A DNA stretch of 64,000 nt from Candidatus Goldiibacteriota bacterium (GTDB lineage Bacteria > Oederibacteriota > PGYV01): NCBI GenBank assembly GCA_016937715.1, contig JAFGWA010000005.1, forward strand, positions 5,040 through 69,039. Direction: 5' to 3'. Below, one piece after another: positions 1 through 64,000 of this stretch. How positions within the stretch are numbered: the stretch's first letter is position 1; every line of letters begins with the position of its first letter. The notes beneath the pieces were generated by a model, which ran no database searches, had not been told where the DNA came from, and was given only the letters and a program-made list of their open reading frames with translations. The position numbers and the translations under genes were made by a program.

Positions 1-46
1 GCTATCCCGCAGGAAAATAAAACAATAAGCGCCAAAAACGGCCTGT

Positions 47-373
47 TCATTGGATTGTAACAAACCTTTTAATCTTTCTATATTTCTTACTTCCAATACC
101 CTTTACTTTCTGCAGTTCTTCAGGCGACTTAAAACCGCCGTTTTCCTGCCTGTACCTGATAATTTTATCCGCGTATGAAGGTCCTATTCCCGGAAGTTTA
201 ATCAGTTCTTCCGCAGGCGCCTGATTAATATTTATAAGCATTTGTTTCGTGGAAGATTGCGGCTGAATACTTGTGGTTTTTGGATTGATAAAAGCAAGAA
301 TAAGAATTCCCGCTATAGCCCCTGTAAGAATAGTAAAAATGACAGACTTCTCTTCTGTAGTGAATGTTCCCAT
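47..373 (-). CDS. comEA: ComEA-family competence protein: N-terminal TM helix plus helix-hairpin-helix DNA-binding domain
   Basis: Translation has an N-terminal hydrophobic helix and the HhH motif LPGIGPSYADKII...KGIGSKK typical of ComEA. Confidence 0.75.
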   Translation of the reverse strand: MGTFTTEEKSVIFTILTGAIAGILILAFINPKTTSIQPQSSTKQMLININQAPAEELIKLPGIGPSYADKIIRYRQENGGFKSPEELQKVKGIGSKKYRKIKRFVTIQ

Positions 374-590
374 CTCTGGCCCCTCTGTTTTCCGGTTACC
401 CGTTTGTATATTGAATCAGTATTTTATCCCATAGACATCTATCCCATATCCCATAAATAAACCTAAAATCTAAACAACGCACCTTAAAAGGTGCGGCTAC
501 CAATACAAAATATAGCACTTTATCAGATTAAGCAATTAAGCTATAGCTTAAACCGCCGCTTTCCTTCCGTCCCTCCGTGCATCCGTCCCT

Positions 591-1166
591 CTATCCTTCC
601 GTCTTTAAATCCTTAAACCTTCCCGCGGATTTTTCGTAGCCAAGCGACGCGAAGTTATGTACAAAATCCTGCAGGTTATCAAACTTCTTTTCAAACTCTT
701 TTTTCTCATCATCCGTAAAAGGCCCAAGCACATAATCCACAACCATACTCTTTCTTTCCGGCCTTCCCACGCCAAACCTTATCCTGGGATATTTGTCCGT
801 GCCAAGATTTTCGGTTATTGACTTTATGCCGTTATGCCCGCCGTCTCCGCCGCCGTTTTTAAGTTTTACCGTAAAAAGAGGAAGGTCCATATCGTCGTGG
901 CATATAAGAATGTCTTCAGGAGAGATTTTGTGTTTTTCCGCGAAAAATTTTACCGCTTCGCCGGACAGGTTCATGTATGTCAAAGGTTTGATAAATAAAA
1001 CAGAAACGCCGCGGATGCTTTTTGTCGCATACGCGGCGTACTTGTTTTTCTCTGTAAACGAAAATCCCAGCTTTGACGCCAGAAAATCCGCGAACATGAA
1101 GCCCACATTGTGCCTTGTGCCTTTGTACTCTGTTCCCTTGTTTCCCAGGCCGGCTATAAGCTTCAT
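591..1166 (-). CDS. pth: peptidyl-tRNA hydrolase
   Basis: MKLIAGLGNKGTEYKGTRHNVGF... is the conserved Pth N-terminus; 191 aa; conserved pth-ctc-prs-glmU neighbourhood. Confidence 0.9.
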   Translation of the reverse strand: MKLIAGLGNKGTEYKGTRHNVGFMFADFLASKLGFSFTEKNKYAAYATKSIRGVSVLFIKPLTYMNLSGEAVKFFAEKHKISPEDILICHDDMDLPLFTVKLKNGGGDGGHNGIKSITENLGTDKYPRIRFGVGRPERKSMVVDYVLGPFTDDEKKEFEKKFDNLQDFVHNFASLGYEKSAGRFKDLKTEG

Positions 1167-1177
1167 GGCTTATATTG

Positions 1178-1909
1178 TTATTTTTTCTTAGCTGCAGGTG
1201 CCGCTTTCGCCGCAGGCGCCGCTTTTGCTCCCGCTTTTCCCGCTGCAGGCGCCGCTTCTTCAGCTTTTGGCGCGCCTTTAATAACTTCAGGTTCTTTACC
1301 CGCTTCAGCCGCAGGCGCACCTTCCGCTCCCGGTACTGCCGCAGCTTCCACCTTGATTCCCTTAACAATTACAACAGGGAATTTTGGGTTATCCATTATT
1401 TCCACGCCTTCTTTTAACTTAATATCCGAAACTTTAATTTCGTCATTAATCATAAGCGCGGAAACGTCAAGGTCTATCCTGCTTGGAAGGTCTTTAGGGA
1501 AACATTTTACGTTAATGTGCCTTGCAATGTGTTCCAGAACTCCGCCGGCTTTAACGCCTTCCGCAAGCCCTGTTGTAAACACAGGCACATCAAACCTGCC
1601 TTTTTTATTGTCAGTTACAGCATGCAGGTCAGCATGAATAATTTCATCCGTGACAGGGTGCCTTGAAACTTCTTTAATAATTACTGTCTTTTCTTCTTTT
1701 TTGTCGTGGTCGGTAAGTTTCAGGGTGATAAGAATAGTCCCTTCCTGAAGCGTCTTAACGGTTTTTTCGATATCCTTAATCCTTATCTCTATCGGCATGG
1801 TCTTTGTTTCCTTGCCGTAGATTACAGCCGGAATCTTTCCTTCTTTTTTCAGTTTCTTTACTGACGCATTTTCCTGTCTTACTTCCGCCTCTATTGTTAC
1901 TTTTTCCAT
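1178..1909 (-). CDS. rplY: 50S ribosomal protein L25 / general stress protein Ctc, with a long Ala/Lys/Pro-rich C-terminal tail
   Basis: The N-terminus resembles L25/Ctc (...KKEGKIPAVIYGK...); 12 nt upstream of pth in the canonical gene order; the C-terminal tail is AKP-rich low complexity. Confidence 0.8.
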   Translation of the reverse strand: MEKVTIEAEVRQENASVKKLKKEGKIPAVIYGKETKTMPIEIRIKDIEKTVKTLQEGTILITLKLTDHDKKEEKTVIIKEVSRHPVTDEIIHADLHAVTDNKKGRFDVPVFTTGLAEGVKAGGVLEHIARHINVKCFPKDLPSRIDLDVSALMINDEIKVSDIKLKEGVEIMDNPKFPVVIVKGIKVEAAAVPGAEGAPAAEAGKEPEVIKGAPKAEEAAPAAGKAGAKAAPAAKAAPAAKKK

Positions 1910-1957
1910 TTTAAAACTCCTCCTATCGGAATGTTACGCTGTATTCAAGGTTATGTA

Positions 1958-2953
1958 TTACCTGAACAGCTCACTTATGGTCTGCTCGTCGTGTATCCGC
2001 TTTATGGCTTCGCCGAATAACTTTCCGACTGACAGTACCTTTATTTTTTTCACTTTTTCGCGTTCTGCCTGGGGAATGGTATTTGATACCACCACTTCCA
2101 GTATCTCTGAATCATTTATTTTTTCAACTGCCTGACCGGAAAATATCCCGTGCGTCATGCACGCGTATATTTTTTTAGCGCCTTTTGCCTTTAAAAACTT
2201 TGCAGCCTGCACAAGCGTGCCGCCCGTGGCAATCATGTCGTCCGGTATAATTACATTCTTTCCTTTTACATCGCCTATTATGTGCATGGCCTCCACTGAT
2301 TCAGGCCCGCTTCTCTTTTTATCAACAATAGCTATCGGGGTATTTAATTTATCGGCAAAGTACCAGGCGCGTTTTACGCCGCCGATATCTGACGCTGCCA
2401 CGACAAAATTATCCTTTTCCACCATTTTTCTGAAATAATCTATAAAGACCGGAGCCGCTAAAAGGTGGTCCACCGGTATGTCAAAAAATCCCTGTATCTG
2501 GTCGGCGTGCAGATCCATTGTCAGTATTCTGTCAGCGCCGGCTACTGTAAGTACATTTGCCACAAGTTTTGCCGTGATAGGCACCCTGGGCTGGTCTTTT
2601 CTGTCCTGCCTGGCATAACCGTAATAAGGCAGTACCGCTGTTATCCTTCCCGCGGAAGCGCGCTTTAAAGCGTCCATCATTACCAAAAGTTCCATTAAAT
2701 TATCATTTGTGGGCATGCAGGTGGACTGAATTACAAATACATCCGCGCCGCGCACGTTATCGTTTATTTTTACCCTTATCTCGCCTTCAGGAAACCTTCC
2801 AACAAACGCGTCCGCAAGTTCAACGCCCGCGTTTTTAACTATTTCTTTTGAAAGATTAAGGTTGCTTGTGCCCGAAAATACAAGCAGCCTGTCTGTCCTG
2901 TGCCCTTTTTTAGCTTTTTTCATAATTATTTCTTTCTCCTCTTTTTTACCCAT
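1958..2953 (-). CDS. prs: ribose-phosphate pyrophosphokinase (PRPP synthetase)
   Basis: LVFSGTSNLNLSKEIV, the PRPP-binding loop DLHADQIQGFFDIPVDHL and the synteny. The annotated start overlaps the glmU stop; the true start is probably the internal Met near 2923. Confidence 0.9.
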   Translation of the reverse strand: MGKKEEKEIIMKKAKKGHRTDRLLVFSGTSNLNLSKEIVKNAGVELADAFVGRFPEGEIRVKINDNVRGADVFVIQSTCMPTNDNLMELLVMMDALKRASAGRITAVLPYYGYARQDRKDQPRVPITAKLVANVLTVAGADRILTMDLHADQIQGFFDIPVDHLLAAPVFIDYFRKMVEKDNFVVAASDIGGVKRAWYFADKLNTPIAIVDKKRSGPESVEAMHIIGDVKGKNVIIPDDMIATGGTLVQAAKFLKAKGAKKIYACMTHGIFSGQAVEKINDSEILEVVVSNTIPQAEREKVKKIKVLSVGKLFGEAIKRIHDEQTISELFR

Positions 2954-4401
2954 CCTGTTTTTGTTTCCTGCCTGGGCCTTGCAATTGCCAAAGAATCATC
3001 CGGCACGTTATCCGTTATTACGGAACCCGCGCCAATTACCGAATTTTTTCCTATTTTAACCGGCGCCACAAAAACCGAATTGCTTCCGACATACGCGCCG
3101 TCACCTATGACTGTTTTGTTCTTTTTTACGCCGTCATAATTTGCGGTAATGGTGCCCGCGCCTATGTTGACGTTACTGCCAATTTCCGAATCGCCGATGT
3201 AGCTTAAATGCGCGACGTTGGTATTATTGCCTACAGTGGAATTTTTTACTTCCACATAATTTCCTATCTTGCAGTTATTTCCGATTACAGCGCCCTGCCT
3301 TAAATGCGCCGAAGGCCCTATACTGCAGTTTTTTCCAATTTTTACCCCTGACTTAATTACCGTAAAAGGGTGAATAACAGTTTCATTACCTATTTCAACG
3401 CCTTCTTCAATGTAAACCGTGTCAAAATCAACAATAGTTATACCATTTTCAGAAAGCTTTTCAAGAACTTTTTTATTTCTAATCTTTGCCGCCTCCGCAA
3501 GTTGAGCCCTGCTGTTCACGCCCGCAAGCTCCCTGTAAGGTACATCCACGGGAATAAGCGGCCTGCCTTCAGCGTACATTAAAGCCGCTATATCCGTCAG
3601 GTAATATTCGCCTTTTGCCTTATTTACCTTTATTTTTTCAAGGTTTCTTTCAAGGCTGTCTTTCCTTATTATATATATGCCGCCGTTTATAACTTTAATT
3701 GTCTTTTCGCGGTCATCGGCGTCTTTATCTTCAACAATACGCATTACATAATCTTCGCTGTTTCTTACAATCCTGCCGTAACCGGCCGGATTTTCGGCAA
3801 AAGAGACACCAATTATACCACCGTCACTTTTCTTTGTAAACATTTTAATTAAATAACTGACTGTATCAGCCGTTATAAGCGGCGTATCCCCGCTTAATAT
3901 CATTACCCCGTCTTTTAAGGGAATTTTCGCCTTAATCACCGAATTCACGGCGTCTGCCGTTCCAAGCTGTTCTTTCTGCAGTACAAATCTTATATTTTTT
4001 CCGTTATACCGCGCTGCGGCAAAACTTTTAAGCTGCTGCATATTGGCGCCGGCTACAACGGTGATATCAGAAACCCGCGCTTCAAGGCACGCGTCAATAA
4101 CGTGCGCCAGCATTGGTTTTCCGCTTACTTCATGCAGGACCTTTGTTTTGTCCGATTTCATCCTTGTGCCTTTTCCGGCGGCAAGAATTACGGCGGAAAT
4201 TCCGTTGACGGGTTTAATTATTTTTTCTGTTTTTAAAGCCTCAACACCGTCAGAACTTTCAGCGCGCTCTTTGCCCGAAAAAAACGCGACATCTATCTCC
4301 ATTTCTTTGCCTTTCAGGTTTTTGCCCACTTTGTACTTTTCGTTATTCCGCTTGTTTTTCATTCTGTTATTTACCGCACGATCCGTCTTTTGAATGTTCA
4401 C
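2926..4401 (-). CDS. glmU: bifunctional UDP-N-acetylglucosamine pyrophosphorylase / glucosamine-1-phosphate N-acetyltransferase
   Basis: AVILAAGKGTRMKS nucleotidyltransferase motif plus left-handed beta-helix hexapeptide repeats in the C-terminal half. The 5' end is a GTG start at 4401 that overlaps the upstream ORF; the real start may be Met at about 4302. Confidence 0.88.
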   Translation of the reverse strand: MNIQKTDRAVNNRMKNKRNNEKYKVGKNLKGKEMEIDVAFFSGKERAESSDGVEALKTEKIIKPVNGISAVILAAGKGTRMKSDKTKVLHEVSGKPMLAHVIDACLEARVSDITVVAGANMQQLKSFAAARYNGKNIRFVLQKEQLGTADAVNSVIKAKIPLKDGVMILSGDTPLITADTVSYLIKMFTKKSDGGIIGVSFAENPAGYGRIVRNSEDYVMRIVEDKDADDREKTIKVINGGIYIIRKDSLERNLEKIKVNKAKGEYYLTDIAALMYAEGRPLIPVDVPYRELAGVNSRAQLAEAAKIRNKKVLEKLSENGITIVDFDTVYIEEGVEIGNETVIHPFTVIKSGVKIGKNCSIGPSAHLRQGAVIGNNCKIGNYVEVKNSTVGNNTNVAHLSYIGDSEIGSNVNIGAGTITANYDGVKKNKTVIGDGAYVGSNSVFVAPVKIGKNSVIGAGSVITDNVPDDSLAIARPRQETKTGWVKKRRKK

Positions 4402-4627
4402 AGGCAGAGCAGGATTCTTTGTTTCCTTCTTTTATGTTGTTTTCCTTCCTTTTATAATCGGTCTCATAAAAACCGCTGCCTTTAAAGATTATTCCGCTTC
4501 CGCGGCTTACAAGCCTTTTTATATTGCTGCCGCCGCAATTGGGGCACTTTTCAAAAGCATCATCTTTAATTGACTGTTTGTACTCAAATACACCGCATTT
4601 TTCGCATTGGTAATCATAAGTGGGCAT
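4367..4627 (-). CDS. FmdB-family zinc-ribbon protein
   Basis: MPTYDYQCEKCG...KCPNCGG is the FmdB/CxxC-X-CxxC zinc-ribbon signature; strong RBS GGAGGAAAAAAAGATG. Confidence 0.6.
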   Translation of the reverse strand: MPTYDYQCEKCGVFEYKQSIKDDAFEKCPNCGGSNIKRLVSRGSGIIFKGSGFYETDYKRKENNIKEGNKESCSACEHSKDGSCGK

Positions 4628-4828
4628 CTTTTTTTCCTCCGCTACCTGAATCTTTTATGTTCAAAATCCGCGCATTTTTTGGAATTGGGGCGTTCCGGAT
4701 GCGCGCATGTGGAAGGGTGGTTAAGCCTGCATACGTCGCACAGAAAACCGTTGTCAATTTTTATTAACAGTTTTAAAAACGCGTTCTTAAGCTTTTTTAA
4801 CATTTATCCGCCTTATCTCTTTTGAAGG

Positions 4829-4856
4829 ATTATATTACATACCGCCCAAAAGTCAA
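4829..4856 (-). promoter_or_regulatory. sigma70-type promoter (TTGACT-16-TATAAT) about 200 nt upstream of the fmdB-glmU-prs-rplY-pth gene string
   Basis: On the minus strand the -35 is 4851-4856 and the -10 is 4829-4834. Confidence 0.45.
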
Positions 4857-4874
4857 GAGAACCATAAATAAAAC

Positions 4875-5954
4875 CTATTTTTTCAGTTTTTCGTTTATCT
4901 GTTTTACCAGTTCTTCCGCCATCTTTTTGTTGGCTTTTGCATTTGGATGCCAGTCACAACCCATCAGTTCCTGGGGTACGGGAGATAATGACACAAAATG
5001 CGTTTTATTATCCTTGAAACGTTTTATAATGCTATTTAAATATTCCGGCAGCGGGGCTCCCATTATCGGGCCTGATACGCAGAATATATCCGCCTGCGGA
5101 TAATAACCGCGCACTGTGTTTAAAATTGAAAGGTACCCTTTTTCAAAAAGCTCCCTGTCCGGTTTAGGTTCCGTGGATAAGTCATTTGTGCCAAGGTTAA
5201 TTACCACTATTTCCGGTATCCACGATTTAAAATCCCATTCCAAGGAATCTATATTCATTAAAGTTTTTTTGTAATAATAACCAACGGGCTTATCCGCCGG
5301 AATCTTTGATTCGCCGTAATTTTTTACCACGCCGCGCCCGGAAATGGCAATCATATGCGCCTGGGCGCCCAGGACGCGCGAAGTAATGGAGGCAAAAGAC
5401 AGAAAATTATTCTTATATTTTTTCTCGCTGCCTTCTTCACAGGTAACCGAAGGCCCTTCTATACCGTAACCCACTGTAAGCGAATCGCCTATAAACTCTA
5501 TCTTCTTTGCGGGCTTCACCGGAGGCGGCAATACCTTTGCTTTCTTATCAAGTATGAAACCCTTAAAAACACCTATGCCGTCGTATGCTTCCGTCCTTTT
5601 GGTGATAATTACCGAATGCGCGCCGCGTTTTAGCTTTTTTGCTATGACATACTTTTTTATTTTAGCATCCGCCACAAGCACCGGCATGCGCGTGCCGTCA
5701 ATAAATACATTGTAATGGTTTGCCCCGTCTTCAAGCATTACAGCGCAGTATGTGCCTTCAAAATTAAACGCTATTTCAATGCCGGGCCAGTCAAATTTTG
5801 GCGCGTTTTTATCCGTAAAATCAATACGCCCGATATATGATATACCCGGATCAGACGGCAGCACCGTTTTTACGCCGTTTTTAAAACCGTAAAAAATACC
5901 GCCCGCAAAAGCAGCGGCGCCGATTACCAGAAGAAGCAGTATTTTTTCCATCAT
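4875..5954 (-). CDS. SGNH/GDSL-family hydrolase (esterase) with an N-terminal signal/TM segment and a beta-sandwich domain
   Basis: GDS(L) block IEFIGDSLTVGYG and the late block VINLGTNDL with the DxxH region; N-terminal hydrophobic segment. Confidence 0.65.
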   Translation of the reverse strand: MMEKILLLLVIGAAAFAGGIFYGFKNGVKTVLPSDPGISYIGRIDFTDKNAPKFDWPGIEIAFNFEGTYCAVMLEDGANHYNVFIDGTRMPVLVADAKIKKYVIAKKLKRGAHSVIITKRTEAYDGIGVFKGFILDKKAKVLPPPVKPAKKIEFIGDSLTVGYGIEGPSVTCEEGSEKKYKNNFLSFASITSRVLGAQAHMIAISGRGVVKNYGESKIPADKPVGYYYKKTLMNIDSLEWDFKSWIPEIVVINLGTNDLSTEPKPDRELFEKGYLSILNTVRGYYPQADIFCVSGPIMGAPLPEYLNSIIKRFKDNKTHFVSLSPVPQELMGCDWHPNAKANKKMAEELVKQINEKLKK

Positions 5955-6700
5955 TATCCCCTTTTCTGTTTCTTTTCTTTTTTCTCCGCGTGAAGTTTTT
6001 CCGCGTACACTTCTATCAGTTTATGCACAACGCTTTTGCCAAGGTATTTTTCCAGCTGCTCGGCAAGCGAAAACGCCGCCACCACATCCATTTTCCCGGA
6101 AACGCATCCAAGCGCGCAGGTCTGCTGCGAAAGGTAATACCCGTTATGCCCGCAAATGGTGGTTACAAATATTTTTTTATCTACTTTTATGGTTTCAAGC
6201 GGCCACGAATAGCACACCGCCGGCTTGTATTTGGCGCGGTTAAGCCCTTTTTCTATGCATATTAAATCTATAAGGCAAAGCAGCGCTTTTCCTTTAATAA
6301 CTGACAGCATACAGCTGCCGTCTTTTCTGTGATTAAGGTATATGCCGCTTTTATCCTTTTTAAAGACTTTTTCTTTCAGCACCCACGGATATTTTTCCGC
6401 GAATTTTTCTTTATTGTCTTTTATAAACTTTTCAAGCTTTTTTCTCTCTTTTGGCTCTATATCCACCGTGTAATCGGTACAGCAGGACCCATGGTATTTT
6501 TTACCTTTAAGTTTAAGGCACTTGGAAGAGTCACATTCGTACGTGGTGTGAAACAGGCTGTAAGTGTCAAAAATATAATTGTCAAATTCCACCAGCCCGC
6601 CGTTTTTTCTAAGAATGCTTATGTACTGTTTCAGTTTCGCCTTGTTGTTGGGTATGTGAATAATTGTTTTCATATAACCGCCGTTTTTATTATTTAACAA
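5954..6700 (-). CDS. cysteine-rich hypothetical protein (possibly DUF3109-like)
   Basis: Twelve or more Cys, including GSCCTDY, ICGHNG and CALGC; no family assigned with confidence. Confidence 0.45.
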   Translation of the reverse strand: MLNNKNGGYMKTIIHIPNNKAKLKQYISILRKNGGLVEFDNYIFDTYSLFHTTYECDSSKCLKLKGKKYHGSCCTDYTVDIEPKERKKLEKFIKDNKEKFAEKYPWVLKEKVFKKDKSGIYLNHRKDGSCMLSVIKGKALLCLIDLICIEKGLNRAKYKPAVCYSWPLETIKVDKKIFVTTICGHNGYYLSQQTCALGCVSGKMDVVAAFSLAEQLEKYLGKSVVHKLIEVYAEKLHAEKKEKKQKRG

Positions 6701-6722
6701 ATTAAAACAAGCATATTATAAC

Positions 6723-6767
6723 AAAAAAACGGGCGGCGCGCACTAAAAGCGCACCGCCCGTTTTTAT
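6723..6767. terminator. bidirectional intrinsic terminator: GC hairpin flanked by an A-run and a T-run
   Basis: aaaaaaacGGGCGGCGCGCactaaaaGCGCACCGCCCgtttttat lies between two convergent/adjacent minus-strand genes. Confidence 0.6.
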
Positions 6768-6779
6768 AAAAATTTAGTA

Positions 6780-6974
6780 TTAATCAAAAAGCATTTTTTT
6801 CTTCGTAAGCAGAAGTATAAGGTCAATTAATGTTCCTGTACCCGCAAACCCTACCGTAAAAAACCAGATAAGCCCGGAAACTATCTTTCCATTATAAAAC
6901 CTGTGCAGTCCCGCAAGCCCGAAAAACCCCGCACAACAAAGCAAGATGGTAATTGTTTTTTTGTCTGCCGCCAT
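6780..6974 (-). CDS. TM2-domain small membrane protein
   Basis: [12 protein letters not shown] motif and two TM helices, characteristic of the TM2 / NINE family. Confidence 0.6.
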
Positions 6975-7007
6975 TTATACGCCTCCTGATTTTTTTTTAT
7001 TGATTTA

Positions 7008-7397
7008 TTATAGCACCTGTTTATTGATTTTCAACCCTGTTAATTTACTGACAGCACCGCTGTCCGCGGGCGCAAAATCATACTTCATCAGGCTGCGGAT
7101 TTCCGCCCACTTATACTCTTCATGAACATTAAGCTTTATATCCCCTGCCGTTATTTCGCATAAATAAGAGGTTAACTCTATTGATTCGGATTTTGTTATT
7201 TCAAATTTTTTTCCCACTTTTATATCAAGGTCAAGTTCTTCTTTTATCTCGCGTTTAAGGCAGGCTTTAAGGGATTCGCCTTTTTCCGTCTTGCCGCCGG
7301 GAAATTCCCACTTTAACCCGTGGCTGTCGCCTTTGGCGCGTTTTGCTATAAGTACTTTCTTTCCTTTAATAATTACCGCCGCGGCCACCTTTATCAT
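7008..7397 (-). CDS. NUDIX hydrolase (MutT-like)
   Basis: Nudix box GGKTEKGESLKACLKREIKEELDL. Confidence 0.8.
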   Translation of the reverse strand: MIKVAAAVIIKGKKVLIAKRAKGDSHGLKWEFPGGKTEKGESLKACLKREIKEELDLDIKVGKKFEITKSESIELTSYLCEITAGDIKLNVHEEYKWAEIRSLMKYDFAPADSGAVSKLTGLKINKQVL

Positions 7398-8065
7398 TTA
7401 ATAAAACCTTTATCCGCGCACTCTTTTATCAGGCTTTCCGCGTATTCCCATAATTCATCAGAGCCGTTTTTAATATGGCCGTTCAGTTCAAGAATCCGCT
7501 CTTTGCTTATTTTATGCTCTGCCCACGCGCCGCCATTATGGGCGTGGTTCTGCATTATGGGCTCCAGCCTGTCTATGGCTGCCGCGAATTTCGCTTCCGG
7601 GGTTTTCTTTTCTTCAAACTCCCGCCAAAGCGCTTTTAGTTCATCTCCCTGCGGCTGCGGCAGCATTGCGAATATCTTATCAGCGGCCGCTGTATCTTCA
7701 GCGCTTATCTCCCCCTGTTTTTTGTTGTACACCATTATGTCGCCGGCATAAATCTCCGGCAGGTCGTGCACAAGCGCCATTTTAATCACTTTATTTACAT
7801 CAATTGCGGTGTTTGAATACCCCGACAGGATGACTGCCATCATGGCAAGGTGATAGGAATGCTCCGCGTCGTTTTCATGGCGGGAATTATCAAAAATGCG
7901 GGTCTTTCTGAATATTGATTTTAGTTTGTCTATTTCTTTTATAAATTCAAGCTGTTTATGCAGTTCAAAATTTATCAAATTTTTATTCCAGAGCGGCAAG
8001 ATAATCTTTTGCTTTTTCAGCGTCATCAAATGTAACAAGATTTTTTCTGCCGGTAAAAGCCACAA
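7394..8065 (-). CDS. HD-domain phosphohydrolase (YfbR-like 5'-nucleotidase family)
   Basis: H...HD motif (AEHSYHLAMM ... LVHDLPEIYAGD). The start probably lies downstream of the annotated one because of overlap with the upstream ORF. Confidence 0.7.
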   Translation of the reverse strand: MWLLPAEKILLHLMTLKKQKIILPLWNKNLINFELHKQLEFIKEIDKLKSIFRKTRIFDNSRHENDAEHSYHLAMMAVILSGYSNTAIDVNKVIKMALVHDLPEIYAGDIMVYNKKQGEISAEDTAAADKIFAMLPQPQGDELKALWREFEEKKTPEAKFAAAIDRLEPIMQNHAHNGGAWAEHKISKERILELNGHIKNGSDELWEYAESLIKECADKGFIK

Positions 8066-8348
8066 CGCCCTTAAAGACCACTTCGGTTATGCCTTCCATG
8101 CCTATTATCGCGGATGCTTTTATATACGGTGTATTATCCTTTACAAAGTCTTTCATTGCAGCCACAGCCGCCCTGTCATATTTTGTCCTGCTTATATTTA
8201 CAAGGGCAAGCACGGAACCTTTTGGCTGGCTTGTAATTATCTTCTTTGCTTCAGCAAGAAGCCCCGGCAGCTGTGCCGGAGTGCTTTCGGAATAGTCCTC
8301 ATATAAAATTTTTTTACCTTTATGTTCGAAAAAACTTACGCCCGCCAT
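7983..8348 (-). CDS. hypothetical protein (STAS-like fold suspected)
   Basis: 121-aa ORF with normal codon usage; no firm motif. Confidence 0.4.
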   Translation of the reverse strand: MAGVSFFEHKGKKILYEDYSESTPAQLPGLLAEAKKIITSQPKGSVLALVNISRTKYDRAAVAAMKDFVKDNTPYIKASAIIGMEGITEVVFKGVVAFTGRKNLVTFDDAEKAKDYLAALE

Positions 8349-8415
8349 AGAAACCTCCTGATAATGGTTTAGTTACACCATAATAACATCAGGATTATTT
8401 GAAGGCAAACATTTT

Positions 8416-9306
8416 TCAGTTGTTTTTCCACTCATTGTACCAGCCGTTTAACAGGGGTACAAATTCAGACACAGCTTTCTGCTGCCCTGCAACGCTTGGG
8501 TGGTTGTCTGTGGAGGGATAATATAAAGTATTTTGGCTGTTAGCCACAACATGGTGTTCTGCGCTGTTTATTACCATATGGTGGTTGTCAGGGTGCGTCA
8601 GCACATTGTAATAATCATAGGCGTATACGTTACCGTGAGTGTAATTTTTAAGCCAGCCGTTTTCCCTGTCCGCAAGCCAGTTGGATATTTCCCTTGTTAA
8701 AAGCGGGTCTTCAAGCACCTGCTCCGGCGGCGGGATTATGAGGATAAAAAGTTTGTCTGTATGCAGCGCTGTATATGTAAGAATATTATTATAAATTATT
8801 TTTTCGTCGTCGATAGACCCTTCAATTTCGCTGTTAGGGTAGCACGACTTGAACATTATTATTTCATTTTCACCCGCAGGTTCGGTTATTGTGTTTGTAT
8901 AACAGGTGTTTGAGTTTTCATCATATACATACGGCATCACTTCATCCCTGAACCAATTCGGCCAGTCTTCGGTATCGGTATAGGAACCCTGGTCATAGCC
9001 CGGGTCATTCCAGTTGTAATTTGTATCGCTGACAAAGTAATTATTCGCGTTAAGCGCGGTTCCCAGCCCGCCATAAGACGATTCAAGCCAGTGTTGCCCT
9101 GTGCTGTGGTGGATAAAAATAAGCTTTACCGCGGATGACGGCGCCGCGGTGTTTAGGATTTCCGATTCACCGGAAGGATTGGTTACTGCCGCCGGATTTT
9201 TTCTGTCAGAGCATGAAAATAAAAAGAACAAGCAGAGTAAAGCCGCAACAAATTTAAATTTCATAATAACCCCCTGTTTTTTACCGCCCCCGGTAAAACA
9301 ACGCAT
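8416..9306 (-). CDS. hypothetical lipoprotein (Asn/Tyr-rich, secreted)
   Basis: Lipoprotein signal ...LCLFFLFSC; compositionally distinct from its neighbours. Confidence 0.5.
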   Translation of the reverse strand: MRCFTGGGKKQGVIMKFKFVAALLCLFFLFSCSDRKNPAAVTNPSGESEILNTAAPSSAVKLIFIHHSTGQHWLESSYGGLGTALNANNYFVSDTNYNWNDPGYDQGSYTDTEDWPNWFRDEVMPYVYDENSNTCYTNTITEPAGENEIIMFKSCYPNSEIEGSIDDEKIIYNNILTYTALHTDKLFILIIPPPEQVLEDPLLTREISNWLADRENGWLKNYTHGNVYAYDYYNVLTHPDNHHMVINSAEHHVVANSQNTLYYPSTDNHPSVAGQQKAVSEFVPLLNGWYNEWKNN

Positions 9307-9365
9307 CAGTTATGACAACACATAAAGATATTAGTTTCGTTTAAGTTTAATTTCAGCAAAAATAA

Positions 9366-10430
9366 CTATTGTGTTAAAATTTTATTATACTTAACAACCC
9401 TGTTAGTATTAAAACCGGTATAGTAATCGGTGACATAAAGATTTCCCTGATTATCAAAAACAATATCCCTTAATCCATGAAACGGCTCATTGATATCAGG
9501 CCAGGTATTAGACTGTATATACGCCACTCTATTACCATCTAATCCTATAAAATCAATATTAAAACTGTCCAATCTTATAATTATGCCTGTACTTTCGCAT
9601 CCCACATTTAACGCCCAGCCTATCCAGACAGGATTTACTGAAAGATTTCCATCAGGTGTAAAAACATATATATGGGATGCATTGTTGGACACATATACAT
9701 AATTATTACTTTTATTTATTGCGACCCTTATGTTGCCTGCCGTATAATACGGATGGCCCGAAACCGCACTTTTCCACTCTTCAATAAAAGTCCCGTCTGT
9801 CATAAACTTCTGTATTCTTGCATTGTTGCCGTCAGTGACATAAACAATATTATTACCGTCTATTGCCACATCCACAGGTCCGTTAAATTGCCCGTTTCCG
9901 GAACCGGACGTTCCCCACTGCGCCTGATATACTCCGTCAGAATTAAATACCTGAATCCTATTGTTGCCGGTGTCCACAACATAAACATTGTTATTGGTAT
10001 CAAGCGCTATCCCGTCAGGAGCGTTAAATTCTCCGTTCCCGCTGCCTGCGGATCCCCATTTTTTTAAAAATGTTCCCGAGGAATTGAATTTTCGAACTCT
10101 GTTATTTCCTTTGTCTACAACATATATATTATCCTGGGAGTCCACAGCAAGACTCTGCGGATTATTAAAATTTCCGTCTTCGGTGCCCAGCACACCCCAT
10201 TTAGAACCCGGAGCATAACTGGCAGAAGGTAGCATTTCTACCGTTGCCATCGGAGTCGGGATATCCCCGTCATTTACAGTTCCAATTTCAGGTTCCGGCT
10301 CTGATACGGATAATTTTTTGGAACAGGAAGATATTGTAAAAACAAACAAAAACACGATACAGAAAAATACAATTATGCTTTTCATAAACCCTCCCAATAT
10401 TATGAATAGATATTTATTTTTTAATGACAA
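9366..10430 (-). CDS. NHL-repeat (six-bladed beta-propeller) lipoprotein
   Basis: Repeated blocks of the form GNNRVRKFNSSG / GNNRIQVFNSDG / GNNARIQKF; signal peptide with Cys. Confidence 0.7.
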   Translation of the reverse strand: MSLKNKYLFIILGGFMKSIIVFFCIVFLFVFTISSCSKKLSVSEPEPEIGTVNDGDIPTPMATVEMLPSASYAPGSKWGVLGTEDGNFNNPQSLAVDSQDNIYVVDKGNNRVRKFNSSGTFLKKWGSAGSGNGEFNAPDGIALDTNNNVYVVDTGNNRIQVFNSDGVYQAQWGTSGSGNGQFNGPVDVAIDGNNIVYVTDGNNARIQKFMTDGTFIEEWKSAVSGHPYYTAGNIRVAINKSNNYVYVSNNASHIYVFTPDGNLSVNPVWIGWALNVGCESTGIIIRLDSFNIDFIGLDGNRVAYIQSNTWPDINEPFHGLRDIVFDNQGNLYVTDYYTGFNTNRVVKYNKILTQ

Positions 10431-10470
10431 AAGAATAACTCAGAAATTAAACAAACTCAACTGTATTTTT

Positions 10471-11448
10471 TTAATTCAAACAAAACTTTTTACCGTACTT
10501 TTTTAACAGTTCATTTGCTTTTTTTGCGGAAACCCCGCCTGTGCAGCCGGTCTGCGTTACTGCAAGCGCGCCGCACGCAGAGGCAAACAGCATTGTATTC
10601 AGGAGAGTATTTTCATCTTTTATTTTTTCTTTAACCGTCTTCCCCTTAAGCTTTGAAAGTTTTGCGATTATCCCGGCTGTAAACGCGTCGCCCGCGCCGG
10701 TAGAATCAACGCACTTAACAGGCAGCACTGCCATATCATATGTCTTGCCGTTATACGAAAATACAGTGTTGCCGCCGCCGCATGTAATAACAGCAAACTT
10801 AAAACCCGCCTCCGTCAGAAACTTCAGCGCTTCTCTGACGTCTTTTTTGCCTGTTATAAGGCCGGCTTCATAATCATTAACGTGCAGTATGTCCGTGAAC
10901 TTGCCGCACTTAAGCAGATTACCTTTAAACTTATCCGAGGAAATGATGTAATCCAGAACAGTTATTGCTCCGGATTTTTTGGCTGTTTCCATAATCCGCA
11001 TCAGCCCGCTTTCCACGTTGGGCATTGACGGCGTCTCACCCGCGTAAAATATTGCCGGTTTCTCTTTTTTTATCAGTTTAATAACTTCAGCTGCCGTATA
11101 GATCGGATTTGAACCTTTATCCCCTATAAACGCCCTGCTCTTGTCATCAAATCCAAGAATAAAACATTTCGCGGTCTGCCCGTTTTTTATAATTTTAACT
11201 CTGCTTTTAATTTTGTATTTTTCAAGATACCCGGCCAGCATATTACCAAACATGTCATCACCGGTAACACTTCCACAGATGACATTCTTTACTCCCAGTT
11301 TTGACAGGTCTATTGCCACATTTAACACATTACCGCCCGGATGGTGCGAAATCCGCGATTTAAATCCGGTGTTTGGCGCAACAGCAGAATCCAGACCCTG
11401 CGCGAAAATATCCACAACAAGCGTGCCGACACACAGTACTTTTGTCAT
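10471..11448 (-). CDS. PfkB-family carbohydrate kinase (ribokinase-like)
   Basis: C-terminal TGAGDAFTAGII motif; 4-nt overlap with the upstream gene. Confidence 0.8.
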   Translation of the reverse strand: MTKVLCVGTLVVDIFAQGLDSAVAPNTGFKSRISHHPGGNVLNVAIDLSKLGVKNVICGSVTGDDMFGNMLAGYLEKYKIKSRVKIIKNGQTAKCFILGFDDKSRAFIGDKGSNPIYTAAEVIKLIKKEKPAIFYAGETPSMPNVESGLMRIMETAKKSGAITVLDYIISSDKFKGNLLKCGKFTDILHVNDYEAGLITGKKDVREALKFLTEAGFKFAVITCGGGNTVFSYNGKTYDMAVLPVKCVDSTGAGDAFTAGIIAKLSKLKGKTVKEKIKDENTLLNTMLFASACGALAVTQTGCTGGVSAKKANELLKKYGKKFCLN

Positions 11449-12818
11449 AAGCGCCCCCTTATTTTCATAAGTTCTTTTATTCCGGTTTTTTTAAGCTCGC
11501 CGGCCAGTTTTTTCAATGCCTTTTTTATCTGCCCGGGCTTTATTTTCGGGTAATCCCTTGCCGCGCGCATCAGGAATTCCTTGTAATCACGCTTAATTGC
11601 CATTGAAGCAATCTCTTTTAACGTAAAGGTTTTAAATATCGCGATAAGCGCCTGTGCCGCGAATATCAGGCTTAAGTCATTTCCCTTTAAAAAACTCTTT
11701 ATAAATTTAACGCTGTTATCTTTCATTCCGCTGACTGCCTTGTTAAAAATCACTTCATCCATATTTTTTAATATATCAGCCACAAGATAATGAAGTTCAT
11801 ACCCCGGATATCTTAACGCCACAATTTTTTCCTCGTACTCGGAATAATTATTCTTAACGCCCCGCTTAAAACATCTGCCAATAAGCCGTGCTTCTTCAAT
11901 CGCGCGAAGAAGCCCAAAACCGCTTGAAGGTAAAGGTGATGACACGCTGTCGCCGCAGAAAAAAATCCGCCCGCGCCTTAAATACCTTCTTTCCATAAGC
12001 GGAATATTTCCCTGTATTTCTTTTAACCGCCTTCCCCCCGCCCCCATGTACTTTATGTACATGTTAAGCGATTTTTCCATTCTTGCGCGGCTTTTCGCGT
12101 CAAGTTTTTCAAAAGCAAAACAGCCGGCAAGCGCCTCGTGTTTGTTATACGGAAGCAACCAGAAATAGTCTTTGCCCGGAAAAGGCGCGTGAAAAATATG
12201 CGCTTTGGAAATGTCTTTTAAGGGTTTTTCAAGTTTTATCTCCGCGGCGCAGCACCCCATATAATCGCCGCGCGGCTCTTTTTTTCCAAGCGGCCTCTGA
12301 TTCTTTGAATACCACCCCATGGCATCAACAAAATATCCGGCTTTGTAATAACCCTTATTTGTTTTCACGCCGGCATAACCGCCGTTTTGAACGCATTTTA
12401 AAACGGCTTCTTTTTCCTTTATTTCCGCCCCGGCTTTTATCGCCCTTGCTTTAAGCATAAGCAGCAGTTTTTTAGTATCCACCACCGCTGAATCGGACTT
12501 TTTAAGTTCGTACGCCCCGCCCAGATAACTTGAAAATACAAGCGTATCTATCCTGTGTTTTACCGCGGACGCGCACCCCGCCTTTTTAAGCCCGCTGTAC
12601 CATGTTATCCAGCTTCTGGGAGTGCTGCCAATATAGTTTTTTTCTATCAGCAGGGTTTTTAATCCTGTTTTGGATATTTCACGCGCGGCAGTTAAGCCCG
12701 CCGGCCCCCCGCCTAAAACGATTACATCATATTTTTTTATGGCACTTACCCCCTGAACTTTAAACTTTGCATTTTTTGATATTTTTATAATTGTTGCATA
12801 AATATTAAGTTTAAACAA
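11445..12818 (-). CDS. FAD-dependent oxidoreductase (geranylgeranyl-reductase / lycopene-cyclase-like)
   Basis: Rossmann dinucleotide motif DVIVLGGGPAGLTAA near the N-terminus. Confidence 0.7.
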   Translation of the reverse strand: MFKLNIYATIIKISKNAKFKVQGVSAIKKYDVIVLGGGPAGLTAAREISKTGLKTLLIEKNYIGSTPRSWITWYSGLKKAGCASAVKHRIDTLVFSSYLGGAYELKKSDSAVVDTKKLLLMLKARAIKAGAEIKEKEAVLKCVQNGGYAGVKTNKGYYKAGYFVDAMGWYSKNQRPLGKKEPRGDYMGCCAAEIKLEKPLKDISKAHIFHAPFPGKDYFWLLPYNKHEALAGCFAFEKLDAKSRARMEKSLNMYIKYMGAGGRRLKEIQGNIPLMERRYLRRGRIFFCGDSVSSPLPSSGFGLLRAIEEARLIGRCFKRGVKNNYSEYEEKIVALRYPGYELHYLVADILKNMDEVIFNKAVSGMKDNSVKFIKSFLKGNDLSLIFAAQALIAIFKTFTLKEIASMAIKRDYKEFLMRAARDYPKIKPGQIKKALKKLAGELKKTGIKELMKIRGRL

Positions 12819-12826
12819 TCCCGGTA

Positions 12827-13456
12827 TTACAACGGTTTATCAATATCCTTTAAAGCATCCTGTGCCATCAGCTGATTAAAAAACATGGGTATAATAATCA
12901 TCCTGTGAAACGGCCGGATGAAAAAAAACTCCAGTTTTCCAAACCCTGTATTATACTTCACCGTTGTAGACTCTATTATTCTGTAAATTCCCGCTTTATC
13001 CTTATTTTTGTCCAGCAGTACAGATAACCTGAAATCCATATTTTTATCATCCAGGCCCATTATCACTTCATTTTCCAGAACCTGAAAAACCATAAAGCCG
13101 CCGAACTTATCGCCCTGTTTAATTGAATCAGGCCCCCCGGATTTCATCTGATTCTCTTTTGTATAAAATTCCTTTGACCCTATCAGCAGTCCGGCTTTGT
13201 CCCTGATTTTTTCAAGAACTTTCATCCACCACGGGTCCATGCTTCCGTCAAGGACCTTCATAAGCGCTTTTTTTACATCTTCTATCGTTATCTGCCTTCC
13301 CCACCGGGCAAACACGCACTCATAACTTTCTTTATAGCCGAATGATTCTTTATGCGGATACAGCGCGGACAAAGGGGTAAATGGTATTTCTTTTATTTTG
13401 TAATCTTTCCTCATTAATCTCCCTCCAAAATTATCCGGATGCGCCGCCGTCTCCAA
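12827..13456 (-). CDS. hypothetical protein
   Basis: 209-aa ORF in an operonic position; no recognised motif. Confidence 0.4.
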   Translation of the reverse strand: METAAHPDNFGGRLMRKDYKIKEIPFTPLSALYPHKESFGYKESYECVFARWGRQITIEDVKKALMKVLDGSMDPWWMKVLEKIRDKAGLLIGSKEFYTKENQMKSGGPDSIKQGDKFGGFMVFQVLENEVIMGLDDKNMDFRLSVLLDKNKDKAGIYRIIESTTVKYNTGFGKLEFFFIRPFHRMIIIPMFFNQLMAQDALKDIDKPL

Positions 13457-13626
13457 AAATAATACTTTTTACACCGTCAACTTCCATGATAAACAATCTG
13501 ATAATATTCGGATTTTCTTTATATTTTAGTTGTTAAAATAAACCTAAACTAACTACAACTGCCCCGGGCTGAAGCCCGCGCCTACCAGGACTAAAAAACA
13601 CAGACCAACTTCAGCAGAAAAAATTA

Positions 13627-14346
13627 TTATTTTAGTTCAAATTTTACCATTACACCTGCTGATATCTTAACCGTACCCGCCGATAAAGTGCCGCCGCTTT
13701 CTGATTCCGCAGTAACGCTGTTCATCATCACGTTTGCCGCCATTTTTCCGGCAGCACGGTAGGGCTGCTGTTCTGTCTGCAGTTCTTCAATAGCAAGCGG
13801 TTTTCCTGTTACGCTGCCAAGCGATGCCGCCATTGCCTTTGCTTTTTCCTGAGCTGCTTTTAAAGCCAAAGCCCTTGCCTCGTCCGCGTACTTTCTTTTT
13901 TCTGATACTATAAACTCCATACCATTAAGGTAGTTGGACCCTGCCTGCAATATTCCGGCAACCACTGTTTCATATGCTTCCAGGCTGCGCAGAAGCACAG
14001 TAATATTTTTTGTCACGGTATAACCAACAAGCACCTGTTTGCCGCTGTAATCATATCTGGGCTGAATTGATATCCTGTCCGTCTGAATGTCCTTTTCATC
14101 AACGCCATTCTGTTTAAGCGCTTCAAATATCTTTTTTGTCTTGGTGTCATTGTCTTTCTTTGCCGCTTCTATTTCTTTGCTGTCGGAATTAACCCCAAAA
14201 CTGATTATAGCCCGGTCCGGCACCGCTTTTACATCCGCCATTCCCGTCACAGTAATGTAACGCTTTCCGTTTGAATCATCCGCGCCGGCCATTACACCAC
14301 ACGCCAGTATTAACACAACTGCAAAACAAAAACTTTTTATACGCAT
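13627..14346 (-). CDS. SIMPL-domain (DUF541) periplasmic protein
   Basis: Signal peptide plus ...YITVTGMADVKAVPDRAIISFGV, typical of the SIMPL / 26-kDa periplasmic immunogenic protein family. Confidence 0.7.
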   Translation of the reverse strand: MRIKSFCFAVVLILACGVMAGADDSNGKRYITVTGMADVKAVPDRAIISFGVNSDSKEIEAAKKDNDTKTKKIFEALKQNGVDEKDIQTDRISIQPRYDYSGKQVLVGYTVTKNITVLLRSLEAYETVVAGILQAGSNYLNGMEFIVSEKRKYADEARALALKAAQEKAKAMAASLGSVTGKPLAIEELQTEQQPYRAAGKMAANVMMNSVTAESESGGTLSAGTVKISAGVMVKFELK

Positions 14347-14420
14347 ATTTTTCCCCTTTAATGTTTATTTTAAGACATTTTATCCTTATTTTATAATTTA
14401 ATCATTAATAAAATCAAATA

Positions 14421-14448
14421 CCGGACAGCGCGGGAGCGCTGTCCCTAC
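14421..14448. repeat. hairpin repeat H1 (CCGGACAGCGCGGGAGCGCTGTCCCTAC), probably an intrinsic terminator for metY
   Basis: Perfect 9-bp stem with a GGGA loop; an A/T-rich run follows on the minus strand; further copies at 27229 and 36932. Confidence 0.6.
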
Positions 14449-14525
14449 GAAAACGAAAACGAAAACTAATACAAACACATTCAAATTAAAAGCCCTCCTT
14501 ATTCAGGAGGGCTTTTAAAAGTAAT

Positions 14526-15821
14526 TTACTTTTGTGACAGTTTAAGCGCTTCATCCAACGCTTCTTTTATGTCATCAATATGCTCTATGCCGATTGAAAG
14601 CCTTATTAAATCCGGAGTAATTCCGCCGGTTTTCTGCTGTTCTTCGGTTAACTGCGAATGCGTCGTGCTTGCGCTGTGGATTATCAAGCTCTTTGCGTCG
14701 CCCACGTTTGCCACGTGTGAAAACAGCTTTATATTATTTATAAGCTTAACAGCCGCATCGTATCCGCCTTTTATCCCAAATACCGCCACACCGCCAAAAC
14801 CATTTTTTAAATACTTCTTTGCCGTGTTATTATCCGGATGCGACGCAAGGCCGGGATACTTAACCCACGCGACAGCCGGATGTTTTTCAAGAAACTTCGC
14901 GGTTTCTAAAGCGTTATAATTGTGGCGTTCCATCCTTAAAGGCAGCGTTTCCACTCCCTGCAGAATCTGCCACGCGTTATCCGGCGATATCGCGGCGCCC
15001 AAATTTCTAAGCGGCGTTAACCGGAATTTAAGCGCGTAACACAGCGGGGAGAGCGGCCCCAGGTCGTGCGCCCATCTTAACCCATGATAGCTTTCATCCG
15101 GGTTGTTGAAAAGTTCAAATTTTTCGTCTTTCCAGTTGAATTTGCCGGCGTCAACCGCAATACCGCCCATTACCGTACCGTGGCCGCCTATCCATTTTGT
15201 AAGCGAATGCACCACAATATCCGCGCCGTGTTCTATCGGCCTTAACAGCGCGGGCGTCGTGAATGTGGAATCAACTATAAGGGGCAGATTATGCTTTTTG
15301 GCAATTTTTGAAACCTCTTCAATATCCGTGACGCCAAGCCCGGGATTGCCTATTGTTTCAATATAAATAGCGCGCGTCTTTGCGTTAATCGCCTTTTCAT
15401 AACCTGCAAAATCATTGTGGCCAACAAACCTTGTCACAATTCCGTGCTGCGGCAGTATGTCATTTAACATTGTAAACGTTCCGCCGTAAAGGTTATTGGC
15501 AGACACAATTTCATCCCCCATTTTACAGATGTTAATCAGGGCGTAATGCACTGCAGAAGTTCCGGAAGCCGTTGCCACAGCAGCCACGCCGCCTTCAAGC
15601 GCGGCAAGCCTTTGTTCCAAAACATCAGTTGTGGGATTCATTAACCTTGTGTAAATATTTCCAAGTTCTTTAAGCGCGAATAAATCCGCGCCCCTTGCCG
15701 TTGTGCCAAGGTCATAAGCCGTTGTCCTGTAAACAGGAACAGCCCTTGATTTTGTATCGTTGTCCGGTTTATGCCCCGCGTGAAGCACTTGTGTTTCCAG
15801 CCTGTAATTTTTTTCCGCCAT
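14526..15821 (-). CDS. metY: O-acetylhomoserine aminocarboxypropyltransferase (OAH sulfhydrylase), PLP-dependent
   Basis: Cys/Met-metabolism PLP family; PLP-lysine block HSLTKWIGGHG. Confidence 0.85.
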   Translation of the reverse strand: MAEKNYRLETQVLHAGHKPDNDTKSRAVPVYRTTAYDLGTTARGADLFALKELGNIYTRLMNPTTDVLEQRLAALEGGVAAVATASGTSAVHYALINICKMGDEIVSANNLYGGTFTMLNDILPQHGIVTRFVGHNDFAGYEKAINAKTRAIYIETIGNPGLGVTDIEEVSKIAKKHNLPLIVDSTFTTPALLRPIEHGADIVVHSLTKWIGGHGTVMGGIAVDAGKFNWKDEKFELFNNPDESYHGLRWAHDLGPLSPLCYALKFRLTPLRNLGAAISPDNAWQILQGVETLPLRMERHNYNALETAKFLEKHPAVAWVKYPGLASHPDNNTAKKYLKNGFGGVAVFGIKGGYDAAVKLINNIKLFSHVANVGDAKSLIIHSASTTHSQLTEEQQKTGGITPDLIRLSIGIEHIDDIKEALDEALKLSQK

Positions 15822-15840
15822 TGTGTTTTCTCCTTATTTT

Positions 15841-16764
15841 TTATTCTTCAAAAAGCCAGGTGCTTAAATATCTTTCGCCTGTATCACACATTACAGTCAC
15901 TATCAATTTTCCTTTATTTTCCGGAAGCTTTGCAAGTTCAAGCGCGCAGTGCAGATTGGCACCCGCGGAAATACCTATTAACAGCCCTTCTTCTTTGGCG
16001 GCGCGGCGGGCCGCCATACCCGCGTCTTCTTCCTTAACCTTCATTATACTGTCAATTACCTTTAAATTCACCACATCAGGTATAAAATTCGCGCCTATTC
16101 CCTGAATTTTATGCGGCCCCGGCGCTTCGCCTGACAGCACCGCGGATTTTTCCGGTTCAACTGCCACAATTTTTACTTTTTTATTTTTGGATTTTAAGTA
16201 CGCTCCGGTCCCTGTAACGGTCCCGCCTGTTCCGACCGCAGCAACAAAAATATCAACTTTACCGTCAGTGTCTTTCCATATTTCCGGGCCTGTTGTTTTT
16301 TTATGAACCTCAGGATTAGCCGGGTTATTAAACTGCTGCGGTATAAAACTGCCCGGCGTTTTGGACGCAAGCTCTTCCGCGGCTTCCACCGCTCCTTTCA
16401 TGCCTTTTGCGCCATCGGTTAAAACAAGCTGCGCGCCAAGGGCTTTTAACAATTTTCTTCTTTCAACGCTCATTGTATCGGGCATTGTCAGTATAAGTTT
16501 ATACCCTTTTACGGCGCTTATATACGCAAGCGCAATTCCGGTATTGCCGGAAGTAGGCTCTATAATAATACCGCCTTTTTTTAATCTGCCTTCTTTTTCC
16601 GCCGCTTCAATCATAGAAAGCCCTATCCTGTCTTTTACACTGGACAACGGGTTAAAATATTCAAGTTTAACAGCCACCTTTGCATAGCCATCCGCATTCA
16701 TTTTATTTATATAAACAAGGGGCGTGTTGCCTATCAGTTCAGTAATATTGCCTGCTATTTTCAT
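15841..16764 (-). CDS. cysK: cysteine synthase A (O-acetylserine sulfhydrylase)
   Basis: PLP motif [11 protein letters not shown] and [18 protein letters not shown]. Confidence 0.9.
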
Positions 16765-16781
16765 GGCGTCCTCCTTCTAAA

Positions 16782-17225
16782 TTAAATGCAGTATGTCCCT
16801 TCGTTTTCTTTATTAAGCACTTTATAATCATTCACAATATCTTCAAGCGTTGTACTTTCCAGCGTTTTTACCATTTGGCTTTCAAGCTTGCACCAAAAAC
16901 CGCGCGCCGGGCACCGCCTGCTTTTATCGCACAACCCCGCATCCTTTACGCATTCAACAACTCCGGTATCCCCTTCAAGCGAATTCATTACCTGCAGCAT
17001 GTTTATTTTTGAAGGTTCTTTTGCCAGCTCATAGCCGCCTTTAGCCCCGCGCTGTGAATTAATAATTCCCGCGCTTTTCAGCTGAAGCACTATTTTGCTT
17101 AAATATTTTTCCGAGATATCCTGTTTTTCCGCTATCACATTTAATAACTGCGGCCCTTTGCCGTAATTATAGGCAAGTTCAAATAAAAGCCTTGTGCCGT
17201 ATCTTGTCCTTGTTGAAAGTTTCAC
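16782..17225 (-). CDS. Rrf2-family transcriptional regulator (CymR/IscR-like, with a Cys cluster)
   Basis: MKLSTRTRYGTRLL... is the Rrf2 HTH; three Cys sit in the C-terminal part; the gene is directly upstream of cysK-metY. Confidence 0.8.
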   Translation of the reverse strand: MKLSTRTRYGTRLLFELAYNYGKGPQLLNVIAEKQDISEKYLSKIVLQLKSAGIINSQRGAKGGYELAKEPSKINMLQVMNSLEGDTGVVECVKDAGLCDKSRRCPARGFWCKLESQMVKTLESTTLEDIVNDYKVLNKENEGTYCI

Positions 17226-17243
17226 TTTATTCTCCTTTAATCT

Positions 17244-17297
17244 CTACCATTTAGGTCTTGATAGTAGTAATTATATTCATACAATTTAAAATGTCAA
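17244..17297 (-). promoter_or_regulatory. sigma70-type promoter (TTGACA-16-TATAAT) with a downstream inverted repeat CTACCAT-N10-ATAGTAG, for the rrf2-cysK-metY operon
   Basis: On the minus strand the -35 is 17292-17297 and the -10 is 17270-17275; the inverted repeat at 17244-17267 covers the predicted TSS. Confidence 0.5.
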
Positions 17298-17306
17298 CTT
17301 TTATTT

Positions 17307-17897
17307 TTAAACTTTTAAGGACTTCTTAAGATTTTCCCTTGCCCTGAATATCAGAGATTCAACAGAAGCGGCCGAAACCGACATAATCCGCGCTATCTCT
17401 TTATAAGATTTCTCTTCATATACCAGAAGCACAATTGCCATGCGCTGGTTTTCCGGCAGCGATAAAAGCGCTTTATTTATATTTTCTTCGGCCTGATTTT
17501 TTTCCGCGCGCAGGTCCGCGGATACAGACGTATTATCAGCGATTTGCGTAAAATTTTCCGCGCCCTGTTCCCCGGTTTCCTCATGTATGCTTTTGGCGCC
17601 AAGGCCGGCATCCGTCTTTTTCTTTCTTAAAAAATCTATGGCGGTGTTTGAAACAATCCTGTAAAGCCAGGTGGTAAACTTTGCCGATGGTGAATAATTG
17701 CCCGCGCCTTTATAAACCTTTATAAACACTTCCTGCGCTATGTCTTCAGCTTCCTGCCTGCTGCGTATAAACCTGTAAGCGTAATTAAGAACCGCCTGCT
17801 GATATTTATCAAGCAGTTCATTAAACGCGTTTTTATCCCCCTGTTTAATTCTTTGCATTAAATCATGGGCTTCCATTATGACCGCCTTTAAAAGCAC
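17307..17897 (-). CDS. ECF (sigma-70 family) RNA polymerase sigma factor
   Basis: Region 2 (AQEVFIKVYK..., TWLYRI) and region 4 (EKSYKEIARIMSVS). Confidence 0.75.
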   Translation of the reverse strand: MLLKAVIMEAHDLMQRIKQGDKNAFNELLDKYQQAVLNYAYRFIRSRQEAEDIAQEVFIKVYKGAGNYSPSAKFTTWLYRIVSNTAIDFLRKKKTDAGLGAKSIHEETGEQGAENFTQIADNTSVSADLRAEKNQAEENINKALLSLPENQRMAIVLLVYEEKSYKEIARIMSVSAASVESLIFRARENLKKSLKV

Positions 17898-17954
17898 AGA
17901 ACCGCTCCCGCTTCCCCCGGCTTTTGGCTTTACAATAAACTGCTTTAATTTTTA

Positions 17955-20414
17955 TTAAATAAACAGCGTGGCGTCTGACCCGTCCGATGATTCAAGCATT
18001 GACGCGACTCCGCCTATTTCCACGCCGTCAATCAGCTCTTCTTTTTTAATCCCCATAAGGTCCATAGTCATCTGGCACGCCACTATTTTAGCGCCCCCTG
18101 CAATTGCAGCCTGAATAAGTTCTTCCACGCTGCTTATATTATGGTGTTTCATTATTCCCCTTATCATCAATGGCCCCATCCCCGCCATATTCATCTTGGA
18201 AAGGGAAAGTTTTTTGCTTCCGCGCGGCAGCATAAAACCAAAAGCTTTTTCAATAAGATTCTTTTTAAGCCCGCCGGGCTGCTTTGACTTTTTAAGGGCG
18301 TTTAATCCCCAGAACGTAAAGAACATGGTCATTTTGCGCCCCATGGAAAGCGCGCCGTTGGCAATAATAAACGACGCGATTATTTTATCCATATCGCCTG
18401 AAAATACTATCATTGTTTTATCGTGTGACGAAGCCATTGTTTTTATTACCTCCGTTTTTTCGCCGGCTTTTTCTATAACAGCGCTTATTACCCCTTTATT
18501 TGATTCAAGGGAAAATATTTTATTGCCCGTTGCGCGCGCCCATGAACCGACATCATTATAAAACCCCGGGTCTGTCGCCTTTATTTCAAGCCTGTCACCC
18601 GGTCTTATTGCGTCTATTTCGGTTTTAAGTTTCATAATAGGCCCCGGACACTGCAGCCCGCAGGCATTGACGGTAATGACTTTTGAGGAAACAATAACAT
18701 CCTCCCTGCGGTCCTGAGGTTTTAAAACTCCCATCTCCTGCTTTTCATCAAATATACCCTCATTAGACTGCTTGCCTGTTATGAAAGCATATGTAATGTA
18801 TCCGCCTGAAACGTTATATACATTATCATACCCGTTCTGCATCAGTATCCTGGCTGCAAGATATCCCCTTAACCCGACCCTGCAGTAAATCGCGGTTTTC
18901 CTGTCTTTGGGAATTTCATTCATTCTTCTGCGGATTTCATTAAGCGGTATATGTATTGCCCCGGGTATCATGCCAAGGTCAATTTCTTCCTTTTCACGCA
19001 CATCAATAATAAACCATTCATCCCCGTTTTTTACAAGCTCCCCGCAGGTTGTCTGTTTTACCCTTCCTTTAATAATATTCTCCGCTATAAAACCCGCCAT
19101 ATTAAGCGGGTCTTTGGCCGAGGAAAAAGGAGGGGCGTAACAGTGCTCAAAACTAAACAGGTCTTCTATTGTGCCGCCTTTCTGAATAAAAGCAGCGGCC
19201 ACATCAATACGCTTTTCAACGCCTTCATACCCGACCGCCTGAACGCCCAGTATTTTTCCGTCAGAAGGCGAAAACATCATCTTTAAAGACATCTGCGTGC
19301 CGTCGGGATAATAACCGGCATGGTTGTTAGGATGTATGAGAACGCTTTCATAATTTATCTTTTCACTGTCAAGCTGTTTGCTGTTAAGTCCGGTGGCGCC
19401 CGCAGTCATGTCAAATACTTTTAAAACCCCTGTCCCTATAGTGCCCCTGTACTTTGATTTATTTCCTTCCACAATATTATCAGCCACTATTCTGCCCTGT
19501 TTGTTTGCCGGGCCCGCAAGCGGAATAAATACTTTTTTACCAAGTATAGGATTTACAACTTCCACCGCGTCTCCCAAAGCGTAAATATCAGGGTCAGACG
19601 TCTGCATGTATTCATTAACTGCTATCCCCTTTACTCCCAGTTCAAGCCCGCATTCCTTTGCCAGTTTTACTTCCGGCTTTACGCCGATAGAAAATAAAAC
19701 AAAATCAGATACTATTTCCTTGCCGCTGTTTAAAACAGTTTTTATTTTTCCGGAACCTTCATTAAAAGACTTAACCCCGTCGCTAAGGTACAATTCTATT
19801 CCTTTTTGCTGTATATGCCCGTGAAGCTGGGACGCAAGTTCAAAATCCAAAAGCCCCATAACCTGCGGAAGCGCTTCCACTATGGTAACAAACATCCCCC
19901 TGTGGCTTAGATTTTCCGCCATTTCAAGGCCTATATATCCGCCCCCTACCACTACGGCTTTTTGAGGTTTATTATCACGTATATAATTGCTTATTTTATC
20001 CGTGTCTTCCATATTCCGAAGGATAAAAACTTTCCCGCTGTCAATTCCGGGAATAGGCGGTTTTACAGGTTCAGCGCCGGGAGACAGGACAAGTTTGTCA
20101 TATTTTTCAACATATTCGTTGTTTGTTTTAAGGTCTTTTACCCTTACTTCTTTTAACTTTGTATCAACCTTTAATACTTCCGAATTTATCTTTACATTTA
20201 CATTGAACCTGTCCCTGAACGATTCAGGCGTCTGTACAAGTAAATCCTGCCTTTCTGTTATTTCTCCGCCTATATAATAAGGAAGCCCGCAGTTGGCAAA
20301 AGAGACATACCCGCCCCTTTCAAATACTGTTATTTCCGCTGTTTCAGACATCCTTCTTAACCTTGCCGCCGTTGACATTCCTCCGGCAACCCCTCCGATA
20401 ATGACTATTTTCAT
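17955..20414 (-). CDS. four-domain fusion: CoA-disulfide reductase (FAD/NAD(P) oxidoreductase) - rhodanese - TusA-like - DsrE/DsrF-like; persulfide-reductase-type sulfur-trafficking enzyme
   Basis: N-terminal GGVAGG plus the SFANCGLPYY redox-Cys motif; rhodanese active-site YCRVGLRG; TusA CGLQCPGP; a C-terminal DsrE-like block. Confidence 0.8.
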   Translation of the reverse strand: MKIVIIGGVAGGMSTAARLRRMSETAEITVFERGGYVSFANCGLPYYIGGEITERQDLLVQTPESFRDRFNVNVKINSEVLKVDTKLKEVRVKDLKTNNEYVEKYDKLVLSPGAEPVKPPIPGIDSGKVFILRNMEDTDKISNYIRDNKPQKAVVVGGGYIGLEMAENLSHRGMFVTIVEALPQVMGLLDFELASQLHGHIQQKGIELYLSDGVKSFNEGSGKIKTVLNSGKEIVSDFVLFSIGVKPEVKLAKECGLELGVKGIAVNEYMQTSDPDIYALGDAVEVVNPILGKKVFIPLAGPANKQGRIVADNIVEGNKSKYRGTIGTGVLKVFDMTAGATGLNSKQLDSEKINYESVLIHPNNHAGYYPDGTQMSLKMMFSPSDGKILGVQAVGYEGVEKRIDVAAAFIQKGGTIEDLFSFEHCYAPPFSSAKDPLNMAGFIAENIIKGRVKQTTCGELVKNGDEWFIIDVREKEEIDLGMIPGAIHIPLNEIRRRMNEIPKDRKTAIYCRVGLRGYLAARILMQNGYDNVYNVSGGYITYAFITGKQSNEGIFDEKQEMGVLKPQDRREDVIVSSKVITVNACGLQCPGPIMKLKTEIDAIRPGDRLEIKATDPGFYNDVGSWARATGNKIFSLESNKGVISAVIEKAGEKTEVIKTMASSHDKTMIVFSGDMDKIIASFIIANGALSMGRKMTMFFTFWGLNALKKSKQPGGLKKNLIEKAFGFMLPRGSKKLSLSKMNMAGMGPLMIRGIMKHHNISSVEELIQAAIAGGAKIVACQMTMDLMGIKKEELIDGVEIGGVASMLESSDGSDATLFI

Positions 20415-20755
20415 GGTTTTAACCTCCTGTTAATATTTTTTCTGCCTTTTTCATAAATGTTTTTTTTGCGTTCAAGCGTTGACATGGTGATTTCGCCCAT
20501 CATCATGCACACTTTTGGAATTCTTTCATCCGCTATGGAATAAAAAACGCTCTGCCCCTGTTTTCTTGATAAAACAATGCCTTTATTTGAAAGAACGGAC
20601 ATATGCTGCGAAAGGTTTGCCTTTCCCAAACCGGTTTGCTTTATAATCTGGGACGCGCTTTGTTCCTTTACGCAGAGAAGCTTAATAATTTTAAGCCTGT
20701 TGGGATTTGAAAAAGTTTTGCAGATTTCAGACTGCGCTTTAATCAATTCTTCCAT
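20411..20755 (-). CDS. ArsR/SmtB-family transcriptional regulator (three Cys, possibly a sulfide/persulfide sensor)
   Basis: HTH ASQIIKQTGLGKANLSQHMSVLSNKGIV; stop overlaps the start of the CoADR-RHD gene by 4 nt. Confidence 0.8.
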   Translation of the reverse strand: MEELIKAQSEICKTFSNPNRLKIIKLLCVKEQSASQIIKQTGLGKANLSQHMSVLSNKGIVLSRKQGQSVFYSIADERIPKVCMMMGEITMSTLERKKNIYEKGRKNINRRLKP

Positions 20756-20783
20756 AACATTACCGCCTTTTTCGTTTGTTTAG

Positions 20784-20813
20784 TAGTTAACAAATTTATT
20801 AACTGTTAAACTA
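20784..20813. promoter_or_regulatory. imperfect 30-bp palindrome (TAGTTAACAAATTTATTAACTGTTAAACTA) upstream of arsR: candidate ArsR operator
   Basis: Inverted symmetry 30-60 nt upstream of the ArsR start codon. Confidence 0.4.
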
Positions 20814-20846
20814 TATCAGACGTTTTAACCCGTGTCAAGCCGGCTT

Positions 20847-21176
20847 TTATCCTTTTATCATCACAAGCATCATTTTAAATTTCTCCGCCGCTTTAAGGGA
20901 GTGCGGAATATCGGCGGGCATTATGATTGATTCCCCCGCTTTAAGATTTACCTGATTGCCGCCTATCTTTATTTGCGCTTCCCCTTCCGTTACATTTACC
21001 AGCGCGTCAAAAGGCGCGGTATGTTCAGACAGCCCCTGCCCTTTGTCAAAGGCAAACAGCGTTACGGTCCCGCTCTGCTTGTCTATTAAAGTCTTTGAAA
21101 CAACAGCGCCTTCGCCGTATTTAACAGACACGTTTAAATTAAATTTTTCAGCCATGATACGCCTCCTGTTTTTCAA
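20847..21176 (-). CDS. cupin-domain protein
   Basis: Small beta-barrel cupin signature (G..H....EALVNV.EGEA ...IMPADIPHS); 4-nt overlap with ldhA. Confidence 0.65.
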   Translation of the reverse strand: MKNRRRIMAEKFNLNVSVKYGEGAVVSKTLIDKQSGTVTLFAFDKGQGLSEHTAPFDALVNVTEGEAQIKIGGNQVNLKAGESIIMPADIPHSLKAAEKFKMMLVMIKG

Positions 21177-22219
21177 AAACAGATATTATTTTTCTTCTTA
21201 ACGCATGTTTTATTGCACTGATAACATATTTCATTTGTCAGGGTGTGTTTCTCAAAATACTCTTTTATATTGCCAAGTGTGGTATCCGCAATATTTTCAA
21301 CCGCTTCTTTTGTAAAAAACGCCTGGTGCGAAGTGATGATGACATTGGGGAAAGTTAAAAGCCGCGCCAGTACGTCATCACTTAACACCCTGCCGGAAAA
21401 ATCTTCAAAGAAATACTTATCTTCTTCTTCATACACATCAAGCCCCGCGTACCCTATCCTGCCGCTCTTTAATCCGCTGATTAAAGCTTTCGCGTCTATA
21501 AGGCTTCCGCGGCCGGTGTTTATTATCATCACGCCCTTTTTCATCTTTTTGATACTCTGCGTGTTTATCATATGAAAGGTGTCTTTGTTTAAAGGGCAGT
21601 GAAGGGTGGTAATATCAGCTTCTTTATAAATTTTATCCAGAGAAGCGTACTCTATCTTATTTTCAGCGGCGTACTTTTTATCCGGGAAAGAGTCATAGGC
21701 AACCACCTTAACGCCGAACCCTTTAAGTATGTTAATCATCTCCCTGCCTATTTTACCGGTGCCAATTACACCCGCTGTTTTTCCCTTCATGTCAAATCCT
21801 AAAAGCCCGTTTATGGAAAAATTGCCGTCGCGCGTCCTGAAGTATGCTTTATGCACTTTTCTATTAAGGGTCATCATAAGGGCGGCCGCGTGTTCCGCCA
21901 CCGCGTTTGGCGAATATGCGGGAACCCTTGCCACATGAAGGGTATTAAAAGAAGCTTTTAAGTCCACATTATTATAACCGGCGCACCTTAGGGCAATTAG
22001 CTTTACCCCCTGCTTTTTTAGTTCCGCAATTACGGGGGCGTCAATAGTGTCATTGACAAAAGCGCAGACAACATCAGCCGTGCCTGCCATAAAAGCAGTC
22101 TCTTTATTAAGGTGCGGCGGAAGATATTTAATAGTGTACCCGTATTTCTTATTAACGTGGTCAAAATTTACAATGTCATAAGGCTTTGCGTCAAAGAAAG
22201 CCACTTTTATCTTTTTCAT
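21173..22219 (-). CDS. ldhA: D-lactate dehydrogenase (D-isomer-specific 2-hydroxyacid dehydrogenase) with a Cys-rich C-terminal tail
   Basis: NAD-binding GVIGTGKIGR; catalytic-domain layout of D-LDH; the C-terminus ...ICYQCNKTCVKKKNNICF is unusual. Confidence 0.8.
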   Translation of the reverse strand: MKKIKVAFFDAKPYDIVNFDHVNKKYGYTIKYLPPHLNKETAFMAGTADVVCAFVNDTIDAPVIAELKKQGVKLIALRCAGYNNVDLKASFNTLHVARVPAYSPNAVAEHAAALMMTLNRKVHKAYFRTRDGNFSINGLLGFDMKGKTAGVIGTGKIGREMINILKGFGVKVVAYDSFPDKKYAAENKIEYASLDKIYKEADITTLHCPLNKDTFHMINTQSIKKMKKGVMIINTGRGSLIDAKALISGLKSGRIGYAGLDVYEEEDKYFFEDFSGRVLSDDVLARLLTFPNVIITSHQAFFTKEAVENIADTTLGNIKEYFEKHTLTNEICYQCNKTCVKKKNNICF

Positions 22220-22275
22220 ATTATTCCCTCCTTAACATGTATTAATTATATCATAAGCAATTTACGCTTTCGTCT

Positions 22276-22302
22276 TATATATCACTTATTTAGTGATATA
22301 TT
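22276..22302. promoter_or_regulatory. palindromic operator TATATATCAC-N7-GTGATATAT in the ldhA leader
   Basis: Matches the ATCAC-N7-GTGAT core also found at 22453-22469 and 36177-36197. Confidence 0.5.
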
Positions 22303-22452
22303 GACCGCTAAAAAAAGCCGTTTTCACGGCTTTTTATTTTTAAGAAGGGAGCAGGCTGATAAAGGGGTTTGGGAGGGGTATTATCGTAGATACCTGCTCC
22401 CCGTCTTATTGTTATCGTTTTAGTGTGTACCTTTTTAAAGAACCGTTTATGT

Positions 22453-22498
22453 ATCACCTTCTTAGTGATAATTATACTGATAAAATCAAAAAAGTCAA
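22453..22498 (-). promoter_or_regulatory. sigma70-type promoter (TTGACT-16-TATAAT) immediately followed by operator TATCAC-N7-GTGATA, upstream of ldhA
   Basis: On the minus strand the -35 is 22493-22498 and the -10 is 22471-22476; the operator at 22453-22469 abuts the -10, the same layout as at 36177-36225. Confidence 0.55.
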
Positions 22499-22833
22499 GA
22501 TTTTTTTAAAATTAATTTTTCAAAGTAAATAAATGCTGTCAAAGATAAAAGTTATAAGCAAGACCTGAGCCCTTTACTTATTTTTTTGGTCTTTTTACCT
22601 GGTAGGAAAGCAACTATTATACAGCGAGAAAACCCTCTTTCTTAATTCACACTCTTTAGTTTACAATAACCCTGTTGACACCCTGTTGTTCAAACCTTGC
22701 CATTTACAATTCTAAATGCTAATATCAATTATATAGCTTAAAAAGTAAGTGATTCATGATTTTGGTAATTAGCACCGAAAGTTTTAACTATTAAAGTGTC
22801 AAAATGTCGAGGTGATTAGTTACGGAACTAATT

Positions 22834-23190
22834 GTGTTGATAATATTGTTATCATTGTGGGCAAAGAACCGTAAAGATAAAGAAAACGAGAAGACAATAG
22901 CTTTAAAAAAATCTTTTTTTGAAGTCTTGGTATTCTCTTTAATACTATATTTTTTGATGATTGGTTTTATGATCCTTTTTGGAATACAATCTAGACCTTA
23001 CATCTTTATATTGATTTTATCTTTTATATACTTTATTCGTTTTAAAAAATTAGAAAAGATTTCAAAAGCCGAGAACAAATTAGCAGCATGTAAGATATAT
23101 GAAAAAGTAAATATTCTTTTCATTCTATATATATTATTTGTTTTACTTGCAATTATTGGAATCCTTATATCTGCCGTTTTAAGTTCTTAA
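22834..23190 (+). CDS. hypothetical small membrane protein (AT-rich; could be a non-coding artefact)
   Basis: Only ORF in a 1.2-kb AT-rich gap; the hydrophobicity could simply reflect T-rich codons; no RBS evaluated. Confidence 0.25.
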   Translation: MLIILLSLWAKNRKDKENEKTIALKKSFFEVLVFSLILYFLMIGFMILFGIQSRPYIFILILSFIYFIRFKKLEKISKAENKLAACKIYEKVNILFILYILFVLLAIIGILISAVLSS

Positions 23191-23397
23191 GTTGATTAGC
23201 AACAGTTTTAGGATTTTGATAACCATACCCCTTTTTCCGGATCACTCATAGTTAAAGTTCAAAAATCAAACAAAACACTAAAAAATTTAGATTATATTTA
23301 CTTAATTAGCACGTCCCCTGCGAGAAAAGAAAATCTATGGAACAAAGTACCTCGACTAAAACCTGCGACTACAATAACTTATTTGCAAAAGAATACC

Positions 23398-24057
23398 TTA
23401 TTTAAACACATGCCCTGCTTCACGGAACCATAACGTTAAATCAAGGCCGTCCATCGGGATTTTTATCTTTTTGGAAAATTTTTTCATCTTCTGTTCTGTC
23501 TCAAGGTACTTCGCGTTTGTCAGGCTTTCAGGAATCGCGGGTATTACCCCCATCCTGACAAGGTTCCTTAATATGTGCCTGTCTAAAATGGCAATGTCAT
23601 CGCCGAAACCGATATTTCTTAAAAAATGGCTGGCTTCCTTATAACCGTAACCTTTAATTTTTTTCACAAGCCATTCGCGCATTTCATACGGGTCTTTGAA
23701 CTCTGACAGGAACTCTTTAATTATAAACTTCCCGTTCTTTACGAATTTGTCCCTTGCTTCGCAGGCATATACCGCTTTTTTGTTCTTGAACCTGACGCCG
23801 TTAATTTCTTTAAGCTGCAGAAGCTGCGCCGGCGTGGCGTTTAAGAGAAGTTTTTTCTCCAGTATTTTTTCCACGCACGCCCAACAGTTAACCGCCTTTG
23901 ACTGCGGCGTGAATATGCAGAAAATCATTTCATGCATTATGTCACGCGATGTTCCGTTTTTCCACTTGCTCCTGAAACTTTCAAGGGCGCGGCCTATTGT
24001 ATTCTTCTGTGATACATATATTTTTTTTACAGCGTTTATTTCTGACGCATATGACAT
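23398..24057 (-). CDS. N-glycosylase/DNA lyase (Ogg2-type 8-oxoguanine DNA glycosylase, HhH-GPD superfamily)
   Basis: Length about 219 aa, the HhH region ...IKGYGYKEASHFLRNIG... and the following Asp match archaeal-type Ogg. Confidence 0.65.
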   Translation of the reverse strand: MSYASEINAVKKIYVSQKNTIGRALESFRSKWKNGTSRDIMHEMIFCIFTPQSKAVNCWACVEKILEKKLLLNATPAQLLQLKEINGVRFKNKKAVYACEARDKFVKNGKFIIKEFLSEFKDPYEMREWLVKKIKGYGYKEASHFLRNIGFGDDIAILDRHILRNLVRMGVIPAIPESLTNAKYLETEQKMKKFSKKIKIPMDGLDLTLWFREAGHVFK

Positions 24058-24073
24058 TCAGGCCGTTCTCCTG

Positions 24074-25261
24074 TTAAAAGGCGTTATTTAAAATTTCTTC
24101 CAGTTCTTTTCTGTCTTTTATCGGGGCAGGCACTCCCGCCACTTCTACAACCTTGTCCGCTATTGTTTTAAGTTCTTCCTGCTGTATGCCAAGGTCCTTA
24201 AGGTTGTCTTTTAAACCAATCTCTGTCATAAATGCTTTTAAACGGTCTATCGTATATGGTATTTTCATTTTATCATCAACGTCTTCCGGAATACCAAACA
24301 CACGCTGCCCAAATTGAATCACCCTGTCAGGCCTTAACCTTTCAAGAAACTGAAGATACGACGGCAGTATTGCCGCTATTCCGGCGCCGTGCGCTATTTC
24401 ATCATGCAATGCCGATATTGCGTGTTCAATAGGATGCACTGTCCAGTTGCCCGCGCGCCCGGCATTTGGCACGCCCATAAGCGCGACCGTGCTGGATAAT
24501 GAGATATCCGCGCGCAATACAGGATTTTTTAAATCTTTCATTAATTTCGTGCCGCTTTCAACGCAGGTTAACATCACGCCTTCCGTAATCCTGTCCTGCA
24601 GGGCGCAGTTTTCATCGCCTGTCAGATACTCTTCAAGCACGTGCATGATTATATCTATTATGCCTTCGGCTGTCTGCTTTGCCGGAACTGTTGTTGTAAG
24701 CAGGGGGTCTACAATAGAAACTTTTGGATACAAAAATTCCGGATTATATAAGCCCTGTTTCTGCCCTGTTTCCGGGTTTGAAAAAACAGCGGCCGGATTG
24801 CCTTCTGACCCTGTCGCCGCAAGTGTGGGTATAAGCATAAGCGGAAGCGCTTTTTCTATTTTATCCGCGCCTTTTTCAGGAATATAAACAAAATCCCAGA
24901 TGCTTTTTTTATTTGCCGCAGCCACGCACACGCCTTTTGCAGCATCCATAGCCGACCCGCCGCCAAGCCCTATTACCATATCGCAGTTTTCCGCTATTGC
25001 CAGCTCCGCGGCTTCATCCACTTCATTTACTTTTGGGTTAGGCGTCACATACGCGTAAACCACAAATCCAACGCCTGCTTTTTCAAGTGATTTCTGAACA
25101 GCATCAAGAAGCCCGGATGTTTTAACCGATTTTTTACCGGTGACAATTACGGCTTTTTTCCCAAGGTGTTTTGCTTCCGCACCGACGGAGTTAATTTCCC
25201 CCGCGCCAAATACAATTTTTACCGGATTTGCGAATGTCAAATTTTTCATTTTTTCCTCCAC
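24074..25261 (-). CDS. iron-containing (group III) alcohol dehydrogenase
   Basis: Fe-ADH family N-terminus ...KIVFGAGEINSVGAEAKHLGKKAVIVTG and His-rich metal-binding blocks. Confidence 0.85.
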   Translation of the reverse strand: MEEKMKNLTFANPVKIVFGAGEINSVGAEAKHLGKKAVIVTGKKSVKTSGLLDAVQKSLEKAGVGFVVYAYVTPNPKVNEVDEAAELAIAENCDMVIGLGGGSAMDAAKGVCVAAANKKSIWDFVYIPEKGADKIEKALPLMLIPTLAATGSEGNPAAVFSNPETGQKQGLYNPEFLYPKVSIVDPLLTTTVPAKQTAEGIIDIIMHVLEEYLTGDENCALQDRITEGVMLTCVESGTKLMKDLKNPVLRADISLSSTVALMGVPNAGRAGNWTVHPIEHAISALHDEIAHGAGIAAILPSYLQFLERLRPDRVIQFGQRVFGIPEDVDDKMKIPYTIDRLKAFMTEIGLKDNLKDLGIQQEELKTIADKVVEVAGVPAPIKDRKELEEILNNAF

Positions 25262-25440
25262 GTTTTTATTTTTACGTTAAAATACTAACATATAACGGTT
25301 ATTAAATCAAAGCACAAAGATTATTTTAAAAATATCCGGTTTTAGAAATAGTTTTATATTTATTGCTTCCTGTTTTTATGATTCATATAAAGCAACACTC
25401 AGACTGCACCTTGTCTTTGGTATGACTAACATTCATCTTT

Positions 25441-26388
25441 TTATTTGCTTCCAATCCACTCAAAAACCTCTTTATCCCACAATCCTTCATCCGACTGCAT
25501 AAAAGACAAATGCCCGGCTTTTGAAAATATAACAAGTTTCTTTTTCCCTTTTAAACTGTCATTAAGCAGTTCTGCCTGAGTGATTGATACCCTTTTATCC
25601 AGACTTCCATGAAGGATAAGAACCGGAACATTAACATTTTTTGCAAGTTCAGCCGGGTTAAAAGTAAATCCATTGTAACCTGATACAACACTGCCCCAAA
25701 ACACAAATATTTCCGCAAGCGGCCACGAAGGAATATTCATAAGGTCGAATCTGCGCCTTACTGTATCCAAAAGCCCTGCAAAAGGACTTTCAATTATCAT
25801 GGATTTAGGTTTTATACCGTATACGTTTATTGCCATTATTGATGCCGCACTTCCCATCGAAACTGCAAATAAATATATATTTTTATATCCAAGTTCCACC
25901 GCCTTTTTATAAGCAGCTTTTACATCATCCGCTTCATGATACCCTACGCTTGTTGAATTACCCGCAGAACCGCCGCTGCCGTAAAAATCCACAAGCATCA
26001 CATTATAACCCTTAGAAACAAACTTTAAAGCTTCCGGGATAAGCTGAGTCTTGCTTTCCGCATAACCATGGAACATAAGTACAATTTCATCTTTTTTTAA
26101 GCCTTTCAAAAGCCAAGCTTCAAGAACTGTATTATTATACCCGGAAAACTTAAGAACTTCGTATTTTATTGATAAAGGAACTCTTTCATTCGGCGGCTTC
26201 GGCACTTCAATACCTGTAAGTAATATTTTAAATTTATCTAAACCCGTTAAAGACTCCGGCTTAGGCGGTTTGTTACCAGAGTCTGTAAAATGGGTCATCT
26301 TATAAGAATGCATGATCGCAAAAATATTCAGCAGTAAAAACAAAACAAAAACAACCATAAGAACAAATCCTTTCTTTGTTTGCTTCAT
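25441..26388 (-). CDS. membrane-anchored alpha/beta hydrolase
   Basis: N-terminal TM helix, HG block (LMFHGYAES) and nucleophile elbow AVSMGS. Confidence 0.7.
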   Translation of the reverse strand: MKQTKKGFVLMVVFVLFLLLNIFAIMHSYKMTHFTDSGNKPPKPESLTGLDKFKILLTGIEVPKPPNERVPLSIKYEVLKFSGYNNTVLEAWLLKGLKKDEIVLMFHGYAESKTQLIPEALKFVSKGYNVMLVDFYGSGGSAGNSTSVGYHEADDVKAAYKKAVELGYKNIYLFAVSMGSAASIMAINVYGIKPKSMIIESPFAGLLDTVRRRFDLMNIPSWPLAEIFVFWGSVVSGYNGFTFNPAELAKNVNVPVLILHGSLDKRVSITQAELLNDSLKGKKKLVIFSKAGHLSFMQSDEGLWDKEVFEWIGSK

Positions 26389-26463
26389 TTATTCTCCCTA
26401 TTTATTTTACATAAATAAATACAGCAGACACATATTTCCGACATCATACGTTTAATAAATATA

Positions 26464-27111
26464 TTAACAACTTTTTATCATCCCCTGCAGAGATTTGACT
26501 TTTGTGGTGATGTTATCGGCCTGCGTTATTTCCGTTACCATCGCAATCCTTTTTGCTCCCGCTTTAACAAGCTGCGGGATGTGGTGTTCTTTAATCCCGC
26601 CCATGACGGTAAACGGAATATTAATTTTTTTGGAGATTTTCTTTAATGTTTCAATACCAAGCGGGGCCATTAAATTTTCTTTTGTCTTTGTGGCAAATAT
26701 TGGCCCTATGTTTATATAATCCGCGCCGTCTTTTTGCGCCTGCAGCGCCTCTTTTAAATTATGCGTTGATACCCCTATTATGAGACCGGGCGCAAGTTTC
26801 TTTGCCTCTTTGCATGGGATGTCATCCTGCCCAAGGTGAACACCGTCTGCTTTGCATATAAGGGCTATATCTATGTGGTCATTAATGATAAGCAGGGCTT
26901 TATATTTGTTTGTCAGTTTTCTGAATTCAAGGGCCATTTGTAGAATTCTGCCTTTATGGTACTCCTTTTCCCTTAACTGCACAATCTTCGCGCCGCCCTT
27001 TAAAACCTTTTCAAGCGTTTTAACGGATGAACCGTTGGAACAGAATTTTTCTGTTATAACGGAATATATGCCAAAAGGCGGGCTGTTAAGTTTTGCTGTG
27101 GGGCTTTTCAT
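26464..27111 (-). CDS. thiE: thiamine-phosphate synthase
   Basis: ThiE family (IYSVITE..., VQLREKE..., GVHLGQDD). Confidence 0.85.
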   Translation of the reverse strand: MKSPTAKLNSPPFGIYSVITEKFCSNGSSVKTLEKVLKGGAKIVQLREKEYHKGRILQMALEFRKLTNKYKALLIINDHIDIALICKADGVHLGQDDIPCKEAKKLAPGLIIGVSTHNLKEALQAQKDGADYINIGPIFATKTKENLMAPLGIETLKKISKKINIPFTVMGGIKEHHIPQLVKAGAKRIAMVTEITQADNITTKVKSLQGMIKSC

Positions 27112-27146
27112 TGTTTCTCCTTTTAATTAGTTTATCTCATAACCTT

Positions 27147-27169
27147 CTATCCCATATCCCATAAATAAA
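27147..27169. repeat. CTATCCCATATCCCATAAATAAA motif (tandem TATCCCATA) upstream of thiE; second copy at 439-461 upstream of comEA
   Basis: An identical 23-mer (roughly 41-bp similar block) lies 36-90 nt upstream of two unrelated minus-strand start codons. Confidence 0.5.
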
Positions 27170-27227
27170 ACATATATATGTAACATTTTAAGCCTCTACT
27201 ATTATAAAACAAAAAAATAATTCAAAT

Positions 27228-27421
27228 ACCCGGACAGCGCAGGAGCGCTGTCCCTACAAAAACACAACCAACTGCCGCGGGCTGAAGACCCGCGTCTATC
27301 CCGCCTGCTTCAGCTCGCAAGCTCGCTTCATTGCCGGGATTTCCGCTTCGCAGGCTCGCTCCAACCAGATCTAAACCGACCTTCCAAGCATCCAACCTTC
27401 CAAGCATCCAAGCATCTACCA
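27228..27421. repeat. composite repeat cluster between thiS and thiE: hairpin H1, hairpin H2 (CAACTGCCGCGGGCTGAAGACCCGCGTCTA) and CCAAGCATC octamer runs
   Basis: Shares 25-30-bp blocks with loci at 14421, 36932, 37318-37470, 47735-47840, 48107-48200 and 59827-59935. Confidence 0.7.
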
Positions 27422-27622
27422 CTATCCTCCCCCTACAAACCTTACAATTTCCACCTTATCGCCGTGGTTAATGTTTCTGCTTTCAAAATTATCCCTTGCA
27501 ATTATCTCGCCGTTTAATTCCACGACGGTCATGCCCTGTTTTAATCCAAGCGAGACAAGCAGCGCGGATACTGTCATGGTGCTTTCAAATTCTTTTTCAG
27601 CGCCGTTAATTATTGCTTTCAT
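27422..27622 (-). CDS. thiS: sulfur-carrier protein ThiS
   Basis: 66 aa ending in ...VGGG; lies inside the thi operon. Confidence 0.8.
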   Translation of the reverse strand: MKAIINGAEKEFESTMTVSALLVSLGLKQGMTVVELNGEIIARDNFESRNINHGDKVEIVRFVGGG

Positions 27623-28731
27623 TTATTTCCTCCAAACGTGTCAGCCCAGTCTTTGAACACAGGATAATATCCCCTGCTTTTAATCGCGTCAAGAATTTCA
27701 CGGACACTTCTGTCGTCGCATATTTCAAACTGGCCTTCGGATTCGCTTCCCACATAACCGCCGGGGTTTGTTTTTGAACCTGCGCTCATATTTGTTACGC
27801 CAAGGCTTATCATATTGTCCCTGAAATCCGCGGCTTCCCTTGTGGAAAGTGTAATGCCGGCAAATTTGGTAAATATCCTTAATGCAAATATCATCTGCAC
27901 AAGTTCTTTATCACTTATTATCTCACTTGGTTTAAAACCGGAACTGGAACCCCGCATGCGCGGAAAGCTTACGGATACTTCTGTTTTCCAGTATTTTTTC
28001 ATTATATATGCCGCGTGCGCGCCCACATACGCCGCTTCCGTGCGCCAGTCATAAAGCCCTAAAAGCGCGCCTATGCCGATTTTACGAAACCCCGCCTGCG
28101 CCGCGCGGTCAGGAGTATTAATGCGCCATTCAAAATTTTTCTTCTGCCCGGACAGGTGTACTTTTTTATATGTTTCAGGGTCATAAGTTTCCTGATACAC
28201 CGTAAGCCCTGTCGCGCCGTTATCCACAAGTTTTTTATATCCGTCCGTATCCATAGGGTAAATTTCAAGCGATACCTGTGTAAAATACTTTCTTGCAAGC
28301 GCGACGCACCGCGCTACGTAATCAAGCCCGGCTTTATCTGGCGCTTCGCCGGTCAGCAGAAGAATACTGTTATATCCAAGGGACTTTATCCCTTCAAGTT
28401 CGGCTTTCACCTCTTCTTCACTTAAAGTCTTTCTGTTTATTTTATTTTTCCTGTTGAAACCGCAATAAGCGCATTCATTGGAACATTCATTGGAAATATA
28501 AAGCGGGATATACATGTTAATATTTTTCCCGAAGTGTTTCTGCGTCATCTCCCTTGACCTTATTGCCATGCTGTCAAGCAATGAAGCCGCTGCAGGGGAA
28601 AGCAGCGCAAGGAAATCTTCATACGACACGCTTTCTTTCTTTACCGCTGTTTCAACGCGCGTTTTATCGCCGGAATTTACCGCTTTTTTTATCAATTCTT
28701 TGTTTATTTTTAAAAACTCTTCATAAAACAT
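27619..28731 (-). CDS. thiH: 2-iminoacetate synthase (radical SAM)
   Basis: CSNECAYCGF radical-SAM cluster motif; about 370 aa; thi operon context. Confidence 0.85.
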   Translation of the reverse strand: MFYEEFLKINKELIKKAVNSGDKTRVETAVKKESVSYEDFLALLSPAAASLLDSMAIRSREMTQKHFGKNINMYIPLYISNECSNECAYCGFNRKNKINRKTLSEEEVKAELEGIKSLGYNSILLLTGEAPDKAGLDYVARCVALARKYFTQVSLEIYPMDTDGYKKLVDNGATGLTVYQETYDPETYKKVHLSGQKKNFEWRINTPDRAAQAGFRKIGIGALLGLYDWRTEAAYVGAHAAYIMKKYWKTEVSVSFPRMRGSSSGFKPSEIISDKELVQMIFALRIFTKFAGITLSTREAADFRDNMISLGVTNMSAGSKTNPGGYVGSESEGQFEICDDRSVREILDAIKSRGYYPVFKDWADTFGGNK

Positions 28732-29502
28732 TTATTTAACCAGCCATTTCGTGGGAGATGAAGGCCTTGCGGTATCCCGTTTTTCAGCCATGCCTGCAAG
28801 ATAAGCAAACCTGCCCGCGCGCGACGCAAGTTTAAACGCTTCTGCCATTTTTACCGGTTCAGGCGACGCTGATATAGCGGTATTTATCATAACCGCGTCC
28901 GCGCCAAGTTCCATTGCAAGCGCCGCGTCCGAAGGCGAACCTATGCCCGCATCTATGACAACCGGTATTCCCGCCTGTTCAATAATAATCTTTATTGTAT
29001 CAACAGATTTCATTCCCTTATTGGTACCTATAGGCGACGCAAGAGGCATAACAGTGGCAGTGCCCGCGTCTTCCAGTTTTTTTGCAAGCACAGGATCAGG
29101 CCCTATATATGGAAGCACCACAAAACCTTCCTTTACAAGAATTTTCGCGGCTTTAAGGGTTTCATCGCCGTCCGGCCACAGATATTTTGGGTCGGGCGTC
29201 ACTTCAAGTTTTATCCAGTTTGACAGCCCCATTCCGCGCGCCAGCATTGCCGTCCTTACGGCTTCATCCGCGTTCTGCGCGCCGGATGTGTTAGGGAGAA
29301 TGAATATTTTTTTAGGATCAAGCGCGGACATAATATCCGCGTTGGGGTTTTCAAGGTCCACGCGGCGCACAGCCACGGTTATAATTTCCGCTTCTGACGC
29401 TTCAAGGCACCTGTTCATAATTTCGTCCGACGGGAATTTTCCCGTACCTATCATAAACCTGCTTTTAAATTCCCTGTCCGCTATTTTTAAAATATCATCC
29501 AT
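28732..29502 (-). CDS. thiG: thiazole synthase
   Basis: ThiG family (FMIGTGKF..., conserved Lys region). Confidence 0.9.
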   Translation of the reverse strand: MDDILKIADREFKSRFMIGTGKFPSDEIMNRCLEASEAEIITVAVRRVDLENPNADIMSALDPKKIFILPNTSGAQNADEAVRTAMLARGMGLSNWIKLEVTPDPKYLWPDGDETLKAAKILVKEGFVVLPYIGPDPVLAKKLEDAGTATVMPLASPIGTNKGMKSVDTIKIIIEQAGIPVVIDAGIGSPSDAALAMELGADAVMINTAISASPEPVKMAEAFKLASRAGRFAYLAGMAEKRDTARPSSPTKWLVK

Positions 29503-29514
29503 GTTAACTCCTTT

Positions 29515-30243
29515 TTATCCGCCGCAGGCGGAACATCCCTGTTTTTTTGTAATATTTAAAACCCTGTATTGTGTTTTTAAACCGTCAAAAAACAGCATAC
29601 GCCCTGTTAGAAGTTCATTATTACCTGTCAGATATTTAACCGCTTCCATTGCCTGAAGCGTCCCTATATTGCCGGCTGCCGCGCCCAATATGCCGTCGTT
29701 TATTGATGTGTGCGCGTCTTCGCCCTTTGGAACATCCGGTATAAAACACCTTAAACACGCCTGCCCCGGCACGTATGTCATTATCTGTCCGCCCCATGCA
29801 AGCGCGCCGCCGTGACAGAACGGTTTTTTTAACTTCACGCACGTGTCATTAATAAGGTACTTGACCGCAAAATTATCCACCGCGTCTATTATAAAATCAT
29901 ACTGTGATATTATATCAGCGGCGTTTTGCGCGGTTATCATCTGCAGATGGCAGATAACTTTAACACCGGAATTTAGTTTTTTTACTTTATCAGCGGCAGA
30001 TTCTGTTTTAAGCCGCCCAAGGTCAGCTTCAAAATGAAGTATCTGTCTGTTTAGATTTATTTCTTCCACTTTATCCCCGTCAGCGATAGCAATTGTACCC
30101 GTGCCTGCGGCAGCAAGATAATAAATAACCGGAGAACCAAGGCCGCCCGCGCCTATTACAAGCACGGAGGAGGACATAAGTTTATTCTGCCCTTCAACAC
30201 CTATCTCTTTTATCCTTACGTTCCTGTCGTAACGTGTGTCCAT
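29515..30243 (-). CDS. thiF: ThiF/MoeB-type adenylyltransferase
   Basis: VLVIGAGGLGSP nucleotide-binding motif and CxxC...CxxC. Confidence 0.8.
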   Translation of the reverse strand: MDTRYDRNVRIKEIGVEGQNKLMSSSVLVIGAGGLGSPVIYYLAAAGTGTIAIADGDKVEEINLNRQILHFEADLGRLKTESAADKVKKLNSGVKVICHLQMITAQNAADIISQYDFIIDAVDNFAVKYLINDTCVKLKKPFCHGGALAWGGQIMTYVPGQACLRCFIPDVPKGEDAHTSINDGILGAAAGNIGTLQAMEAVKYLTGNNELLTGRMLFFDGLKTQYRVLNITKKQGCSACGG

Positions 30244-30429
30244 TAATATCCTTTTATATACTTTTTTGCCCTGGCAGCCGCACCCTTTTAGGGTGCGTTG
30301 TTTAGATTTTAAAACATAACATCAAAATCAACCGGGCTGAATCACAAAAACACAACATTAAAGCAAGACGCAACATGTTGCGTCTCTACATTAAACAACA
30401 AATACAATTGAAAATTACAAAAAGCAACC

Positions 30430-30554
30430 TTTAAAAACAAAAAAGCCCCTGTTTTGCAGGGGCTTTTAAATTTATAAGCTCCCTGCGGCGGCATTATCCG
30501 CGTCAGGTTCATAGGGTATAATCTCAGACCGGCTTATTACCGGCCACCCCTGCC
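30430..30554 (-). ncRNA. TPP (THI-box) riboswitch with an intrinsic-terminator expression platform, leader of the thiFGHS operon
   Basis: The minus strand reads GGGGTGGCCGG...CTGAGATTATACCC...GAACCTGACGCGGATAATGCCGCCGCAGGGAGC, the THI-element consensus. It is followed by the hairpin GCCCCTGcaaaaCAGGGGC plus TTTTTTGTTTTT. Confidence 0.75.
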
Positions 30555-30706
30555 TTAATGCTTTATTCTCTATAGAATCTGTTTTTAGAACAAAATTTAG
30601 TAGGAGCAGGCACTTAGGGGGTTTGGGAGGGGGGTATTTGGGAAAAAAGCGCCTGCCCCGTATTTTTATTATACAACTTTATGTTTCATTTGCAATACCG
30701 AATTAT

Positions 30707-31999
30707 TTATTTTACCGAATCGGGATTTGGCGCCTGTTCTTCCTGCTCTTTATTTTCCGTATATTTATCCCTTATGGCGGCAATTACATCGTACACATTT
30801 AAAAATGCGTCCACCACTTCCGGGTCAAAATGTTTTCCTGAATTGTCTTTTATGTATTCAATTACCCTTGTTTCGTCCCAGGGTTCTTTGTAAATTCTTT
30901 TTGATACCAGCGCGTCATACACATCCGCCACCGCCACTATCCTGCCTGTAACCGGAATTTCAAGGTCTGTCTTGCCCGGCGCTGAATCAAGTTTTTTCAG
31001 GTTCATGACATCTGTAACCCTGCCCGGATATCCTGTGCCGTCCCATTTTTCATGGTGCGCAAGGGCTATTTCCGCGGCCATTGCGTCAATTTCCGAATCC
31101 TTTGATTCAAACAGCCGGTAACCGAATATGGTATGCATTTTCATCGTGGAAAACTCTTCAGGTTCAAGTTTTGCCGGTTTTTTTAAAATACTGTCCGGTA
31201 TGGCAATCTTTCCGGCATCATGCAGCATGGCGGCTATTCTTAACTTATCCTTAAAGCGCCTGATAAGTTCCGGGGGGAAACCCCTGTCCTTTGCCCACTG
31301 GTGATATATTTCAACGGAATACGCTCCCATTCTGTTTACATGCCCGCCTGTTTCCTTAGGGTCGCGGAATTCCACCATCCTTAACATTCTTAAAACCATC
31401 TGCCTTGTACTTATCGCTTTTTCAATGGCAATTGCCGCGTCGTTGGCAAAATATGACACATACAATTCATCCTTATCCGAGAAAGGAACCACTTTACCCC
31501 TTTCATTTTTGGCGTTGATTATCTGCATTACGCCTATAACCCTGTTTCTTGCGGTTTTAAGCGGCATATTAAGAACCGACTGCGTTTTGTACCCCGAAGA
31601 GATATCAAAATCCTTATTAAAAGTATACTTTTCCTTTGAACTTATTTTATACGCGTCATCCACCACAAGCATCTGCCCGTTAAAAGCGGCAAAACCCGCC
31701 ATTGATGTTTCATTGATTGGTATTTCATGATTAAGATATTTATACCGGTTAGAAATGCTTTTCCCGAAAAGGATTTCATTCTGCGTATAACTGATTCTTA
31801 AATTATTTCCTTCAGTAAGAAAAATTGTTCCTGCTTCGGCGTTTGTGAATTTTCTGACTTCAAAAAGAATTTTATCAAGAAGTATGTCAATATCGCTTAT
31901 ATTATGTATGTCTTCGGTTATCTTAAGTATTTTCTGAAGTATATCCTTATCCGCTTTTCCGCTTACCCCGTATGATACCTTCTTCTTTTTTGCCGGCAT
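30707..31999 (-). CDS. GAF-domain / HD-GYP-domain protein (probable c-di-GMP phosphodiesterase)
   Basis: HD...HHEKWDGTGYP motif (HD-GYP) after an N-terminal GAF-like region. Confidence 0.8.
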   Translation of the reverse strand: MPAKKKKVSYGVSGKADKDILQKILKITEDIHNISDIDILLDKILFEVRKFTNAEAGTIFLTEGNNLRISYTQNEILFGKSISNRYKYLNHEIPINETSMAGFAAFNGQMLVVDDAYKISSKEKYTFNKDFDISSGYKTQSVLNMPLKTARNRVIGVMQIINAKNERGKVVPFSDKDELYVSYFANDAAIAIEKAISTRQMVLRMLRMVEFRDPKETGGHVNRMGAYSVEIYHQWAKDRGFPPELIRRFKDKLRIAAMLHDAGKIAIPDSILKKPAKLEPEEFSTMKMHTIFGYRLFESKDSEIDAMAAEIALAHHEKWDGTGYPGRVTDVMNLKKLDSAPGKTDLEIPVTGRIVAVADVYDALVSKRIYKEPWDETRVIEYIKDNSGKHFDPEVVDAFLNVYDVIAAIRDKYTENKEQEEQAPNPDSVK

Positions 32000-32088
32000 T
32001 TAAATCACCTTTTTGTGATAGTTTTATCTGCCACTAATTATAGCACATAAAAAAACGCCTTCAACACTTCTCTTTAAATTCATTACCT

Positions 32089-33138
32089 TTAACCGCGAAT
32101 GGCTCCAATAAACCCGCTTGCGATAACCGTGTTTCCGGCGTAAATAACAGCAAGCTGCCCAGGCGTCACCGCAAACTGCGGTTTTAAAAAAGCAATCTCT
32201 GCTGTTTTGCCCGTTATTTTAACTTTCGCGGCAGCTGCTTTGTGCAGGTACCGTATCTTGACTTTCGCGGCAAAATCTTTTTTACCGTCATCATAAAGCA
32301 GATTAAGCGAATCAATATCAAATACGGAAGAGAAAACCTCTTCTTTATCGCCGATAAATACCTTTTTTTCTTTCGCGTCAATTTTTGTCACATATACAGG
32401 GTGCCCCGCGCTGTAATTAAGCCCCTTGCGCTGCCCTATTGTGTAATTAAAATACGGGGTGTCTAATACTTTAAGCTTTTTATTATCCCCGTCATAAAGC
32501 CCGCCCGGCTCCCCGCTGTATCCGCGCTGCCTTTTTATGAAATCATATGGCGTTTCATTTCCCTGCAAAAAACACACTTCCTGGCTTTCCTGTTTTTCCT
32601 TTAACAGCCCCTGCTTTTTTACTATCTCTTTTATCTCTTTTTTTTCCATGTTCCCAAGGGGAAATATTATGTCTTTAAGTTCCTCTTTTTTCAGGCGCGC
32701 CAGAAAATATTCCTGCGTCTTGCTTTTATCTTTCCCTGCTTTAAGCGCAAATTGTCCGGATTTTTTTCCTATCCTTGCGTAATGCCCGGTCGCAACTTTA
32801 TCATACGAGAGTTCTTTCATTTTTTTAATAAGCGCCGCAAATTTTATTTCCTCATTGCACAGCACGCACGGATTGGGAGTTTCCCCCGAAAGATAAGAAT
32901 CAATAAACGGCTCCACCACTTTTTCCCTGAATTCTTTTTTCAGGTTAAGCGTGTAATGCCTTATACCCAGTTTCGCGCACGCGGCTTTGGCGTCCATGAT
33001 GTCTTCAATGTTGCAGCAGCGGGAGGCTTCATCCCATAAAGAAAGGGTTATTGCGGTCAGTTCATGGCCTTTTTGTTTTAAAAGCCACGCGGCGGCCGTG
33101 GAATCCGCGCCGCCGCTCATTCCTATTATTATTTTCAC
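32089..33138 (-). CDS. mnmA: tRNA 2-thiouridylase
   Basis: PP-loop SGGADS at the N-terminus; MnmA length and the isc context. Confidence 0.9.
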   Translation of the reverse strand: MKIIIGMSGGADSTAAAWLLKQKGHELTAITLSLWDEASRCCNIEDIMDAKAACAKLGIRHYTLNLKKEFREKVVEPFIDSYLSGETPNPCVLCNEEIKFAALIKKMKELSYDKVATGHYARIGKKSGQFALKAGKDKSKTQEYFLARLKKEELKDIIFPLGNMEKKEIKEIVKKQGLLKEKQESQEVCFLQGNETPYDFIKRQRGYSGEPGGLYDGDNKKLKVLDTPYFNYTIGQRKGLNYSAGHPVYVTKIDAKEKKVFIGDKEEVFSSVFDIDSLNLLYDDGKKDFAAKVKIRYLHKAAAAKVKITGKTAEIAFLKPQFAVTPGQLAVIYAGNTVIASGFIGAIRG

Positions 33139-33141
33139 TTT

Positions 33142-33579
33142 TTACTCTTCTTCGCCTTCATGGCCGTGGTCGTGGCCGTCATCTTCTTTTTCCGGAAGCG
33201 GGGGCAGGCCCTGTTTTCTTCTGTTGTAATCTTCTATAGCCCTTTTAATACCGTCTTCGGCAAGTACAGAGCAGTGCAGTTTTTCCGGCGGAAGGCCGTC
33301 TAAAAGCTCCACTATACTTTTATTTGTAACTTCCAGCGCTTTTTCAACCGGCATTCCTTTGATTAAATCCGTAGCCTGCGAAGATGTGGCTATAGCAGCC
33401 ACACAACCAAAAGTTTCAAACTTACAGTCTGTAATTATGCCGTCATCCACCTTTATGTATATCCACATCACATCGCCGCACTTGGCGTTGCCCACTTTGC
33501 CGATTCCGTCCGCGTTATCTATCCTTCCCATGTTCTTTAAATTCTTAAACCTTTCCATTACTTTTTCGGAGTATTTCAT
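33142..33579 (-). CDS. iscU: NifU/IscU-type Fe-S scaffold with an acidic, His-rich C-terminal tail
   Basis: Conserved Cys-containing blocks GCVAAIATS and NAKCGDV. Confidence 0.8.
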   Translation of the reverse strand: MKYSEKVMERFKNLKNMGRIDNADGIGKVGNAKCGDVMWIYIKVDDGIITDCKFETFGCVAAIATSSQATDLIKGMPVEKALEVTNKSIVELLDGLPPEKLHCSVLAEDGIKRAIEDYNRRKQGLPPLPEKEDDGHDHGHEGEEE

Positions 33580-33596
33580 GGCTCACCTCTTTTTTA

Positions 33597-34505
33597 TTAC
33601 AGTTCCACCATTTTTTCTATGGGGCGTATCGCGTTTTTTATTGTATCTTCATCAAGAATAACTTCTGTCTTTTCCTCTTCCAGGCACGCAAGCAGGTCGG
33701 ACAATCTGGTTTTTTTCATATTCACGCATACTTTCGCGGAGCCCAGCGAGAAAAATTCCGCGTCAGGCCTTTCTTTTTTCAGCCTGTGTATATGCCCTTC
33801 TTCCGTACCTATTATAAACTGCTTGTCCGGGCTTTCCCTTACATACTTAATCATGCCGGATGTTGACCCCACCACATCAGCCGCATCCACCACTTCGGGT
33901 TCGCATTCGGGATGCACCAGTATTTTGGCGCCGGGATGCGCTTCGCGCGACTTTATTACATCTTCTTTTGTGAACTGATGGTGCACAATGCATCCGCCCT
34001 GATGGATAATAAGCTCTTTTTCGGGAGTATGTTTTTTCACCCAGTATCCAAGATTTTTATCAGGAAGAAATACAACCTGTTTTTGGGGAAGTTTTTTAAC
34101 CACATCTATAGCGTTTGCCGATGTTACGCACACGTCAAGAAGCACTTTTACTTCGGCGTTTGTGTTAACATACCCGGCAAGAGCGGCATCGGGATATTTC
34201 TTTCTGTACTCTTTTACCTCTTCAACCGTAATCGTATCAGCCAGCGGGCATCCCGCGTCCATTCTGGGGATTAATACTTTCTTCTTGGGAGAAAGAATTT
34301 TTGCGGTTTCCGCCATGAACTTTACGCCGCAGAATACAATTAACTGTTCCGGCGCAGCCGCTGTCTTGCGCGCCAGTTCCAGTGAATCACCGGTAAAATC
34401 AGCAATATCCTGAATATCCGGTATCTGGTAGTTATGCGCGACGATAAGCCCGCCTTTTTTTGCTTTAAGTTCCTTAATTTTTGCAATCATTTCATTTTTT
34501 TCCAT
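33597..34505 (-). CDS. nadA: quinolinate synthase
   Basis: NadA family (IVAHNYQ..., three conserved Cys, about 300 aa). Confidence 0.9.
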   Translation of the reverse strand: MEKNEMIAKIKELKAKKGGLIVAHNYQIPDIQDIADFTGDSLELARKTAAAPEQLIVFCGVKFMAETAKILSPKKKVLIPRMDAGCPLADTITVEEVKEYRKKYPDAALAGYVNTNAEVKVLLDVCVTSANAIDVVKKLPQKQVVFLPDKNLGYWVKKHTPEKELIIHQGGCIVHHQFTKEDVIKSREAHPGAKILVHPECEPEVVDAADVVGSTSGMIKYVRESPDKQFIIGTEEGHIHRLKKERPDAEFFSLGSAKVCVNMKKTRLSDLLACLEEEKTEVILDEDTIKNAIRPIEKMVEL

Positions 34506-34536
34506 TTTTAATTCTCCCTTTCCATATTTATATTTT

Positions 34537-35718
34537 TTATGCTTTATCCCTGTTTTTCCAGAATGGCGACATATTTCTTAACTTTTCAACCGCCGGCGGA
34601 AGCACTGAAAGCACCTCGTCTATATCTTCCTGCGTGGTATATTTGCTTAAGCTGAAACGTATGCTTCCGTGCGCGGTGCCGTGGTCAAGCCCCATTGCCA
34701 AAAGCACGTGCGAAGGGTCAAGGGAACCTGACGTACAGGCGGAACCCGATGACGCGCATATGCCTTCAAAGTCCATCTGTATAAGCATTCCTTCGCCTTC
34801 TATAAATTCTACGCTGACATTAAGCGTGTTTTCCGCCCTGTGTTCAGGATGTCCGTTTAATATAACTTCGGGAATTTCTTCAAATATACCCGCCTGCAGT
34901 TTATCGCGCAGCTGTTTTATTTTTTCATGCGCTTCAGGATTTTTAAAACTCTCCATGGCCAGCTCGCACGCTTTGGCAAGGCCCACAATTCCCGGAACAT
35001 TTTCAGTGCCCGGCCTTTTTCTGTTTTCGTGGTGTCCTCCCTGCATTATAGGGGAAACCTTTACTCCTTTTCTTATGTACAGCGCGCCGATACCTTTTGG
35101 GCCATGAAATTTATGGGCTGATATAGAAACCAGATCAGCGTTCATTGCTTTTACATCCAACGGGTATTTGCCCGCAGCCTGAACCGCGTCGGTGTGAAAT
35201 ATAATATTATGCTCCCTTGCAATTGCGCCTATTTCCGATATGGGTTCAATTGTACCGGTTTCATTATTTACCGCCATTATGGAGATAAGAATTGTATCCG
35301 GCCTTATGGCTTTTTTTACATCATCCGGATTTATAACACCGTATTTGTCCACGGGAAGGTAAGTGACTTCATAACCCTCTTTTTCAAGCGCCTTGCAGAC
35401 ATTTAATACGGCATGATGTTCAATGGCGCTTGTGATTATATGTTTTCCCTTGGATGAATTAGCCAAAGCGGCGCCGCGCACGGCTATGTTATCAGATTCC
35501 GTACCGCCGGAGGTGAATATTATTTCCCTGCTGTCAGCGGCGTTAAAAAACCGCGCTACAACCGCGCGTGATTCTTCCACGGCTTTTCTTGCGTCCTGCC
35601 CAAAGGAATAAACACCTGAAGCATTGGCGTAATTTTCAGTCATATAAGGCATCATTGCCTTTAAAACTTCATCGTCCATTCTTGTTGTCGCGTTATTGTC
35701 CAGATAATGAATTTTCAT
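34537..35718 (-). CDS. iscS: cysteine desulfurase (NifS/IscS class V aminotransferase)
   Basis: PLP-lysine block SAHKFHGPKG and the active-site SSGSACTS. Confidence 0.9.
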   Translation of the reverse strand: MKIHYLDNNATTRMDDEVLKAMMPYMTENYANASGVYSFGQDARKAVEESRAVVARFFNAADSREIIFTSGGTESDNIAVRGAALANSSKGKHIITSAIEHHAVLNVCKALEKEGYEVTYLPVDKYGVINPDDVKKAIRPDTILISIMAVNNETGTIEPISEIGAIAREHNIIFHTDAVQAAGKYPLDVKAMNADLVSISAHKFHGPKGIGALYIRKGVKVSPIMQGGHHENRKRPGTENVPGIVGLAKACELAMESFKNPEAHEKIKQLRDKLQAGIFEEIPEVILNGHPEHRAENTLNVSVEFIEGEGMLIQMDFEGICASSGSACTSGSLDPSHVLLAMGLDHGTAHGSIRFSLSKYTTQEDIDEVLSVLPPAVEKLRNMSPFWKNRDKA

Positions 35719-35733
35719 GTTATATCTCCTTTA

Positions 35734-36159
35734 TTATTTCTGCGGAGTGTGGTTTTCCGCCACTTCAGACAATTTAGTCTGTTTTAAATAAGTGCTTATT
35801 ACTTTATCCAGCCCCACCCATACTTTTCTTATGCCGCACTTTGGCGCGTTGTTACAGGCTTTTATATTAATTACGCATTTGGAAGGCGACACGCCTTTTT
35901 CAACCGCTTCCAGCACATCATAAACCGAAATATCTTTGGGCGCCCTTGCAAGCATAAACCCGCCTTTTTCTCCCTTTACACTTGTAATAATGGAAGCTTT
36001 GCGAAGTGTGACAAATATGTTTTCAAGGTACCTGTTGGATATATCTTCCCTTTCTGATATGTGTTTTATGGAGACAGGCTTGTTGCCATTCTTTAAGTAG
36101 GACTCCGCAAGATGGGTCAAAGCCCTTAAAGCGTACCTGCCTTTTGTTGATACATTCAT
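35734..36159 (-). CDS. Rrf2-family transcriptional regulator (IscR-like, three Cys)
   Basis: MNVSTKGRYALRAL... HTH; Cys cluster CVINIKACNNAPKC; first gene of the isc-like operon. Confidence 0.8.
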   Translation of the reverse strand: MNVSTKGRYALRALTHLAESYLKNGNKPVSIKHISEREDISNRYLENIFVTLRKASIITSVKGEKGGFMLARAPKDISVYDVLEAVEKGVSPSKCVINIKACNNAPKCGIRKVWVGLDKVISTYLKQTKLSEVAENHTPQK

Positions 36160-36176
36160 TCCTGCCTCCTGCTAGT

Positions 36177-36225
36177 TTATCACCATTCTTGTGATAATTA
36201 TATATTTCTTTAACGATAATGTCAA
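36177..36225 (-). promoter_or_regulatory. sigma70-type promoter (TTGACA-17-TATAAT) immediately followed by palindromic operator TTATCAC-N7-GTGATAA, upstream of the rrf2-iscS-nadA-iscU-mnmA operon
   Basis: On the minus strand the -35 is 36220-36225 and the -10 is 36197-36202; the operator at 36177-36197 has the same TATAAT-TATCAC-N7-GTGATA layout as 22453-22476. Confidence 0.6.
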
Positions 36226-36333
36226 GATTAATTTAATCCCGGTATGAATTTTATATTATCACCGAAATGGTGTGGAATCAAGGGGAAAGAGCGGAAGAAA
36301 CGAGGGACGGAAGAAAAGCAAACATCAAATCAA

Positions 36334-36762
36334 CTATTTTTTATAAACAAAATAACCGACTATCAAACTAAAAATAAATATTTCTGCAACCATAATCAAT
36401 CCATGAACAAAGTTGCCAAAACCAAAATTAACTTTATCAAAAACCACCAGAAATAAGTAAACAGCTAAAATCAAACCATTAATTGAAACAAATAAATTAA
36501 GAAAAATATTTTTTATATTTTTCGAATAATAATCTTTTACCGAATAATAACTGTAATATGTAAAAATACTTCCGCCAAGTATAACCGCAACGTAATTAAA
36601 CCAAGGTAAATTTGTTGCAAGTTGAAGAAAAATTGAAGATATCAAAAACAATGATATTAATAATGCCGTTAATATAAGCAGCAATCTGTCTTTTATCAAA
36701 TTATTAGTGGATTCAATCTTGGAGTTTTTATTATGCACGTCTTTTTTTATCGTCGGCTTCAA
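36334..36762 (-). CDS. hypothetical polytopic membrane protein (AT-rich)
   Basis: Four predicted TM helices; Asn/Lys/Ile-rich composition unlike the flanking genes. Confidence 0.4.
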   Translation of the reverse strand: MKPTIKKDVHNKNSKIESTNNLIKDRLLLILTALLISLFLISSIFLQLATNLPWFNYVAVILGGSIFTYYSYYSVKDYYSKNIKNIFLNLFVSINGLILAVYLFLVVFDKVNFGFGNFVHGLIMVAEIFIFSLIVGYFVYKK

Positions 36763-36931
36763 CTTGTTAACCCTCCTCTAAATGCCACATAATTAACTTG
36801 CCTCCCAATACAACACATCATATAAAACTACTCGAAAAGCGTGAATGTTATGGAAATACCCACTTTCATACGACTTCCTTAATATTATAAATCAATAACA
36901 TTCCGGATACAACAAAACAAGTAACACCACA

Positions 36932-36958
36932 CGGACAGCGCGGGAGCGCCGTCCCTAC
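36932..36958. repeat. hairpin repeat H1 copy (GGACAGCGCGGGAGCGCCGTCCCTAC)
   Basis: Same palindrome as at 14421 and 27229, with one stem mismatch. Confidence 0.6.
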
Positions 36959-37029
36959 AAAACCTTAAAATATCTGTTTACATTTCACCCGCGCGCCTAT
37001 AGAATCATAAAAAAACAGGAGGTAATACT

Positions 37030-37317
37030 ATGAAAAAAATAATGGTTTTATTGATACTTTGCGGAAGTTTAATGGCTGGATGCGCTTCAGGCGGCGCTGT
37101 AAAAAAAGATGACGCGCCTGCGGGAAAACAAGCTGTAATAATTTCCGACAAAACAGTTGACGTATGGCTGTCCCCGGCTTTGACAGGCGCCGCGCCATTC
37201 AGGACTTTAAACCCCGGCGATGAAGTAAAGGTATTAAGCACATCAAACGTTTCCGCGCTTATTGAAATGAAAGACGGCTCACGGGGATTTGTGGATGTGA
37301 TGAAGATATCGAAGTAA
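37030..37317 (+). CDS. small secreted lipoprotein (SH3-like fold suspected)
   Basis: Strong RBS AGGAGGtaatactATG; lipobox LMAGC; one of the few plus-strand genes; flanked by repeat elements. Confidence 0.55.
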   Translation: MKKIMVLLILCGSLMAGCASGGAVKKDDAPAGKQAVIISDKTVDVWLSPALTGAAPFRTLNPGDEVKVLSTSNVSALIEMKDGSRGFVDVMKISK

Positions 37318-37470
37318 TCAGATGCTTGGATGCTCGGAAAAGCATGACGCTTGGATGCTTAGATGCTTGGTCAAAACCGGATACAAGCGAAAACAGCAAC
37401 TGCCGCGGGCTAAAGACCCGCGTCTACCAATGTTTCCAAGCATCTAAGCATCCAAGCCTCTAAGCATCTA
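37318..37470. repeat. octamer (ATGCTTGG-like) runs flanking an H2 hairpin (CAACTGCCGCGGGCTAAAGACCCGCGTCTACC)
   Basis: Same modular repeat family as 27228-27421 and 48107-48200. Confidence 0.7.
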
Positions 37471-37477
37471 CTTCCGT

Positions 37478-40400
37478 TTACCTAACCACCGCTACTTTTT
37501 CAGTTGCTTTGTAATGTGAGGTTTCTACGGTTATTAAATATGTGCCGCTGTTTATTATGTTGCCGTTGTCATTTTTGCCTTCCCAATAAAGTTCTTTTGT
37601 TCCAACCTGTGTTATGACCCCGTCAAAAAGTGTTGCTACAAGCACGCCGGTTCTTGTGTAAACTTTAACTTTCACATTATCACCGGAATACACATTAAAC
37701 ATTATTGTCACCCGTTCGCCTTTATCCGGTTCTATCACGTTGTTGAATATCTTAATATCTTTTTCAGATATAACTTCCTTGTCAAATTTTCCGCTGCTTG
37801 TACCCCATACGCCGCAGATATCCTGCCCTTTTACCACAATCCTGTCTATGTCGCCAAATCCGGTCTGCTTTGGATAAAGCACACGGTAGACCCTGTCCTG
37901 TCCCGGCACAAGTGTACTTACAAAAGAAAGCACATCTTTATTTTCCGTGCCGCCGTGCGGGTAGACATCAATTGACGGCGGATTTACAAGAAGCACATTT
38001 GAAGTAATTTCAAAATATATATTGTCAGTATGCTCGGGGTTGAAAATCATTTTTACCGTAAACGACGGCGGTGTCACCCCGTCGCACGGAAGCGGCGTTG
38101 ATGTTAACGTTGGCTGTGCGGTAATAGTCATTGTGGGGGTAAATGTCGGGGTTATTGTTAAAGTAACAGTAGAAGTCTGTGTAGCGGTGCAAGTAACAGT
38201 GCGCGTTGAAGAAGCGGTTGCAGTTATGGTTGTAGTTGCGGTCTTTGTTATAGTAGAAGTGGGAGAAACTGTTATAGTGGGCGTCATTGTCAGTGTTGGC
38301 GACAATACAGCCGTAAGTGTAATAGTAGACGTGGGCGTGTGCGGCGGACACATGTCTTCTATGTTCCAGATAACCTGGTCATAACCTGTAGTAAGTGATG
38401 CTGTATGACCCGTAACCAGTAACCTGCAGATAGTCAGGCGTAATATAGAGTAACATTCATCATCATAGCCGGAGTCATAAACCCATTCCCCTGCTGTGCC
38501 GAATGTAGTGTCAATTGTGCCGTACATATCATAACGCCTTACAACGCAGTCTGTATCGCTGCCATTATGCCTTACATAAAGTATCACAAGTTTGCCGTCT
38601 ACTTCTATTATGCTTCTTATTTCTTCTCCCGGACCGGCTGTTAATATGCCGTCCGAATCAAAACCGGTGTCAAAAGTACCGTCTGCATTTAATACTATTG
38701 TGATTGAAGAACGGCACGTTAAAGTACAGCCGCTACCGTCATCCACATAGCCGCTTATAACTATTTTACCGCCAACGGTAATTATCATGGATTTTGGCAC
38801 GCAGTTTTTATGATTTAAAGCCGTGTTGATATATGAAGTACAGCCGCCTGTGCCGAAAGTGGAATCCAAACTTCCGTCATTTAAAAACTTCCACATACAC
38901 ATCGCCCTGCAGGTGCCTGTGCAGCCCGGGTCATTGGAATCGCTCCACCCTGATACAAGTATTTCTGTGCCAATGCACTTTATTGTAAGCGCGCAGTCAT
39001 TGCCGTTGCCGCCCGCCTGATTATGAATTTTTCTGCATCCTAATGGGCCGAATGTGGTATCAGGATTGGAGTCGGGATTTATCCTTGTTACGCACGCGTC
39101 ATAGTCGGTGCCGTTCCAGGACTTGCCCACGCATACGTATCTTCCGTTTGAATCTATATCAAAATCATAGAAATAATCATTGCCGCTTCCGTACGTCCTG
39201 AAACACTGGCCCGCGTTAAAACTTGTATCCGGCGTGCCGTCAGGCAGGAACCTGTAAATTATTCCATACGAACATGTTCCGCCGCATGGGTCAACAGTAC
39301 CTGCCACAATTATATTCCCGCTGCTGTCGCATTTGACCGTTATGGAATCACCCCATACATATTTCGTTGAAGGGCCGGGGCATACCATCCTGCCATTATT
39401 GCCAAACGACGTGTCTATTGACCCATCGGGTAAATACCTGTAAAGAACCGTAACATAACAGGTGCAGTTATCGTCCCATTCCAACGCGATAACAATTAAA
39501 TTGCCGTTATTGTCAACACACGAACCTTTTCCACCATTATCCCCCGGAAGCGGATTAATTATAATATCATCACCGGGAAAACTGTCAGCAGGCACAGTTG
39601 ATACAGGGGTAAGCGTTGATGTAGCGCTAAGGTCTACCGATGCTGTTATTGTCACCGTGGGTGACGGAGTTTTTGTGGCTGTATATGAAGCTGACAGGTT
39701 ATGCGTAACCGTAGAAGTGGCAGTTTGTGTTGAAGTTTTTGTCGGAGTCATTGTCAGCACAGCAGAAGGATTAATTGTTATCGTACGGGTTGCCGTCATT
39801 GTGGATGTTTGTGTCAGCACAACAGACGGTGTGATAGTTATTGTGGATGTTGCGGAAGGTTCTTTGGTTGTGCAATAAAAATACGTGTCATTTATTGTAA
39901 ACGCTCCGCCGGTTACACCGGTATATGTATAGTTTACAGTATTAGAAACCATCATTTCACATGGCGTAGAAATTGCCCTTACAACAATTTCTTTATTTCC
40001 TGCCGAATCAGCGCCTGTCATATCCCACGATATTACAACCGGGCCTGTTACATCAACACTATATCCGGCTGATGCTGATACCAGGTCAAACTGAGAAGGC
40101 AGCGTGTCCCATATAGCCCCGCTTGTCATAGCTGTTTTTCCATAAGCTACAAAATTATCATACGAATCCTGCGTATCTCCGCTGTCGCCGCTTTGTTCCC
40201 CAATACCGGGTTTCCATAAACTATCGCATTCCATCGGCGACGGGTCTGTCCATGTAAGCGACCATCCAACCGGTTCGGGTTCGCCTTTTGGCCAGACCTT
40301 TGCGCTTAATGAACCGTCTTTCGCGGCTGATATTTTGGCGGTATACCATTTATTGATTGTTATATCCACGGCATTTGTATAAGCAGGCCACGAGCAGGAT

Positions 40401-41839
40401 TCTTCGCATCTTTGAAATTGCAGCATACCCGCAGGCGCGGTATCAACAGACACCAGCAAAGCATATGACTTTGACCCTATGCCGTTTATTCCGTTATGCC
40501 TTATCATTATCATCGCATCCGAACCCATATATTCGGCTGTACCAAAGCCAATTTTAAAATCAGAATATATAATGGAGTCACAGTAATTATTATTGTCATC
40601 TATAAGCAGCATGGGATATTGTGTATTCAGCGCGTCACCCCTTATCACCCTGTTGCCTGTATTACATGCATCTTCCACATACCATGTTCCATTTGTGCCA
40701 TTATATGGCATAAAAGACCACCCTGTAGGGGGTGTTGCTGTATAAGTTCCCAAAGGGGTATCTTCAAAAGTCCTTATCGCTCCAAGTTCAATACCTCCGC
40801 TTAGGTCATAATTAATAGTATACGTCAGCATCTCCCCGTTGTAGACATTTGCAGGATTTGTCGAAACCGTTAAAGTTCTCTCTTCTATTGGATTAACCAT
40901 TACTGATGTTGATGACATTTCATCCGAAATTCCTGCCATTGAACCGGTTACAGCACACGAATAGTTAATGCCCACAGGAGCATCAGCTGTCATTTTCATC
41001 ACAACCCAGACTTTACCTTCTTTTTTGTCGATTGTCCCCGTAATATCAGAAAACTGCCATGTGATTGTCCCTGATGTTACCCCTATTGCCGGCGCGTTTA
41101 CGCTGCCGCCGGTTATTGAAACAGGGCCGTAACTTACAAGTTCTAAATTTCCGACGCCCGGAAGCGGTATCGCAGCACTTAATGCTCCGTTTGTATATGA
41201 ATAATCCGCGTTGAACATCACCAAATCCCCGGCTTTACGAAGTATCCCTTCGCTTTTCATCGTTATATTCATATCAGGAGGAGGCACAGCCGGCGTCCAG
41301 GTAAGGGATTCTGACGAACAATCAGCCGCAATATCCCAGTCAGATTCTCTTAAAGCAAAATTTTTCATCACCAGATGAAGATACATCTCTGAAACATTAC
41401 ATTCCGGATACATGCCTTTATCGGGAATATGTATTACAAATTCTTTTACGTAACTCTGCCCTCCTTCATTCATGCAATCCATACAGGGCGTCGACGCCAT
41501 CCATCCGTTTGGCGTGTTTGCAAGGTAATCTATATCTCCGCCCGGCGCGGCAGCCGGCCTTGCGGTTGCGACATCAACTCCCTTTTCACTTATCACAAAT
41601 ATCTGCCCTTGCCCGGACAACGAAGCATTAACTTTTTCCGGCTTACTGCTTATTGCAAGCGCCATCTGGCAGTCATCATAAAGTTCCGAACAGTAATCTA
41701 TTGTGACTGTTACTGTATCACCAAAAAAAGGATTTGCAGGGTTCATGGTCACAGAATTTATTTTTGGTTCCGCGAAAATATTTGCGGCCAGCATTATGAA
41801 CGCCGCAAGAATTAATATCAGTGCTTTTTTTATCTTCAT
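37478..41839 (-). CDS. giant secreted surface protein (1453 aa): N-terminal lectin/Ig-like regions, Thr-rich mucin-like linkers, delta-60-type beta-propeller repeats (...DGSIDTSFG...), C-terminal Ig-like sorting-type domain
   Basis: Signal peptide; repeated xxDGSxDTSFGxxG blocks; two poly-Thr/Ser linkers; the last 75 aa resemble the C-terminal domain of the neighbouring anti-sigma factor and end in ...KVAVVR. Confidence 0.8.
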   Translation of the reverse strand: MKIKKALILILAAFIMLAANIFAEPKINSVTMNPANPFFGDTVTVTIDYCSELYDDCQMALAISSKPEKVNASLSGQGQIFVISEKGVDVATARPAAAPGGDIDYLANTPNGWMASTPCMDCMNEGGQSYVKEFVIHIPDKGMYPECNVSEMYLHLVMKNFALRESDWDIAADCSSESLTWTPAVPPPDMNITMKSEGILRKAGDLVMFNADYSYTNGALSAAIPLPGVGNLELVSYGPVSITGGSVNAPAIGVTSGTITWQFSDITGTIDKKEGKVWVVMKMTADAPVGINYSCAVTGSMAGISDEMSSTSVMVNPIEERTLTVSTNPANVYNGEMLTYTINYDLSGGIELGAIRTFEDTPLGTYTATPPTGWSFMPYNGTNGTWYVEDACNTGNRVIRGDALNTQYPMLLIDDNNNYCDSIIYSDFKIGFGTAEYMGSDAMIMIRHNGINGIGSKSYALLVSVDTAPAGMLQFQRCEESCSWPAYTNAVDITINKWYTAKISAAKDGSLSAKVWPKGEPEPVGWSLTWTDPSPMECDSLWKPGIGEQSGDSGDTQDSYDNFVAYGKTAMTSGAIWDTLPSQFDLVSASAGYSVDVTGPVVISWDMTGADSAGNKEIVVRAISTPCEMMVSNTVNYTYTGVTGGAFTINDTYFYCTTKEPSATSTITITPSVVLTQTSTMTATRTITINPSAVLTMTPTKTSTQTATSTVTHNLSASYTATKTPSPTVTITASVDLSATSTLTPVSTVPADSFPGDDIIINPLPGDNGGKGSCVDNNGNLIVIALEWDDNCTCYVTVLYRYLPDGSIDTSFGNNGRMVCPGPSTKYVWGDSITVKCDSSGNIIVAGTVDPCGGTCSYGIIYRFLPDGTPDTSFNAGQCFRTYGSGNDYFYDFDIDSNGRYVCVGKSWNGTDYDACVTRINPDSNPDTTFGPLGCRKIHNQAGGNGNDCALTIKCIGTEILVSGWSDSNDPGCTGTCRAMCMWKFLNDGSLDSTFGTGGCTSYINTALNHKNCVPKSMIITVGGKIVISGYVDDGSGCTLTCRSSITIVLNADGTFDTGFDSDGILTAGPGEEIRSIIEVDGKLVILYVRHNGSDTDCVVRRYDMYGTIDTTFGTAGEWVYDSGYDDECYSILRLTICRLLVTGHTASLTTGYDQVIWNIEDMCPPHTPTSTITLTAVLSPTLTMTPTITVSPTSTITKTATTTITATASSTRTVTCTATQTSTVTLTITPTFTPTMTITAQPTLTSTPLPCDGVTPPSFTVKMIFNPEHTDNIYFEITSNVLLVNPPSIDVYPHGGTENKDVLSFVSTLVPGQDRVYRVLYPKQTGFGDIDRIVVKGQDICGVWGTSSGKFDKEVISEKDIKIFNNVIEPDKGERVTIMFNVYSGDNVKVKVYTRTGVLVATLFDGVITQVGTKELYWEGKNDNGNIINSGTYLITVETSHYKATEKVAVVR

Positions 41840-41910
41840 TTTATTTCCTCCGTTATTGCTTTATTATTACCCTTGCCTATATGACAGAATACAGCTTAAA
41901 TTAGTTCCAA

Positions 41911-42822
41911 TTATTCCAGCAGCATATCCAGGCTTATCCTGTGGGTGGCGCCAAGCGTATCAAAGGGCTGATACGCGTAGGCAAATTTTACTTTTTCTAA
42001 AAGCACCCCTATTCCTATACTTAAATTAGCGGAATCATGCCTGAAGCCGTACCCTGCCCTGGCACACAGTATCTTAAACATTGTGCATTCCGCACCCAAA
42101 TCAAGCGTGGGAAGTTCATCTTTTATCCACAGCCGGTTCACGTCAACCGAAGCCCTTATGTTTAATTCCTGCGATATATCATATGAAGTGCTGACACCGG
42201 CTTTTATGTTTATCGGCATTGTATCCGCTATTTTAATATACGCCTGCTGCCAGCCGATGTTCTGCACGGCTATCCCGCCGTAAGTGTCCGGGTTGGACCC
42301 TATTTTTACCATTGCCCCCGCGTCCACCGCAAACCCTATCTTGTCGTAAATGTACAGTTTGCTGTAAAAGAATTTAAAGGTTGCGCCCGCGTATATGCCC
42401 GCAAAAACGGGCTGAGCGTATGAAATTAAACCCATCACGTCATAATTTTCCACATTGCCGCATTCATCCCCAAATTCATCTATTTCAACAAAATCAAAGG
42501 TATAATCAAGAAAAACCCCTACTGAAGTAACCGCACCGTTTTGAAGCGGGATTACAAGCGCGCCGTATTCATAATTGGTATCGGCAAACGAGGCAAAGTG
42601 AGAAAGCGTGATTTCCATAAGTTTTAAATCCGCGATGCCCGCGGGATTAAACAGAAGCGAATTGATGTCATGCGGTACGGCGCAGTAAGCGCCGCTGAAA
42701 GAAGCGGCTTTGGCAGGAGGCGATATCCTTAAAAAATCCGGACCCACGCCGCCGGCGGCAAATAACGACACGCTTAAAAACAAACACAAAAAAACGCATG
42801 ATAAGCGCCTTATCCCCGCCAT
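41911..42822 (-). CDS. outer-membrane beta-barrel protein, PorV/FadL-like
   Basis: Signal peptide and an N-terminal ...LRISPPAKAASFSGAYCAV...LLFNPAGIA block like the PorV/LptO N-terminus; alternating amphipathic beta-strands; terminal aromatic-rich strand. Confidence 0.5.
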   Translation of the reverse strand: MAGIRRLSCVFLCLFLSVSLFAAGGVGPDFLRISPPAKAASFSGAYCAVPHDINSLLFNPAGIADLKLMEITLSHFASFADTNYEYGALVIPLQNGAVTSVGVFLDYTFDFVEIDEFGDECGNVENYDVMGLISYAQPVFAGIYAGATFKFFYSKLYIYDKIGFAVDAGAMVKIGSNPDTYGGIAVQNIGWQQAYIKIADTMPINIKAGVSTSYDISQELNIRASVDVNRLWIKDELPTLDLGAECTMFKILCARAGYGFRHDSANLSIGIGVLLEKVKFAYAYQPFDTLGATHRISLDMLLE

Positions 42823-42854
42823 TTATCCCTCTTTGTTTTTAATTGAATACTTTA

Positions 42855-43790
42855 TTATCTTATGACAGCCGCTTTTATCTTTTTTTCCGCCAGCGGCGTC
42901 TTTATGTAAACTGTGTAAATCCCCGAAGCTGCCGCGCGCCCGCCATCATCTTTTCCGTCCCATGTAAATTCATAAGCGCCCGCGGGTTTTTTTTCGTAAA
43001 AATGCACCACCGGCTGCCCTGTCCTGTCGTATATCCTTATTTCCACCTGCCCCAAATCATCCAGCCTGTATTTTATAACAAACTTCTCTCCCTTGACAGC
43101 GTTAATTACATTATTCCTGACTTCTATTTCAGCAGGCGTGGGGGTTACAACTATTTTTTTATCAGAAGCGGCGGCAACAACCGGCGCGTCAGATATTTCA
43201 TTACTGCCTTTTAATGCGATTGGGAGTTTTTCATCCACAAACTGATTTACCTGCGGAATGTCTTTTGGCTCTTCCTTTTTTATATCTTCCTTAACCGGCT
43301 CTGCCGACACAATACGCGTTTCGCCTTCAGATTTTTTCTGTGTGACATATGTAACGGCTTTTTTTGTCTTTTTAGTCTGCTGTTTTTCCGTGATTTTAAC
43401 CGCAGGTTCTCCCGATGCGAATTCAACTTTTTTATCCTCAACAATACCCGGATTCATTACAAATAACCCGAATATCACAGCAGCCGCAAATGCCGCTGCC
43501 GGCACGGCAAAAACAGGCCGTTTTATATACTTTATAACCCTGTCAATTACAGACGGAGACTGCTCCCCGATTTTATCCCAAACCTTTAAATTAAAATCAG
43601 CGGGCAGTTTTGGCTCTTCTTTCATATCAGAAAACACGCTTTTAAGCGCAAGCACCGCTTTATATTCCAAAGCACATTTTTTACATGTTTTGACGTGCGT
43701 TTTTACTTCACCCTCTTCAGCAGCGCTTATATTGCCTTCTATTAAGCTGTTAATCAATCCGTTTACCTTTTTACAGCTCATTTCGTTCAC
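42855..43790 (-). CDS. zinc-finger anti-sigma factor: cytoplasmic HxxxCxxC domain, one TM helix, periplasmic linker, and a C-terminal Ig-like domain homologous to the C-terminus of the giant protein
   Basis: N-terminal ...KTHVKTCKKCALEY (putative zinc-binding anti-sigma motif); TM helix AVPAAAFAAAVIFGLFV; 20-nt overlap with the ECF sigma gene; C-terminal ...VEIRIYDRTGQPV...WDGKDDGG...SGIYTVYIKT...KAAVIR. Confidence 0.65.
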   Translation of the reverse strand: MNEMSCKKVNGLINSLIEGNISAAEEGEVKTHVKTCKKCALEYKAVLALKSVFSDMKEEPKLPADFNLKVWDKIGEQSPSVIDRVIKYIKRPVFAVPAAAFAAAVIFGLFVMNPGIVEDKKVEFASGEPAVKITEKQQTKKTKKAVTYVTQKKSEGETRIVSAEPVKEDIKKEEPKDIPQVNQFVDEKLPIALKGSNEISDAPVVAAASDKKIVVTPTPAEIEVRNNVINAVKGEKFVIKYRLDDLGQVEIRIYDRTGQPVVHFYEKKPAGAYEFTWDGKDDGGRAAASGIYTVYIKTPLAEKKIKAAVIR

Positions 43791-44361
43791 CTAACTTTCT
43801 TGCCAGTTTTTGTTTCAGTTTTTCCCTTGCCCTTGAAAGCTTTGACTTTACGCTTCCCAGCGGAATTTTAAGAACTTTACTTATTTCATCATATTCCATT
43901 CCTTCTAAGTCCCTAAGTATAACCACGCTTCTTTCCGCGGGTTCAAAACCTTCCATGGCTTCCATCACGCATTCGCGCAGCTGCTTCTTTTCTGCCAGTA
44001 CATCCTGCCCTTCGCGGACATCCGCCACATCCACCGGGTCTTTATCGCGGCTTTCGTCCCCGCTTATGGAGTCGGTTTCATAATATTTTCTGCGTTTTAA
44101 CGTATCCAGCCGGTTTATGCACATGTTCACCGCCACCCTGTAAAGCCAGGTGGACAGTTTGGAGTCAAATTTAAAAGAGCCAATTTTCTCATACGCTTTG
44201 CAGAAGACTTCCTGCGCCATGTCGCACGCTTCTTCATTGTTTCTCATATACTTCAGGCAGACAGACGCAACCGTCCTTTTATACGCTGTAATTACCCTGT
44301 CAAAAGCCTGCCTGTCTCCGCGAACCGCCTTTTTTATTTCCTGTTCGTTCAGTTCTTCCAT
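43771..44361 (-). CDS. ECF RNA polymerase sigma factor
   Basis: Region 2 (AQEVFCKAYE, TWLYRVAVN) and region 4 (EGMEYDEISKVLKIPLGSVKSKL). Confidence 0.8.
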   Translation of the reverse strand: MEELNEQEIKKAVRGDRQAFDRVITAYKRTVASVCLKYMRNNEEACDMAQEVFCKAYEKIGSFKFDSKLSTWLYRVAVNMCINRLDTLKRRKYYETDSISGDESRDKDPVDVADVREGQDVLAEKKQLRECVMEAMEGFEPAERSVVILRDLEGMEYDEISKVLKIPLGSVKSKLSRAREKLKQKLARKLGERNEL

Positions 44362-44603
44362 TTATCCCTCATTTAATCGGACAGAATCCGCCCAAAATAA
44401 GTTCCGGTTATTTTTAGCCCCGCCAATTACCATAAAATGCTTTCCTATTATATAACAATACACTGTTAAATTAACAGATGAAAAGAACACCTTTTTCCCC
44501 GTGCGGCAGAATATAACAAAATATCTCAATATTTGGCTTTATGCAGGTTAGTTTTTATGCTAAAATAACTTAAATTTTTTACAACTTACAGGAGGAAATA
44601 TAG

Positions 44604-47162
44604 ATGAAACTTATGGATTTTAATGTGTTACCAAATCTGCCGGAGAAGCTTAAACCGCTTCTGGACCTTGCTTACAACGTATGGTGGGCGTGGGATTCAG
44701 AAGCGTTTGCCCTTTTCAGGGACATTGACCCGGACTTATGGTCACAGACATCACACAACCCGGTTAAGCTGCTTTACAGGGTGCAGCAGGAAAAACTTGA
44801 GACAATTGCAAATGATGAAGGTTTTATCTTCCGCATCGAAAACGTCCTTAAAAAACGCAATCAGTACATGTCCAGGCCCTGCTGGTACGACAAAATAAAG
44901 AACAATCTGCCAAAAGATTATCAGATAGCGTATTTCAGCGCTGAATTCGGGCTTGCGGAATGCCTGCCTATTTATTCCGGCGGCCTTGGCGTCCTTGCGG
45001 GCGACCATTTAAAATCCGCTTCTGACCTTGGACTTCCTTTTATTGCGGTTGGCCTTCTGTATTCACAGGGCTATTTTCACCAGTACCTGACAACCGACGG
45101 CTGGCAGCATGAAAAATACGTAACGCACGATTACAATACGGCTCCCGTGAAACAGCTTAACAAAGCAGACGGCAGCAGCATTATAATTGAACTGAAGATG
45201 CCCCACGGCATTGTAAAGTTCGCGCTGTGGAAGGTTCAGGTGGGACGCATAAGCCTTTACCTTTTAGACACAAATATTCCGGAGAACAGCCACGCTGACC
45301 GTGATATCACTTCCAAACTTTACGGCGGCGACCTTGAAATGAGAATAAAACAGGAATACCTGCTTGGCATCGGCGGTATGATTGCGCTGGACGCCCTTGG
45401 AATTAAGCCCACTGTAACGCACATGAACGAAGGCCATTCTTCATTTTTAGCGCTGGAGCGCATAAAGATGCTAATGGAAAAAGAAAAACTTTCATTCAAC
45501 GAAGCAAAAGAAATTGTCGCGGCCAGCAGCGTGTTTACCACACATACCCCTGTCCCCGCCGGAAACGACAGATTTCCGCAGGAAATGATGGAAAGATATT
45601 TAAAAACCTATGTGGAACACTCCCTTAAAATATCATTTGAAGAGTTTATGAAACTGGGGCGCGTGTATCCGGAAGACAAAAGCGAATGGTTCTGCATGAC
45701 CGTGCTTGCCCTTAAGCTTTCGCACTTTAATAACGGCGTGTCAAAACTGCACGGCCGCGTATCGCGCGATATGTGGAAAGACATCTGGACAGGAGTGCCT
45801 GTGGAGGAAGTCCCCATAGGATACATCACCAACGGTATTCACATGAACAGCTGGATATCAAAAGAAATGTCAGACCTTTTCTTCCGTTATCTTGGCACAC
45901 GCTGGGTGGACGCGCCTGACGAACACGAAATATGGAAAAAAGTGGACGAGATTCCGGACACGGAACTGTGGAGCACGCATGAACGCAGAAAAGAAAGGCT
46001 TGTGGAATTTGTCCGCAGAAAACTTAAATCACAGTTAAAAGCGCGCGGCTCTTCAAAAGAAGAAATAGACGGCGCCGGCGAAGTGCTTTCTTCAGACGTT
46101 TTAACGATAGGATTCGCCAGAAGGTTTGCCACTTACAAAAGGGCTACCTTAATGATGCGCGACATTGAAAGGCTTAAAGCTATACTTACCAACAAACACA
46201 TGCCTGTACAGATAATATTTGCAGGCAAAGCTCATCCCAAAGACGATGCCGGCAAAGAGTTCATAAAACAGATAATTCACATTACCGAAAAAGAAGGGTT
46301 AAGAAACCACATAGTCTTTGTTGAAGACTATGACCTTAACACCGCCCATTATCTTGTTCAGGGAGTGGACGTGTGGATGAACAACCCCAGAAGGCCGCTG
46401 GAAGCAAGCGGTACATCGGGCATGAAGGTTATTTTCAACGGCGGATTAAACTTTTCAGTGCTTGACGGCTGGTGGGACGAGAAAGCGGATGCGGACAACG
46501 GCTGGTGCATAGGCCGCGGCGAAGAATATGAAGATATAGCTTATCAGGACGCTGTGGAAGCTAATTCCATTTATGACACGCTTGAAAACGACCTTGTCCC
46601 TCTTTATTACAAACACGGTAAAGACGGATTGCCGCATGACTGGATAAAAAAGATGAAAACATCCATTGCCACCCTTGGCCCCGTATTTAACACAAACAGG
46701 CAGGTAATGGAATATACTGAGATGTTCTATAAACCCGCCGGGCTTAACTACGCCAAACTTGCCGGCAGCGGGCTTGACAAACCAAAGAACATAAGCAAGT
46801 GGAAAGAAAAAATAGCTTCTAAATGGGACGCGGTAAAAATAACTTCCGTAAGTTCCGGTGATTCTTCCGCGATTAAAGTAGGCGGTTCGCTTAAAATAAA
46901 CGCGGAACTTGAAAGCGGCGGATTAAACGCGGAAGACCTGCTGGTGGAAATTTATGCCGGCTATGACAGAGGCGGAGAAATACTGGAAGAAATAAAAACA
47001 TTTGAAATGAAAGCCGTTTCAAATGAACACGGAAAAATAAAATACGAAAGCACCGTTACACCTTCCACTTCCGGTGCTGTAAATTATTCCGTAAGGGTAA
47101 TGCCGGCGCATCCGGATGTAGCTTTTAAATTCCTTCCCGGTTACATTAAGTGGTACGAATAA
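44604..47162 (+). CDS. glgP: alpha-glucan (glycogen/maltodextrin) phosphorylase, GT35
   Basis: PLP-lysine block EASGTSGMK; about 850 aa, the GT35 alpha-glucan phosphorylase type; RBS AGGAGG. Confidence 0.9.
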   Translation: MKLMDFNVLPNLPEKLKPLLDLAYNVWWAWDSEAFALFRDIDPDLWSQTSHNPVKLLYRVQQEKLETIANDEGFIFRIENVLKKRNQYMSRPCWYDKIKNNLPKDYQIAYFSAEFGLAECLPIYSGGLGVLAGDHLKSASDLGLPFIAVGLLYSQGYFHQYLTTDGWQHEKYVTHDYNTAPVKQLNKADGSSIIIELKMPHGIVKFALWKVQVGRISLYLLDTNIPENSHADRDITSKLYGGDLEMRIKQEYLLGIGGMIALDALGIKPTVTHMNEGHSSFLALERIKMLMEKEKLSFNEAKEIVAASSVFTTHTPVPAGNDRFPQEMMERYLKTYVEHSLKISFEEFMKLGRVYPEDKSEWFCMTVLALKLSHFNNGVSKLHGRVSRDMWKDIWTGVPVEEVPIGYITNGIHMNSWISKEMSDLFFRYLGTRWVDAPDEHEIWKKVDEIPDTELWSTHERRKERLVEFVRRKLKSQLKARGSSKEEIDGAGEVLSSDVLTIGFARRFATYKRATLMMRDIERLKAILTNKHMPVQIIFAGKAHPKDDAGKEFIKQIIHITEKEGLRNHIVFVEDYDLNTAHYLVQGVDVWMNNPRRPLEASGTSGMKVIFNGGLNFSVLDGWWDEKADADNGWCIGRGEEYEDIAYQDAVEANSIYDTLENDLVPLYYKHGKDGLPHDWIKKMKTSIATLGPVFNTNRQVMEYTEMFYKPAGLNYAKLAGSGLDKPKNISKWKEKIASKWDAVKITSVSSGDSSAIKVGGSLKINAELESGGLNAEDLLVEIYAGYDRGGEILEEIKTFEMKAVSNEHGKIKYESTVTPSTSGAVNYSVRVMPAHPDVAFKFLPGYIKWYE

Positions 47163-47225
47163 AATAACATCTTACGGCAGGCGCCGTGCTTTTGCACGGC
47201 GCCTGTATATTAAGGAGGGTTTATA

Positions 47226-47612
47226 ATGTCAATGAGATCCCCTAAAGAAATGAAAATGCAGGAAACAATTATTAAAACTTTAAAAACTATATATTTAAAC
47301 CAGAAAGGCGCCGACGCCGTACTTACCAACATTGACAAAGCAGAAGCGGTGGTACAGGGATTATATCCGGACCTTATCGCTAAGGGAAACCAGACTTACA
47401 CTTTTAAAGTGGAAACCGAAAGCACTGTTACAGACGGGTCCGCGATAGAGTGGAAAAGTTTTTCGGAGAAAATCGGCACATTTTACCTGCTTGTTCCCGA
47501 GCCGTTAAAACCCGAAGCACTTTCAATTATAAAAAAGCTTGCCATACCGCATATTGTGATTGCCACATATAAAATCGCGGATAACAAACTTAAATTTAAC
47601 AACCTGCCATAG
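47226..47612 (+). CDS. hypothetical protein
   Basis: Good RBS AAGGAGGgtttataATG; 128 aa; no recognised motif. Confidence 0.5.
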   Translation: MSMRSPKEMKMQETIIKTLKTIYLNQKGADAVLTNIDKAEAVVQGLYPDLIAKGNQTYTFKVETESTVTDGSAIEWKSFSEKIGTFYLLVPEPLKPEALSIIKKLAIPHIVIATYKIADNKLKFNNLP

Positions 47613-47899
47613 TAAAAAACTATCAAGTCACTTTTGTGCTGATTATTTGTTCTGACCGCATTTTTTAAAGCAGGCGTTATAAAGATGGAGTGACGGATGC
47701 ACAGAGGGACAGATGGACGGAAGTAAAGCAAAGCAGATGCTTGGACGCTTGGATGGTTAGAGGGTTGGCATACAAAGCCGGGGGACAAAAGTAAATACAA
47801 ATAACAATTCAACTGCCGCGCCCTAAAGGGACGCGCCTACCAAGGCATAAAAACAAAACATCAAAACAAAACCCGTATGTGTTGTTGCGGGTTTCAAAA

Positions 47900-48102
47900 C
47901 AGGGGTTGGGTGTGTTTTTTCAGTGCGTGCCGCGTAAGTATACTGTATATGCAGCAGGGACGGTTTAATGCCGCGCCGGCAAATCCGGATGTACCGCAAG
48001 GCCACGGTTGCCAATGACGTTAACACACCGGCGGATTCAGATTTATTTGAATACAAGAACACCAATTTGCGGCGCGTGCTGAAAAAATATACCCAATCCC
48101 TG
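47900..48102. repeat. 203-bp element with 33-bp terminal inverted repeats (copy A); MITE-like or structured RNA
   Basis: 5' CAGGGGTTGGGTGTGTTTTTTCAGTGCGTGCCGC ... GCGGCGCGTGCTGAAAAAATATACCCAATCCCTG 3'. Conserved internal block TTGCCAATGACGTTAACA. Two further copies at 59313 and 59619. Confidence 0.75.
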
Positions 48103-48106
48103 TAAA

Positions 48107-48200
48107 ACCGGATGCTTGGATGCTTAGAGGCTTGGACGTTTGGTAAAAGCAATTATAAAAGGCAAATACAACTGCCGCGGGCTGAAGACCCGCGTCTACC
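48107..48200. repeat. tail module: ATGCTTGG octamer x4 plus H2 hairpin; near-identical to 59827-59935
   Basis: GGATGCTTGGATGCTTAGAGGCTTGGACGTTTGGTAAAAGCAATTATAAAAGGCAAATACAACTGCCGCGGGCTGAAGACCCGCGTCTACC. Confidence 0.75.
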
Positions 48201-48232
48201 AAATCTAAACCAAGCCGCTGAACTGCTTCTTT

Positions 48233-51200
48233 TTATTTTGTTATTATGGCTTTACAGTAGGCATCAAGCGCGGACAGCGCTTCTTCTATCCCTTTTATTT
48301 TTACATTCAACACGCCCTCTTTAAGCGATACTCCCTTAACCCCGGCTTTTGAAAGTTCCCTTGGTCCTATAGAAGGCTTATCATACCATACAATAAACAT
48401 TTCATTTTCATTTACGGATATTTCATCCGCCGCAAGCAGCCTGCCGGCAATTTTTAATTTTAAAACATAAAATATATTCTGCGCTTCCTGCGGCATTTTT
48501 CCCCAGACATCTTCAACCTGTTTTTTTACGGTTTCCGCTTCATCCGTGCTCTGCGCCGCGAAAATTCTGCGGTATATCCTTACCTTTTCGCCGGTATCCC
48601 ATACGTATTCATCCGGTATGTGCGCTTCAAAATCTGTTTTTATTTTTGTATCCTTTTCCGGCACATGCACTTCGCCTTCAAGTTCAGCCACCGCCTCTTC
48701 CAGCATCCTGCAATACATTTCAAAACCTATCTTTTCCATGTAACCGTGCTGTCTTGTGCCAAGTATATTTCCGGCGCCGCGCAGTTCAAGGTCGCGCATA
48801 GCAATGGAAAAACCCGCGCCCGGATCCACATAACTTTCAAGCGTTTTTAACCGCTCCCTTGCGGTTTCTGTCATGCCCCTTACATCCGCCACCATCATAT
48901 ACGCGTACGCCTGCCTGTCGCGGCGGCCCACCCTGCCCCTTAACTGATAAAGCTGGGACAGCCCAAACCTGTCCGCGCTGCTTACTATTATTGTATTCAC
49001 ATCCGGCATATCAAGCCCGGACTCCACTATTGTTGTGGTAATCAATACGTCAAATTTTTTATTTAAAAAATCTTCCATCAGGTGTTCCAGCTCGCCTTTA
49101 TCCATCTGCCCGTGCGCGGTTTTAAAACGTATTTCCGGCAATAATTTCTGAAGGTTCTCTTTTGTTTTTTCCAGTGTCCTTATGCTGTTGTGCACGTAAA
49201 ACACCTGGCCTTTTCTTAAGACTTCCCTTAAAATTATTTCACGCAGCACCTGCATGCGTTCCTGTATAATTACAGTCTCTATGGCTTTTTTTCCGGGCGG
49301 CGGCGTCTGTATTATGCTTATATCCCTTATGCCGGAGAGGGAAAAATACAGCGTCCTTGGAATAGGCGTGGCGGTCAGCGTTAATAAATCAGCTGACGGA
49401 TATTTTTGCCTTAAGTTTTCTTTATTCTTAACCCCAAAATGCTGCTCTTCATCTATTATCACAAGGCCGGGGTTTTTAAATTCCACAGAAGCGGATAACA
49501 CCGCGTGAGTGCCTATAAGAATATCAACTTTACCCTCTTTTAACCGCTGTAGGATTATTTTTTTATCGGAAGCTTTTACCAGCCTTGAAAGCATATCCAC
49601 TTTCACGGGATAATCCGCCATTCTTTCCCTGAAAGAATTCAGGTGCTGCGCGGCCAAAAGCGTGGTGGCGGTAAGCACAAGCACCTGTTTGCCGTCGTTT
49701 ACCGCTTTAAAAGCGGCGCGCATCGCCACCTCTGTTTTGCCAAAACCCGCGTCCCCGCATACAAGCCTGTCCATCTGTTTTTCTTTTTCCATGTCCGCCA
49801 TCACGTCATTTATGGCTTTTGCCTGGTCCGGTGTTTCCTCAAAGATAAACGCATTTTCAAAAGCTTTTACCGTGGAGTCAGATAAGCTGTACTTTATACC
49901 CGAAGAAGTTTTTCTGGACGCGTAAATCCTTAAAAGCTCCGCGGCCATTTCTTTCATCTCCCGCTCTATTGCCTCTTTTGACCGCCTGAAAACCTGTGTC
50001 CCAAGTTTGGACAAAACCGGTATTTTATCCGACCCCGTATATTTATCTATAAGGTCTATCTTGTAAATGGGAATATACAATTTATCATCGCCGAAATACT
50101 TTATATAAAGAAAGTCCCCGATTATTCCGTCAAAGTTCATATTGCGCACGCCTTCAAACACGCCTATGCCGTGCTCCCTGTGCACCACATAATCGCCTTT
50201 TTCCAGGTCAGTGTAATGCTTTAACGCTTTTAAGTTTTTGTCTTTTACCCCGCTTAAAACCTTGCCTTTATACCTGTCAAAAATTTCCCTGTTGGAAATA
50301 ACGCACAGCTTAGCTTCCGCAAAGACAAAACCCCTGTATATGTCGCCGTTTATAAATTCAACATGCGGCACCGGGCGCTCTTTTTCACGCGCTTTTTTTA
50401 TTATTATCTCTTTCAAATGCTCCGTTTCCCCCTGATTGTCAGAGGCAATATATATGGAATTTTTCTTTGTTTCCTGCGCAATCAGATAATCAAAAAGCCG
50501 GTCCATATCACGTTCAAATACGGGATTATTTGCCGCTTTTAAAGTTTGTGCTTTATTAACAGCCGATGTTTCATATACTTTAAGTTTTGGATACTTTTTT
50601 ATTTTTTTTAAGATTGTCCTTATGGTAAAAATATTTTTTTCCGCGTCTTTCGGGTCAATGTATCTTTCTATCTTTCTTATTTTTTCAAGAATCTCCCCTT
50701 TTAACCCTTCCAGCCCGTCGGTAATTACCACGGTATCGCTGCCGTTTAAATATTCAAGTATGGATGTATGCCCCCTTCTTGCCGCCCCTCCCGGGTTAAA
50801 AACAAACAGCTCCGCTTCATTTACCGAATGCGTGGTGTCAAAAGTATCCGGCGAGAAATAGCGCACAGATTCCACCGTATCGCCGAAGAATTCTATCCTT
50901 ACCGGATATTCGCCGCCCGGCGCGAACACGTCAAGTATGCTGCCCCTTACGCTGTATTCAAAACACTCGGATGCTTTTACGCATCTCTCGTACCCGTTGC
51001 TGTTAAGCGATTTTATTATTTCTTCCATTCCCGCGCCGGCGCCGGCTTTAATGTTAAACATATACCGGGATATCTCTTCCGGCGGCGCTATTTTTTCAGA
51101 AACGGCATTTATATCAGTAATTATTATTTTCCTTCCCTGCGACAGCATCAGTTTTATTGCCGCCGCCCTTTCCCTGGAAACTTCACGGGACGCTTTTAAC

Positions 51201-51472
51201 TGTGTATAAAGCAGGCTGTCATCTTCCGGGTACGCCGCAATCCGCGCGGTATGGTTAAAAATATTTTTTAAACTTAGCATTTCGCCGAAGAGAGGGTATA
51301 TATTTTCAGATGATGTAATCACCACAAGATTTTTATTTACAGCGGATGCCAGATATGAATACAGCACAGCCTTAAAAGACGGGTTCACTGAATCTGCCAG
51401 ACAGTCTTTGCCGGCAGAAAGTTTTAACGCGGTGTTTTTTAGCCCTGCTGACCTTTCAAGGGCGGATAACAT
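48233..51472 (-). CDS. mfd: transcription-repair coupling factor
   Basis: 1079 aa; Walker A GDAGFGKTEV; DEEQHFGV helicase motif II; Mfd domain order. Confidence 0.9.
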   Translation of the reverse strand: MLSALERSAGLKNTALKLSAGKDCLADSVNPSFKAVLYSYLASAVNKNLVVITSSENIYPLFGEMLSLKNIFNHTARIAAYPEDDSLLYTQLKASREVSRERAAAIKLMLSQGRKIIITDINAVSEKIAPPEEISRYMFNIKAGAGAGMEEIIKSLNSNGYERCVKASECFEYSVRGSILDVFAPGGEYPVRIEFFGDTVESVRYFSPDTFDTTHSVNEAELFVFNPGGAARRGHTSILEYLNGSDTVVITDGLEGLKGEILEKIRKIERYIDPKDAEKNIFTIRTILKKIKKYPKLKVYETSAVNKAQTLKAANNPVFERDMDRLFDYLIAQETKKNSIYIASDNQGETEHLKEIIIKKAREKERPVPHVEFINGDIYRGFVFAEAKLCVISNREIFDRYKGKVLSGVKDKNLKALKHYTDLEKGDYVVHREHGIGVFEGVRNMNFDGIIGDFLYIKYFGDDKLYIPIYKIDLIDKYTGSDKIPVLSKLGTQVFRRSKEAIEREMKEMAAELLRIYASRKTSSGIKYSLSDSTVKAFENAFIFEETPDQAKAINDVMADMEKEKQMDRLVCGDAGFGKTEVAMRAAFKAVNDGKQVLVLTATTLLAAQHLNSFRERMADYPVKVDMLSRLVKASDKKIILQRLKEGKVDILIGTHAVLSASVEFKNPGLVIIDEEQHFGVKNKENLRQKYPSADLLTLTATPIPRTLYFSLSGIRDISIIQTPPPGKKAIETVIIQERMQVLREIILREVLRKGQVFYVHNSIRTLEKTKENLQKLLPEIRFKTAHGQMDKGELEHLMEDFLNKKFDVLITTTIVESGLDMPDVNTIIVSSADRFGLSQLYQLRGRVGRRDRQAYAYMMVADVRGMTETARERLKTLESYVDPGAGFSIAMRDLELRGAGNILGTRQHGYMEKIGFEMYCRMLEEAVAELEGEVHVPEKDTKIKTDFEAHIPDEYVWDTGEKVRIYRRIFAAQSTDEAETVKKQVEDVWGKMPQEAQNIFYVLKLKIAGRLLAADEISVNENEMFIVWYDKPSIGPRELSKAGVKGVSLKEGVLNVKIKGIEEALSALDAYCKAIITK

Positions 51473-51950
51473 TGGATATCAGCTGCTGCAGCGGAAGGTC
51501 CAGCTTAAAATAAATTACAGCCCACATAAAAACATTAGCCTGAATTCCGGCTATTACGTCATCTATCATTATGCCGGTACCGCCGGGGAGAGATTCTGAC
51601 TGCCTTGCAGGAAAAAGTTTTATTATGTCAAAAAAACGCGAAGCGAAAAAACCTATTATCATCCTTGAATCCGTATAAGGTATAAACATCATAGTCACCA
51701 TATAGCCCGCCACTTCATCTATTACCACCCGTGACGGGTCTTTCTTTCCGTGTATCACAATCGCGTAATTGGAAGCCCATATACCGGCAAGCACCAGTAT
51801 TACAGTAATTATTACGTATGGCGCGGGGTGCATATCACGCAGAAAAAACCAGTACACGGGAAGAAACGCGAAAGTGGCCACAGTGCCGGACGCCTTGGGC
51901 GCGTAGCCGGTATAAAAAAACGAGGTAAAAATTATTATAAGTTGCCTCAT
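51456..51950 (-). CDS. pgpA: phosphatidylglycerophosphatase A
   Basis: PgpA family (...FFYTGYAPKASGTVATF...); overlaps mfd by 17 nt and pgsA by 1 nt. Confidence 0.8.
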   Translation of the reverse strand: MRQLIIIFTSFFYTGYAPKASGTVATFAFLPVYWFFLRDMHPAPYVIITVILVLAGIWASNYAIVIHGKKDPSRVVIDEVAGYMVTMMFIPYTDSRMIIGFFASRFFDIIKLFPARQSESLPGGTGIMIDDVIAGIQANVFMWAVIYFKLDLPLQQLISNVIRP

Positions 51951-52570
51951 TACAGCTCACTTTCAAAAATTGATTTATTCTTGAAAAAATATTCCATACC
52001 GGAAATAAGGGAAAAAGAAGCCGCTATGAAGAAAAGGATGTACGGAATAACCTTAAGCATCCAGGTATCCTGGCTGACATCCATAAGTTCCCCAGCGTTT
52101 ATACCGTAAAATACAAGGGTCTTGTGTATGGATATTAAAAGAAGCGTGGCGGAAATAGCCGTCATTTCCGTGGCGGTCTTTAACTTGCCCCATTTGCTTG
52201 CCGCTATTATTTTTCCCTGCTGAGCCGCCATGGTCCTGATTCCGGATACAAAAAATTCCCTGCTGATAATTATTATCACCATCCACACCGGCGCCACCTG
52301 AAGGTGCACAAAACATAACAGGGCGGCAAGTACAAGTATCTTATCCGCCAGCGGGTCCATTACCTGCCCAAAAACACTTATTATGTTATATTTTCTTGCT
52401 AAATAGCCGTCAAAAAAATCACTTATGGCCGCGATTAAAAAAATACCCAGCGCCACATAATTCCACATAAGCCTTTCAGCCAGTATCGTCGGAATAAACG
52501 CAAACGTGATTATTATCCTGAACATTGTAATTCTGTTTGGAAGTTTCTTAAGATTCTCGCTTATCTGCAT
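51950..52570 (-). CDS. pgsA: CDP-diacylglycerol--glycerol-3-phosphate 3-phosphatidyltransferase
   Basis: CDP-alcohol phosphatidyltransferase motif DFFDGYLAR...GQVMDPLADK. Confidence 0.85.
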   Translation of the reverse strand: MQISENLKKLPNRITMFRIIITFAFIPTILAERLMWNYVALGIFLIAAISDFFDGYLARKYNIISVFGQVMDPLADKILVLAALLCFVHLQVAPVWMVIIIISREFFVSGIRTMAAQQGKIIAASKWGKLKTATEMTAISATLLLISIHKTLVFYGINAGELMDVSQDTWMLKVIPYILFFIAASFSLISGMEYFFKNKSIFESEL

Positions 52571-53865
52571 ATTTCCCCTTTCAGGTCATAACCCTGTACG
52601 CCGGTTATTTTCACGTTACAGAAACTGCCGGATGATAACTTTTTAGAAGGCTTTATAAGCACATAACTGTCAATGTCCGGCGCGTTGCCCTGTGTGCGTG
52701 CGGCGTAAGTGTTATTATTTTTCATTCCCGCAATTAAAACTTTTACTTTTTTCCCGCGCAACGTTACTTTATTATATGCGTATTTTTCGGCTGAATCAAC
52801 CATTAATATGTCACGCCTTCTCTCACACTCTTTTTTTGCGATTTTTCCTTTTAAAGTATAAGCATACGTGCCCGGTTCGTCAGAATACGCAAAAAAACCG
52901 GCCCTGTCTATCAAACCCTGATTTATAAACTCCCTAAGTTCGTTAAAGCGCGCCTTTGTCTCGCCGGGATATCCGGTGATAAAAGCGCTTCTTATTATTA
53001 TGCCGGGCACCTGTTCTTTTAAATATGAAATAATGTCAATTATATCTTTTTTTCTGTAACCGCGCCTCATGCTTTTTAAGATATCATCATTAACGTGCTG
53101 GAAAGGCATATCAATATAACGGCAAAGCCTTTCATCTTTTTTCATTACTTTTACAACCCTTTTTATAATTTCAAGATCCGGATAAAGGTATAAAAGACGC
53201 AGCCAGAAATATTTTTTTGTTTTTTTAAGTATTGCTTCAAGCAGTTTATCCAGTTTCTTTTCGCCGTAAATATCCGCGCCGTAATATACAAGATCCTGCG
53301 AAATAAGGTTTATCTCTTTTATCCCCGACTGCGTCATACCGCGCGTTTCTTTTACAATATCTTCAATTGTCCTGCTTCTATACTTGCCTTTTATGAACGG
53401 GATGGTGCAGAAACCGCATTTATGGTTGCACCCTTCGGAAATTTTAACATACGCGGAATAAGAGTTTAAAAGAGCGGTGTGGTTTTTGCCTTTATAGATA
53501 AACGGCTTTTCATTTACAAATTCACCGCCTTTTTCCACCGCGATTTTTATACTTTCTATATTATTGACGCCCACCCATGCATGCACGCCCTTAAACTTTT
53601 CCTTTAAACCCTTTAAATCTTTGGAAACAAAACACCCCGCAACCACAACTTTTAAAGCGGGATTTTTTTTCTTTAGGGAAAGCATTTCCGTAATCGCGCC
53701 GGATGATTCTTCCCGCGCGCTTCTTAAAAACGCGCAGGTATTAATTAATATGACATCGGCATCAGACGGGTCTGTGGTTAAAAGGGCGTTATCAAGGCAT
53801 GAAAGCATGCACTCTGTATCAACCGTATTTTTTGGGCACCCAAGGCTTATGACTCCAAGTTTCAT
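52561..53865 (-). CDS. rimO: ribosomal protein S12 methylthiotransferase (MiaB-family radical SAM)
   Basis: N-terminal MTTase LGCPKN; radical-SAM CNHKCGFC; C-terminal TRAM domain; about 434 aa. Confidence 0.8.
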   Translation of the reverse strand: MKLGVISLGCPKNTVDTECMLSCLDNALLTTDPSDADVILINTCAFLRSAREESSGAITEMLSLKKKNPALKVVVAGCFVSKDLKGLKEKFKGVHAWVGVNNIESIKIAVEKGGEFVNEKPFIYKGKNHTALLNSYSAYVKISEGCNHKCGFCTIPFIKGKYRSRTIEDIVKETRGMTQSGIKEINLISQDLVYYGADIYGEKKLDKLLEAILKKTKKYFWLRLLYLYPDLEIIKRVVKVMKKDERLCRYIDMPFQHVNDDILKSMRRGYRKKDIIDIISYLKEQVPGIIIRSAFITGYPGETKARFNELREFINQGLIDRAGFFAYSDEPGTYAYTLKGKIAKKECERRRDILMVDSAEKYAYNKVTLRGKKVKVLIAGMKNNNTYAARTQGNAPDIDSYVLIKPSKKLSSGSFCNVKITGVQGYDLKGEICR

Positions 53866-53894
53866 ATTAATACCCCTTGGGTGATAATTTATTT

Positions 53895-54398
53895 TTACGA
53901 ACGGAAGTTCGTGAACTGCATATCAATTCCAAAATCCTTCTGCTTTAACTGCGCCATAACTTCCTGAAGGTCGTCAAGTTTCGGCCCTGACACCCTTACC
54001 ACGTCTTTCTGGATGGAAGCCTGTATCTTTTTCAGCCCAAGCTCTTTTATATATTTCACTATATCTTTTGCCTTATCCTGCGGGATTCCGTCCTGTATGG
54101 CGATGTCCTGGTGCATTTTATCCATGCCGGTCTGGACAGGTTCTGAATCAGTAAGCGCCTTTACAGGAATGCCCCTTTTAATAAGCTTATTCTTAAGCAC
54201 GTCATTGGCGGCGCGTACTTTATAGTCGTCAGTTGATTTTATTGTTATTTTTTTATCCTCTTTTTTCAGTTCAATTTCTGTATTGCTGTCGCGGAAATCA
54301 TACCTGTTGGTTATTTCCCTTAACGCCTGGTCTATGGCGTTAACAACTTCCTGCATGTCCACCTTTGAAGAAATGTCAAATGAGTTATCGCCTGCCAT
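53895..54398 (-). CDS. yajQ: YajQ-family (UPF0234) nucleotide-binding protein
   Basis: SFDISSKVDMQEVVNAIDQA... matches the YajQ N-terminus; 167 aa. Confidence 0.8.
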   Translation of the reverse strand: MAGDNSFDISSKVDMQEVVNAIDQALREITNRYDFRDSNTEIELKKEDKKITIKSTDDYKVRAANDVLKNKLIKRGIPVKALTDSEPVQTGMDKMHQDIAIQDGIPQDKAKDIVKYIKELGLKKIQASIQKDVVRVSGPKLDDLQEVMAQLKQKDFGIDMQFTNFRS

Positions 54399-54414
54399 TT
54401 AATAATTCCTCCTT

Positions 54415-55299
54415 TTACTGTTCAGCCGGAGTTTCTACAGCAGCCGGCTCCTGTTCTGTTACTTCTGTGGGCACGGCAGTAGGAACCTCAGTGGGTTTTC
54501 TTGCGCCCTGCGTAAAGCCCTGTCCCTTATCTATGTACCAGTTCTTTCCCGACTGGAAAACAAGGCCGTTTATCACTTCTCCATCTTCGCCTATGGCTCC
54601 TATTGATTCGCCGTTTACCGTAAATTCAATTCCCGCCGCATTGCCGATAAGAAAAACAATCTTTGTTATGTCTTTCCACCTTTTATCCATGCCTTTTTTC
54701 AGAAGAAAATCTTCTTCTCCGTTGTCATGCCTTACCTTTATCCAGGTATCCGCTTTCCCCTTTGCAAAAACATTAAGGGTTTCTGTCTGCCCCGGAACGG
54801 GATAAACAGATTTATTTCCTTCCGATTTTTTTCCGCCGAGCACGGCAAAAAGTATAATGGCCAGAACAAGAAGCGCCGCCGCGGAAATAACAATGATAAG
54901 GTTTCTTTTATTATTTAAAGTAAGCTCCATGCCTCCGGCTTTTAATGCCGGCGTTTCCGCCTGTTTTTCGTGGTCATGCTGCGCCTCTTTAAGCACGCTT
55001 TTTGCAAAATCATCTTTTATAATCTCTTTGCCTATCCTGTGTATCTCTTTTTCAGTCTGCTGGCCTTCCGGCGTCTGGTCAAATAAAGATATAATCTGAG
55101 CTTCTTCCAGTTTTAAAAAACGCGCGTACGTGCGCAGAAAAAGCCTCATATAAACAGGCTTTTCAAAAGCGGTGGCATCTTCCTCTTCCAGCGCCTTTAA
55201 ATATACAGGATCCACTTTCAGTTCTTTATGCAGGTCCTGAAATTTCAGGTTTCTTGACTCTCTTGCTTTCTTTAAAAGTTCTCCGTATCCTTTTGACAT
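54415..55299 (-). CDS. rodZ: RodZ-like cytoskeleton protein: HTH, TM helix, C-terminal DUF4115-like domain
   Basis: N-terminal XRE-type HTH (GELLKKARESRNLKFQDL), a single TM helix, and a Pro/Thr/Glu-rich C-terminus. Confidence 0.55.
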   Translation of the reverse strand: MSKGYGELLKKARESRNLKFQDLHKELKVDPVYLKALEEEDATAFEKPVYMRLFLRTYARFLKLEEAQIISLFDQTPEGQQTEKEIHRIGKEIIKDDFAKSVLKEAQHDHEKQAETPALKAGGMELTLNNKRNLIIVISAAALLVLAIILFAVLGGKKSEGNKSVYPVPGQTETLNVFAKGKADTWIKVRHDNGEEDFLLKKGMDKRWKDITKIVFLIGNAAGIEFTVNGESIGAIGEDGEVINGLVFQSGKNWYIDKGQGFTQGARKPTEVPTAVPTEVTEQEPAAVETPAEQ

Positions 55300-55315
55300 T
55301 TATTGCTCCTCTCGT

Positions 55316-56287
55316 TTACTTTATTATCGGGTTTCCCTGCATAAGGTCAGACGCTTCTATTATTTCAATGCCTTCCGGCGCTTTGAAAGTAAAGGCACTG
55401 TCCTTAAACTCGGGCAATAAATCCGCTTTTTCAGCGGAATATTTTTTTATGTTTGAAAAAACCGATTCCACTATCATCGCTTCATACTTCATCTTCATGG
55501 ATTCAGGGAACAGCGTCTCTTTATTCACCTTTACCGTAAGCTCATCAAAAGCCATTTCCTGTTTTTTTATGGGAATCATTTTTATCAGATAGAAATTTTC
55601 CGAAACAGTAAGGGTGGACCTGCTTCTTTTGGAAAAGTACGCTATTGAAGATTCAAAATCTATGTAAAATTTTGAATTAAAACTCATCTGTTCCACATCC
55701 TGCTTTATTGCCTGGCTTAAAACAGGGGTGTATACCCAGACCGTCTTTCCGTCAGATATAAGCTGCTGCTCTGTGGGTTCGGAATAAATCACTTTGAATT
55801 TGTCCGGTTTTACTATGTAAGCAAGCCCTTTTATTCTCTGCGAAGTATCAGCGTCAGTGTATTTTGTGTTTATGTCAATATTCATAACAATTGCTTTTCT
55901 TTTAACCTGAGCCGCCTCTATCTTTTCAATGACTTCCCCAAGGGTAATTTCTTCTTTTTTTACCGGAGTACTTACCGCCTTGGTTTTAACAGCCGGAGTT
56001 GACACTTTCTTTACCGCTGTTTTAGTGGCAGTGGGCGCTGTTTTCGCTTCTTTTGTGGAAGTCGGCGACGGTTTTGCTTTTGTCGGGACTGCAGTCAAAG
56101 TAAATGTCAATGTGGCTGTCTGTGTGGGTTCTTCTTTTACTGACCGTGCCTGAACCGCGGCCTGCGCGGTAGCGTCTGCCGCAGCTGAAATATCCGCGTC
56201 TTTTACAACTGTTTTACTTTCAGTAGCACAGCTGATTAAAAACATCATATAAATCAATAATAAACCTATAACAATTTTTTTATTCAT
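55316..56287 (-). CDS. LolA-like lipoprotein with an Ala/Thr/Lys-rich linker
   Basis: Lipobox LISC; low-complexity linker; the C-terminal domain with ...SDGKTVWVYTP... is typical of the LolA/LppX fold. Confidence 0.55.
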   Translation of the reverse strand: MNKKIVIGLLLIYMMFLISCATESKTVVKDADISAAADATAQAAVQARSVKEEPTQTATLTFTLTAVPTKAKPSPTSTKEAKTAPTATKTAVKKVSTPAVKTKAVSTPVKKEEITLGEVIEKIEAAQVKRKAIVMNIDINTKYTDADTSQRIKGLAYIVKPDKFKVIYSEPTEQQLISDGKTVWVYTPVLSQAIKQDVEQMSFNSKFYIDFESSIAYFSKRSRSTLTVSENFYLIKMIPIKKQEMAFDELTVKVNKETLFPESMKMKYEAMIVESVFSNIKKYSAEKADLLPEFKDSAFTFKAPEGIEIIEASDLMQGNPIIK

Positions 56288-56471
56288 ATTAAGGTCCTCC
56301 TGTACGGCAACTTACCGCCTAACCATTGTAATGATAAAATCCTTTAAAATCAAGAAAAAAGATAAGTAATTGATGGTTAGATGCTTAGAAGCTTAGATGT
56401 TTGATTGAATCTAATGCGCTAAGATAAATTGCACACCAATAAAAATCCATCAAGGGAAACAGCTATACAAC

Positions 56472-57740
56472 CTAATCTCCAATTTTATCTTTTAAGTTTA
56501 TCTCCATTTTTTTTTGTCCGGAAAATAAATGTGCTTTTCCATCATCTTCTATTTTATAAATCGCCCAATCTTCATTTAAATTCCAACTTTTACCATTAGA
56601 AATATTAAAAAACATCATAGTCTCACGACCTGGTCCATAAGACCTGCATGGTATTCCCAAATATTTTCCATTTGAAGATATTTTAAATTCATGAAAACTA
56701 TAACCAGAATTCGGAAATTCAAACAATTTTGTGCCTTCCGCATTAAAAACATATAAATTGCAATAATTAGAATCTTCCCAATCACCATAGGTGCTTAAAA
56801 CAACATTGCCATTTTGTAAAATCTTTATATCACTTGCATTTGCGTCTTGGCGTTTGCCTATTTCTGTTTTCCATAGTTTTTCGCCTTTCTCGTTCTCTAT
56901 TTCTAATTCTAAAGTCGACGGATAATTTTCATCATCAGTATAATAGTATTTACCGTCAATAAGTTCCAGACGGTAAGTCAACTTTGCAATTTTACTTCCA
57001 TCATCTGATATATTTATGCTACTGGACTCTTGAATTGTTCCAGGCAATAATTTACCATCAGAATCTTTTATTTTTCGCTTCAAAGATACCATTCTTAAAT
57101 CAACTAACTTAATAATATTATCTTTTTCATCAAAAAAAGTTATCTCATTTAAATCGTACGTATATATCCTTTCACCTTTTAAATTAAATACCTGCTTTTT
57201 AGGACTAAATTCATTTCCCGTTCTAAGATTATAACTAACCACAATAAAATCGTTTACAAACTTTATCGAATCAATCACTCCATAAAATGTCCCCGTTCCA
57301 ATCTGTTTTTTCCAAACCTCTTCACCTAAACTATCTAATAGTATCAACTCTAAATTGCATACGCCGTTGCCTCCGCATTGAGGTATTTTTTCATCATCAA
57401 AAAAATTTCCACTGCACTTTATCAAAGCCACTTGATTTTTATTTTCGGCAATACAAAATTTATGAAACTCTATAACCTTTCCAACAACACCATTTGAATT
57501 TATCTGTTTTATTTGCCGTTCCGTGGATAACCGCTTTATTTCTTCGCCTTTTTTATTTAAAACAGTTAGAATGTAATTCATATGATTAAATTCATAAATC
57601 GCGCTTATAACAAACGGGCCTCTTTCTTCAATTATTCTTACATTTTGATTCGCAGTTTTACTTTCTGAAATTCCCAACCCACCAACTATAAAAATTAAAA
57701 ATAATAATTTAACAATTGTTACTCCTCTTTTTTTATTCAT
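56472..57740 (-). CDS. hypothetical secreted protein (AT-rich, Asn/Lys-rich)
   Basis: Signal peptide; compositionally foreign; no motif recognised. Confidence 0.5.
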   Translation of the reverse strand: MNKKRGVTIVKLLFLIFIVGGLGISESKTANQNVRIIEERGPFVISAIYEFNHMNYILTVLNKKGEEIKRLSTERQIKQINSNGVVGKVIEFHKFCIAENKNQVALIKCSGNFFDDEKIPQCGGNGVCNLELILLDSLGEEVWKKQIGTGTFYGVIDSIKFVNDFIVVSYNLRTGNEFSPKKQVFNLKGERIYTYDLNEITFFDEKDNIIKLVDLRMVSLKRKIKDSDGKLLPGTIQESSSINISDDGSKIAKLTYRLELIDGKYYYTDDENYPSTLELEIENEKGEKLWKTEIGKRQDANASDIKILQNGNVVLSTYGDWEDSNYCNLYVFNAEGTKLFEFPNSGYSFHEFKISSNGKYLGIPCRSYGPGRETMMFFNISNGKSWNLNEDWAIYKIEDDGKAHLFSGQKKMEINLKDKIGD

Positions 57741-58111
57741 CAGTTTTCCTTTATTTTTAGCATCAATTGTATAGCTTTAATAAACTCGTCAGGATTATCA
57801 GGTGTAATAGCCCACTCATAAAAAATCATTCCATCTTTTCTTTCAATTATTGTTGTTTCACCCCAGATATTATTTCTAATGTTTAATCTACTTGCAAAGG
57901 GATCAACCATACCTTCCAGAGATGAACCCTTTCTAATACTTTTTATATTATTAATAGATATAAAAAAAACAGGAATTATCCCAAAAAGACAAATTACAAT
58001 CTTTTCTTGCTTTACTTTATATTGTAAGATGAATCTAAATAACCATTGAAAAAACGCTATAAAAACAATAACAAATCCAATAAATTTCAAAAACTCAACA
58101 CCAACACTCAT
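57740..58111 (-). CDS. hypothetical membrane-anchored protein (AT-rich)
   Basis: Two N-terminal TM helices; its stop overlaps the start of 56472-57740. Confidence 0.4.
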   Translation of the reverse strand: MSVGVEFLKFIGFVIVFIAFFQWLFRFILQYKVKQEKIVICLFGIIPVFFISINNIKSIRKGSSLEGMVDPFASRLNIRNNIWGETTIIERKDGMIFYEWAITPDNPDEFIKAIQLMLKIKEN

Positions 58112-58187
58112 TTTTCTTCACCTTTCCACTTTTCTTCTATATCAATTCCGAGCCGCCGAGCTGCTGAGCTGCCGAGCCGCAATGCCT

Positions 58188-59147
58188 TTAAAGGAACGCT
58201 TCTCTTATAAACATAAACTCTTCTTCAGTAAGCCCTTTGTCTGCGGCGGACAGGTTCATTTTTACCTGCTGTAAGTTCCTGAACCCCGGAATTACGCATG
58301 CCGCAGTTTCATGATACAGAATATACTGTAATGCCGCGCGCACAAGTGCTTCGCCGCCTGACCCAAATTTGCTTTTAAGCTTATCCACGCCGTCCATTAA
58401 TTTTTCAAACGTACCCGGCTTAAACTCATCCATCGTTTCCCTGACATCATTTTTATCAAACACAGGAGGGTTTTCTCTGCTGAATTTACCTGTTAATAAC
58501 CCGCGCGACAACGGATTAAACGCCACAAAAGTAATGTTCATTTCTTTCATCATTTTGCTTACAGGCCCTTCTGCCACAAAATCAGGGTGTATTATGTTGC
58601 ACCAGCTTTGAATGCAGTCGGGTTTTATCCTTGGGGTAAGCCTTAAAAAATCACCGGCTGAATATCCGGACAGCCCTATAGCTTTTATCACGCCTTCGCT
58701 TCTTAATTTATGAAACTCAGCAATAGCGCCTTCCAGGTATTCGTCATTCTTGCCGAAATCGCAGTTATGAAAGTAATAAATATCCAGCCTGTCCCTTTTT
58801 AAATTCTTCAGCGACTGCTCGCACTGCCTTCTTATATTGCGCGCGTCAAACGCGTTTTCAAATTCATTTTTGTTCCAGCCTACTTTGCTCGCAATTACAA
58901 CTTTTTTGTTTTTTGACCCAAGCGCGGATGCCAGCATTTTTTCCGCCTTGCCGCTGCCATATACGTCCGCGTTGTCAAAATGGTTAACCCCGTTATCAAC
59001 GGCGTAATTTATGGCTTCTGCCGCATCCTTATCGGAAACACCGTGCCACCCCATGCCGCCGCTGTCAATATCCCCGCCAAGTGTCCAGCATCCAAGCGAT
59101 ATTTCAGATACCATGATTCCTGTTTTACCTATCTCGCGTTTGTTCAT
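58188..59147 (-). CDS. aldo/keto reductase
   Basis: AKR family N-terminus IGKTGIMVSEISLGCWTLGG plus catalytic Asp/Tyr/Lys/His spacing. Confidence 0.85.
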   Translation of the reverse strand: MNKREIGKTGIMVSEISLGCWTLGGDIDSGGMGWHGVSDKDAAEAINYAVDNGVNHFDNADVYGSGKAEKMLASALGSKNKKVVIASKVGWNKNEFENAFDARNIRRQCEQSLKNLKRDRLDIYYFHNCDFGKNDEYLEGAIAEFHKLRSEGVIKAIGLSGYSAGDFLRLTPRIKPDCIQSWCNIIHPDFVAEGPVSKMMKEMNITFVAFNPLSRGLLTGKFSRENPPVFDKNDVRETMDEFKPGTFEKLMDGVDKLKSKFGSGGEALVRAALQYILYHETAACVIPGFRNLQQVKMNLSAADKGLTEEEFMFIREAFL

Positions 59148-59220
59148 TATTATTACCTCCCGCTGTTTTCAATTAAATCAGTGTTTTTATTAAACTATTA
59201 ATTATTATACCACACAGAAT

Positions 59221-59312
59221 GCCGGGAGAGACGAGGGTCGGAGGGTCGGAAGCAAAGACAAAAATAAAGCAAACATTGAAAATTCGAAATTCGAAGATTC
59301 GATTAACACCTA
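59221..59312. repeat. GGACGG-rich block plus GAAATTCGAAG block that precedes each tandem 203-bp element; repeated at 59521-59618, a variant at 47693-47735, and an inverted copy at 551-600
   Basis: GAGACGAGGGTCGGAGGGTCGGAAGCAAAGACAAAAA...AATTCGAAATTCGAAGATTCGATTAACACCTACA. Confidence 0.7.
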
Positions 59313-59515
59313 CAGGGGTTGGGTGTGTTTTTTCAGTGCGTGCCGCACAAGGATAATGTGTATGCGGCAGGAGCGGTTTAATGCAGCGCCGGCATACACG
59401 TATGTGCCGCGGGCTCACGATTGCCAATGACGTTAACATTCTGATGATTTCAAATTTGTTTGGATGTAAGCACACCAGTTTGCGGCACGCGCTGAAAAAA
59501 TATACCCAAACCCTG
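59313..59515. repeat. 203-bp inverted-repeat element, copy B
   Basis: Same termini as copy A; about 85% identical to copy C. Confidence 0.75.
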
Positions 59516-59618
59516 TAAAACCGAGAGACGGATGCACGGAGGGTCGGAGGGACGGAAGCAAAGACAAAAACAATACAAACATCGAAAATTCGAAATTCGA
59601 AGATTCGATTAACACCTA

Positions 59619-59821
59619 CAGGGGTTGGGTGTGTTTTTTCAGTGCGTGCCGCTTAAGAATAGTGTGTATGCGACAGGAGCGGTGTAATGCATCGCCGGCA
59701 GATTTGTATGTGCCGGGAGTTTACGATTGCCAATGACGTTAACATTTTGATGATTTCAATTTTGTTTGGATGCAAGCATACCAGTTTGCGGCACGCGCTG
59801 AAAAAATATACCCAAACCCTG
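59619..59821. repeat. 203-bp inverted-repeat element, copy C (in tandem with B), followed by the tail module 59827-59935
   Basis: Same termini; the tail is near-identical to 48107-48200. Confidence 0.75.
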
Positions 59822-59953
59822 TGAAACTGGATGCTTGGATGCTTAGAGGCTTGGACGTTTGGTAAAAGCAATTATAAAAGACAGATACAAAATCTGCGGG
59901 CTGAAGACCCGCGTCTACTAAGACTAAACCGAACCGCCGAGCCGCCGATTTCC

Positions 59954-60796
59954 CTACTTCTTGCCGTAAGTATCCGCCATATAAGAACTTCTTACAAACA
60001 CCCCTGATTCCGCGTGTTTAAAACCTTTACCCATTGCCGCCAGTTTATAAAATTCAAAACGCTCCGGTTTTAAATATTCCACAACCGGCGCGTTTTCCTT
60101 TGCCGGCCGTAAATACTGCCCTATTGAAATATAATCCACATCCGCGCCGCGGATATCATCAAGCGTTTTTAATACTTCCGCCTCTGTTTCACCAAGCCCA
60201 AGCATAATTCCGGACTTTGTTTTTTTCGCGCCAAGTTTTTTTGCTGTCTTTAAAACATCAAGGCTTCTTTCATATGAAGCGCCTTTTCTTATTTGATACA
60301 GCGACGGCACCACTTCTATATTATGCGCGAAGACATCCGGCATGGCATCCACTACGGTTTTTATGTCCGCAGCATTCCCTTTAAAATCCGGAACAAGCAC
60401 CTCTATTTTTATCCCTTCTATTATTGCCTTTCTGATTATATCGGCAAAAACTGACGCGCCGCCATCTTTTAAATCGTCCCTTGTGACGGAAGTTACCACA
60501 AGATATTTAAGTTTAAGCTTTTTAGCGGCTGTAATTACCCTTTCCGCTTCATTCAGGTCAAGTGTTTCCGGTTTTGCCTTTGTAACATTACAAAACATAC
60601 AATTCCTTGTACAGTTGTTTCCAAGAATTAAAAAAACAGCAGTCCCCCTTGCGTAACATTCCGAAATATTAGGGCAGCGCGCGCTGTGGCATACGGTATG
60701 AAGGTTCATTCCCCTTAACGCGGTTTCCGTATTATGCATATTTTTAAAGTCTATTTTTTTCTTTGCCCATTCCGGGCGTTTTATATCTTCGGCCAT
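59954..60796 (-). CDS. lipA: lipoyl synthase
   Basis: CHSARCPN and CTRNCMFC cluster motifs. Confidence 0.9.
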   Translation of the reverse strand: MAEDIKRPEWAKKKIDFKNMHNTETALRGMNLHTVCHSARCPNISECYARGTAVFLILGNNCTRNCMFCNVTKAKPETLDLNEAERVITAAKKLKLKYLVVTSVTRDDLKDGGASVFADIIRKAIIEGIKIEVLVPDFKGNAADIKTVVDAMPDVFAHNIEVVPSLYQIRKGASYERSLDVLKTAKKLGAKKTKSGIMLGLGETEAEVLKTLDDIRGADVDYISIGQYLRPAKENAPVVEYLKPERFEFYKLAAMGKGFKHAESGVFVRSSYMADTYGKK

Positions 60797-60798
60797 TT

Positions 60799-61596
60799 TT
60801 AAGTTTTACCTTCCATATTCCATTTAATTGACGCGTATTTACCGGTTAAAAGTTTTATTATCTCTTTTTTTTCTTCCATTGTAAAATCCGCGGGTTCAAG
60901 CGTGCAGTTAAAGGATTCCATAAAGGCCGCCGCCATGTTTGCCGCGGCTTCTAACGGCGCAACCTGCCTTTTTAAAAGCACGTTTAAACACGTATAATTA
61001 TTACCTTCTACGGGGCATTTAAAGTATTTTTCATGTTCTTCATTACCGGCAAGCGGCAGCGACCCGTGCTGAAAAATAAGACCTTTAACCCTTGCCTGCG
61101 CGTTGCCGCCGATTTTCTTTCCTTCTATTATAATGTCATATTCTTCCGTACCAGAAAAACAAAACCCAGCCCTTTGCCCGTGACTTTCTTCCGGCCGCGC
61201 GTACACGCCGTATGCCGGGTCAAGGCCGAACTTTTTATACATAAGCATGATAAAAGAATTTAATTTTTCAAAAGTTTTTTTTACCGGTTCGCCTTTACAG
61301 TCAATGTCATCTTCGCTGCACACAAGGCTGTATGTAAGTTCGCTGCCGTGAAAAATAGCGCCGCCGCCTGTCAGCCTGCGGACAATTGGGATTTTATCTT
61401 CAAGGCAGGCGTCTATATTTATGTCTTTTTCCGCGTCCTGGTATTTTCCAAGCGAGATGCCGGCAGGGTTCCACGAATACAGCCTTAACTGCGGCACACC
61501 TGTCTGCAGACAGCGGGAAATAAGAAATTCATCAATGGCCATATTCTCGTAGGGGGAATTGGCCTTAAACGGAAAAAAATCACCCTTTAAAAACAT
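60799..61596 (-). CDS. lipoate-protein ligase / octanoyltransferase (LplA/LipM family)
   Basis: BPL/LPL catalytic-domain features (...RRLTGGGAIFHG...); sits between lipA and gcvPB. Confidence 0.7.
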   Translation of the reverse strand: MFLKGDFFPFKANSPYENMAIDEFLISRCLQTGVPQLRLYSWNPAGISLGKYQDAEKDINIDACLEDKIPIVRRLTGGGAIFHGSELTYSLVCSEDDIDCKGEPVKKTFEKLNSFIMLMYKKFGLDPAYGVYARPEESHGQRAGFCFSGTEEYDIIIEGKKIGGNAQARVKGLIFQHGSLPLAGNEEHEKYFKCPVEGNNYTCLNVLLKRQVAPLEAAANMAAAFMESFNCTLEPADFTMEEKKEIIKLLTGKYASIKWNMEGKT

Positions 61597-63026
61597 TTAA
61601 GTCTTGGTTCTCTGGCGGCCTTTGTTTCATCCGGCCTGGACACAGGCGTGGTTACCGGCGTGTTTTTTATTTTATCAGGGTCGGTTTCCGCAAGTTTCGC
61701 GATATCAATCATATCTTCTATGAAAAGGTCAATGTCCTGTTTGGATTCTGTCTCTGTGGGCTCTATCATTATTGCCTCTTCCACCACAAGCGGAAAATAT
61801 ATGGTCGGCGGGTGGAAACCCCTGTCAATTAAAGCTTTGGCAATATCAAGCGCGTGCACGCCGTGCATTACCTGTTTTTTCGCGCTGAAAACCGCTTCGT
61901 GCATGCACGTGCGGTCATACGGCAGGTAATAATACGGCTTTAATTTTGCCATTATGTAATTGGCGTTTAAAACCGCTTTTTCAGAAACTTCAATAAGCCC
62001 TTCTTTGCCCAGCATTGTAATGTACGTGTACGCTTTAAGCATCACGCCAAAGTTTCCGAAGAAAGAAGCGATATTCCCTATTGTATGCGGTACATTAAAA
62101 TCAAGGGTGAATTTTCCCTCTTTTGTTTTTGCCACTGCAGGCACAGGCACAAAATCAGCAAGCCTTTCAGATACGCCCACCATTCCGGCGCCGGGGCCTC
62201 CGCCGCCGTGCGGCGTGGAAAAAGTTTTATGAAGATTAAGATGAACAATATCAAAGCCCATGTCTCCCGGCCTTGCTTTGCCCATAATAGCATTTAAGTT
62301 GGCTCCGTCGTAATACATAAGCGCGTCAAATTTTCTTGCCAGCGCCGACACTTCCAGCACCTCTTTTTCAAACACGCCAAGCGTGCTTGGGACAGTCATC
62401 ATTATGCCGGCTGTCTGCGCGTTCATCTTTTCTTTAAGGGCGCTTAAATCAATACCACCCGCGGAATTTACCGGCACTGTCACCACTTCATATCCTGCGG
62501 CGGCGGCTGATGCCGGGTTTGTGCCGTGCGCGGATTCGGGTACTATTATGTGCGTCTTATTATTACCGTGCACTTTATGATACTGCGCCATTAAAAGAAT
62601 GCCCGTCATTTCGCCGTGCGCGCCCGCGTAAGGCTGGGTGGTCATTTTTTTCATGCCTGTTATTTCGCACATCATTTCCGAGGTTTTATATATTACTTCC
62701 AGAGCGCCCTGCACAGCGTCTTCTTTTACATACGCCAGCATAGGGTGCGCGTTTATAAAGCCCGGCAGCACAGCTGTCACTTCATTTATTTTTGGATTAT
62801 ATTTCATAGTGCAGGAGCCAAGGGGATAAAAATGTGTATCCACGGAATAATTAAGGCGTGATAAATTTGTGTAATGCCTTACCACTTCAAGTTCGGACAC
62901 TTCCGGAAGCATGTTATCGGTCTTCCTTAATAAAGAAGGGTCAAGGCGGCTGTCCATATTGGTATCCGGAGTTCCCGGATCAACGCCGATTCTGCCTTTT
63001 ACGCTTTTTTCAAATATATTTTTCAT
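61587..63026 (-). CDS. gcvPB: glycine dehydrogenase (decarboxylating) subunit 2
   Basis: PLP-lysine block HLNLHKTFSTPHGGGGPG. Confidence 0.9.
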   Translation of the reverse strand: MKNIFEKSVKGRIGVDPGTPDTNMDSRLDPSLLRKTDNMLPEVSELEVVRHYTNLSRLNYSVDTHFYPLGSCTMKYNPKINEVTAVLPGFINAHPMLAYVKEDAVQGALEVIYKTSEMMCEITGMKKMTTQPYAGAHGEMTGILLMAQYHKVHGNNKTHIIVPESAHGTNPASAAAAGYEVVTVPVNSAGGIDLSALKEKMNAQTAGIMMTVPSTLGVFEKEVLEVSALARKFDALMYYDGANLNAIMGKARPGDMGFDIVHLNLHKTFSTPHGGGGPGAGMVGVSERLADFVPVPAVAKTKEGKFTLDFNVPHTIGNIASFFGNFGVMLKAYTYITMLGKEGLIEVSEKAVLNANYIMAKLKPYYYLPYDRTCMHEAVFSAKKQVMHGVHALDIAKALIDRGFHPPTIYFPLVVEEAIMIEPTETESKQDIDLFIEDMIDIAKLAETDPDKIKNTPVTTPVSRPDETKAAREPRLKCF

Positions 63027-63057
63027 TTTTTATCCTCTTTTTTGGTTTGACCTTAAA

Positions 63058-64000
63058 CTAAACACATTCTTTAACGGCTTTTATAAAAAGGTCTATCTGT
63101 GTTACCGTCTTTTTTTCCGTGGCATTCATAATAATGGTATTTTTATCCTGCGGGTAAAAAACAGAAGCAGGCAGCCCCGCTATAAAACCTTTCGCGGACA
63201 TCTCCTTAAAAAACACCTGCGCTTCTTTTTTTAACTTTACGGAGAATTCGTTAAACGTGGGTCCGGTTAAAACTTCAATCCCGGATATTTCGGATAGTTT
63301 TGTTTTTAAATACTCCGCCCTTTCAAGGTTTATAAGAGCCAGTTTTTTAAATCCCTCTTTTCCCATAAGCGACAAAAACACAACAGCCCGCAGCGCGCAC
63401 AGCGCCTGATTGCTGCAGATATTGGAAGTGGCTTTTTCCCTTTTTATGTGCTGTTCCCTTGCCTGAAGCGTAAGCACATAAACCGTGCGCCCTTCTTTAT
63501 CTGTGGTCTCGCCCACTATTCTGCCGGGTATTTTTCTCATGAATTTTTTGTTTACAGCCATTATGCCAAGGTAAGGCCCTCCAAATGAAAGCGGCTGCCC
63601 CAAAGACTGCCCTTCTGCTACGGCGATATCCGCGCCCATTTCCGCGGGCGTCTTTAAAATTCCAAGCGATACCGGGTAAAAAGATAATATGGATGCCGCG
63701 CCATTTTCTGCCGCCTGAGCGAACACGGAAGTATAATCATTAACAAAACCGTAAAAATTCGGGTTCTGCGCAACCACTGCCGCGGTGTCTGTATCTATCA
63801 TGGCTGCAAGAGCTTTAAGGTCTGTACGGCCGTTTTCTGCCGGCGCTTCAATAAATTCCACGCCGATATTTTTTGCGTGTGTTTTTAACATTTTTATATG
63901 CAGCGGATTAACGCCGCCGTCAATTATGACTTTCTTTTTTCTGCTTCCGCGGAACGCCATATTTACAGCTTCGTATATTGCGGTGCCGCCGTCGTATAAA
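63058..64000 (-). CDS. gcvPA: glycine dehydrogenase (decarboxylating) subunit 1, C-terminal part (5' end beyond the window)
   Basis: GcvPA C-terminal region; the ORF runs off the right edge of the window. Confidence 0.8.
   Translation of the reverse strand, partial: LYDGGTAIYEAVNMAFRGSRKKKVIIDGGVNPLHIKMLKTHAKNIGVEFIEAPAENGRTDLKALAAMIDTDTAAVVAQNPNFYGFVNDYTSVFAQAAENGAASILSFYPVSLGILKTPAEMGADIAVAEGQSLGQPLSFGGPYLGIMAVNKKFMRKIPGRIVGETTDKEGRTVYVLTLQAREQHIKREKATSNICSNQALCALRAVVFLSLMGKEGFKKLALINLERAEYLKTKLSEISGIEVLTGPTFNEFSVKLKKEAQVFFKEMSAKGFIAGLPASVFYPQDKNTIIMNATEKKTVTQIDLFIKAVKECV

Follow-up and report, generated by a model that had tools for sequence, protein, structure and literature searches.

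An IscR-like Rrf2 regulator and its probable operator at the isc, small-RNA and ldhA loci of an uncultured Goldiibacteriota bacterium

Introduction

The window (the whole 64-kb stretch of DNA analysed here) carries on its minus strand a promoter whose -10 hexamer adjoins a perfect palindrome, which raises the question of which protein reads this palindrome and which genes that protein controls. The promoter precedes rrf2 and an operon of iron-sulfur (Fe-S) biogenesis genes. An earlier note, made from the sequence alone, had proposed a single repressor, the Rrf2 protein (35734-36159), regulating its own gene and controlling ldhA and a cupin gene, with a Fur/PerR/Rex-like factor as the alternative. 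We consider it quite likely, from sequence comparison, that TATCAC-N7-GTGATA is the operator of this IscR-like Rrf2 protein for the isc operon, a small RNA and ldhA-cupin. Taken as a whole, the evidence points to IscR-type regulation with its own DNA site, recognition helix and gene set, and from it we infer physical binding, the sign of regulation at ldhA, cluster sensing and a function for the RNA. The regulatory principle is known; the DNA site and the gene set appear undescribed, and in a literature search for the half-site with Rrf2 or IscR we found no paper describing a TATCAC-N7-GTGATA operator.

Three perfect palindromes in the window

Read on the minus strand, positions 36225-36178 spell TTGACA-17-TATAAT-TATCAC-aagaatg-GTGATA, and positions 22498-22452 spell TTGACT-16-TATAAT-TATCAC-taagaag-GTGATA. 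At 22298-22280 there is a third perfect site, TATCAC-taaataa-GTGATA. The coordinates of all three sites, and the fused module that the earlier note had described at 36177-36225 and 22453-22498, are therefore borne out by this reading.

The core ATCAC-N7-GTGAT occurs three times in the window and in none of 100 dinucleotide-preserving shuffles; all three sites are perfect TATCAC-N7-GTGATA, with zero expected by chance. Tolerating two mismatches adds just two window sites, at 53320 and 53868, giving five matches against 1.44 expected (a count of five was reached by one of the 100 shuffles). A weight matrix trained on 21 orthologous promoters from other genomes only, that is, with the window excluded, scores the sites at 29.6 bits (ldhA locus, hereafter O-ldh), 26.8 bits (rrf2-isc promoter, O-isc) and 24.6 bits (small-RNA promoter, O-sRNA). 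The next-best window site reaches 12.3 bits and the maximum over 50 shuffles is 17.2 bits. Two weak sites, one at 53868 between a pair of cistrons (12.3 bits) and one at 7011 (10.6 bits), score inside the shuffled-sequence range and were set aside. Chance or a repeat element as the source of the three perfect sites was rejected, given their absence from shuffles, their location at promoters only and their differing spacers.

The rrf2-isc operon and its promoter

All features of this operon are on the minus strand. From sequence reading, the promoter consists of a -35 hexamer TTGACA (36220-36225) and a -10 hexamer TATAAT (36197-36202), and the TTGACA-17-TATAAT arrangement is kept in orthologous loci. 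The palindrome O-isc (36178-36196) adjoins the -10 hexamer and, counted from the predicted transcription start, reaches from about -6 to +13. At both the rrf2 and the small-RNA promoters the site extends from the last base of the -10 box across the predicted start, so that a bound protein would block RNA polymerase. A candidate weak auxiliary site, CCACAC-N7-GTGATA (36257-36275; three mismatches, 3.8 bits), lies 79 bp upstream of O-isc; among the relatives just the closest two, L001 and L130, retain it, and its role is uncertain.

Downstream, rrf2 (35734-36159) encodes a regulator of 141 amino acids, the proposed binder of the palindrome. It is followed by nifS, a cysteine desulfurase (34537-35718; TIGR03402, 581.6 bits, above cut-off), nadA, a quinolinate synthase and thus an Fe-S enzyme inside the operon (33597-34505; profile matches, same position in orthologous operons), a nifU/iscU-type scaffold gene (33142-33579; PF01592, with TIGR03419 at 185.1 bits, slightly below its cut-off of 187.9) and, as the final gene, mnmA, a tRNA 2-thiouridine synthase (32089-33138; profile match). 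Judged by this content, rrf2 heads an Fe-S biogenesis operon, as the gene for IscR does.

Conservation of the site and the regulon around it

Orthologous rrf2-nifS-nadA-nifU-mnmA operons were compared at 22 loci from Goldbacteria, FCPU426 and similar metagenome-assembled genomes (MAGs), whose Rrf2 proteins share 47-91% identity. In 21 of the 22 cases the operon is preceded by a perfect or one-mismatch palindrome fused to TTGACA-17-TATAAT; absence of the motif from orthologous promoters would have spoken against the earlier proposal. The half-sites keep the same promoter position, and the 7-nt spacer and the flanks vary freely. Such a position on the regulator's own promoter suggests autoregulation of rrf2. 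Locus L142 (Spirochaetota) is uninformative, its promoter falling in an assembly gap.

A metagenome scan with a strict 22-base promoter-plus-operator pattern returned 56 matches. Of these, 44 lie upstream of rrf2 (27, including genes for proteins merely 41-49% identical), tusA-dsrE-nifS-nifU(-rrf2) (7), nfu (6), a small RNA or ldhA (2), msrAB (1) or a LigB/Memo-like gene (1). The regulon beyond rrf2 and ldhA is thus one of iron-sulfur and sulfur trafficking, and its list is incomplete because related genomes were sampled as stretches of about 10 kb. The remaining 12 matches are unrelated: they belong to transposases, a toxin-antitoxin-like gene and an element from termite gut that resembles an insertion sequence.

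Which protein reads the palindrome?

The product of rrf2 belongs to the Rrf2 family (PF02082, 120 bits against a cut-off of 30, E = 8.7e-35) and to the superfamily model TIGR00738 (125.7 against 73.3 bits), with NCBIfam models passing at the superfamily level only. The palindrome also has the canonical geometry of an Rrf2 operator: a 6-7-6 palindrome of 19 bp that adjoins the -10 box. The operators of HypR, SaiR and SifR are likewise 19-bp palindromes (TGTAA-N9-TTACA) that overlap their target promoters and are bound by an Rrf2 dimer (PMC9218516). Those systems differ from the present one in their half-site (TGTAA rather than TATCAC), and in that they use single-thiol sensing and control redox/quinone genes, not Fe-S assembly.

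Protein and site are also linked through the recognition helix, which reads ISNRYLENIF in the window. All Rrf2 proteins linked to the motif have the helix xRYLENI. No palindrome precedes the genes of Rrf2 proteins whose helix is KYLEQI or EFLEQIF (37-46% identity, a similar degree of overall divergence), and RYLEH-helix variants come with altered palindromes at the same promoter position. The palindrome tracks the helix xRYLENI, a correlation that is partly phylogenetic and has few independent contrasts. An Rrf2 dimer would put one recognition helix on each half-site. Such helix/operator pairs (RYLENI with TATCAC; RYLEH variants with altered palindromes) offer a ready system for studying how Rrf2 proteins read DNA.

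Could another transcription factor, such as a Rex-, Fur- or PerR-type protein, the neighbouring ArsR or an XRE/cI-type repressor, bind the palindrome, with rrf2 merely a target? The ldh genes are classic Rex targets, an ArsR gene (20411-20755) lies downstream of ldhA-cupin, and a phage family has operators with a similar core, ATCAC-N7-GTGAT, presumably bound by phage repressors, which means that the core alone is not unique to the Rrf2 regulator. Yet the consensus sequences of known motifs (IscR type 1 and 2, Rex, Fur, PerR, NsrR and CRP/FNR) do not fit the sites, those of Rex, Fur, PerR, NsrR and both IscR types being off by 3 to 10 positions. Within the two promoter regions, the best matches to IscR type 1/type 2 miss 7-10 of 24-25 specified positions, and those to the Rex operator (TTGTGAA-N6-TTCACAA or TTGTTAA-N4-TTAACAA) show 4-6 mismatches of 14. 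A separate Rex-like palindrome at 20776-20793, one mismatch from consensus, suggests that Rex-type sites look different in this organism. ArsR was rejected as the binder because its gene is served by a separate promoter, TTGACA-17-TATAGT, whose palindrome is a different one. The phage sites differ in architecture, having a conserved palindromic spacer and lying between -35 and -10. Finally, the motif follows rrf2 across operon layouts and lineages and shifts when the Rrf2 recognition helix shifts. Another binder is hence very improbable. The earlier remark that the half-site resembles no E. coli IscR, Rex or Fur consensus agrees with this comparison, and the Fur/PerR/Rex-like alternative is not supported.

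The Rrf2 protein is the most likely binder, and the 19-base palindrome is very probably its binding site. The proposal of one Rrf2 repressor for rrf2, ldhA and the cupin gene gains strong comparative support from the 21 of 22 promoters, four ldhA lineages (see below), the helix link and the Fe-S/sulfur regulon. For bacteria that have never been cultured, this amounts to a concrete, testable regulatory code that combines a 19-bp site with a regulon and the signature of a recognition helix.

What the regulator may sense

The Rrf2 protein resembles E. coli IscR, a [2Fe-2S] protein that represses its own operon iscRSUA, in several respects: both have the Rrf2 winged-helix fold, are encoded by the first gene of an Fe-S biogenesis operon, have an operator overlapping their own promoter and carry three cysteines at equivalent positions, and the feedback logic would be the same. 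It differs in its site, TATCAC-N7-GTGATA, which is neither type 1 nor type 2, in its helix (NRYLENI versus LSYLEQL), in its operon (nifS-nadA-nifU-mnmA here) and in a regulon that would include ldhA-cupin and a small RNA. Equivalog models for IscR score it below cut-off (TIGR02010, 109.2 against 207.55 bits; PRK10857, 87.3 against 275).

The three cysteines (C95, C102 and C108) are invariant in an alignment of 33 Rrf2 sequences and align with C92, C98 and C104 of E. coli IscR (4hf0 chain). The protein therefore probably senses an Fe-S cluster. The fourth IscR cluster ligand, His107, is replaced by a nearly invariant Arg111, so cluster binding is not assured.

This replacement also speaks for a regulator that binds the palindrome but senses something else, i.e. 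cysteine/O-acetylserine together with CysK, as CymR does, or thiol oxidation/alkylation, as HypR and SifR do. In the structure model (pLDDT 87.7) the best folds are CymR, IscR and RsrR, with B. subtilis CymR the closest, and some sources label relatives 'cysteine metabolism repressor'. In the distant members L143 and L144, which have the same or a variant operator, a cysK-like PALP gene follows rrf2; in L113 the following gene, by sequence reading, looks PAPS-reductase-like; and oxidative stress is suggested by msrA or msrAB among the regulon genes. On the other hand, the three invariant cysteines have near-IscR spacing, and B. subtilis CymR as aligned is without that stretch. The CymR equivalog model NF047409 scores only 90.2 bits against a cut-off of 195, no cysK adjoins rrf2 in the window or in 21 close loci, and the genes at the core of the regulon (nifS, nifU, nfu) serve cluster assembly, in keeping with cluster feedback. 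We regard such non-cluster sensing as unlikely.

With cluster sensing as the preferred reading, the most likely signal is whether the three cysteines carry an Fe-S cluster. With clusters in ample supply, the Rrf2 protein would bind DNA, repressing its own operon (rrf2-nifS-nadA-nifU-mnmA) and the C-rich small RNA. When clusters are limited by iron, sulfur or oxidative damage, it would leave the DNA, and more assembly machinery, sulfur carriers and repair enzymes would be made.

A predicted small RNA at the second module

The earlier note had placed the second module in front of ldhA. It lies about 230 nt from the ldhA start codon (module 22498-22452, start codon at 22219), and a stable hairpin and a terminator intervene, so the module would instead drive a terminated RNA of about 155 nt (minus strand, 22309-22464, both ends predicted). 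Its promoter, TTGACT-16-TATAAT (minus strand, 22471-22498; -35 at 22493-22498, -10 at 22471-22476), scores 11 of 12 in a promoter scan and is conserved in L111, L138 and L086. The adjoining O-sRNA (22452-22470) is identical in L111.

The RNA is predicted to fold into a long hairpin (22342-22408; fold energy -39.8 kcal/mol, z = -4.25) with an unpaired C-rich loop containing ACCCCUCCCAAACCCC, followed by an intrinsic, bidirectional-looking terminator (minus strand, 22312-22335) that is conserved in L111. Homologues occur in L111, L086, L138, L139, L140, L141, L003, L083 and L015, with compensatory changes at two stem positions (per-sequence folds and an anchored pair table). An Rfam search of the window gave no family at gathering score except a TPP riboswitch, and a permissive search yielded noise, in which the RsaE/RoxS family RF01820 scored 15.1 bits against a gathering score of 79 (E = 8.9). 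A second copy of the hairpin lies in the 5' leader of this TPP riboswitch.

Like the C-rich regulatory RNAs RsaE/RoxS and IsrR of Firmicutes and the iron-sparing RNAs RyhB and FsrA, the predicted RNA is short and terminated and has unpaired C-rich stretches that could base-pair with Shine-Dalgarno sequences, and its promoter would be controlled by a metal- or redox-responsive repressor. It differs from them in that its C-rich sequence forms one large loop on one long hairpin, and in that control is predicted to run through an Rrf2 site and not through Fur, Rex or ResD. Target prediction was uninformative: the mean duplex energy of the loop against 63 translation-initiation regions was -9.5, versus -8.9 ± 0.6 for shuffled loops. 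To our knowledge, no riboregulator is known in these phyla, and this operator-controlled C-rich RNA is a candidate for one.

The ldhA-cupin locus

The third site, O-ldh (22280-22298), lies directly 3' of the small-RNA terminator. The earlier note had correctly located this palindrome but assigned it to the ldhA leader; it sits instead 5' of a separate predicted ldhA promoter, an extended -10 (TGaTATAAT; minus strand, 22245-22253) found by sequence reading and conserved in L111. Behind this promoter are ldhA, a D-lactate/2-hydroxyacid dehydrogenase gene (minus strand, 21173-22219; profile matches), and a Cupin_2 gene predicted to be co-transcribed with it (minus strand, 20847-21155).

The ldhA-cupin pair is conserved in L139, L140, L141 and L111, and the operator accompanies (fer4)-ldhA-cupin in another four lineages. 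The ldhA orthologues there, at 67-73% identity, stand alone or behind a ferredoxin-like gene, and the small RNA is always directly upstream of these operator-bearing loci. On this comparative evidence, (fer4)-ldhA-cupin is a conserved member of the predicted regulon. In L111 the half-sites of O-ldh are conserved and the spacer has changed. DNA looping between O-sRNA and O-ldh was considered and is not supported, since the distance between the two varies: 172 bp in the window, 167 bp in L111 and 438 bp in L139.

How the third site would control ldhA-cupin is less straightforward. It lies at -42 to -60 from the predicted ldhA promoter, or alternatively adjoins a weak -10 (CAATAT); relative to the best-predicted promoter this is not a classical repressor position, and it can mean activation, repression or a roadblock. 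Rrf2 might, for example, activate ldhA in the window, with the 'small RNA' being a cis-acting 5' leader/attenuator of ldhA and not trans-acting. O-ldh is centred near -51 of an extended -10 promoter without a good -35. A comparable upstream position serves E. coli apo-IscR in the activation of suf. In L138 an operator-controlled promoter, the C-rich hairpin and ldhA follow in a row with no T-run terminator, so that the hairpin there would be a leader; the loop's CCCUCC could pair with the ldhA Shine-Dalgarno sequence GGAGGG; and the copy of the hairpin in the TPP riboswitch leader also favours a cis role. However, in the FCPU426 relatives the equivalent site adjoins or overlaps the -10 of a TTGACA-17 promoter, which is repressor geometry (in L139 the module is a canonical TTGACA-17-TAATAT; that of L140 is alike but for its -10, GTAATA, which differs slightly). 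A strong terminator and a separate promoter divide the RNA from ldhA in the window and L111, and in L140 and L141 a terminator of its own ends the RNA before a fer4-ldhA-cupin operon that has a separate promoter. In C. perfringens, moreover, the operon Rrf2-iscS-iscU-trmU and ldh are co-induced by cysteine limitation, not oppositely regulated (PMC2940859). Activation combined with a cis-acting leader thus strikes us as rather unlikely.

The comparison with clostridia extends further. Their Rrf2 proteins (C. perfringens Cpe1786, C. difficile CD1278 and C. acetobutylicum CAC1675) head the same type of operon, rrf2-cysteine desulfurase-scaffold-mnmA/trmU; lactate rises in C. difficile on loss of iscR (bioRxiv 10.1101/2020.03.04.977868); and the predicted promoter element of these regulators has been described as CymR-like (PMC3828012). 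Unlike in the clostridial systems, ldhA and the regulator gene here bear one operator, nadA is in the operon and a small RNA in the predicted regulon. In the clostridial literature examined we found no direct operator on ldh. The present locus points to a direct transcriptional link from Fe-S cluster supply to the fermentation route, where in clostridia there is so far co-expression only.

Under repression, the preferred reading, release of the Rrf2 protein would also supply a lactate dehydrogenase that does not depend on Fe-S clusters, which would give pyruvate and NADH a sink. A wider proposal is tentative, and we hold it with more doubt than confidence: that an uncharacterised Rrf2 clade (helix xRYLENI, operator TATCAC-N7-GTGATA) might be the master Fe-S/sulfur switch of several candidate phyla, directly redirecting fermentation from Fe-S-dependent pyruvate oxidation to D-lactate and driving a trans-acting, anti-Shine-Dalgarno, Fe-S-sparing small RNA, a counterpart of RyhB/IsrR/RoxS under IscR-type rather than Fur/Rex-type control.

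Two smaller observations concern the genes themselves. The longest open reading frame of the cupin gene begins at 21176, and the ATG at 21155 gives a protein of 102 amino acids, the length of its orthologues. The ldhA product is 100% identical to a protein labelled at NCBI as coming from a Candidatus Goldbacteria MAG.

The probable operator and its surroundings

Three copies of the palindrome TATCAC-N7-GTGATA are present on the minus strand of the window, with the module sequences and positions that the earlier note had described. Site 1 belongs to the module TTGACA-17-TATAAT-TATCAC-aagaatg-GTGATA (36225-36178). The ribosome-binding site AGGAGG and the rrf2 start codon ATG (36159) come next, and the module heads the minus-strand operon rrf2 (35734-36159), nifS (34537-35718), nadA (33597-34505), nifU (33142-33579) and mnmA (32089-33138). 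Site 2, in the module TTGACT-16-TATAAT-TATCAC-taagaag-GTGATA (22498-22452), and site 3, TATCAC-taaataa-GTGATA (22298-22280), precede two further minus-strand genes, ldhA (21173-22219) and one for a cupin (20847-21155).

The window contains the core ATCAC-N7-GTGAT three times, and none of 100 shuffles contains it; permitting two mismatches adds just two sites, in line with chance. A weight matrix trained on other genomes (21 orthologous promoters, window excluded) and run over the window alone recovers the same sites at 24.6-29.6 bits, against 12.3 for the runner-up and 17.2 for the best of 50 shuffled windows. The two-mismatch site TAATAC-N7-GTGATA at 53868-53886 (12.3 bits) lies in a 29-nt gap between two minus-strand genes, overlapping a ribosome-binding site, and is probably due to chance, since shuffled sequence also reaches such scores.

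Conservation and extent of the proposed regulon

A scan for Rrf2 relatives, reduced to one genome per species, gave 22 loci, and the conservation in orthologous promoters that the earlier note had proposed to check was found in 21 of them, as a perfect or one-mismatch TATCAC-N7-GTGATA. In these 21 loci the operator lies 34-138 nt upstream of the rrf2 start codon and abuts the -10 box or shares one base with it; most have TTGACA-17-TATAAT as the promoter upstream, with deviating hexamers in a few, and the seven spacer bases and flanks vary. The sole exception (L022) is a paralogue with the helix GRYLETIF. Most loci that extend far enough keep the operon rrf2-nifS-nadA-nifU-mnmA. The gene for quinolinate synthase, nadA, an Fe-S enzyme, sits between nifS and nifU in most long-enough orthologous operons (L001-L021), an arrangement reminiscent of nifS-nadBCA in B. 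subtilis.

The pattern TTGAC-N16-19-TATAAT-N0-1-ATCAC-N7-GTGATA (22 specified bases) had 56 matches in a metagenome collection, where about one would be expected by chance on our rough estimate, which presumes some 10^12 bases. Downstream of 27 of the 56 lies rrf2, including genes for proteins just 41-49% identical to that of the window; seven precede tusA-dsrE-nifS-nifU (in locus L081 followed by rrf2-nfu-fur-rubrerythrin) and six a NifU-C/Nfu carrier of 74-75 aa. Single matches precede the small RNA alone (L086), the small RNA with ldhA (L111, the nearest relative), msrAB (L109, from the same metagenome as L111) and a LigB/Memo-like gene. The remaining 12 are unrelated (a termite-gut insertion-sequence-like element, transposases and a HicB-like gene). 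A second operator in locus L003 lies upstream of a ferredoxin-like gene. The regulon so outlined covers cluster assembly (nifS, nifU, nfu), sulfur relay (tusA, dsrE, mnmA), the Fe-S enzyme gene nadA, methionine sulfoxide repair (msrAB) and an Fe-S-independent NADH sink (ldhA).

Seven termite-gut loci (L076, L082, L094, L105, L117, L124 and L127) share a repeated element, TATAAT-TATCACCGAAGAGGTGATA, which precedes a helix-turn-helix, transposase-like ORF and has no relation to the Rrf2 regulon. A phage family (viral loci L023-L075, many from IMG/VR sample 3300045988) carries TTGACA|TATCAC-ccaatga-GTGATA|TTATA, fully palindromic, between the -35 and the -10 on the opposite strand, and a contig often has it twice; it has the core in common with the Rrf2 site, but its spacer is conserved and its architecture different.

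The candidate binder

Four lines of evidence (position, recognition helix, negative and variant cases, and geometry) point to the 141-aa Rrf2 protein as the binder of the palindrome, and thus favour the candidate first proposed. The operator accompanies rrf2 in every layout, whether the gene comes first in its operon or within a tusA-led one. The helix SxRYLENIF (residues 41-49) is common to all 33 close homologues, with S41, R43, Y44, L45, E46, N47, I48 and F49 invariant and residue 42 variable, mostly N. More distant motif-linked Rrf2 proteins have TRYLENIF, PRYLENIF, LRYLENIF or ERYLENIM, and relatives of solved structure SYLEQL, TYLEQL, PYLEQL or HYLEQL. The base-contacting residues S40, E43 and Q44 of E. 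coli IscR align here with R43, E46 and N47, a replacement that might account for a new specificity.

For Rrf2 proteins with KYLEQI or EFLEQIF (37-46% identity), a TATCAC-N7-GTGATA-type site was absent. Variant helices come with variant sites. In L143, an ERYLENIM protein goes with a canonical module that bears a single mismatch in its operator; at the corresponding promoter position, L144 (helix VRYLEHIM) carries TATTAC-N7-ATGATA (3947-3965), L145 (VRYLEHLM) the different palindrome ATACTA-N6-TAGTAT (about 2620-2640) and L022 (GRYLETIF) TTATC-N3-GATAA (about 5860-5880).

A Fur/PerR/Rex-like factor had been offered as the alternative; the Rex, Fur and PerR consensus sequences mismatch the sites, and the same comparison agrees that the half-site is unlike E. 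coli IscR, Rex and Fur. The IscR type 1 and 2 and NsrR motifs mismatch too. The geometry fits an Rrf2 target: the 19-bp two-fold symmetric operator matches the experimentally defined HypR, SaiR and SifR operators, TGTAA-N9-TTACA (PMC9218516).

A predicted small RNA upstream of ldhA

The second module had been read as driving ldhA directly; its promoter (22498-22471) appears instead to yield a small RNA. The roughly 155 nt downstream (about 22464-22309) hold a long hairpin with a large unpaired loop containing ACCCCUCCCAAACCCC, followed by a GC-rich stem and U-run (terminator), and fold at -39.8 kcal/mol (z = -4.25). Likewise, site 3 is not in the ldhA leader as supposed; it lies about 10 nt past the terminator, and a separate extended -10 (TGaTATAAT, 22253-22245, minus strand) precedes ldhA. 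Relative to that predicted promoter, site 3 spans -42 to -60; on another reading it abuts, like the canonical module, a weak -10 (CAATAT in the window, TAATAT in L111).

Both operators, hairpin, terminator and extended -10 are kept in L111, with changes in the 5' part of the small RNA and the site 3 spacer. Homologous hairpins with the same fold occur in L086, L138, L139, L140, L141, L003, L083 and L015, with double compensatory changes at two stem positions (A-U to U-A, C-G to U-A). An Rfam search of the small RNA returned no family at threshold (RsaE/RoxS, 15 bits against 79). The C-rich RNAs RsaE/RoxS and IsrR pair with Shine-Dalgarno sequences, and by analogy the C-rich loop could do the same; a target screen of 63 translation-initiation regions did not set the loop apart from shuffled loops (mean duplex energy -9.5 against -8.9 ± 0.6).

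The C-rich hairpin recurs at 30603-30660 on the minus strand, with the loop CCCCCCUCCCAAACCCCC, between a promoter (-10 at 30668-30673) and a TPP riboswitch (30463-30561) ahead of thiF-thiG-thiH-thiE; it is without a TATCAC operator, and the layout is the same in L001 and L111. This copy might act in cis or, once transcription has ended at the riboswitch, in trans. An 8-oxoguanine DNA glycosylase gene stands directly upstream of the small-RNA promoter in the window (23398-24057, minus strand) and in L138 (1605-2264).

The operator is present at all four ldhA orthologues found (67-73% identity), and therefore the proposed co-regulation of ldhA-cupin with the rrf2 operon holds across lineages. 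In L138 the order is promoter-operator, C-rich hairpin, ldhA; a T-run terminator between hairpin and gene is absent, and the hairpin is thus read as a leader. L139 has one site at the small RNA and a second at ldhA-cupin, inside a canonical TTGACA-17-TAATAT module. In L140 the operator precedes fer4-ldhA-cupin, with the small RNA just upstream and the isc operon a few kb away on the same contig; L141 has this layout too, with one operator mismatch.

A one-mismatch site, AATCAC-N7-GTGATA, lies just past ldhA in L138 (3641-3659), and one FCPU426-like MAG encodes a second Rrf2 paralogue (helix VKYLENIM) downstream of ldhA-cupin (L141, 4617-5081). The LdhA protein of the window has a 100% identical counterpart in a MAG labelled Candidatus Goldbacteria by NCBI; the Rrf2 proteins most like that of the window belong to Goldbacteria, candidate division FCPU426 and Spirochaetia-labelled MAGs.

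Signal and physiology

Fe-S cluster sensing is our best guess for Rrf2. C95, C102 and C108 are invariant and occupy the alignment positions of the cluster-ligating C92, C98 and C104 of IscR, whose His107 has Arg111 as its counterpart. A CymR-like or thiol-based signal is possible. The predicted structure has the Rrf2 fold (pLDDT 87.7), with confidence lowest, C-terminal tail aside, in the cysteine loop (residues 91-100), and the folds it most resembles are those of CymR, T. potens IscR and E. coli IscR. Among NCBIfam models the protein passes that of the superfamily only (109 against 207.55 for IscR, 90 against 195 for CymR). Rrf2 would operate in the manner of IscR autoregulation, yet it is unlike IscR in equivalog score, fourth ligand and DNA motif.

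In C. perfringens, cysteine limitation induces the equivalent Rrf2-iscS-iscU-trmU operon together with ldh, and LDH was proposed to make the cell less reliant on Fe-S-dependent pyruvate oxidation (PMC2940859); in C. difficile, lactate rises on iscR loss (bioRxiv 10.1101/2020.03.04.977868). The clostridial promoter element has been described as CymR-like (PMC3828012). At the window locus the isc-ldh link would become direct. Our literature search found no paper describing a TATCAC-N7-GTGATA Rrf2 operator; a system of known IscR-type principle with an apparently new operator is well supported computationally.

Adjoining ldhA-cupin, the genes for an ArsR/BigR-like regulator and, after it, an 819-aa CoA-disulfide reductase-rhodanese-TusA-DsrE fusion (17955-20755, minus strand) share a separate promoter, TTGACA-17-TATAGT, with a palindrome unlike TATCAC-N7-GTGATA; the unit looks like a persulfide/sulfide-handling module with its own regulator. 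Just downstream of this promoter lies TTGTTAACTACTAAACAA (20776-20793), one base off the clostridial-type Rex consensus, TTGTTAA-N4-TTAACAA, and it may be a Rex or ArsR operator.

Follow-up and report, generated by a model that had tools for sequence, protein, structure and literature searches.

The analysed stretch of DNA (the window, 64 kb) carries on its minus strand four co-directional genes, encoding an ECF sigma factor, a ZAS-type anti-sigma factor, a barrel of the PorV/PorQ family and a 1453-aa delta-60 protein, hereafter the cargo. All four open reading frames of the initial annotation are present (Table 1). No description of this four-gene arrangement was found in the searchable literature.

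Table 1. Genes, domains and candidate promoters of the cassette (coordinates refer to the window).
Feature	Coordinates	Strand	Evidence or sequence
ECF (group 4) sigma factor, 196 aa, sigmaE/sigmaW/AlgU-like type	43771..44361	-	Sigma70_r2, Sigma70_r4_2, TIGR02937
Candidate ECF-type promoter of the sigma gene, GGAACTT-N16-GTC	44380..44405	-	GGAACTTATTTTGGGCGGATTCTGTC
Candidate housekeeping (sigma-70-type) promoter, TGTTAA-N18-TATAAT	44447..44476	-	upstream of the ECF promoter
Single-pass ZAS-type anti-sigma factor	42855..43790	-	zf-HC2 N-terminus, one TM, FlgD_ig
Anti-sigma TM segment, about residues 92-113	43452..43517	-	hydropathy
Anti-sigma C-terminal Ig-like domain, residues 222-311, FlgD_ig/T9SS-CTD-like, ends ...KIKAAVIR	42858..43127	-	
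PorV/PorQ-family 14-stranded outer-membrane barrel, 303 aa, signal peptide	41911..42822	-	NF033709
Second candidate ECF-type promoter, before the cargo gene	41883..41908	-	GGAACTAATTTAAGCTGTATTCTGTC
Cargo, 1453-aa secreted/surface protein	37478..41839	-	signal peptide, TIGR02608, DUF5122
Cargo C-terminal Ig-like CTD, about residues 1360-1453, ends ...EKVAVVR	37481..37762	-	

The sigma factor scored 112 bits against TIGR02937 (cutoff 42.9), and its PDB sequence matches were AlgU-like, SigH, SigW and RpoE proteins (E ~1e-28). The anti-sigma gene starts within the 3' end of the sigma gene. Counted from the GTG at 43790, its product has 311 aa, and counted from the ATG at 43781 it has 308; the ATG (MSCKK...) is probably the start, and the 308-aa form is identical to the database protein P0001. 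The cytoplasmic part of the anti-sigma factor is a zinc-finger anti-sigma domain; beyond the TM helix, a disordered tether of ~110 aa lies in the periplasm and leads to an Ig-like domain at the C-terminus (CTD). The zf-HC2 match (20.5 bits) was slightly below the gathering score of 22.2, and residues H32, C36 and C39 (H-x3-C-x2-C) were invariant across 33 relatives. Compared with the PDB, the family profile matched RsiW at the N-terminus (5wuq_C, E=2.9e-8) and FlgD at the C-terminus (E=8e-9). All family members showed a hydropathy peak near residue 90, and a family-specific motif, P-x-DFN-x-KVW-x-KIG-x-P-x-PS, stands ahead of the TM segment. The disordered tether varies from 85 to 148 aa (median 115); in an extended form it is long enough to cross a periplasm, and it may do so.

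The barrel scored 130.7 bits against the PorV/PorQ family model NF033709 (cutoff 90) and fell below the PorV and PorQ equivalog cutoffs. In a Foldseek search of the PDB, its AF2 model (pLDDT 85.5, pTM 0.80) was most similar to PorV 8gl6_F (TM 0.82; the F. johnsoniae PorV being the closest), followed by PorV 6h3i_F (0.79). The FadL/TodX fold gave a weaker match (TM about 0.55-0.6), and PorV was the sole match of the barrel profile among PDB sequences (E=4e-12). The cargo has a signal peptide, an unassigned N-terminal part, Thr/Ser/Pro-rich linkers and propeller repeats of the delta-60 (DUF5122) type, and it ends in a CTD. It matched TIGR02608 in 6 stretches (136.5 bits) and DUF5122 with 66.7 bits. 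The identities proposed in the initial annotation were thus borne out for all four products: an ECF sigma factor with regions Sigma70_r2 and r4_2 and TIGR02937 above cutoff, a zinc-finger anti-sigma factor with the invariant H32/C36/C39 and a single TM segment, a PorV-like barrel reaching the NCBIfam family cutoff with PorV as its top two PDB folds, and a delta-60 giant protein whose mucin-like linkers are evident in the translation.

The initial annotation had further claimed that the anti-sigma factor and the cargo share their C-terminal Ig domain. The two C-termini are 31% identical over 104 aa (BLASTP E=4e-13) and both match FlgD_ig, which sustains the claim. For the anti-sigma factor, FlgD_ig covered residues 229-297 (44 bits, E=2e-11); CHU_C (25.5 bits) and a PorZ model (17.9 bits) also matched. 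Its AF2 model is a beta-sandwich (pLDDT 70-84), for which PorZ 5m11 was the best PDB fold (E=7e-6), followed by FlgD and PorU; PorZ is a T9SS component that carries a CTD. The cargo CTD matched FlgD_ig over residues 1372-1441 with 28.1 bits (gathering score 27), and it is 90-93% identical among Goldbacteria orthologues. The window holds only these two Ig domains of the FlgD_ig/CTD type. Against TIGR04183 (T9SS type A), the two CTDs reached 16.1 and 11.4 bits, both below the cutoff of 23. K-x4-[KR]-COOH ends, with the Lys six residues from the C-terminus, were found in 14/14 anti-sigma and 14/14 cargo CTDs. The CTDs of type A T9SS have a near-invariant, functionally important Lys close to the C-terminus, which contacts PorV (PMC10994853). 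The FlgD_ig family itself is very large (47,598 representatives at E<1e-3), and the domain is frequently an internal repeat in giant proteins rather than a terminal signal.

Among Goldbacteria and uncultured relatives (Goldiibacteriota, FCPU426 and unclassified MAGs), the cassette was found at 17 non-redundant loci, and about 45 clusters (50% identity) have the full anti-sigma architecture. Co-occurrence in related genomes, which the initial annotation had suggested examining, revealed a conserved module and no one-off. At every locus with sufficient contig, the order was sigma, anti-sigma (zinc finger and CTD), PorV-like barrel and one or two CTD cargos, and it was identical whether the loci were collected via the anti-sigma factor or via the barrel. 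The barrel is the most conserved component (46-62% identity where the anti-sigma factor shows ~30%). Invariant residues, F111, G118 and G122 on the one hand and A194 and P203 on the other, fall in segments that strand counting on the model would assign to extracellular loops. The cargo passengers are exchanged among loci (delta-60/CBM11, DUF11, CARDB, GH8, NHL/Kelch) with the CTD kept, even inside one conserved chromosomal neighbourhood, and several cargos carry carbohydrate-related modules (CBM11/CIA30, GH8). Since the passengers differ fully and the CTD is retained, the sigma factor, the anti-sigma factor and the barrel are matched to the CTD rather than to the passenger. The anti-sigma CTD is 31.0% identical to the CTD of its own cargo vs 30.7% to those of other loci's cargos, and hence there is no signature of locus-specific CTD matching. 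This lack of locus-specific co-evolution is compatible with a shared partner and does not require one. The anti-sigma CTDs are an old lineage apart from the cargo CTDs and parallel to them.

The candidate ECF-type promoter of the sigma gene ends 18 nt upstream of the ATG and appears to be autoregulatory. It is the sole match to GGAACTT-N15-17-GTC in the window (0.11 expected). In 16 of the 17 loci, a motif of its type precedes the HMM-supported sigma start by 13-39 nt, against a background of ~0.02 per 60 nt for GGAAC...GTC-type motifs. This promoter, placed at 44377-44405 in the initial annotation, held up, being unique in the window and conserved in orthologous loci. Farther upstream, the candidate housekeeping promoter would, with low confidence, supply basal expression of the sigma/anti-sigma/barrel operon. 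Its block is conserved among the Goldbacteria loci, and a TA[TA]AAT element, often with TTGAAA 17 nt ahead, was found 24-89 nt upstream of the ECF motif at 11/15 loci.

The second candidate ECF-type promoter lies inside the 71-bp gap between the barrel and cargo genes and ends 43 nt before the ATG. The initial annotation had overlooked it. Nearly all cargo genes, those of the second cargos in L013 and L018 among them, have an equivalent site 15-50 nt upstream. The -35 extension and -10 of these sites co-vary lineage by lineage with those of the sigma-gene promoter: we found AACTTT...TCTGTC, AACCGG...TGTCTAA in L004 and L021, and three copies of AAATTGTC in L013. Control of the cargo gene by the sigma factor is well supported by these sequences, and it is firmer than the initial annotation could know, because the gene has a co-varying ECF promoter of its own. 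No GGAAC...GTC motif was found before the barrel gene at any locus. With the cargo having its own promoter, this groups the barrel with the sigma and anti-sigma factors, with which it is probably co-transcribed.

With these results in hand, we propose, at about even odds, that the cassette is a self-contained module for envelope signalling and surface display, in which both CTDs engage the same barrel or pathway and sigma release is linked to occupancy. From the first ECF promoter, the sigma factor would transcribe the sigma/anti-sigma/barrel operon, and from the second, matching one the cargo gene next to it. The cargo would be exported via Sec, and the dedicated barrel would recognise its CTD and carry or anchor it at the outer membrane, a pairing like PorQ/PorZ, PorV/PorU and SprF/SprB in type IX secretion. 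The zinc-finger domain would keep the sigma factor at the inner membrane, and the tether of 85-148 residues would display the paralogous anti-sigma CTD in the periplasm, where it may engage the barrel or pathway that the cargo CTD also uses. Depending on whether the barrel is occupied by cargo or by anti-sigma factor, the anti-sigma factor would be stable or be removed, probably through the kind of regulated intramembrane proteolysis that RsiW undergoes. CTD binding by the PorV-like barrel is put forward by analogy. From the architecture we infer competition between the CTDs, proteolytic sigma release coupled to barrel/CTD occupancy and, as the initial annotation had suggested, feedback sensing of cargo export or CTD processing; on sequence, the feedback could have either polarity. 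If this is true, cargo synthesis would be tied to free carrier or anchor capacity. The same tag-like domain ends both the anti-sigma factor and the cargo, which suggests that cargo delivery is monitored by the cell through a duplicate of the tag that the cargo itself bears.

Precedents exist for parts of this proposal. PorA, a CTD protein, binds PorV and signals to PorXY-SigP (PMC7712824), and barrel-CTD anchoring pairs are known (PMC10947112, PMC9143113, PMC12618676). A natural fusion of a PorV-like barrel with FlgD_ig was also found (P0207). In the canonical T9SS, the extracellular loops of PorV bind the CTD inside the SprA pore (PMC10994853), so that a periplasmic CTD tethered to the inner membrane could reach this site solely via a translocon, which would be hypothetical in these organisms. 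No T9SS core genes were found within the window, and published descriptions of the T9SS are for Bacteroidota or the FCB superphylum only. The cassette contains no candidate site-1 protease. L019 and about nine family clusters have no zinc-finger N-terminus, and the barrel/CTD-occupancy model leaves them unexplained.

Three other explanations were weighed. It is unlikely, though not strongly so, that the anti-sigma Ig domain is an independent, RsgI-like sensor for a ligand in the envelope or the environment, for example a glycan. The sigma factor would then switch on a surface protein that bears a related Ig module by chance, and the barrel would serve the cargo only, with no part in signalling. 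As an Ig fold, FlgD_ig serves many general purposes, and the CBM11/CIA30 and GH8 modules on several cargos would suit such a sensor, as would the CTD pair's lack of locus-specific co-evolution. The C-terminal sensor modules of clostridial RsgI are also of the kinds present on the regulated cellulosomal proteins. However, the organisms are diderm, so the anti-sigma domain is periplasmic and external polymers are out of its reach. The conserved features are the CTD fold and the cargo-like K-x4-[KR] end and no distinct binding site, and probable co-transcription of the barrel with the sigma and anti-sigma genes, not with the cargo, fits a signalling partner.

We regard as rather less probable a tethered pseudo-substrate, in which the anti-sigma CTD would serve as a genuine export signal, engaged by a T9SS-like translocon and the PorV-like carrier; an idle pathway would pull or clip the tethered CTD, and this site-1 event would release the sigma factor. 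FlgM, which the flagellar system exports, shows that an anti-sigma factor can be a secretion substrate. The long disordered tether and a CTD that shares its fold and terminal Lys with type A signals agree with this explanation, and CTDs are clipped by PorU-type sortases. Yet translocon, motor and sortase genes are hypothetical in the cassette-bearing genomes, the CTDs score under the T9SS HMM thresholds, and a 303-aa barrel alone is unable to translocate a folded domain. Least probable is a merely protective Ig domain, related to the cargo CTD by common descent of a locally abundant domain, which would keep a periplasmic site-1 protease off the anti-sigma factor, a role that extracytoplasmic domains play in other ECF systems, with general envelope stress as the signal: the long-separated CTD lineages and a sigma/anti-sigma pair of the sigmaE/sigmaW-RsiW type, known for envelope-stress responses via regulated proteolysis, would allow it, but it leaves unexplained the barrel and the CTD cargo with matching promoter at every locus, the freely swapped passenger and the terminal Lys motif retained in the anti-sigma copy.

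The proposed occupancy-linked module has its closest structural relatives among the carrier and anchor barrels of the T9SS, namely PorV-PorU, PorQ-PorZ, PorP-PG1035 and SprF-SprB, with PorV as the type A CTD shuttle (PMC9143113, PMC12618676, PMC10947112, PMC10994853). As in these pairs, a PorV/PorQ-family 14-stranded barrel gene adjoins a gene for a CTD-fold protein with a near-terminal Lys, and, as in the PorP/SprF-type B pairs, a dedicated barrel is genetically linked to its cargo. In contrast, the cassette barrel is shorter (303 aa vs 345-402 for PorV chains) and lies in a sigma/anti-sigma operon, the CTDs are below the type A thresholds and score best with FlgD_ig, and the hosts are Goldbacteria/FCPU426-like, outside the described T9SS range; a translocon or motor is hypothetical for the cassette. 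In the PorA-PorXY-SigP pathway of Porphyromonas gingivalis (PMC7712824), a CTD protein likewise leads to an ECF sigma factor over secretion-related genes. PorA, however, is a small secreted surface protein and no anti-sigma factor, its signal passes via a two-component system, and SigP has no described CTD-bearing anti-sigma factor, whereas the cassette CTD is fused directly to one.

SigW, RpoE and AlgU are the nearest sequence relatives of the sigma factor. The SigmaW-RsiW and sigmaE-RseA systems, in which regulated intramembrane proteolysis removes the anti-sigma factor, share with the cassette a single-pass anti-sigma factor, here with an RsiW-matching N-terminus, an autoregulated operon and a GGAAC-type -35. 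Unlike these, the cassette has a long disordered tether and a CTD-type Ig domain outside and an outer-membrane barrel gene in the operon, and its proteolysis is putative. FecA-FecR-FecI also combines an outer-membrane barrel, a periplasm-crossing inner-membrane anti-sigma factor and an ECF sigma factor with an adjacent target gene; but its barrel is a TonB-dependent transducer of 22 strands that includes a signalling domain, where the cassette has a PorV-like one, and the cassette shows no FecR domain in its anti-sigma factor and no evident link to TonB. In the RsgI/sigmaI systems of cellulolytic clostridia (PMC10328401, PMC6582324), an external module of the anti-sigma factor also occurs on the sigma-controlled proteins; the sigma/anti-sigma family is another one, the hosts are monoderm and the shared modules bind the polysaccharide substrate. 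The module shared in the cassette is instead a C-terminal domain of the sorting/anchoring type in a diderm. In FlgM/sigma28, the anti-sigma factor bears the feature that the export pathway recognises, and export status sets the transcription of late substrates. FlgM is a soluble protein that the flagellar type III apparatus exports in its entirety, whereas the cassette anti-sigma factor is membrane-anchored and its export or engagement is hypothesised; by analogy, it would likewise bear the recognition feature of the presumed cargo export pathway.

Four co-directional genes for an ECF sigma factor, a zinc-finger anti-sigma factor with one TM segment, a PorV/FadL-like barrel and a giant secreted delta-60 protein with Thr-rich linkers had been proposed in the initial annotation. 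Every particular of the four ORFs and their coordinates that we checked was correct, and profile searches upheld each protein assignment.

Positions of the cassette genes and of the promoter-like elements in the window
Feature	Position	Strand	Remarks
ECF-type promoter candidate P_sigma, before the sigma gene	44405-44380	-	GGAACTTATTTTGGGCGGATTCTGTC; GGAACTT-N15-17-GTC
ECF-type promoter candidate P_cargo, before the cargo gene	41908-41883	-	GGAACTAATTTAAGCTGTATTCTGTC; within the 71-bp gap between the barrel and giant genes
Sigma-70-type promoter-like element	44447-44476	-	upstream of P_sigma
ECF sigma factor, 196 aa	43771-44361	-	Sigma70_r2 + r4_2, TIGR02937
Anti-sigma factor	42855-43790	-	overlaps, at its start, the sigma gene's end
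Barrel, 303 aa	41911-42822	-	signal peptide; NF033709 PorV/PorQ family
Giant cargo protein, 1453 aa	37478-41839	-	signal peptide, Thr/Ser/Pro-rich linkers, delta-60, C-terminal FlgD_ig

The sigma protein contains regions 2 and 4 only (Pfam Sigma70_r2, 55.5 bits; r4_2, 57.3 bits). It exceeded the family threshold of TIGR02937 (112.3 vs. 42.9 bits), which places it among the ECF (group 4) sigma factors; none of the equivalog models (SigW, RpoE and others) reached its cutoff. The nearest solved structures in a PDB sequence search were AlgU-like, SigH, SigW and RpoE (E ~1e-28). A second ECF sigma gene, also of 196 aa, is located at 17307-17897 (minus strand) of the window without an adjacent anti-sigma gene. 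On one side of it lies the gene of an Rrf2 regulator, and on the other that of an 819-aa Pyr_redox/rhodanese/TusA/DrsE fusion.

For the anti-sigma factor, the ATG at 43781 (MSCKK...) is the more likely true start; it agrees with P0001, a protein of a Candidatus Goldbacteria MAG. The overlap with the sigma gene and the ECF-type motif upstream point to co-transcription and autoregulation. The single sequence scored 20.5 bits with zf-HC2, below the Pfam gathering score of 22.2. In the alignment of 33 diverse relatives, H32, C36 and C39 of the ZAS signature H-x3-C-x2-C were invariant and C6 nearly so. The N-terminus of the family profile matched RsiW (5wuq_C, E=2.9e-8) and its C-terminus matched FlgD (E=8e-9). 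The N-terminus is thus predicted to be a ZAS-type domain binding zinc and the sigma factor. Every family member has a single hydrophobic segment near residue 90, preceded by the family-specific motif P-x-DFN-x-KVW-x-KIG-x-P-x-PS. The membrane and the Ig domain are separated by 85-148 residues (median 115), a stretch in which Ala, Lys, Val, Pro and Glu are abundant. The AlphaFold2 model comprised N-terminal helices to about residue 50 (pLDDT 67-80), a low-confidence part containing the TM segment (residues 53-219) and a beta-sandwich (residues 222-310, pLDDT 70-84). Since a zinc-finger domain can hold the sigma factor only from the cytoplasm, the Ig domain would be periplasmic, as judged from what is known of ZAS proteins. 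None of the four cassette proteins matched FecR or a TonB-dependent receptor, so there was no sign of FecR/TonB-type signalling.

About nine anti-sigma clusters of ~280-308 aa (P0036, P0064, P0069, P0072, P0073, P0076, P0087, P0097 and P0108) lack the first ~45 residues including H-x3-C-x2-C. Another zinc-less form is encoded at 7109-7966 of the cassette locus L019; it is not a mis-called start, because the gene begins directly after a sigma gene of normal length. This subset retains the pre-TM motif, the TM segment, the tether and the C-terminal Ig-like domain (CTD).

The barrel passed the NCBIfam family cutoff of NF033709 (130.7 vs. 90 bits) and failed the orthology cutoffs of T9SS_PorQ (83.2 vs. 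220 bits) and T9SS_OM_PorV (31.6 vs. 250 bits); its orthologues are labelled 'PorV/PorQ family protein' by NCBI. The AlphaFold2 model, calculated from a 33-sequence alignment, had a pLDDT of 85.5 and a pTM of 0.80, with 14 long strands behind short N-terminal helices. Its top two Foldseek matches in the PDB were both F. johnsoniae PorV: 8gl6_F from the substrate-bound translocon with the RemA CTD (TM 0.82, E=6e-15) and 6h3i_F from the SprA-PorV complex (TM 0.79). FadL and TodX followed at ~0.55-0.6. PorV was also the sole PDB sequence match of the family profile (E=4e-12). A generic FadL-type porin was rejected in favour of a PorV-like barrel on the NF033709 score and the PorV fold and sequence matches. 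The barrel is the best-conserved protein of the cassette, with 46-62% identity where the anti-sigma factor retains ~30%. It carries invariant residues in segments that strand counting on the model would place in extracellular loops 2 and 4. In all loci with sufficient contig, the barrel gene accompanies genes for CTD proteins, which is indirect evidence of its predicted CTD binding. P0207, a 445-aa ENA metagenome protein, fuses a distant PorV-like/UPF0164 barrel to a C-terminal FlgD_ig domain, which hints that the two domains work together.

The delta-60 repeats of the cargo protein were recognized in six stretches by TIGR02608 (136.5 vs. 76.5 bits) and by DUF5122 (66.7 bits). Downstream, a 95-aa ORF of a predicted lipoprotein (MKKIMVLLILCGSLMAGC..., 37030-37317, plus strand) converges with the cargo gene's end. 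The Goldbacteria loci L001, L006 and L019 have an ORF of equal size at the equivalent position; distant cassettes lack it. Two further proteins of the window, an NHL-repeat protein (ScyF-like, below cutoff; 9366-10430, minus strand) and an acetylxylan-esterase-like protein (4875-5954, minus strand), carry no CTD.

The C-termini of the anti-sigma factor and the cargo were aligned at 31% identity over 104 residues (E=4e-13). Both exceeded the FlgD_ig (PF13860) gathering threshold of 27 bits, with 44.1 bits for the anti-sigma factor and 28.1 bits for the cargo. The E value, the common Pfam family and the presence of just two copies in the window exclude a chance or compositional match; an HMM of these domains found no third copy in the 64 kb. 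The common domain claimed in the initial annotation is thus real. Its assignment to a FlgD-Ig/T9SS-CTD-like fold held for the FlgD_ig match, the PorZ fold match and the terminal Lys, but not for the type A CTD model TIGR04183. The scores of the anti-sigma factor and the cargo were below the cutoffs of this model (16.1 and 11.4 vs. 23 bits) and of CHU_C (25.5 and 14.4 vs. 27), and a cargo of the locus L004 reached only 21.2 vs. 27 with PF18962. By these scores, no window CTD reached the threshold for a T9SS CTD of the A or the B type. The best PDB fold match of the anti-sigma beta-sandwich was PorZ (E=7e-6), a T9SS component that retains its CTD; FlgD came next, and PorU was also among the matches. 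Each CTD examined, 14 from anti-sigma factors and 14 from cargos, ends in K-x-x-x-x-[K/R]-COOH, so that Lys occupies position -6 in 28/28. A compact Ig-like sandwich with a Lys near the C-terminus is what is found in T9SS CTDs. In type A CTDs, a nearly invariant and functionally important Lys by the C-terminus touches PorV in every substrate-bound structure (PMC10994853), and PMC11285876 likewise describes an Ig-like CTD with a conserved Lys near its C-terminus.

Comparison of these 14 + 14 CTDs yielded mean identities of 41% within the anti-sigma class, 39% within the cargo class and 31% between them, and the nearest neighbour of a CTD was almost always of its own class. The anti-sigma CTD was no closer to the cargo of its own locus (31.0%) than to those of other loci (30.7%). 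These values rule out a recent copy of, or co-evolution with, the own cargo CTD and indicate an old dedicated paralogue without locus-specific matching. The absence of such matching fits, but does not prove, a common conserved partner, for example the barrel.

The ECF-type promoter before the sigma gene had been noted in the initial annotation; it stood as the single match of its motif in the window (0.11 expected), but the second site, before the cargo gene, had been missed. In 16 of 17 loci, the HMM-supported start of the sigma gene is preceded by GGAAC/GAAAC-N15-19-GTC/GAC, with 13-39 nt between the end of the motif and the start. A like motif also precedes almost all cargo genes, those of the second cargos in L013 and L018 among them, and ends 15-50 nt ahead of the gene. 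No barrel gene is preceded by an ECF-type motif, and the background in the same sequences is ~0.02 per 60 nt. The sigma-gene and cargo-gene sites co-vary by lineage. Goldbacteria-type loci have AACT/TTT...TCTGTC at both; L004 and L021 share AACCGG...TGTCTAA, again at the two sites alike; in L010 both sites read CTGTCACATA, and L013 has AAATTGTC at three positions. The promoter positions and their co-variation provide strong comparative evidence that the sigma factor would transcribe its own operon, with the barrel on that transcript, and, directly, the cargo gene. In 11 of 15 loci (L001, L006, L011, L013-L015, L017, L018 and L021 among them), an element resembling a sigma-70 promoter, often TTGAAA-N17-TATAAT, was located 24-89 nt upstream of the sigma-gene ECF site. 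This suggests tandem basal and autoregulated promoters, the former of which would maintain basal expression of the sensor components. A generic sigma-70/terminator scan of the cassette region gave no enrichment over shuffles and no operon boundaries.

An exhaustive HMMER search of 1.84 billion cluster representatives returned ~45 proteins of 280-350 aa matching the anti-sigma profile end to end, and tens of thousands matching by the Ig domain only, often as internal repeats. A scan of one genome per GTDB species, with a 12-sequence subset of the 33-sequence alignment as the query, yielded ten cassette loci, which belong to Goldiibacteriota, to candidate division FCPU426, to unclassified bacteria and to MAGs bearing the label uncultured Spirochaetia; three more loci were picked via the barrel and proved to contain the same cassette. 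The cassette family is rare and taxonomically narrow. The co-occurrence proposed as a check was observed throughout: every locus with sufficient contig has the order sigma factor, anti-sigma factor (zinc finger and CTD), barrel and one or two CTD-ending proteins. All four genes are kept in the orthologous Goldbacteria loci. An anti-sigma factor 30% identical to that of the window lies in a different neighbourhood, beside rpsL, rpsG and fusA, where the cassette consists of the sigma gene, the anti-sigma gene, a UPF0164/PorV-like barrel and a 464-aa CARDB protein with a terminal FlgD_ig.

The cargo passengers are mutually unrelated: delta-60 with CIA30/CBM11, DUF11, CARDB, GH8 with CIA30, and NHL/Kelch propellers. 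Most loci have the window's neighbourhood at 54-80% identity: Mfd, a 128-aa ORF and GlgP flank the cassette at one end, Rrf2, IscS and NadA at the other. Four (L004, L010, L016 and L021) have the cassette elsewhere. Comparison of L011-L015 and L017-L020 with window positions 33597-51472 showed a constant neighbourhood and a changing passenger. The constant neighbourhood and differing passengers thus mark the cassette as an old chromosomal fixture of the lineage, in which the cargo has been swapped in place behind an unchanging CTD and promoter.

Extra genes occur in some cassettes. In L012 the cargo is followed by a further PorV-like barrel (12246-13148), while L013 (13378-16428, a GH8 glycoside hydrolase) and L018 (13827-16883) each contain one more CTD cargo, preceded by an ECF-type promoter of its own. 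The MAG GCA_029554705.1 holds two diverged locus versions, L002 and L007, with anti-sigma factors 74% and 63% identical to the window's. L006, with the same gene content as L007, is the sole locus of that set reaching past the cargo, and its downstream genes are those of L001. The MAG is probably a strain or species mixture rather than a case of paralogous cassettes. Within the window, GC content is low at 22001-24000 (0.347) and 56001-58000 (0.322) and ~0.43 elsewhere; a 422-aa ORF in the second patch (56472-57740) had no NCBIfam match and no record in the assembly collection.

Four elements of a mechanism are well supported: an ECF sigma factor and its anti-sigma factor, autoregulated and of the sigmaW-RsiW or sigmaE type; transcription of the neighbouring cargo gene under direct control of this sigma factor; a PorV-family barrel dedicated to the cassette; and the presence of a CTD-type domain in both the anti-sigma factor and the cargo. 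By analogy with PorQ-PorZ, PorV-PorU, PorP-PG1035 and SprF-SprB (PMC10947112, PMC9143113, PMC12618676), the barrel would bind the cargo CTD and carry or anchor the cargo. The architecture suggests that the anti-sigma CTD may share the site or pathway of the cargo CTD, and that barrel occupancy may set anti-sigma stability and, through it, sigma release, probably via regulated intramembrane proteolysis as for RsiW. The feedback could have either polarity, which the sequence does not decide: an empty barrel would activate in homeostatic refilling, and arriving cargo would activate in a commitment switch. The main difficulty is posed by canonical PorV, which binds CTDs by extracellular loops within the SprA pore (PMC10994853); a tethered periplasmic CTD would thus need a translocon to get there. 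Within the 64-kb window, no gene for SprA/Sov, PorK/L/M/N, PorU or a site-1 protease was found. In the literature covered, the cassette organisms are outside the described T9SS range.

One alternative is a stronger form of the occupancy mechanism. A T9SS-like machine would pull on or clip the anti-sigma factor as a tethered pseudo-substrate, following FlgM logic, and this depends on the presence of core T9SS genes. The anti-sigma CTD could also be an independent ligand sensor like that of RsgI. The operon structure argues against it: the barrel gene goes together with the sensor genes, a matching promoter belongs to the cargo alone, and the terminal Lys motif is kept in the anti-sigma copy. 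These three features likewise speak against a CTD that does no more than cap and protect an envelope-stress anti-sigma factor.

Returning to the barrel as the element that sets sigma release, a more specific version is possible, and we put it forward as a tentative, rather doubtful proposal. In Goldbacteria/FCPU426-like, non-FCB bacteria, the cassette would be a minimal type IX-like display system with the anti-sigma factor as a tethered decoy. A PorV-like carrier, with or without a translocon, would capture its CTD when free of cargo and so release the ECF sigma factor. If true, this would be the first secretion-signal domain serving as an anti-sigma sensor.

The arrangement is undescribed within the limits of the literature searched. 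A full-text search for anti-sigma factors with T9SS, PorV, CTD or FlgD returned the PorA paper and unrelated work only; the text of the ECF reclassification paper mentions neither FlgD nor PorV, and the Goldbacteria genome paper does not discuss secretion. The ECF/ZAS pair, the PorV-family barrel and CTD cargo are known; their combination is new, as is an anti-sigma factor whose extracytoplasmic domain is a CTD. To our knowledge, the means by which bacteria adjust their production of large surface proteins to export or anchoring capacity are poorly understood, and the only such link we know of in type IX-like systems is the indirect PorA-PorXY-SigP route. The cassette would be a compact, genetically self-contained four-gene case, in which sensing relies on a copy of the very domain that sorts or anchors the cargo; the idea is thus directly testable with four proteins and two promoters. 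The occurrence of a PorV-family barrel with CTD cargo in candidate phyla without described type IX secretion is relevant to how that pathway arose and what it minimally requires. The cargo can be exchanged freely while the CTD and promoter stay constant, which gives the module the look of a natural plug-in platform for displaying proteins at the surface under regulation.

A useful precedent is the P. gingivalis signalling route, in which a PorV-binding CTD protein is linked to the sigma factor SigP. PorA, the CTD protein in question, reaches the surface without the translocon and feeds PorXY-SigP (PMC7712824). The reading of the anti-sigma factor as a decoy substrate would amount to the FlgM logic of secretion-coupled transcription, built from T9SS parts.

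Follow-up and report, generated by a model that had tools for sequence, protein, structure and literature searches.

Small palindromic repeats between genes, such as ERIC, Correia and REPIN, are common in bacteria and poorly understood, and it is debated whether they are selfish DNA or RNA or DNA signals that serve the host. The same question is raised by a 64,000-nucleotide stretch of a Candidatus Goldiibacteriota genome (hereafter the window), in which a 203-nt sequence bounded by inverted repeats recurs in intergenic DNA. Is this sequence a mobile element, or is it kept for an RNA that it encodes? The initial annotation of the window left the choice between a MITE-like element and a multi-copy small RNA. 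Here, we characterized the copies and their relatives, the changes that have accumulated in their terminal stem, and the sites where they reside.

Copies of the element in the window

The three 203-nt copies that had been annotated were all confirmed, and all lie on the + strand. The copies (A, B and C) and the modules that surround them are as follows, where D2 denotes a hairpin module described below.

47695..47766, + strand: two 8-nt periodic blocks upstream of copy A (47695-47726 and 47735-47766)
47799..47839, - strand: D2 hairpin of variant sequence (GCGCCC..GGGACGC), located upstream of copy A; its stem differs from those of the other D2 copies by compensatory changes
47900..48102, + strand: element copy A, 203 nt (34-nt 5' arm at 47900-47933, interior, 34-nt 3' arm at 48069-48102)
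48110..48141, + strand: 8-nt periodic block of the GGATGCTT type, immediately 3' of copy A
48158..48198, - strand: D2 hairpin just past the mfd stop codon, terminator-like on the - strand
59224..59252, + strand: G-rich 8-nt periodic block (GACGAGGGTC GGAGGGTC GGAAG) upstream of the copy B module
59274..59312, + strand: upstream module, (GAAAATTC)x3 + GATTAACACCTA, abutting copy B
59313..59515, + strand: element copy B, 203 nt, first member of a tandem pair (MFE -99.2 kcal/mol on the + strand, -81.5 on the - strand)
59530..59561, + strand: 8-nt periodic RGAnGnnn block in the B-C linker
59580..59618, + strand: upstream module, (GAAAATTC)x3 + GATTAACACCTA, before copy C
59619..59821, + strand: element copy C, 203 nt, second member of the tandem pair (B-C start-to-start spacing, 306 nt)
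59829..59860, + strand: 8-nt periodic block of the GGATGCTT type, immediately 3' of copy C
59877..59917, - strand: D2 hairpin just past the lipA stop codon (GCGGGTCTTCAGCCCGC + AGATTTTGTA), terminator-like on the - strand

The terminal inverted repeats were likewise real, with a 34-bp terminal stem closing each of the three copies. The 5' arm, CAGGGGTTGGGTGTGTTTTTTCAGTGCGTGCCGC, is identical in copies A, B and C over its first 34 nt, and pairs over a length of 34 nt with each 3' arm, with six G·U pairs in copy A. The 203-nt repeat is far above chance in the window. Specifically, a 24-mer of the arm matched six times (three arms, and three reverse arms with 3 mismatches) against 0.00 matches expected from shuffled sequence, and an 18-mer of the internal core that had been described as common to the copies, TTGCCAATGACGTTAACA, matched three times against 0.08 expected in the same way. 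Copy A folds with -89.5 kcal/mol (z = -6.8) on the + strand and with -74.5 kcal/mol (z = -4.0) on the - strand. Note that the repetition outreaches the 203 nt: 300 nt are common to copies A and C, including the octamer block and the hairpin downstream.

A dispersed family in one genus of Candidatus Goldbacteria

The lipoyl synthase (LipA) encoded in the window has a counterpart of 100% identity in a Candidatus Goldbacteria (Goldiibacteriota) MAG. When the 24-mer of the 5' arm was searched as an exact match in 185,579 species genomes, a single genome was matched, the MAG JAKQNO01, with 20 matches on 15 contigs. A search with nhmmer on the JAKQNO01 loci gave at least 23 copies and additional fragments on the 15 contigs of this sister-species MAG. 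Furthermore, a metagenome scan with the 5' arm retrieved 47 further stretches from digester and sludge assemblies, all of which belong to the same Candidatus Goldbacteria genus and have flanks 79-100% identical to JAKQNO01. The conservation of the 5' arm is partly ascertainment, because this arm served as the probe in both collection scans, of the species genomes and of the metagenomes.

Collections of plasmids, phages and viruses gave zero matches to the element. A scan of the whole window against Rfam at the gathering thresholds had its sole match in a TPP riboswitch located elsewhere in the window, and at E values of up to 10 both loci gave chance matches only (plant miRNA precursors, rli48 and a lncRNA), all far below threshold. 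The scan for tRNA and tmRNA found none, and a literature search on the accessions and on Goldbacteria repeats returned nothing. With no Rfam family at or near threshold and at least 23 copies on 15 contigs, the proposal of an undescribed multi-copy non-coding repeat family holds. An ordinary segmental duplication, which had been named as the finding that would overturn this proposal, is excluded by the dispersed JAKQNO01 copies and the metagenome stretches, which go beyond a local duplication. The family is dispersed, with at least 20 copies per genome, and as judged from these searches it appears to be new, restricted to one Candidatus Goldbacteria genus and without a relative in sequence or in Rfam. 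These repeats have a practical effect in that they break short-read assemblies of Goldbacteria MAGs: the short-read contigs of the window's own organism end at repeat flanks, and several contigs of its relatives end just past lipA.

The terminal stem covaries on one strand

We next analyzed the terminal stem in an alignment of 30 distinct full-length copies, in which columns 1-34 were compared with columns 172-205. In the 30 copies, 95.1% of the stem cells were paired, against 37-58% when the partner was slid by 1-3 columns. Sixteen of the stem pairs are invariant and five have changed on both sides (19 cells), and the covariation score exceeded that of all shuffles (500/500). The outer 24 bp are nearly invariant in sequence, whereas the inner 10 bp vary and compensate; for example, columns 26/180 carry GC in 9 copies, AU in 11 and GU in 8.

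These changes are polar with respect to strand. Among the non-Watson-Crick cells read on the + strand, 107 are G·U, confined to 10 columns, and only 9 are A·C, scattered with one or two per column. Pairing amounts to 95.1% on the + strand and 85.5% on the - strand, and the fold was more stable on the + strand in 30 of 30 copies (mean -88.7 kcal/mol, against -72.7 on the - strand). Compensatory base pairs on one strand, which are expected of a structured non-coding RNA, were accordingly found in the terminal stem and only there.

The D2 hairpins, the putative terminators of the adjoining genes, served as an internal control, and their polarity is the opposite: the gene-sense strand gives the more stable fold in 23 of 27 variants and also carries most of the G·U pairs (18 versus 4). 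This polarity fits a gene terminator or 3' hairpin. As the stem of the element is favoured on the + strand and D2 on the gene-sense - strand, two types of hairpin in one intergenic mosaic are selected on opposite strands.

The interior is kept in sequence but has no common fold

The interior of about 135 nt contains the conserved sequence islands GGCAGGGGC, GTTTAATGC, CGCCGGCA, TTGCCAATGA, GATTTCAA and ACCAATTTGCGGCGCG. In interior columns 35-171, however, no conserved helix was found by RNAalifold, by a stacked-pair scan or from averaged pair probabilities, and the individual MFE structures disagree between copies; a conserved fold of the whole molecule was not observed. The earlier suggestion that variable internal arms form a long stem is therefore correct for columns 25-34 and 172-181, whose roughly 10 bp continue the stem of the invariant arms, but not for the remaining ~135 nt. 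A core without conserved helices is unusual for a stand-alone structured RNA.

Coding potential was also considered and rejected. No ORF is conserved, as any given frame is open in at most 11 of the 30 copies, and a period-3 signal is absent, with variability flat over the codon phases. The ORFs that overlap the copies in the window are artefacts, as had been assumed. In addition, the element occurs in length variants of 177-326 nt, which arise from a nested repeat of about 69 nt that is found in a single orientation at two preferred places. Copies with one nested 69-nt insert measure 270 nt and those with two measure 326 nt; recombination between two inserts, in which the core was lost, has left 177-180 nt.

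Site stability and the case for a transposable element

A classical MITE would be a TA-duplicating, non-autonomous DNA transposon of the IS630/Tc1-like kind, mobilised in trans through its 24-34-bp TIRs, with the hairpin as a by-product; an origin of this kind has been proposed for Correia, RUP and ERIC. The anatomy agrees with it. The element is non-coding and, in all its length variants, shorter than 500 bp; its 34-bp TIRs start with CAGG; its copies are intergenic and dispersed (at least 23 per genome); assemblies break at them; and other small repeats are nested inside. These features fit the structural definition of MITEs (PMC10969869). Furthermore, 13 of 33 distinct copies are flanked by TA at both ends, and 27 of the 33 have it next to their 3' end. 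However, this TA belongs to the conserved flanks and also extends the stem, a TG/TA combination adding another + strand G·U; being self-complementary and placed in conserved flanks, it is indistinguishable from a 2-bp target-site duplication (TSD) and may simply lengthen the stem. Direct repeats of 3 bp lie beside one of the 33 distinct copies and those of 4-10 bp beside none, and no TSD longer than TA was recognised in the 33 copies. The flanks themselves are conserved modules and not random targets.

Orthologous sites were compared between species that are about 80% identical, and six of six were occupied (A/L017, L064/L010, L047/L022, L055/L060, L057/L059 and B-C/L067); no empty site was seen among these loci, which were retrieved by presence of the element, so that empty sites are under-sampled. 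The orthologue of copy A in the sister species (L017:1172-1441) has the same two genes on either side. The sites differ in tandem number, since the B-C pair is a pair in L067 and a single copy in L069, and one full copy in L064 corresponds to two full copies and a 40-nt fragment in L010. The other differences are nested 69-nt inserts and exchanged flanking modules. The 3' arms, which had no part in the retrieval, are 79-100% identical in orthologous pairs (19/24 to 24/24, pooled ~91%), compared with 73-85% for the core and about 80% for the flanking, mostly coding, DNA. Between strains that are about 90% identical, the elements lie in tracts of 99-100% identity that run on for 600-1100 bp on the flanks, with recombination or an assembly effect as the probable cause. 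Because these tracts outreach the element and recombination or assembly chimerism would explain them, the strain pairs were rejected as evidence of purifying selection on it.

No transposase, recombinase or reverse transcriptase was seen among the neighbours of the element. A Pfam scan of 10 flanking genes gave ordinary genes, with no transposase and no Y1/HUH gene, and a full-length element bounded by the arms (CAGGGGTTGGGTG... termini) was not found in about 600 kb of fetched sequence, which was covered by arm and nhmmer scans with inspection of arm-only copies. The search for a partner transposase was thus negative in the sequence scanned, as was that for a parent IS with the same termini, which a type I MITE would have. 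Moreover, a strict orientation bias (see below) and strand-specific compensation are unexpected for TIRs that act as double-stranded DNA. We regard the classical MITE as possible but rather unlikely. A MITE origin of the element is plausible; at present it behaves as a sedentary sequence under selection and not as currently jumping DNA.

Flanking modules and orientation

The modules that had been noticed around the copies are indeed common to them, namely G-rich 8-nt periodic blocks, an octamer block and a downstream hairpin. Downstream of nearly all copies, TAAAGCCGAGGGACGG... is followed by an 8-nt periodic RGAnGnnn block and then by the D2 hairpin, which has the layout CAACTGCC-stem-CTACC and is located 3' of the stop codons of - strand genes. 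The upstream module, (GAAAATTC)x3-GATTAACACCTR, precedes about 70% of the copies at a near-fixed distance (within ~1 nt) and is missing from about 30%; it was never seen without the element, as 30 of 30 distinct instances precede one. The mosaic as a whole is composed of octamer blocks, (GAAAATTC)x3, D2 hairpins, TATCCCA and TAAGC modules and the nested 69-nt repeat.

Signals for transcription of the + strand were also searched for. A sigma-70 promoter scan of the upstream module on the + strand gave no site at the 9/12 threshold; its best reading is TCGAAA-17-TAGATT with 8/12, in which the key A is present in 13 of 31 copies. Promoter-like matches inside the element (TTTTCA-16-TATACT and TTGCCA-16-GATGAT) are weak and lie partly in variable columns. 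The organism uses TATAAT upstream of the reductase gene and in L018. The last 7 nt of the upstream module are able to base-pair with positions 8-14 of the element; the resulting 7-bp hairpin, with U6 after it (T6 in DNA), was flagged by the scan as terminator-like on the + strand, and no U-tract terminator was found on the + strand after the element. Two further candidates were rejected: the upstream module as a portable gene promoter, since the sole gene-adjacent case (L018) has its own TATAAT promoter downstream, and a mini-ORF in the octamer blocks (ATG...TAA), since the 8-nt period shifts the frame between copies.

The orientation of the element is strongly biased. At all 10 sites where both neighbours point one way (13 copies), it runs antisense to them. 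On its 3' side there is almost always a convergent gene whose 3' end faces it, and the strand of the element is the C-rich strand at 43 of 47 loci. The neighbours are unrelated housekeeping genes, including mfd, lipA, uvrC, deaD and those for an aldo/keto reductase, a GH9 cellulase, an MCP, phosphoglucomutase and an ABC-F protein.

This arrangement could also be read as a set of independent small-RNA genes, at least 20 paralogous copies running head-on against the neighbouring genes, each with a clamp hairpin and a sponge tail. The 34-bp clamp hairpin would shield the 5' part of the RNA, and the tail (ACGGAUGCAC, GGAGGGAC) would titrate a CsrA-like protein or the anti-Shine-Dalgarno end of 16S rRNA; where units lie in tandem, each RNA would end at the hairpin and U6 formed with ACACCUR/UGGGUGU of the next unit. 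The CsrA SELEX consensus is ARGGAUGU, and the four to six GGA-containing 8-mers downstream of each element, such as ACGGAUGCAC, resemble it, which recalls CsrB/RsmZ. Known sponges of the CsrB/RsmZ type, however, are single-copy genes with a clear promoter and terminator and carry their GGA motifs in hairpin loops, whereas those of the element form an unstructured 8-nt tandem array that occurs in both orientations across the genome. We consider this possibility unlikely; if true, it would mean a high-copy, modular sponge-RNA system in an uncultured phylum.

RNA or single-stranded DNA

The strand polarity of the stem was then examined against the skew of the genome. About 94% of the genes in the window are on the - strand, and the GC skew of the + strand is -0.09 to -0.16. 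Deamination of C on the G-rich leading strand, that is, a C-to-T bias linked to replication or transcription, would give A·C, not G·U, on the + strand, so mutation bias fails to explain the polarity, which we infer to go beyond such bias. The + strand is the template of the leading strand and is not exposed as ssDNA at the fork, which would argue for RNA over ssDNA as the folded molecule. Note that G·T wobbles also form in ssDNA, so that the polarity test by itself cannot separate the two.

An element that folds as ssDNA would be REPIN/RAYT-like or derived from IS200/IS605, its folded stem being recognised by an HUH tyrosine transposase. Such an element would account for the strand-specific pairing tolerant of G·T, the absence of TSDs, the long-term occupation of sites and the orientation relative to replication, which at 43 of 47 loci follows the skewed strand; the nested 69-nt repeat, with its one orientation and preferred sites, agrees with it as well. 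Yet IS608-type elements use the lagging-strand template, the one exposed as ssDNA, and the well-paired strand here is the C-rich, gene-antisense template of the leading strand. In addition, families of this kind have short subterminal hairpins or two short REPs and not a 34-bp stem that joins the ends across 135 nt, and neither a Y1 transposase nor another HUH gene was present among the genes scanned. We hold this account to be quite improbable.

Families of invertible promoters are known in Bacteroides. An inverton, in which the 34-bp inverted repeats were invertase sites flipping the ~135-bp core with its promoter-like hexamers (TTGCCA-16-GATGAT), would recall these in its size, in inverted repeats common to many loci and in the internal promoter-like matches, and Correia elements are reported to invert (PMC10969869). 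However, about 50 assembled instances from many samples have the core in one orientation relative to the arms, and each full-length nhmmer match spans positions 1-203 unbroken. Inversion would also turn G·U-type into A·C-type mismatches, yet these stand at 107 to 9. The position-2 A of the -10-like hexamer sits in a variable column, and many copies lie between gene 3' ends, with no target for a switchable promoter. This makes an inverton highly improbable. A neutral remnant, that is, old functionless duplicated DNA kept alike by gene conversion, could draw on the 99-100% identical tracts between strains, which suggest recombination, and on the variable tandem number (L069/L067; L064 versus L010), but it is already disfavoured and has hardly any probability given copies dispersed over at least 15 contigs, arms far better conserved than core and flanks, compensatory and strand-polar stem changes, and an orientation bias of 10 to 0.

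A sedentary repeat, possibly maintained as a hairpin RNA

Taken together, strand-polar compensatory evolution, the orientation bias and the stability of sites point to a maintained function of the + strand hairpin, and the strand under selection is inferred to be RNA rather than DNA. We therefore favour, with a probability of roughly 0.5, a sedentary, MITE-shaped repeat that is kept as a + strand hairpin RNA within a mosaic of other short repeats. Each half of the initial alternative between a MITE and a multi-copy small RNA thus stands in part. The MITE half is right about anatomy (size below 500 bp, 34-bp TIRs, intergenic position and TA on both sides in 13/33 copies) but is not borne out on mobility, as TSDs of 3 bp or longer, empty sites and a transposase were not found in the 33 copies, six orthologous sites and ten flanking genes examined and the flanks are conserved instead of random. 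The small-RNA half is supported by the strand-specific pairing (G·U 107, A·C 9) and the compensatory changes, but not by the interior, which has no conserved fold, nor by a promoter.

In the favoured reading, that of a hairpin RNA, the + strand would be transcribed antisense to almost all neighbouring genes, and the arms would pair into the 34-bp stem, with 24 bp that hardly vary and about 10 bp that covary, enclosing a core that is kept in sequence and not in structure. The long dsRNA stem would be the functional part, most plausibly as the place where a protein specific for double strands, for example RNase III, binds or cuts, and action of the RNase III type on the stem would define or stabilise an RNA. 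This RNA might also carry the G-rich tail of 8-nt repeats downstream of the element. The unit would be convergent to the adjacent gene, lying just beyond the terminator hairpin of that gene.

If + strand transcripts were confirmed, the element would represent a family of hairpin RNAs in high copy number, oriented antisense in a genome whose genes are about 94% co-oriented, and the surrounding repeat grammar of Goldbacteria intergenic regions would become interpretable. The family offers a clean comparative case, as the arms are kept, covariation is on one strand, the sites are stable and a terminator of opposite polarity adjoins as a control.

Comparison with known repeat systems

Prokaryotic MITEs are defined by a length below 500 bp, TIRs, direct repeats that fade with age and stable stem-loop transcripts, and the range quoted for their TIRs is ~4-30 bp (PMC10969869). 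The 34-nt arms of the element are at the upper edge of this range. Correia, the MITE of Neisseria, is ~100-200 bp long with ~26-bp TIRs and forms an RNA hairpin cut by RNase III; it is bordered by TA at either end, contains promoter-like hexamers and is present between genes in tens to hundreds of copies (PMC10969869). The element resembles Correia in size, in long TIRs that would form an RNA hairpin, in the TA next to many of its ends, in internal promoter-like hexamers and in its intergenic copies, and it may share the cutting by RNase III. On the other hand, Correia shows insertion polymorphism between strains, in either orientation and often upstream of genes, whereas the element occupies 6/6 compared sites across species, is near-always antisense, has conserved modules as flanks and has no sequence similarity to Correia.

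ERIC/IRU of enterobacteria is an imperfect intergenic palindrome of ~127 bp that acts at the RNA level depending on orientation, with an RNase E site being unmasked (PMC10969869). ERIC is transcribed inside the flanking mRNAs, whereas the well-paired strand of the element is antisense to them; the two share no sequence similarity and belong to different phyla. ERIC copies are often kept at orthologous sites. REPINs consist of two inverted arms that form a long hairpin, and they are non-autonomous and vertically inherited, with sites that persist for long. They are, however, ~70-110 nt long and built from a pair of short palindromic REPs that have a GTAG end, in contrast to 203 nt with a 34-bp stem; moreover, no RAYT was seen with the element, and its paired strand is not the lagging-strand template.

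The BIMEs of E. coli and the BOX, RUP and SPRITE clusters of pneumococcus are built of short modules in variable intergenic order with nested insertions (PMC10969869). Their mosaic build is like that found here, although the module sequences are unrelated and the 203-nt unit with its 34-bp stem has no counterpart among them. The general kind to which the element belongs is already known, namely small palindromic intergenic repeats that act through RNA hairpins, as ERIC and Correia do, set in a mosaic like that of BIME and BOX.

A second repeat nested in the 203-nt element

Besides the 203-nt unit, a ~69-nt repeat, GTTGGAGCGAGCCTGCGAAGCGGAAATCCCCGGGCTTGCGCGAGTTTACGAGCGCAAGTGTTAGGGGAC, was found in 19 distinct contexts, including copies in loci of relatives from the same genus (L numbers) and a partial copy in the window:
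L017:1248-1316, ~69-nt repeat
L005:2807-2875, ~69-nt repeat
L005:2956-3024, ~69-nt repeat (others occur besides these)
window 27308-27365, - strand, partial copy

Within the 203-nt element, which is a dispersed long-hairpin repeat, the ~69-nt repeat lay in a single orientation in all cases, occupied two favoured insertion sites and was directly followed by GGC in every case; it had no terminal inverted repeats. At an orthologous element site in two species of ~80% identity, the L022 element carries the ~69-nt repeat and the L047 copy does not, so the repeat has moved since the two species separated.

Sequence context of the elements

The 203-nt elements lay within tracts of 600-1100 bp that were 99-100% identical between loci (L052 vs L061, L037 vs L040 and L046 vs L061), and the flanking genes of the strains with these tracts were just 86-95% identical. 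Likely explanations for the tracts are chimeric assembly, a sweep in the recent past or a hot spot of recombination. Copies B (59313-59515) and C (59619-59821) of the window's tandem pair can also form a stem across their linker, at 59479-59658, between B's 3' arm and C's 5' arm, and the sub-threshold Rfam matches to plant miRNA precursor models arise because of this alternative long hairpin.

Across the whole window, gene co-orientation was extreme (~94% of ORFs on the - strand), with strong + strand skews (GC skew -0.09 to -0.16; AT skew mostly negative). A riboswitch precedes a cluster of - strand genes, one of which encodes a ThiS-family protein (27422-27622):
30463-30561, - strand, TPP riboswitch (68.8 bits vs a gathering threshold of 54.3)

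Hairpin module and short tandem modules

A hairpin module, CAACTGCC-stem-CTACC, and tandem 8-nt periodic blocks recur in the window:
27258-27298, 37386-37426, 47799-47839, 48158-48198 and 59877-59917, hairpin module
47695-47766, 48110-48141, 56379-56402, 59530-59561 and 59829-59860, + strand, 8-nt blocks
561-600, 27378-27417 and 37438-37469, - strand, 8-nt blocks

The stem variants of the hairpin are compensatory (GCGGG/CCCGC, GCGCCC/GGGCGC and GCACCC/GGGTGC). The gene-sense (-) strand gave the better fold, and had the G·U pairs, in 23 of 27 variants, the reverse of the polarity seen in the 203-nt element; genes on the - strand probably have this module as their terminator or as a hairpin at the 3' end. 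At 37318-37477, it is flanked by two 8-nt blocks in inverted orientation.

Further short tandem modules are intergenic and recur in this genus, among them TATCCCATATCCCATAAATAAA and TAAGC-type 8-mers:
window 420-461 and 27128-27169; L018:6340-6390; L071:4841-5056

Another of these modules, a ~45-nt CGCTATAGCTTAACTGCCTATAGCTTAAATCGCTATGTTTC array, follows lipA in one relative in place of the 203-nt elements. The 8-nt blocks follow the pattern RGAnGnnn and are of two types, GGAGGGAC/GGATGCAC and GGATGCTT; between orthologous sites the pattern is constant and the three final bases differ. Their GGAUG motifs resemble CsrA sites, and their GGAGG motifs are Shine-Dalgarno-like.
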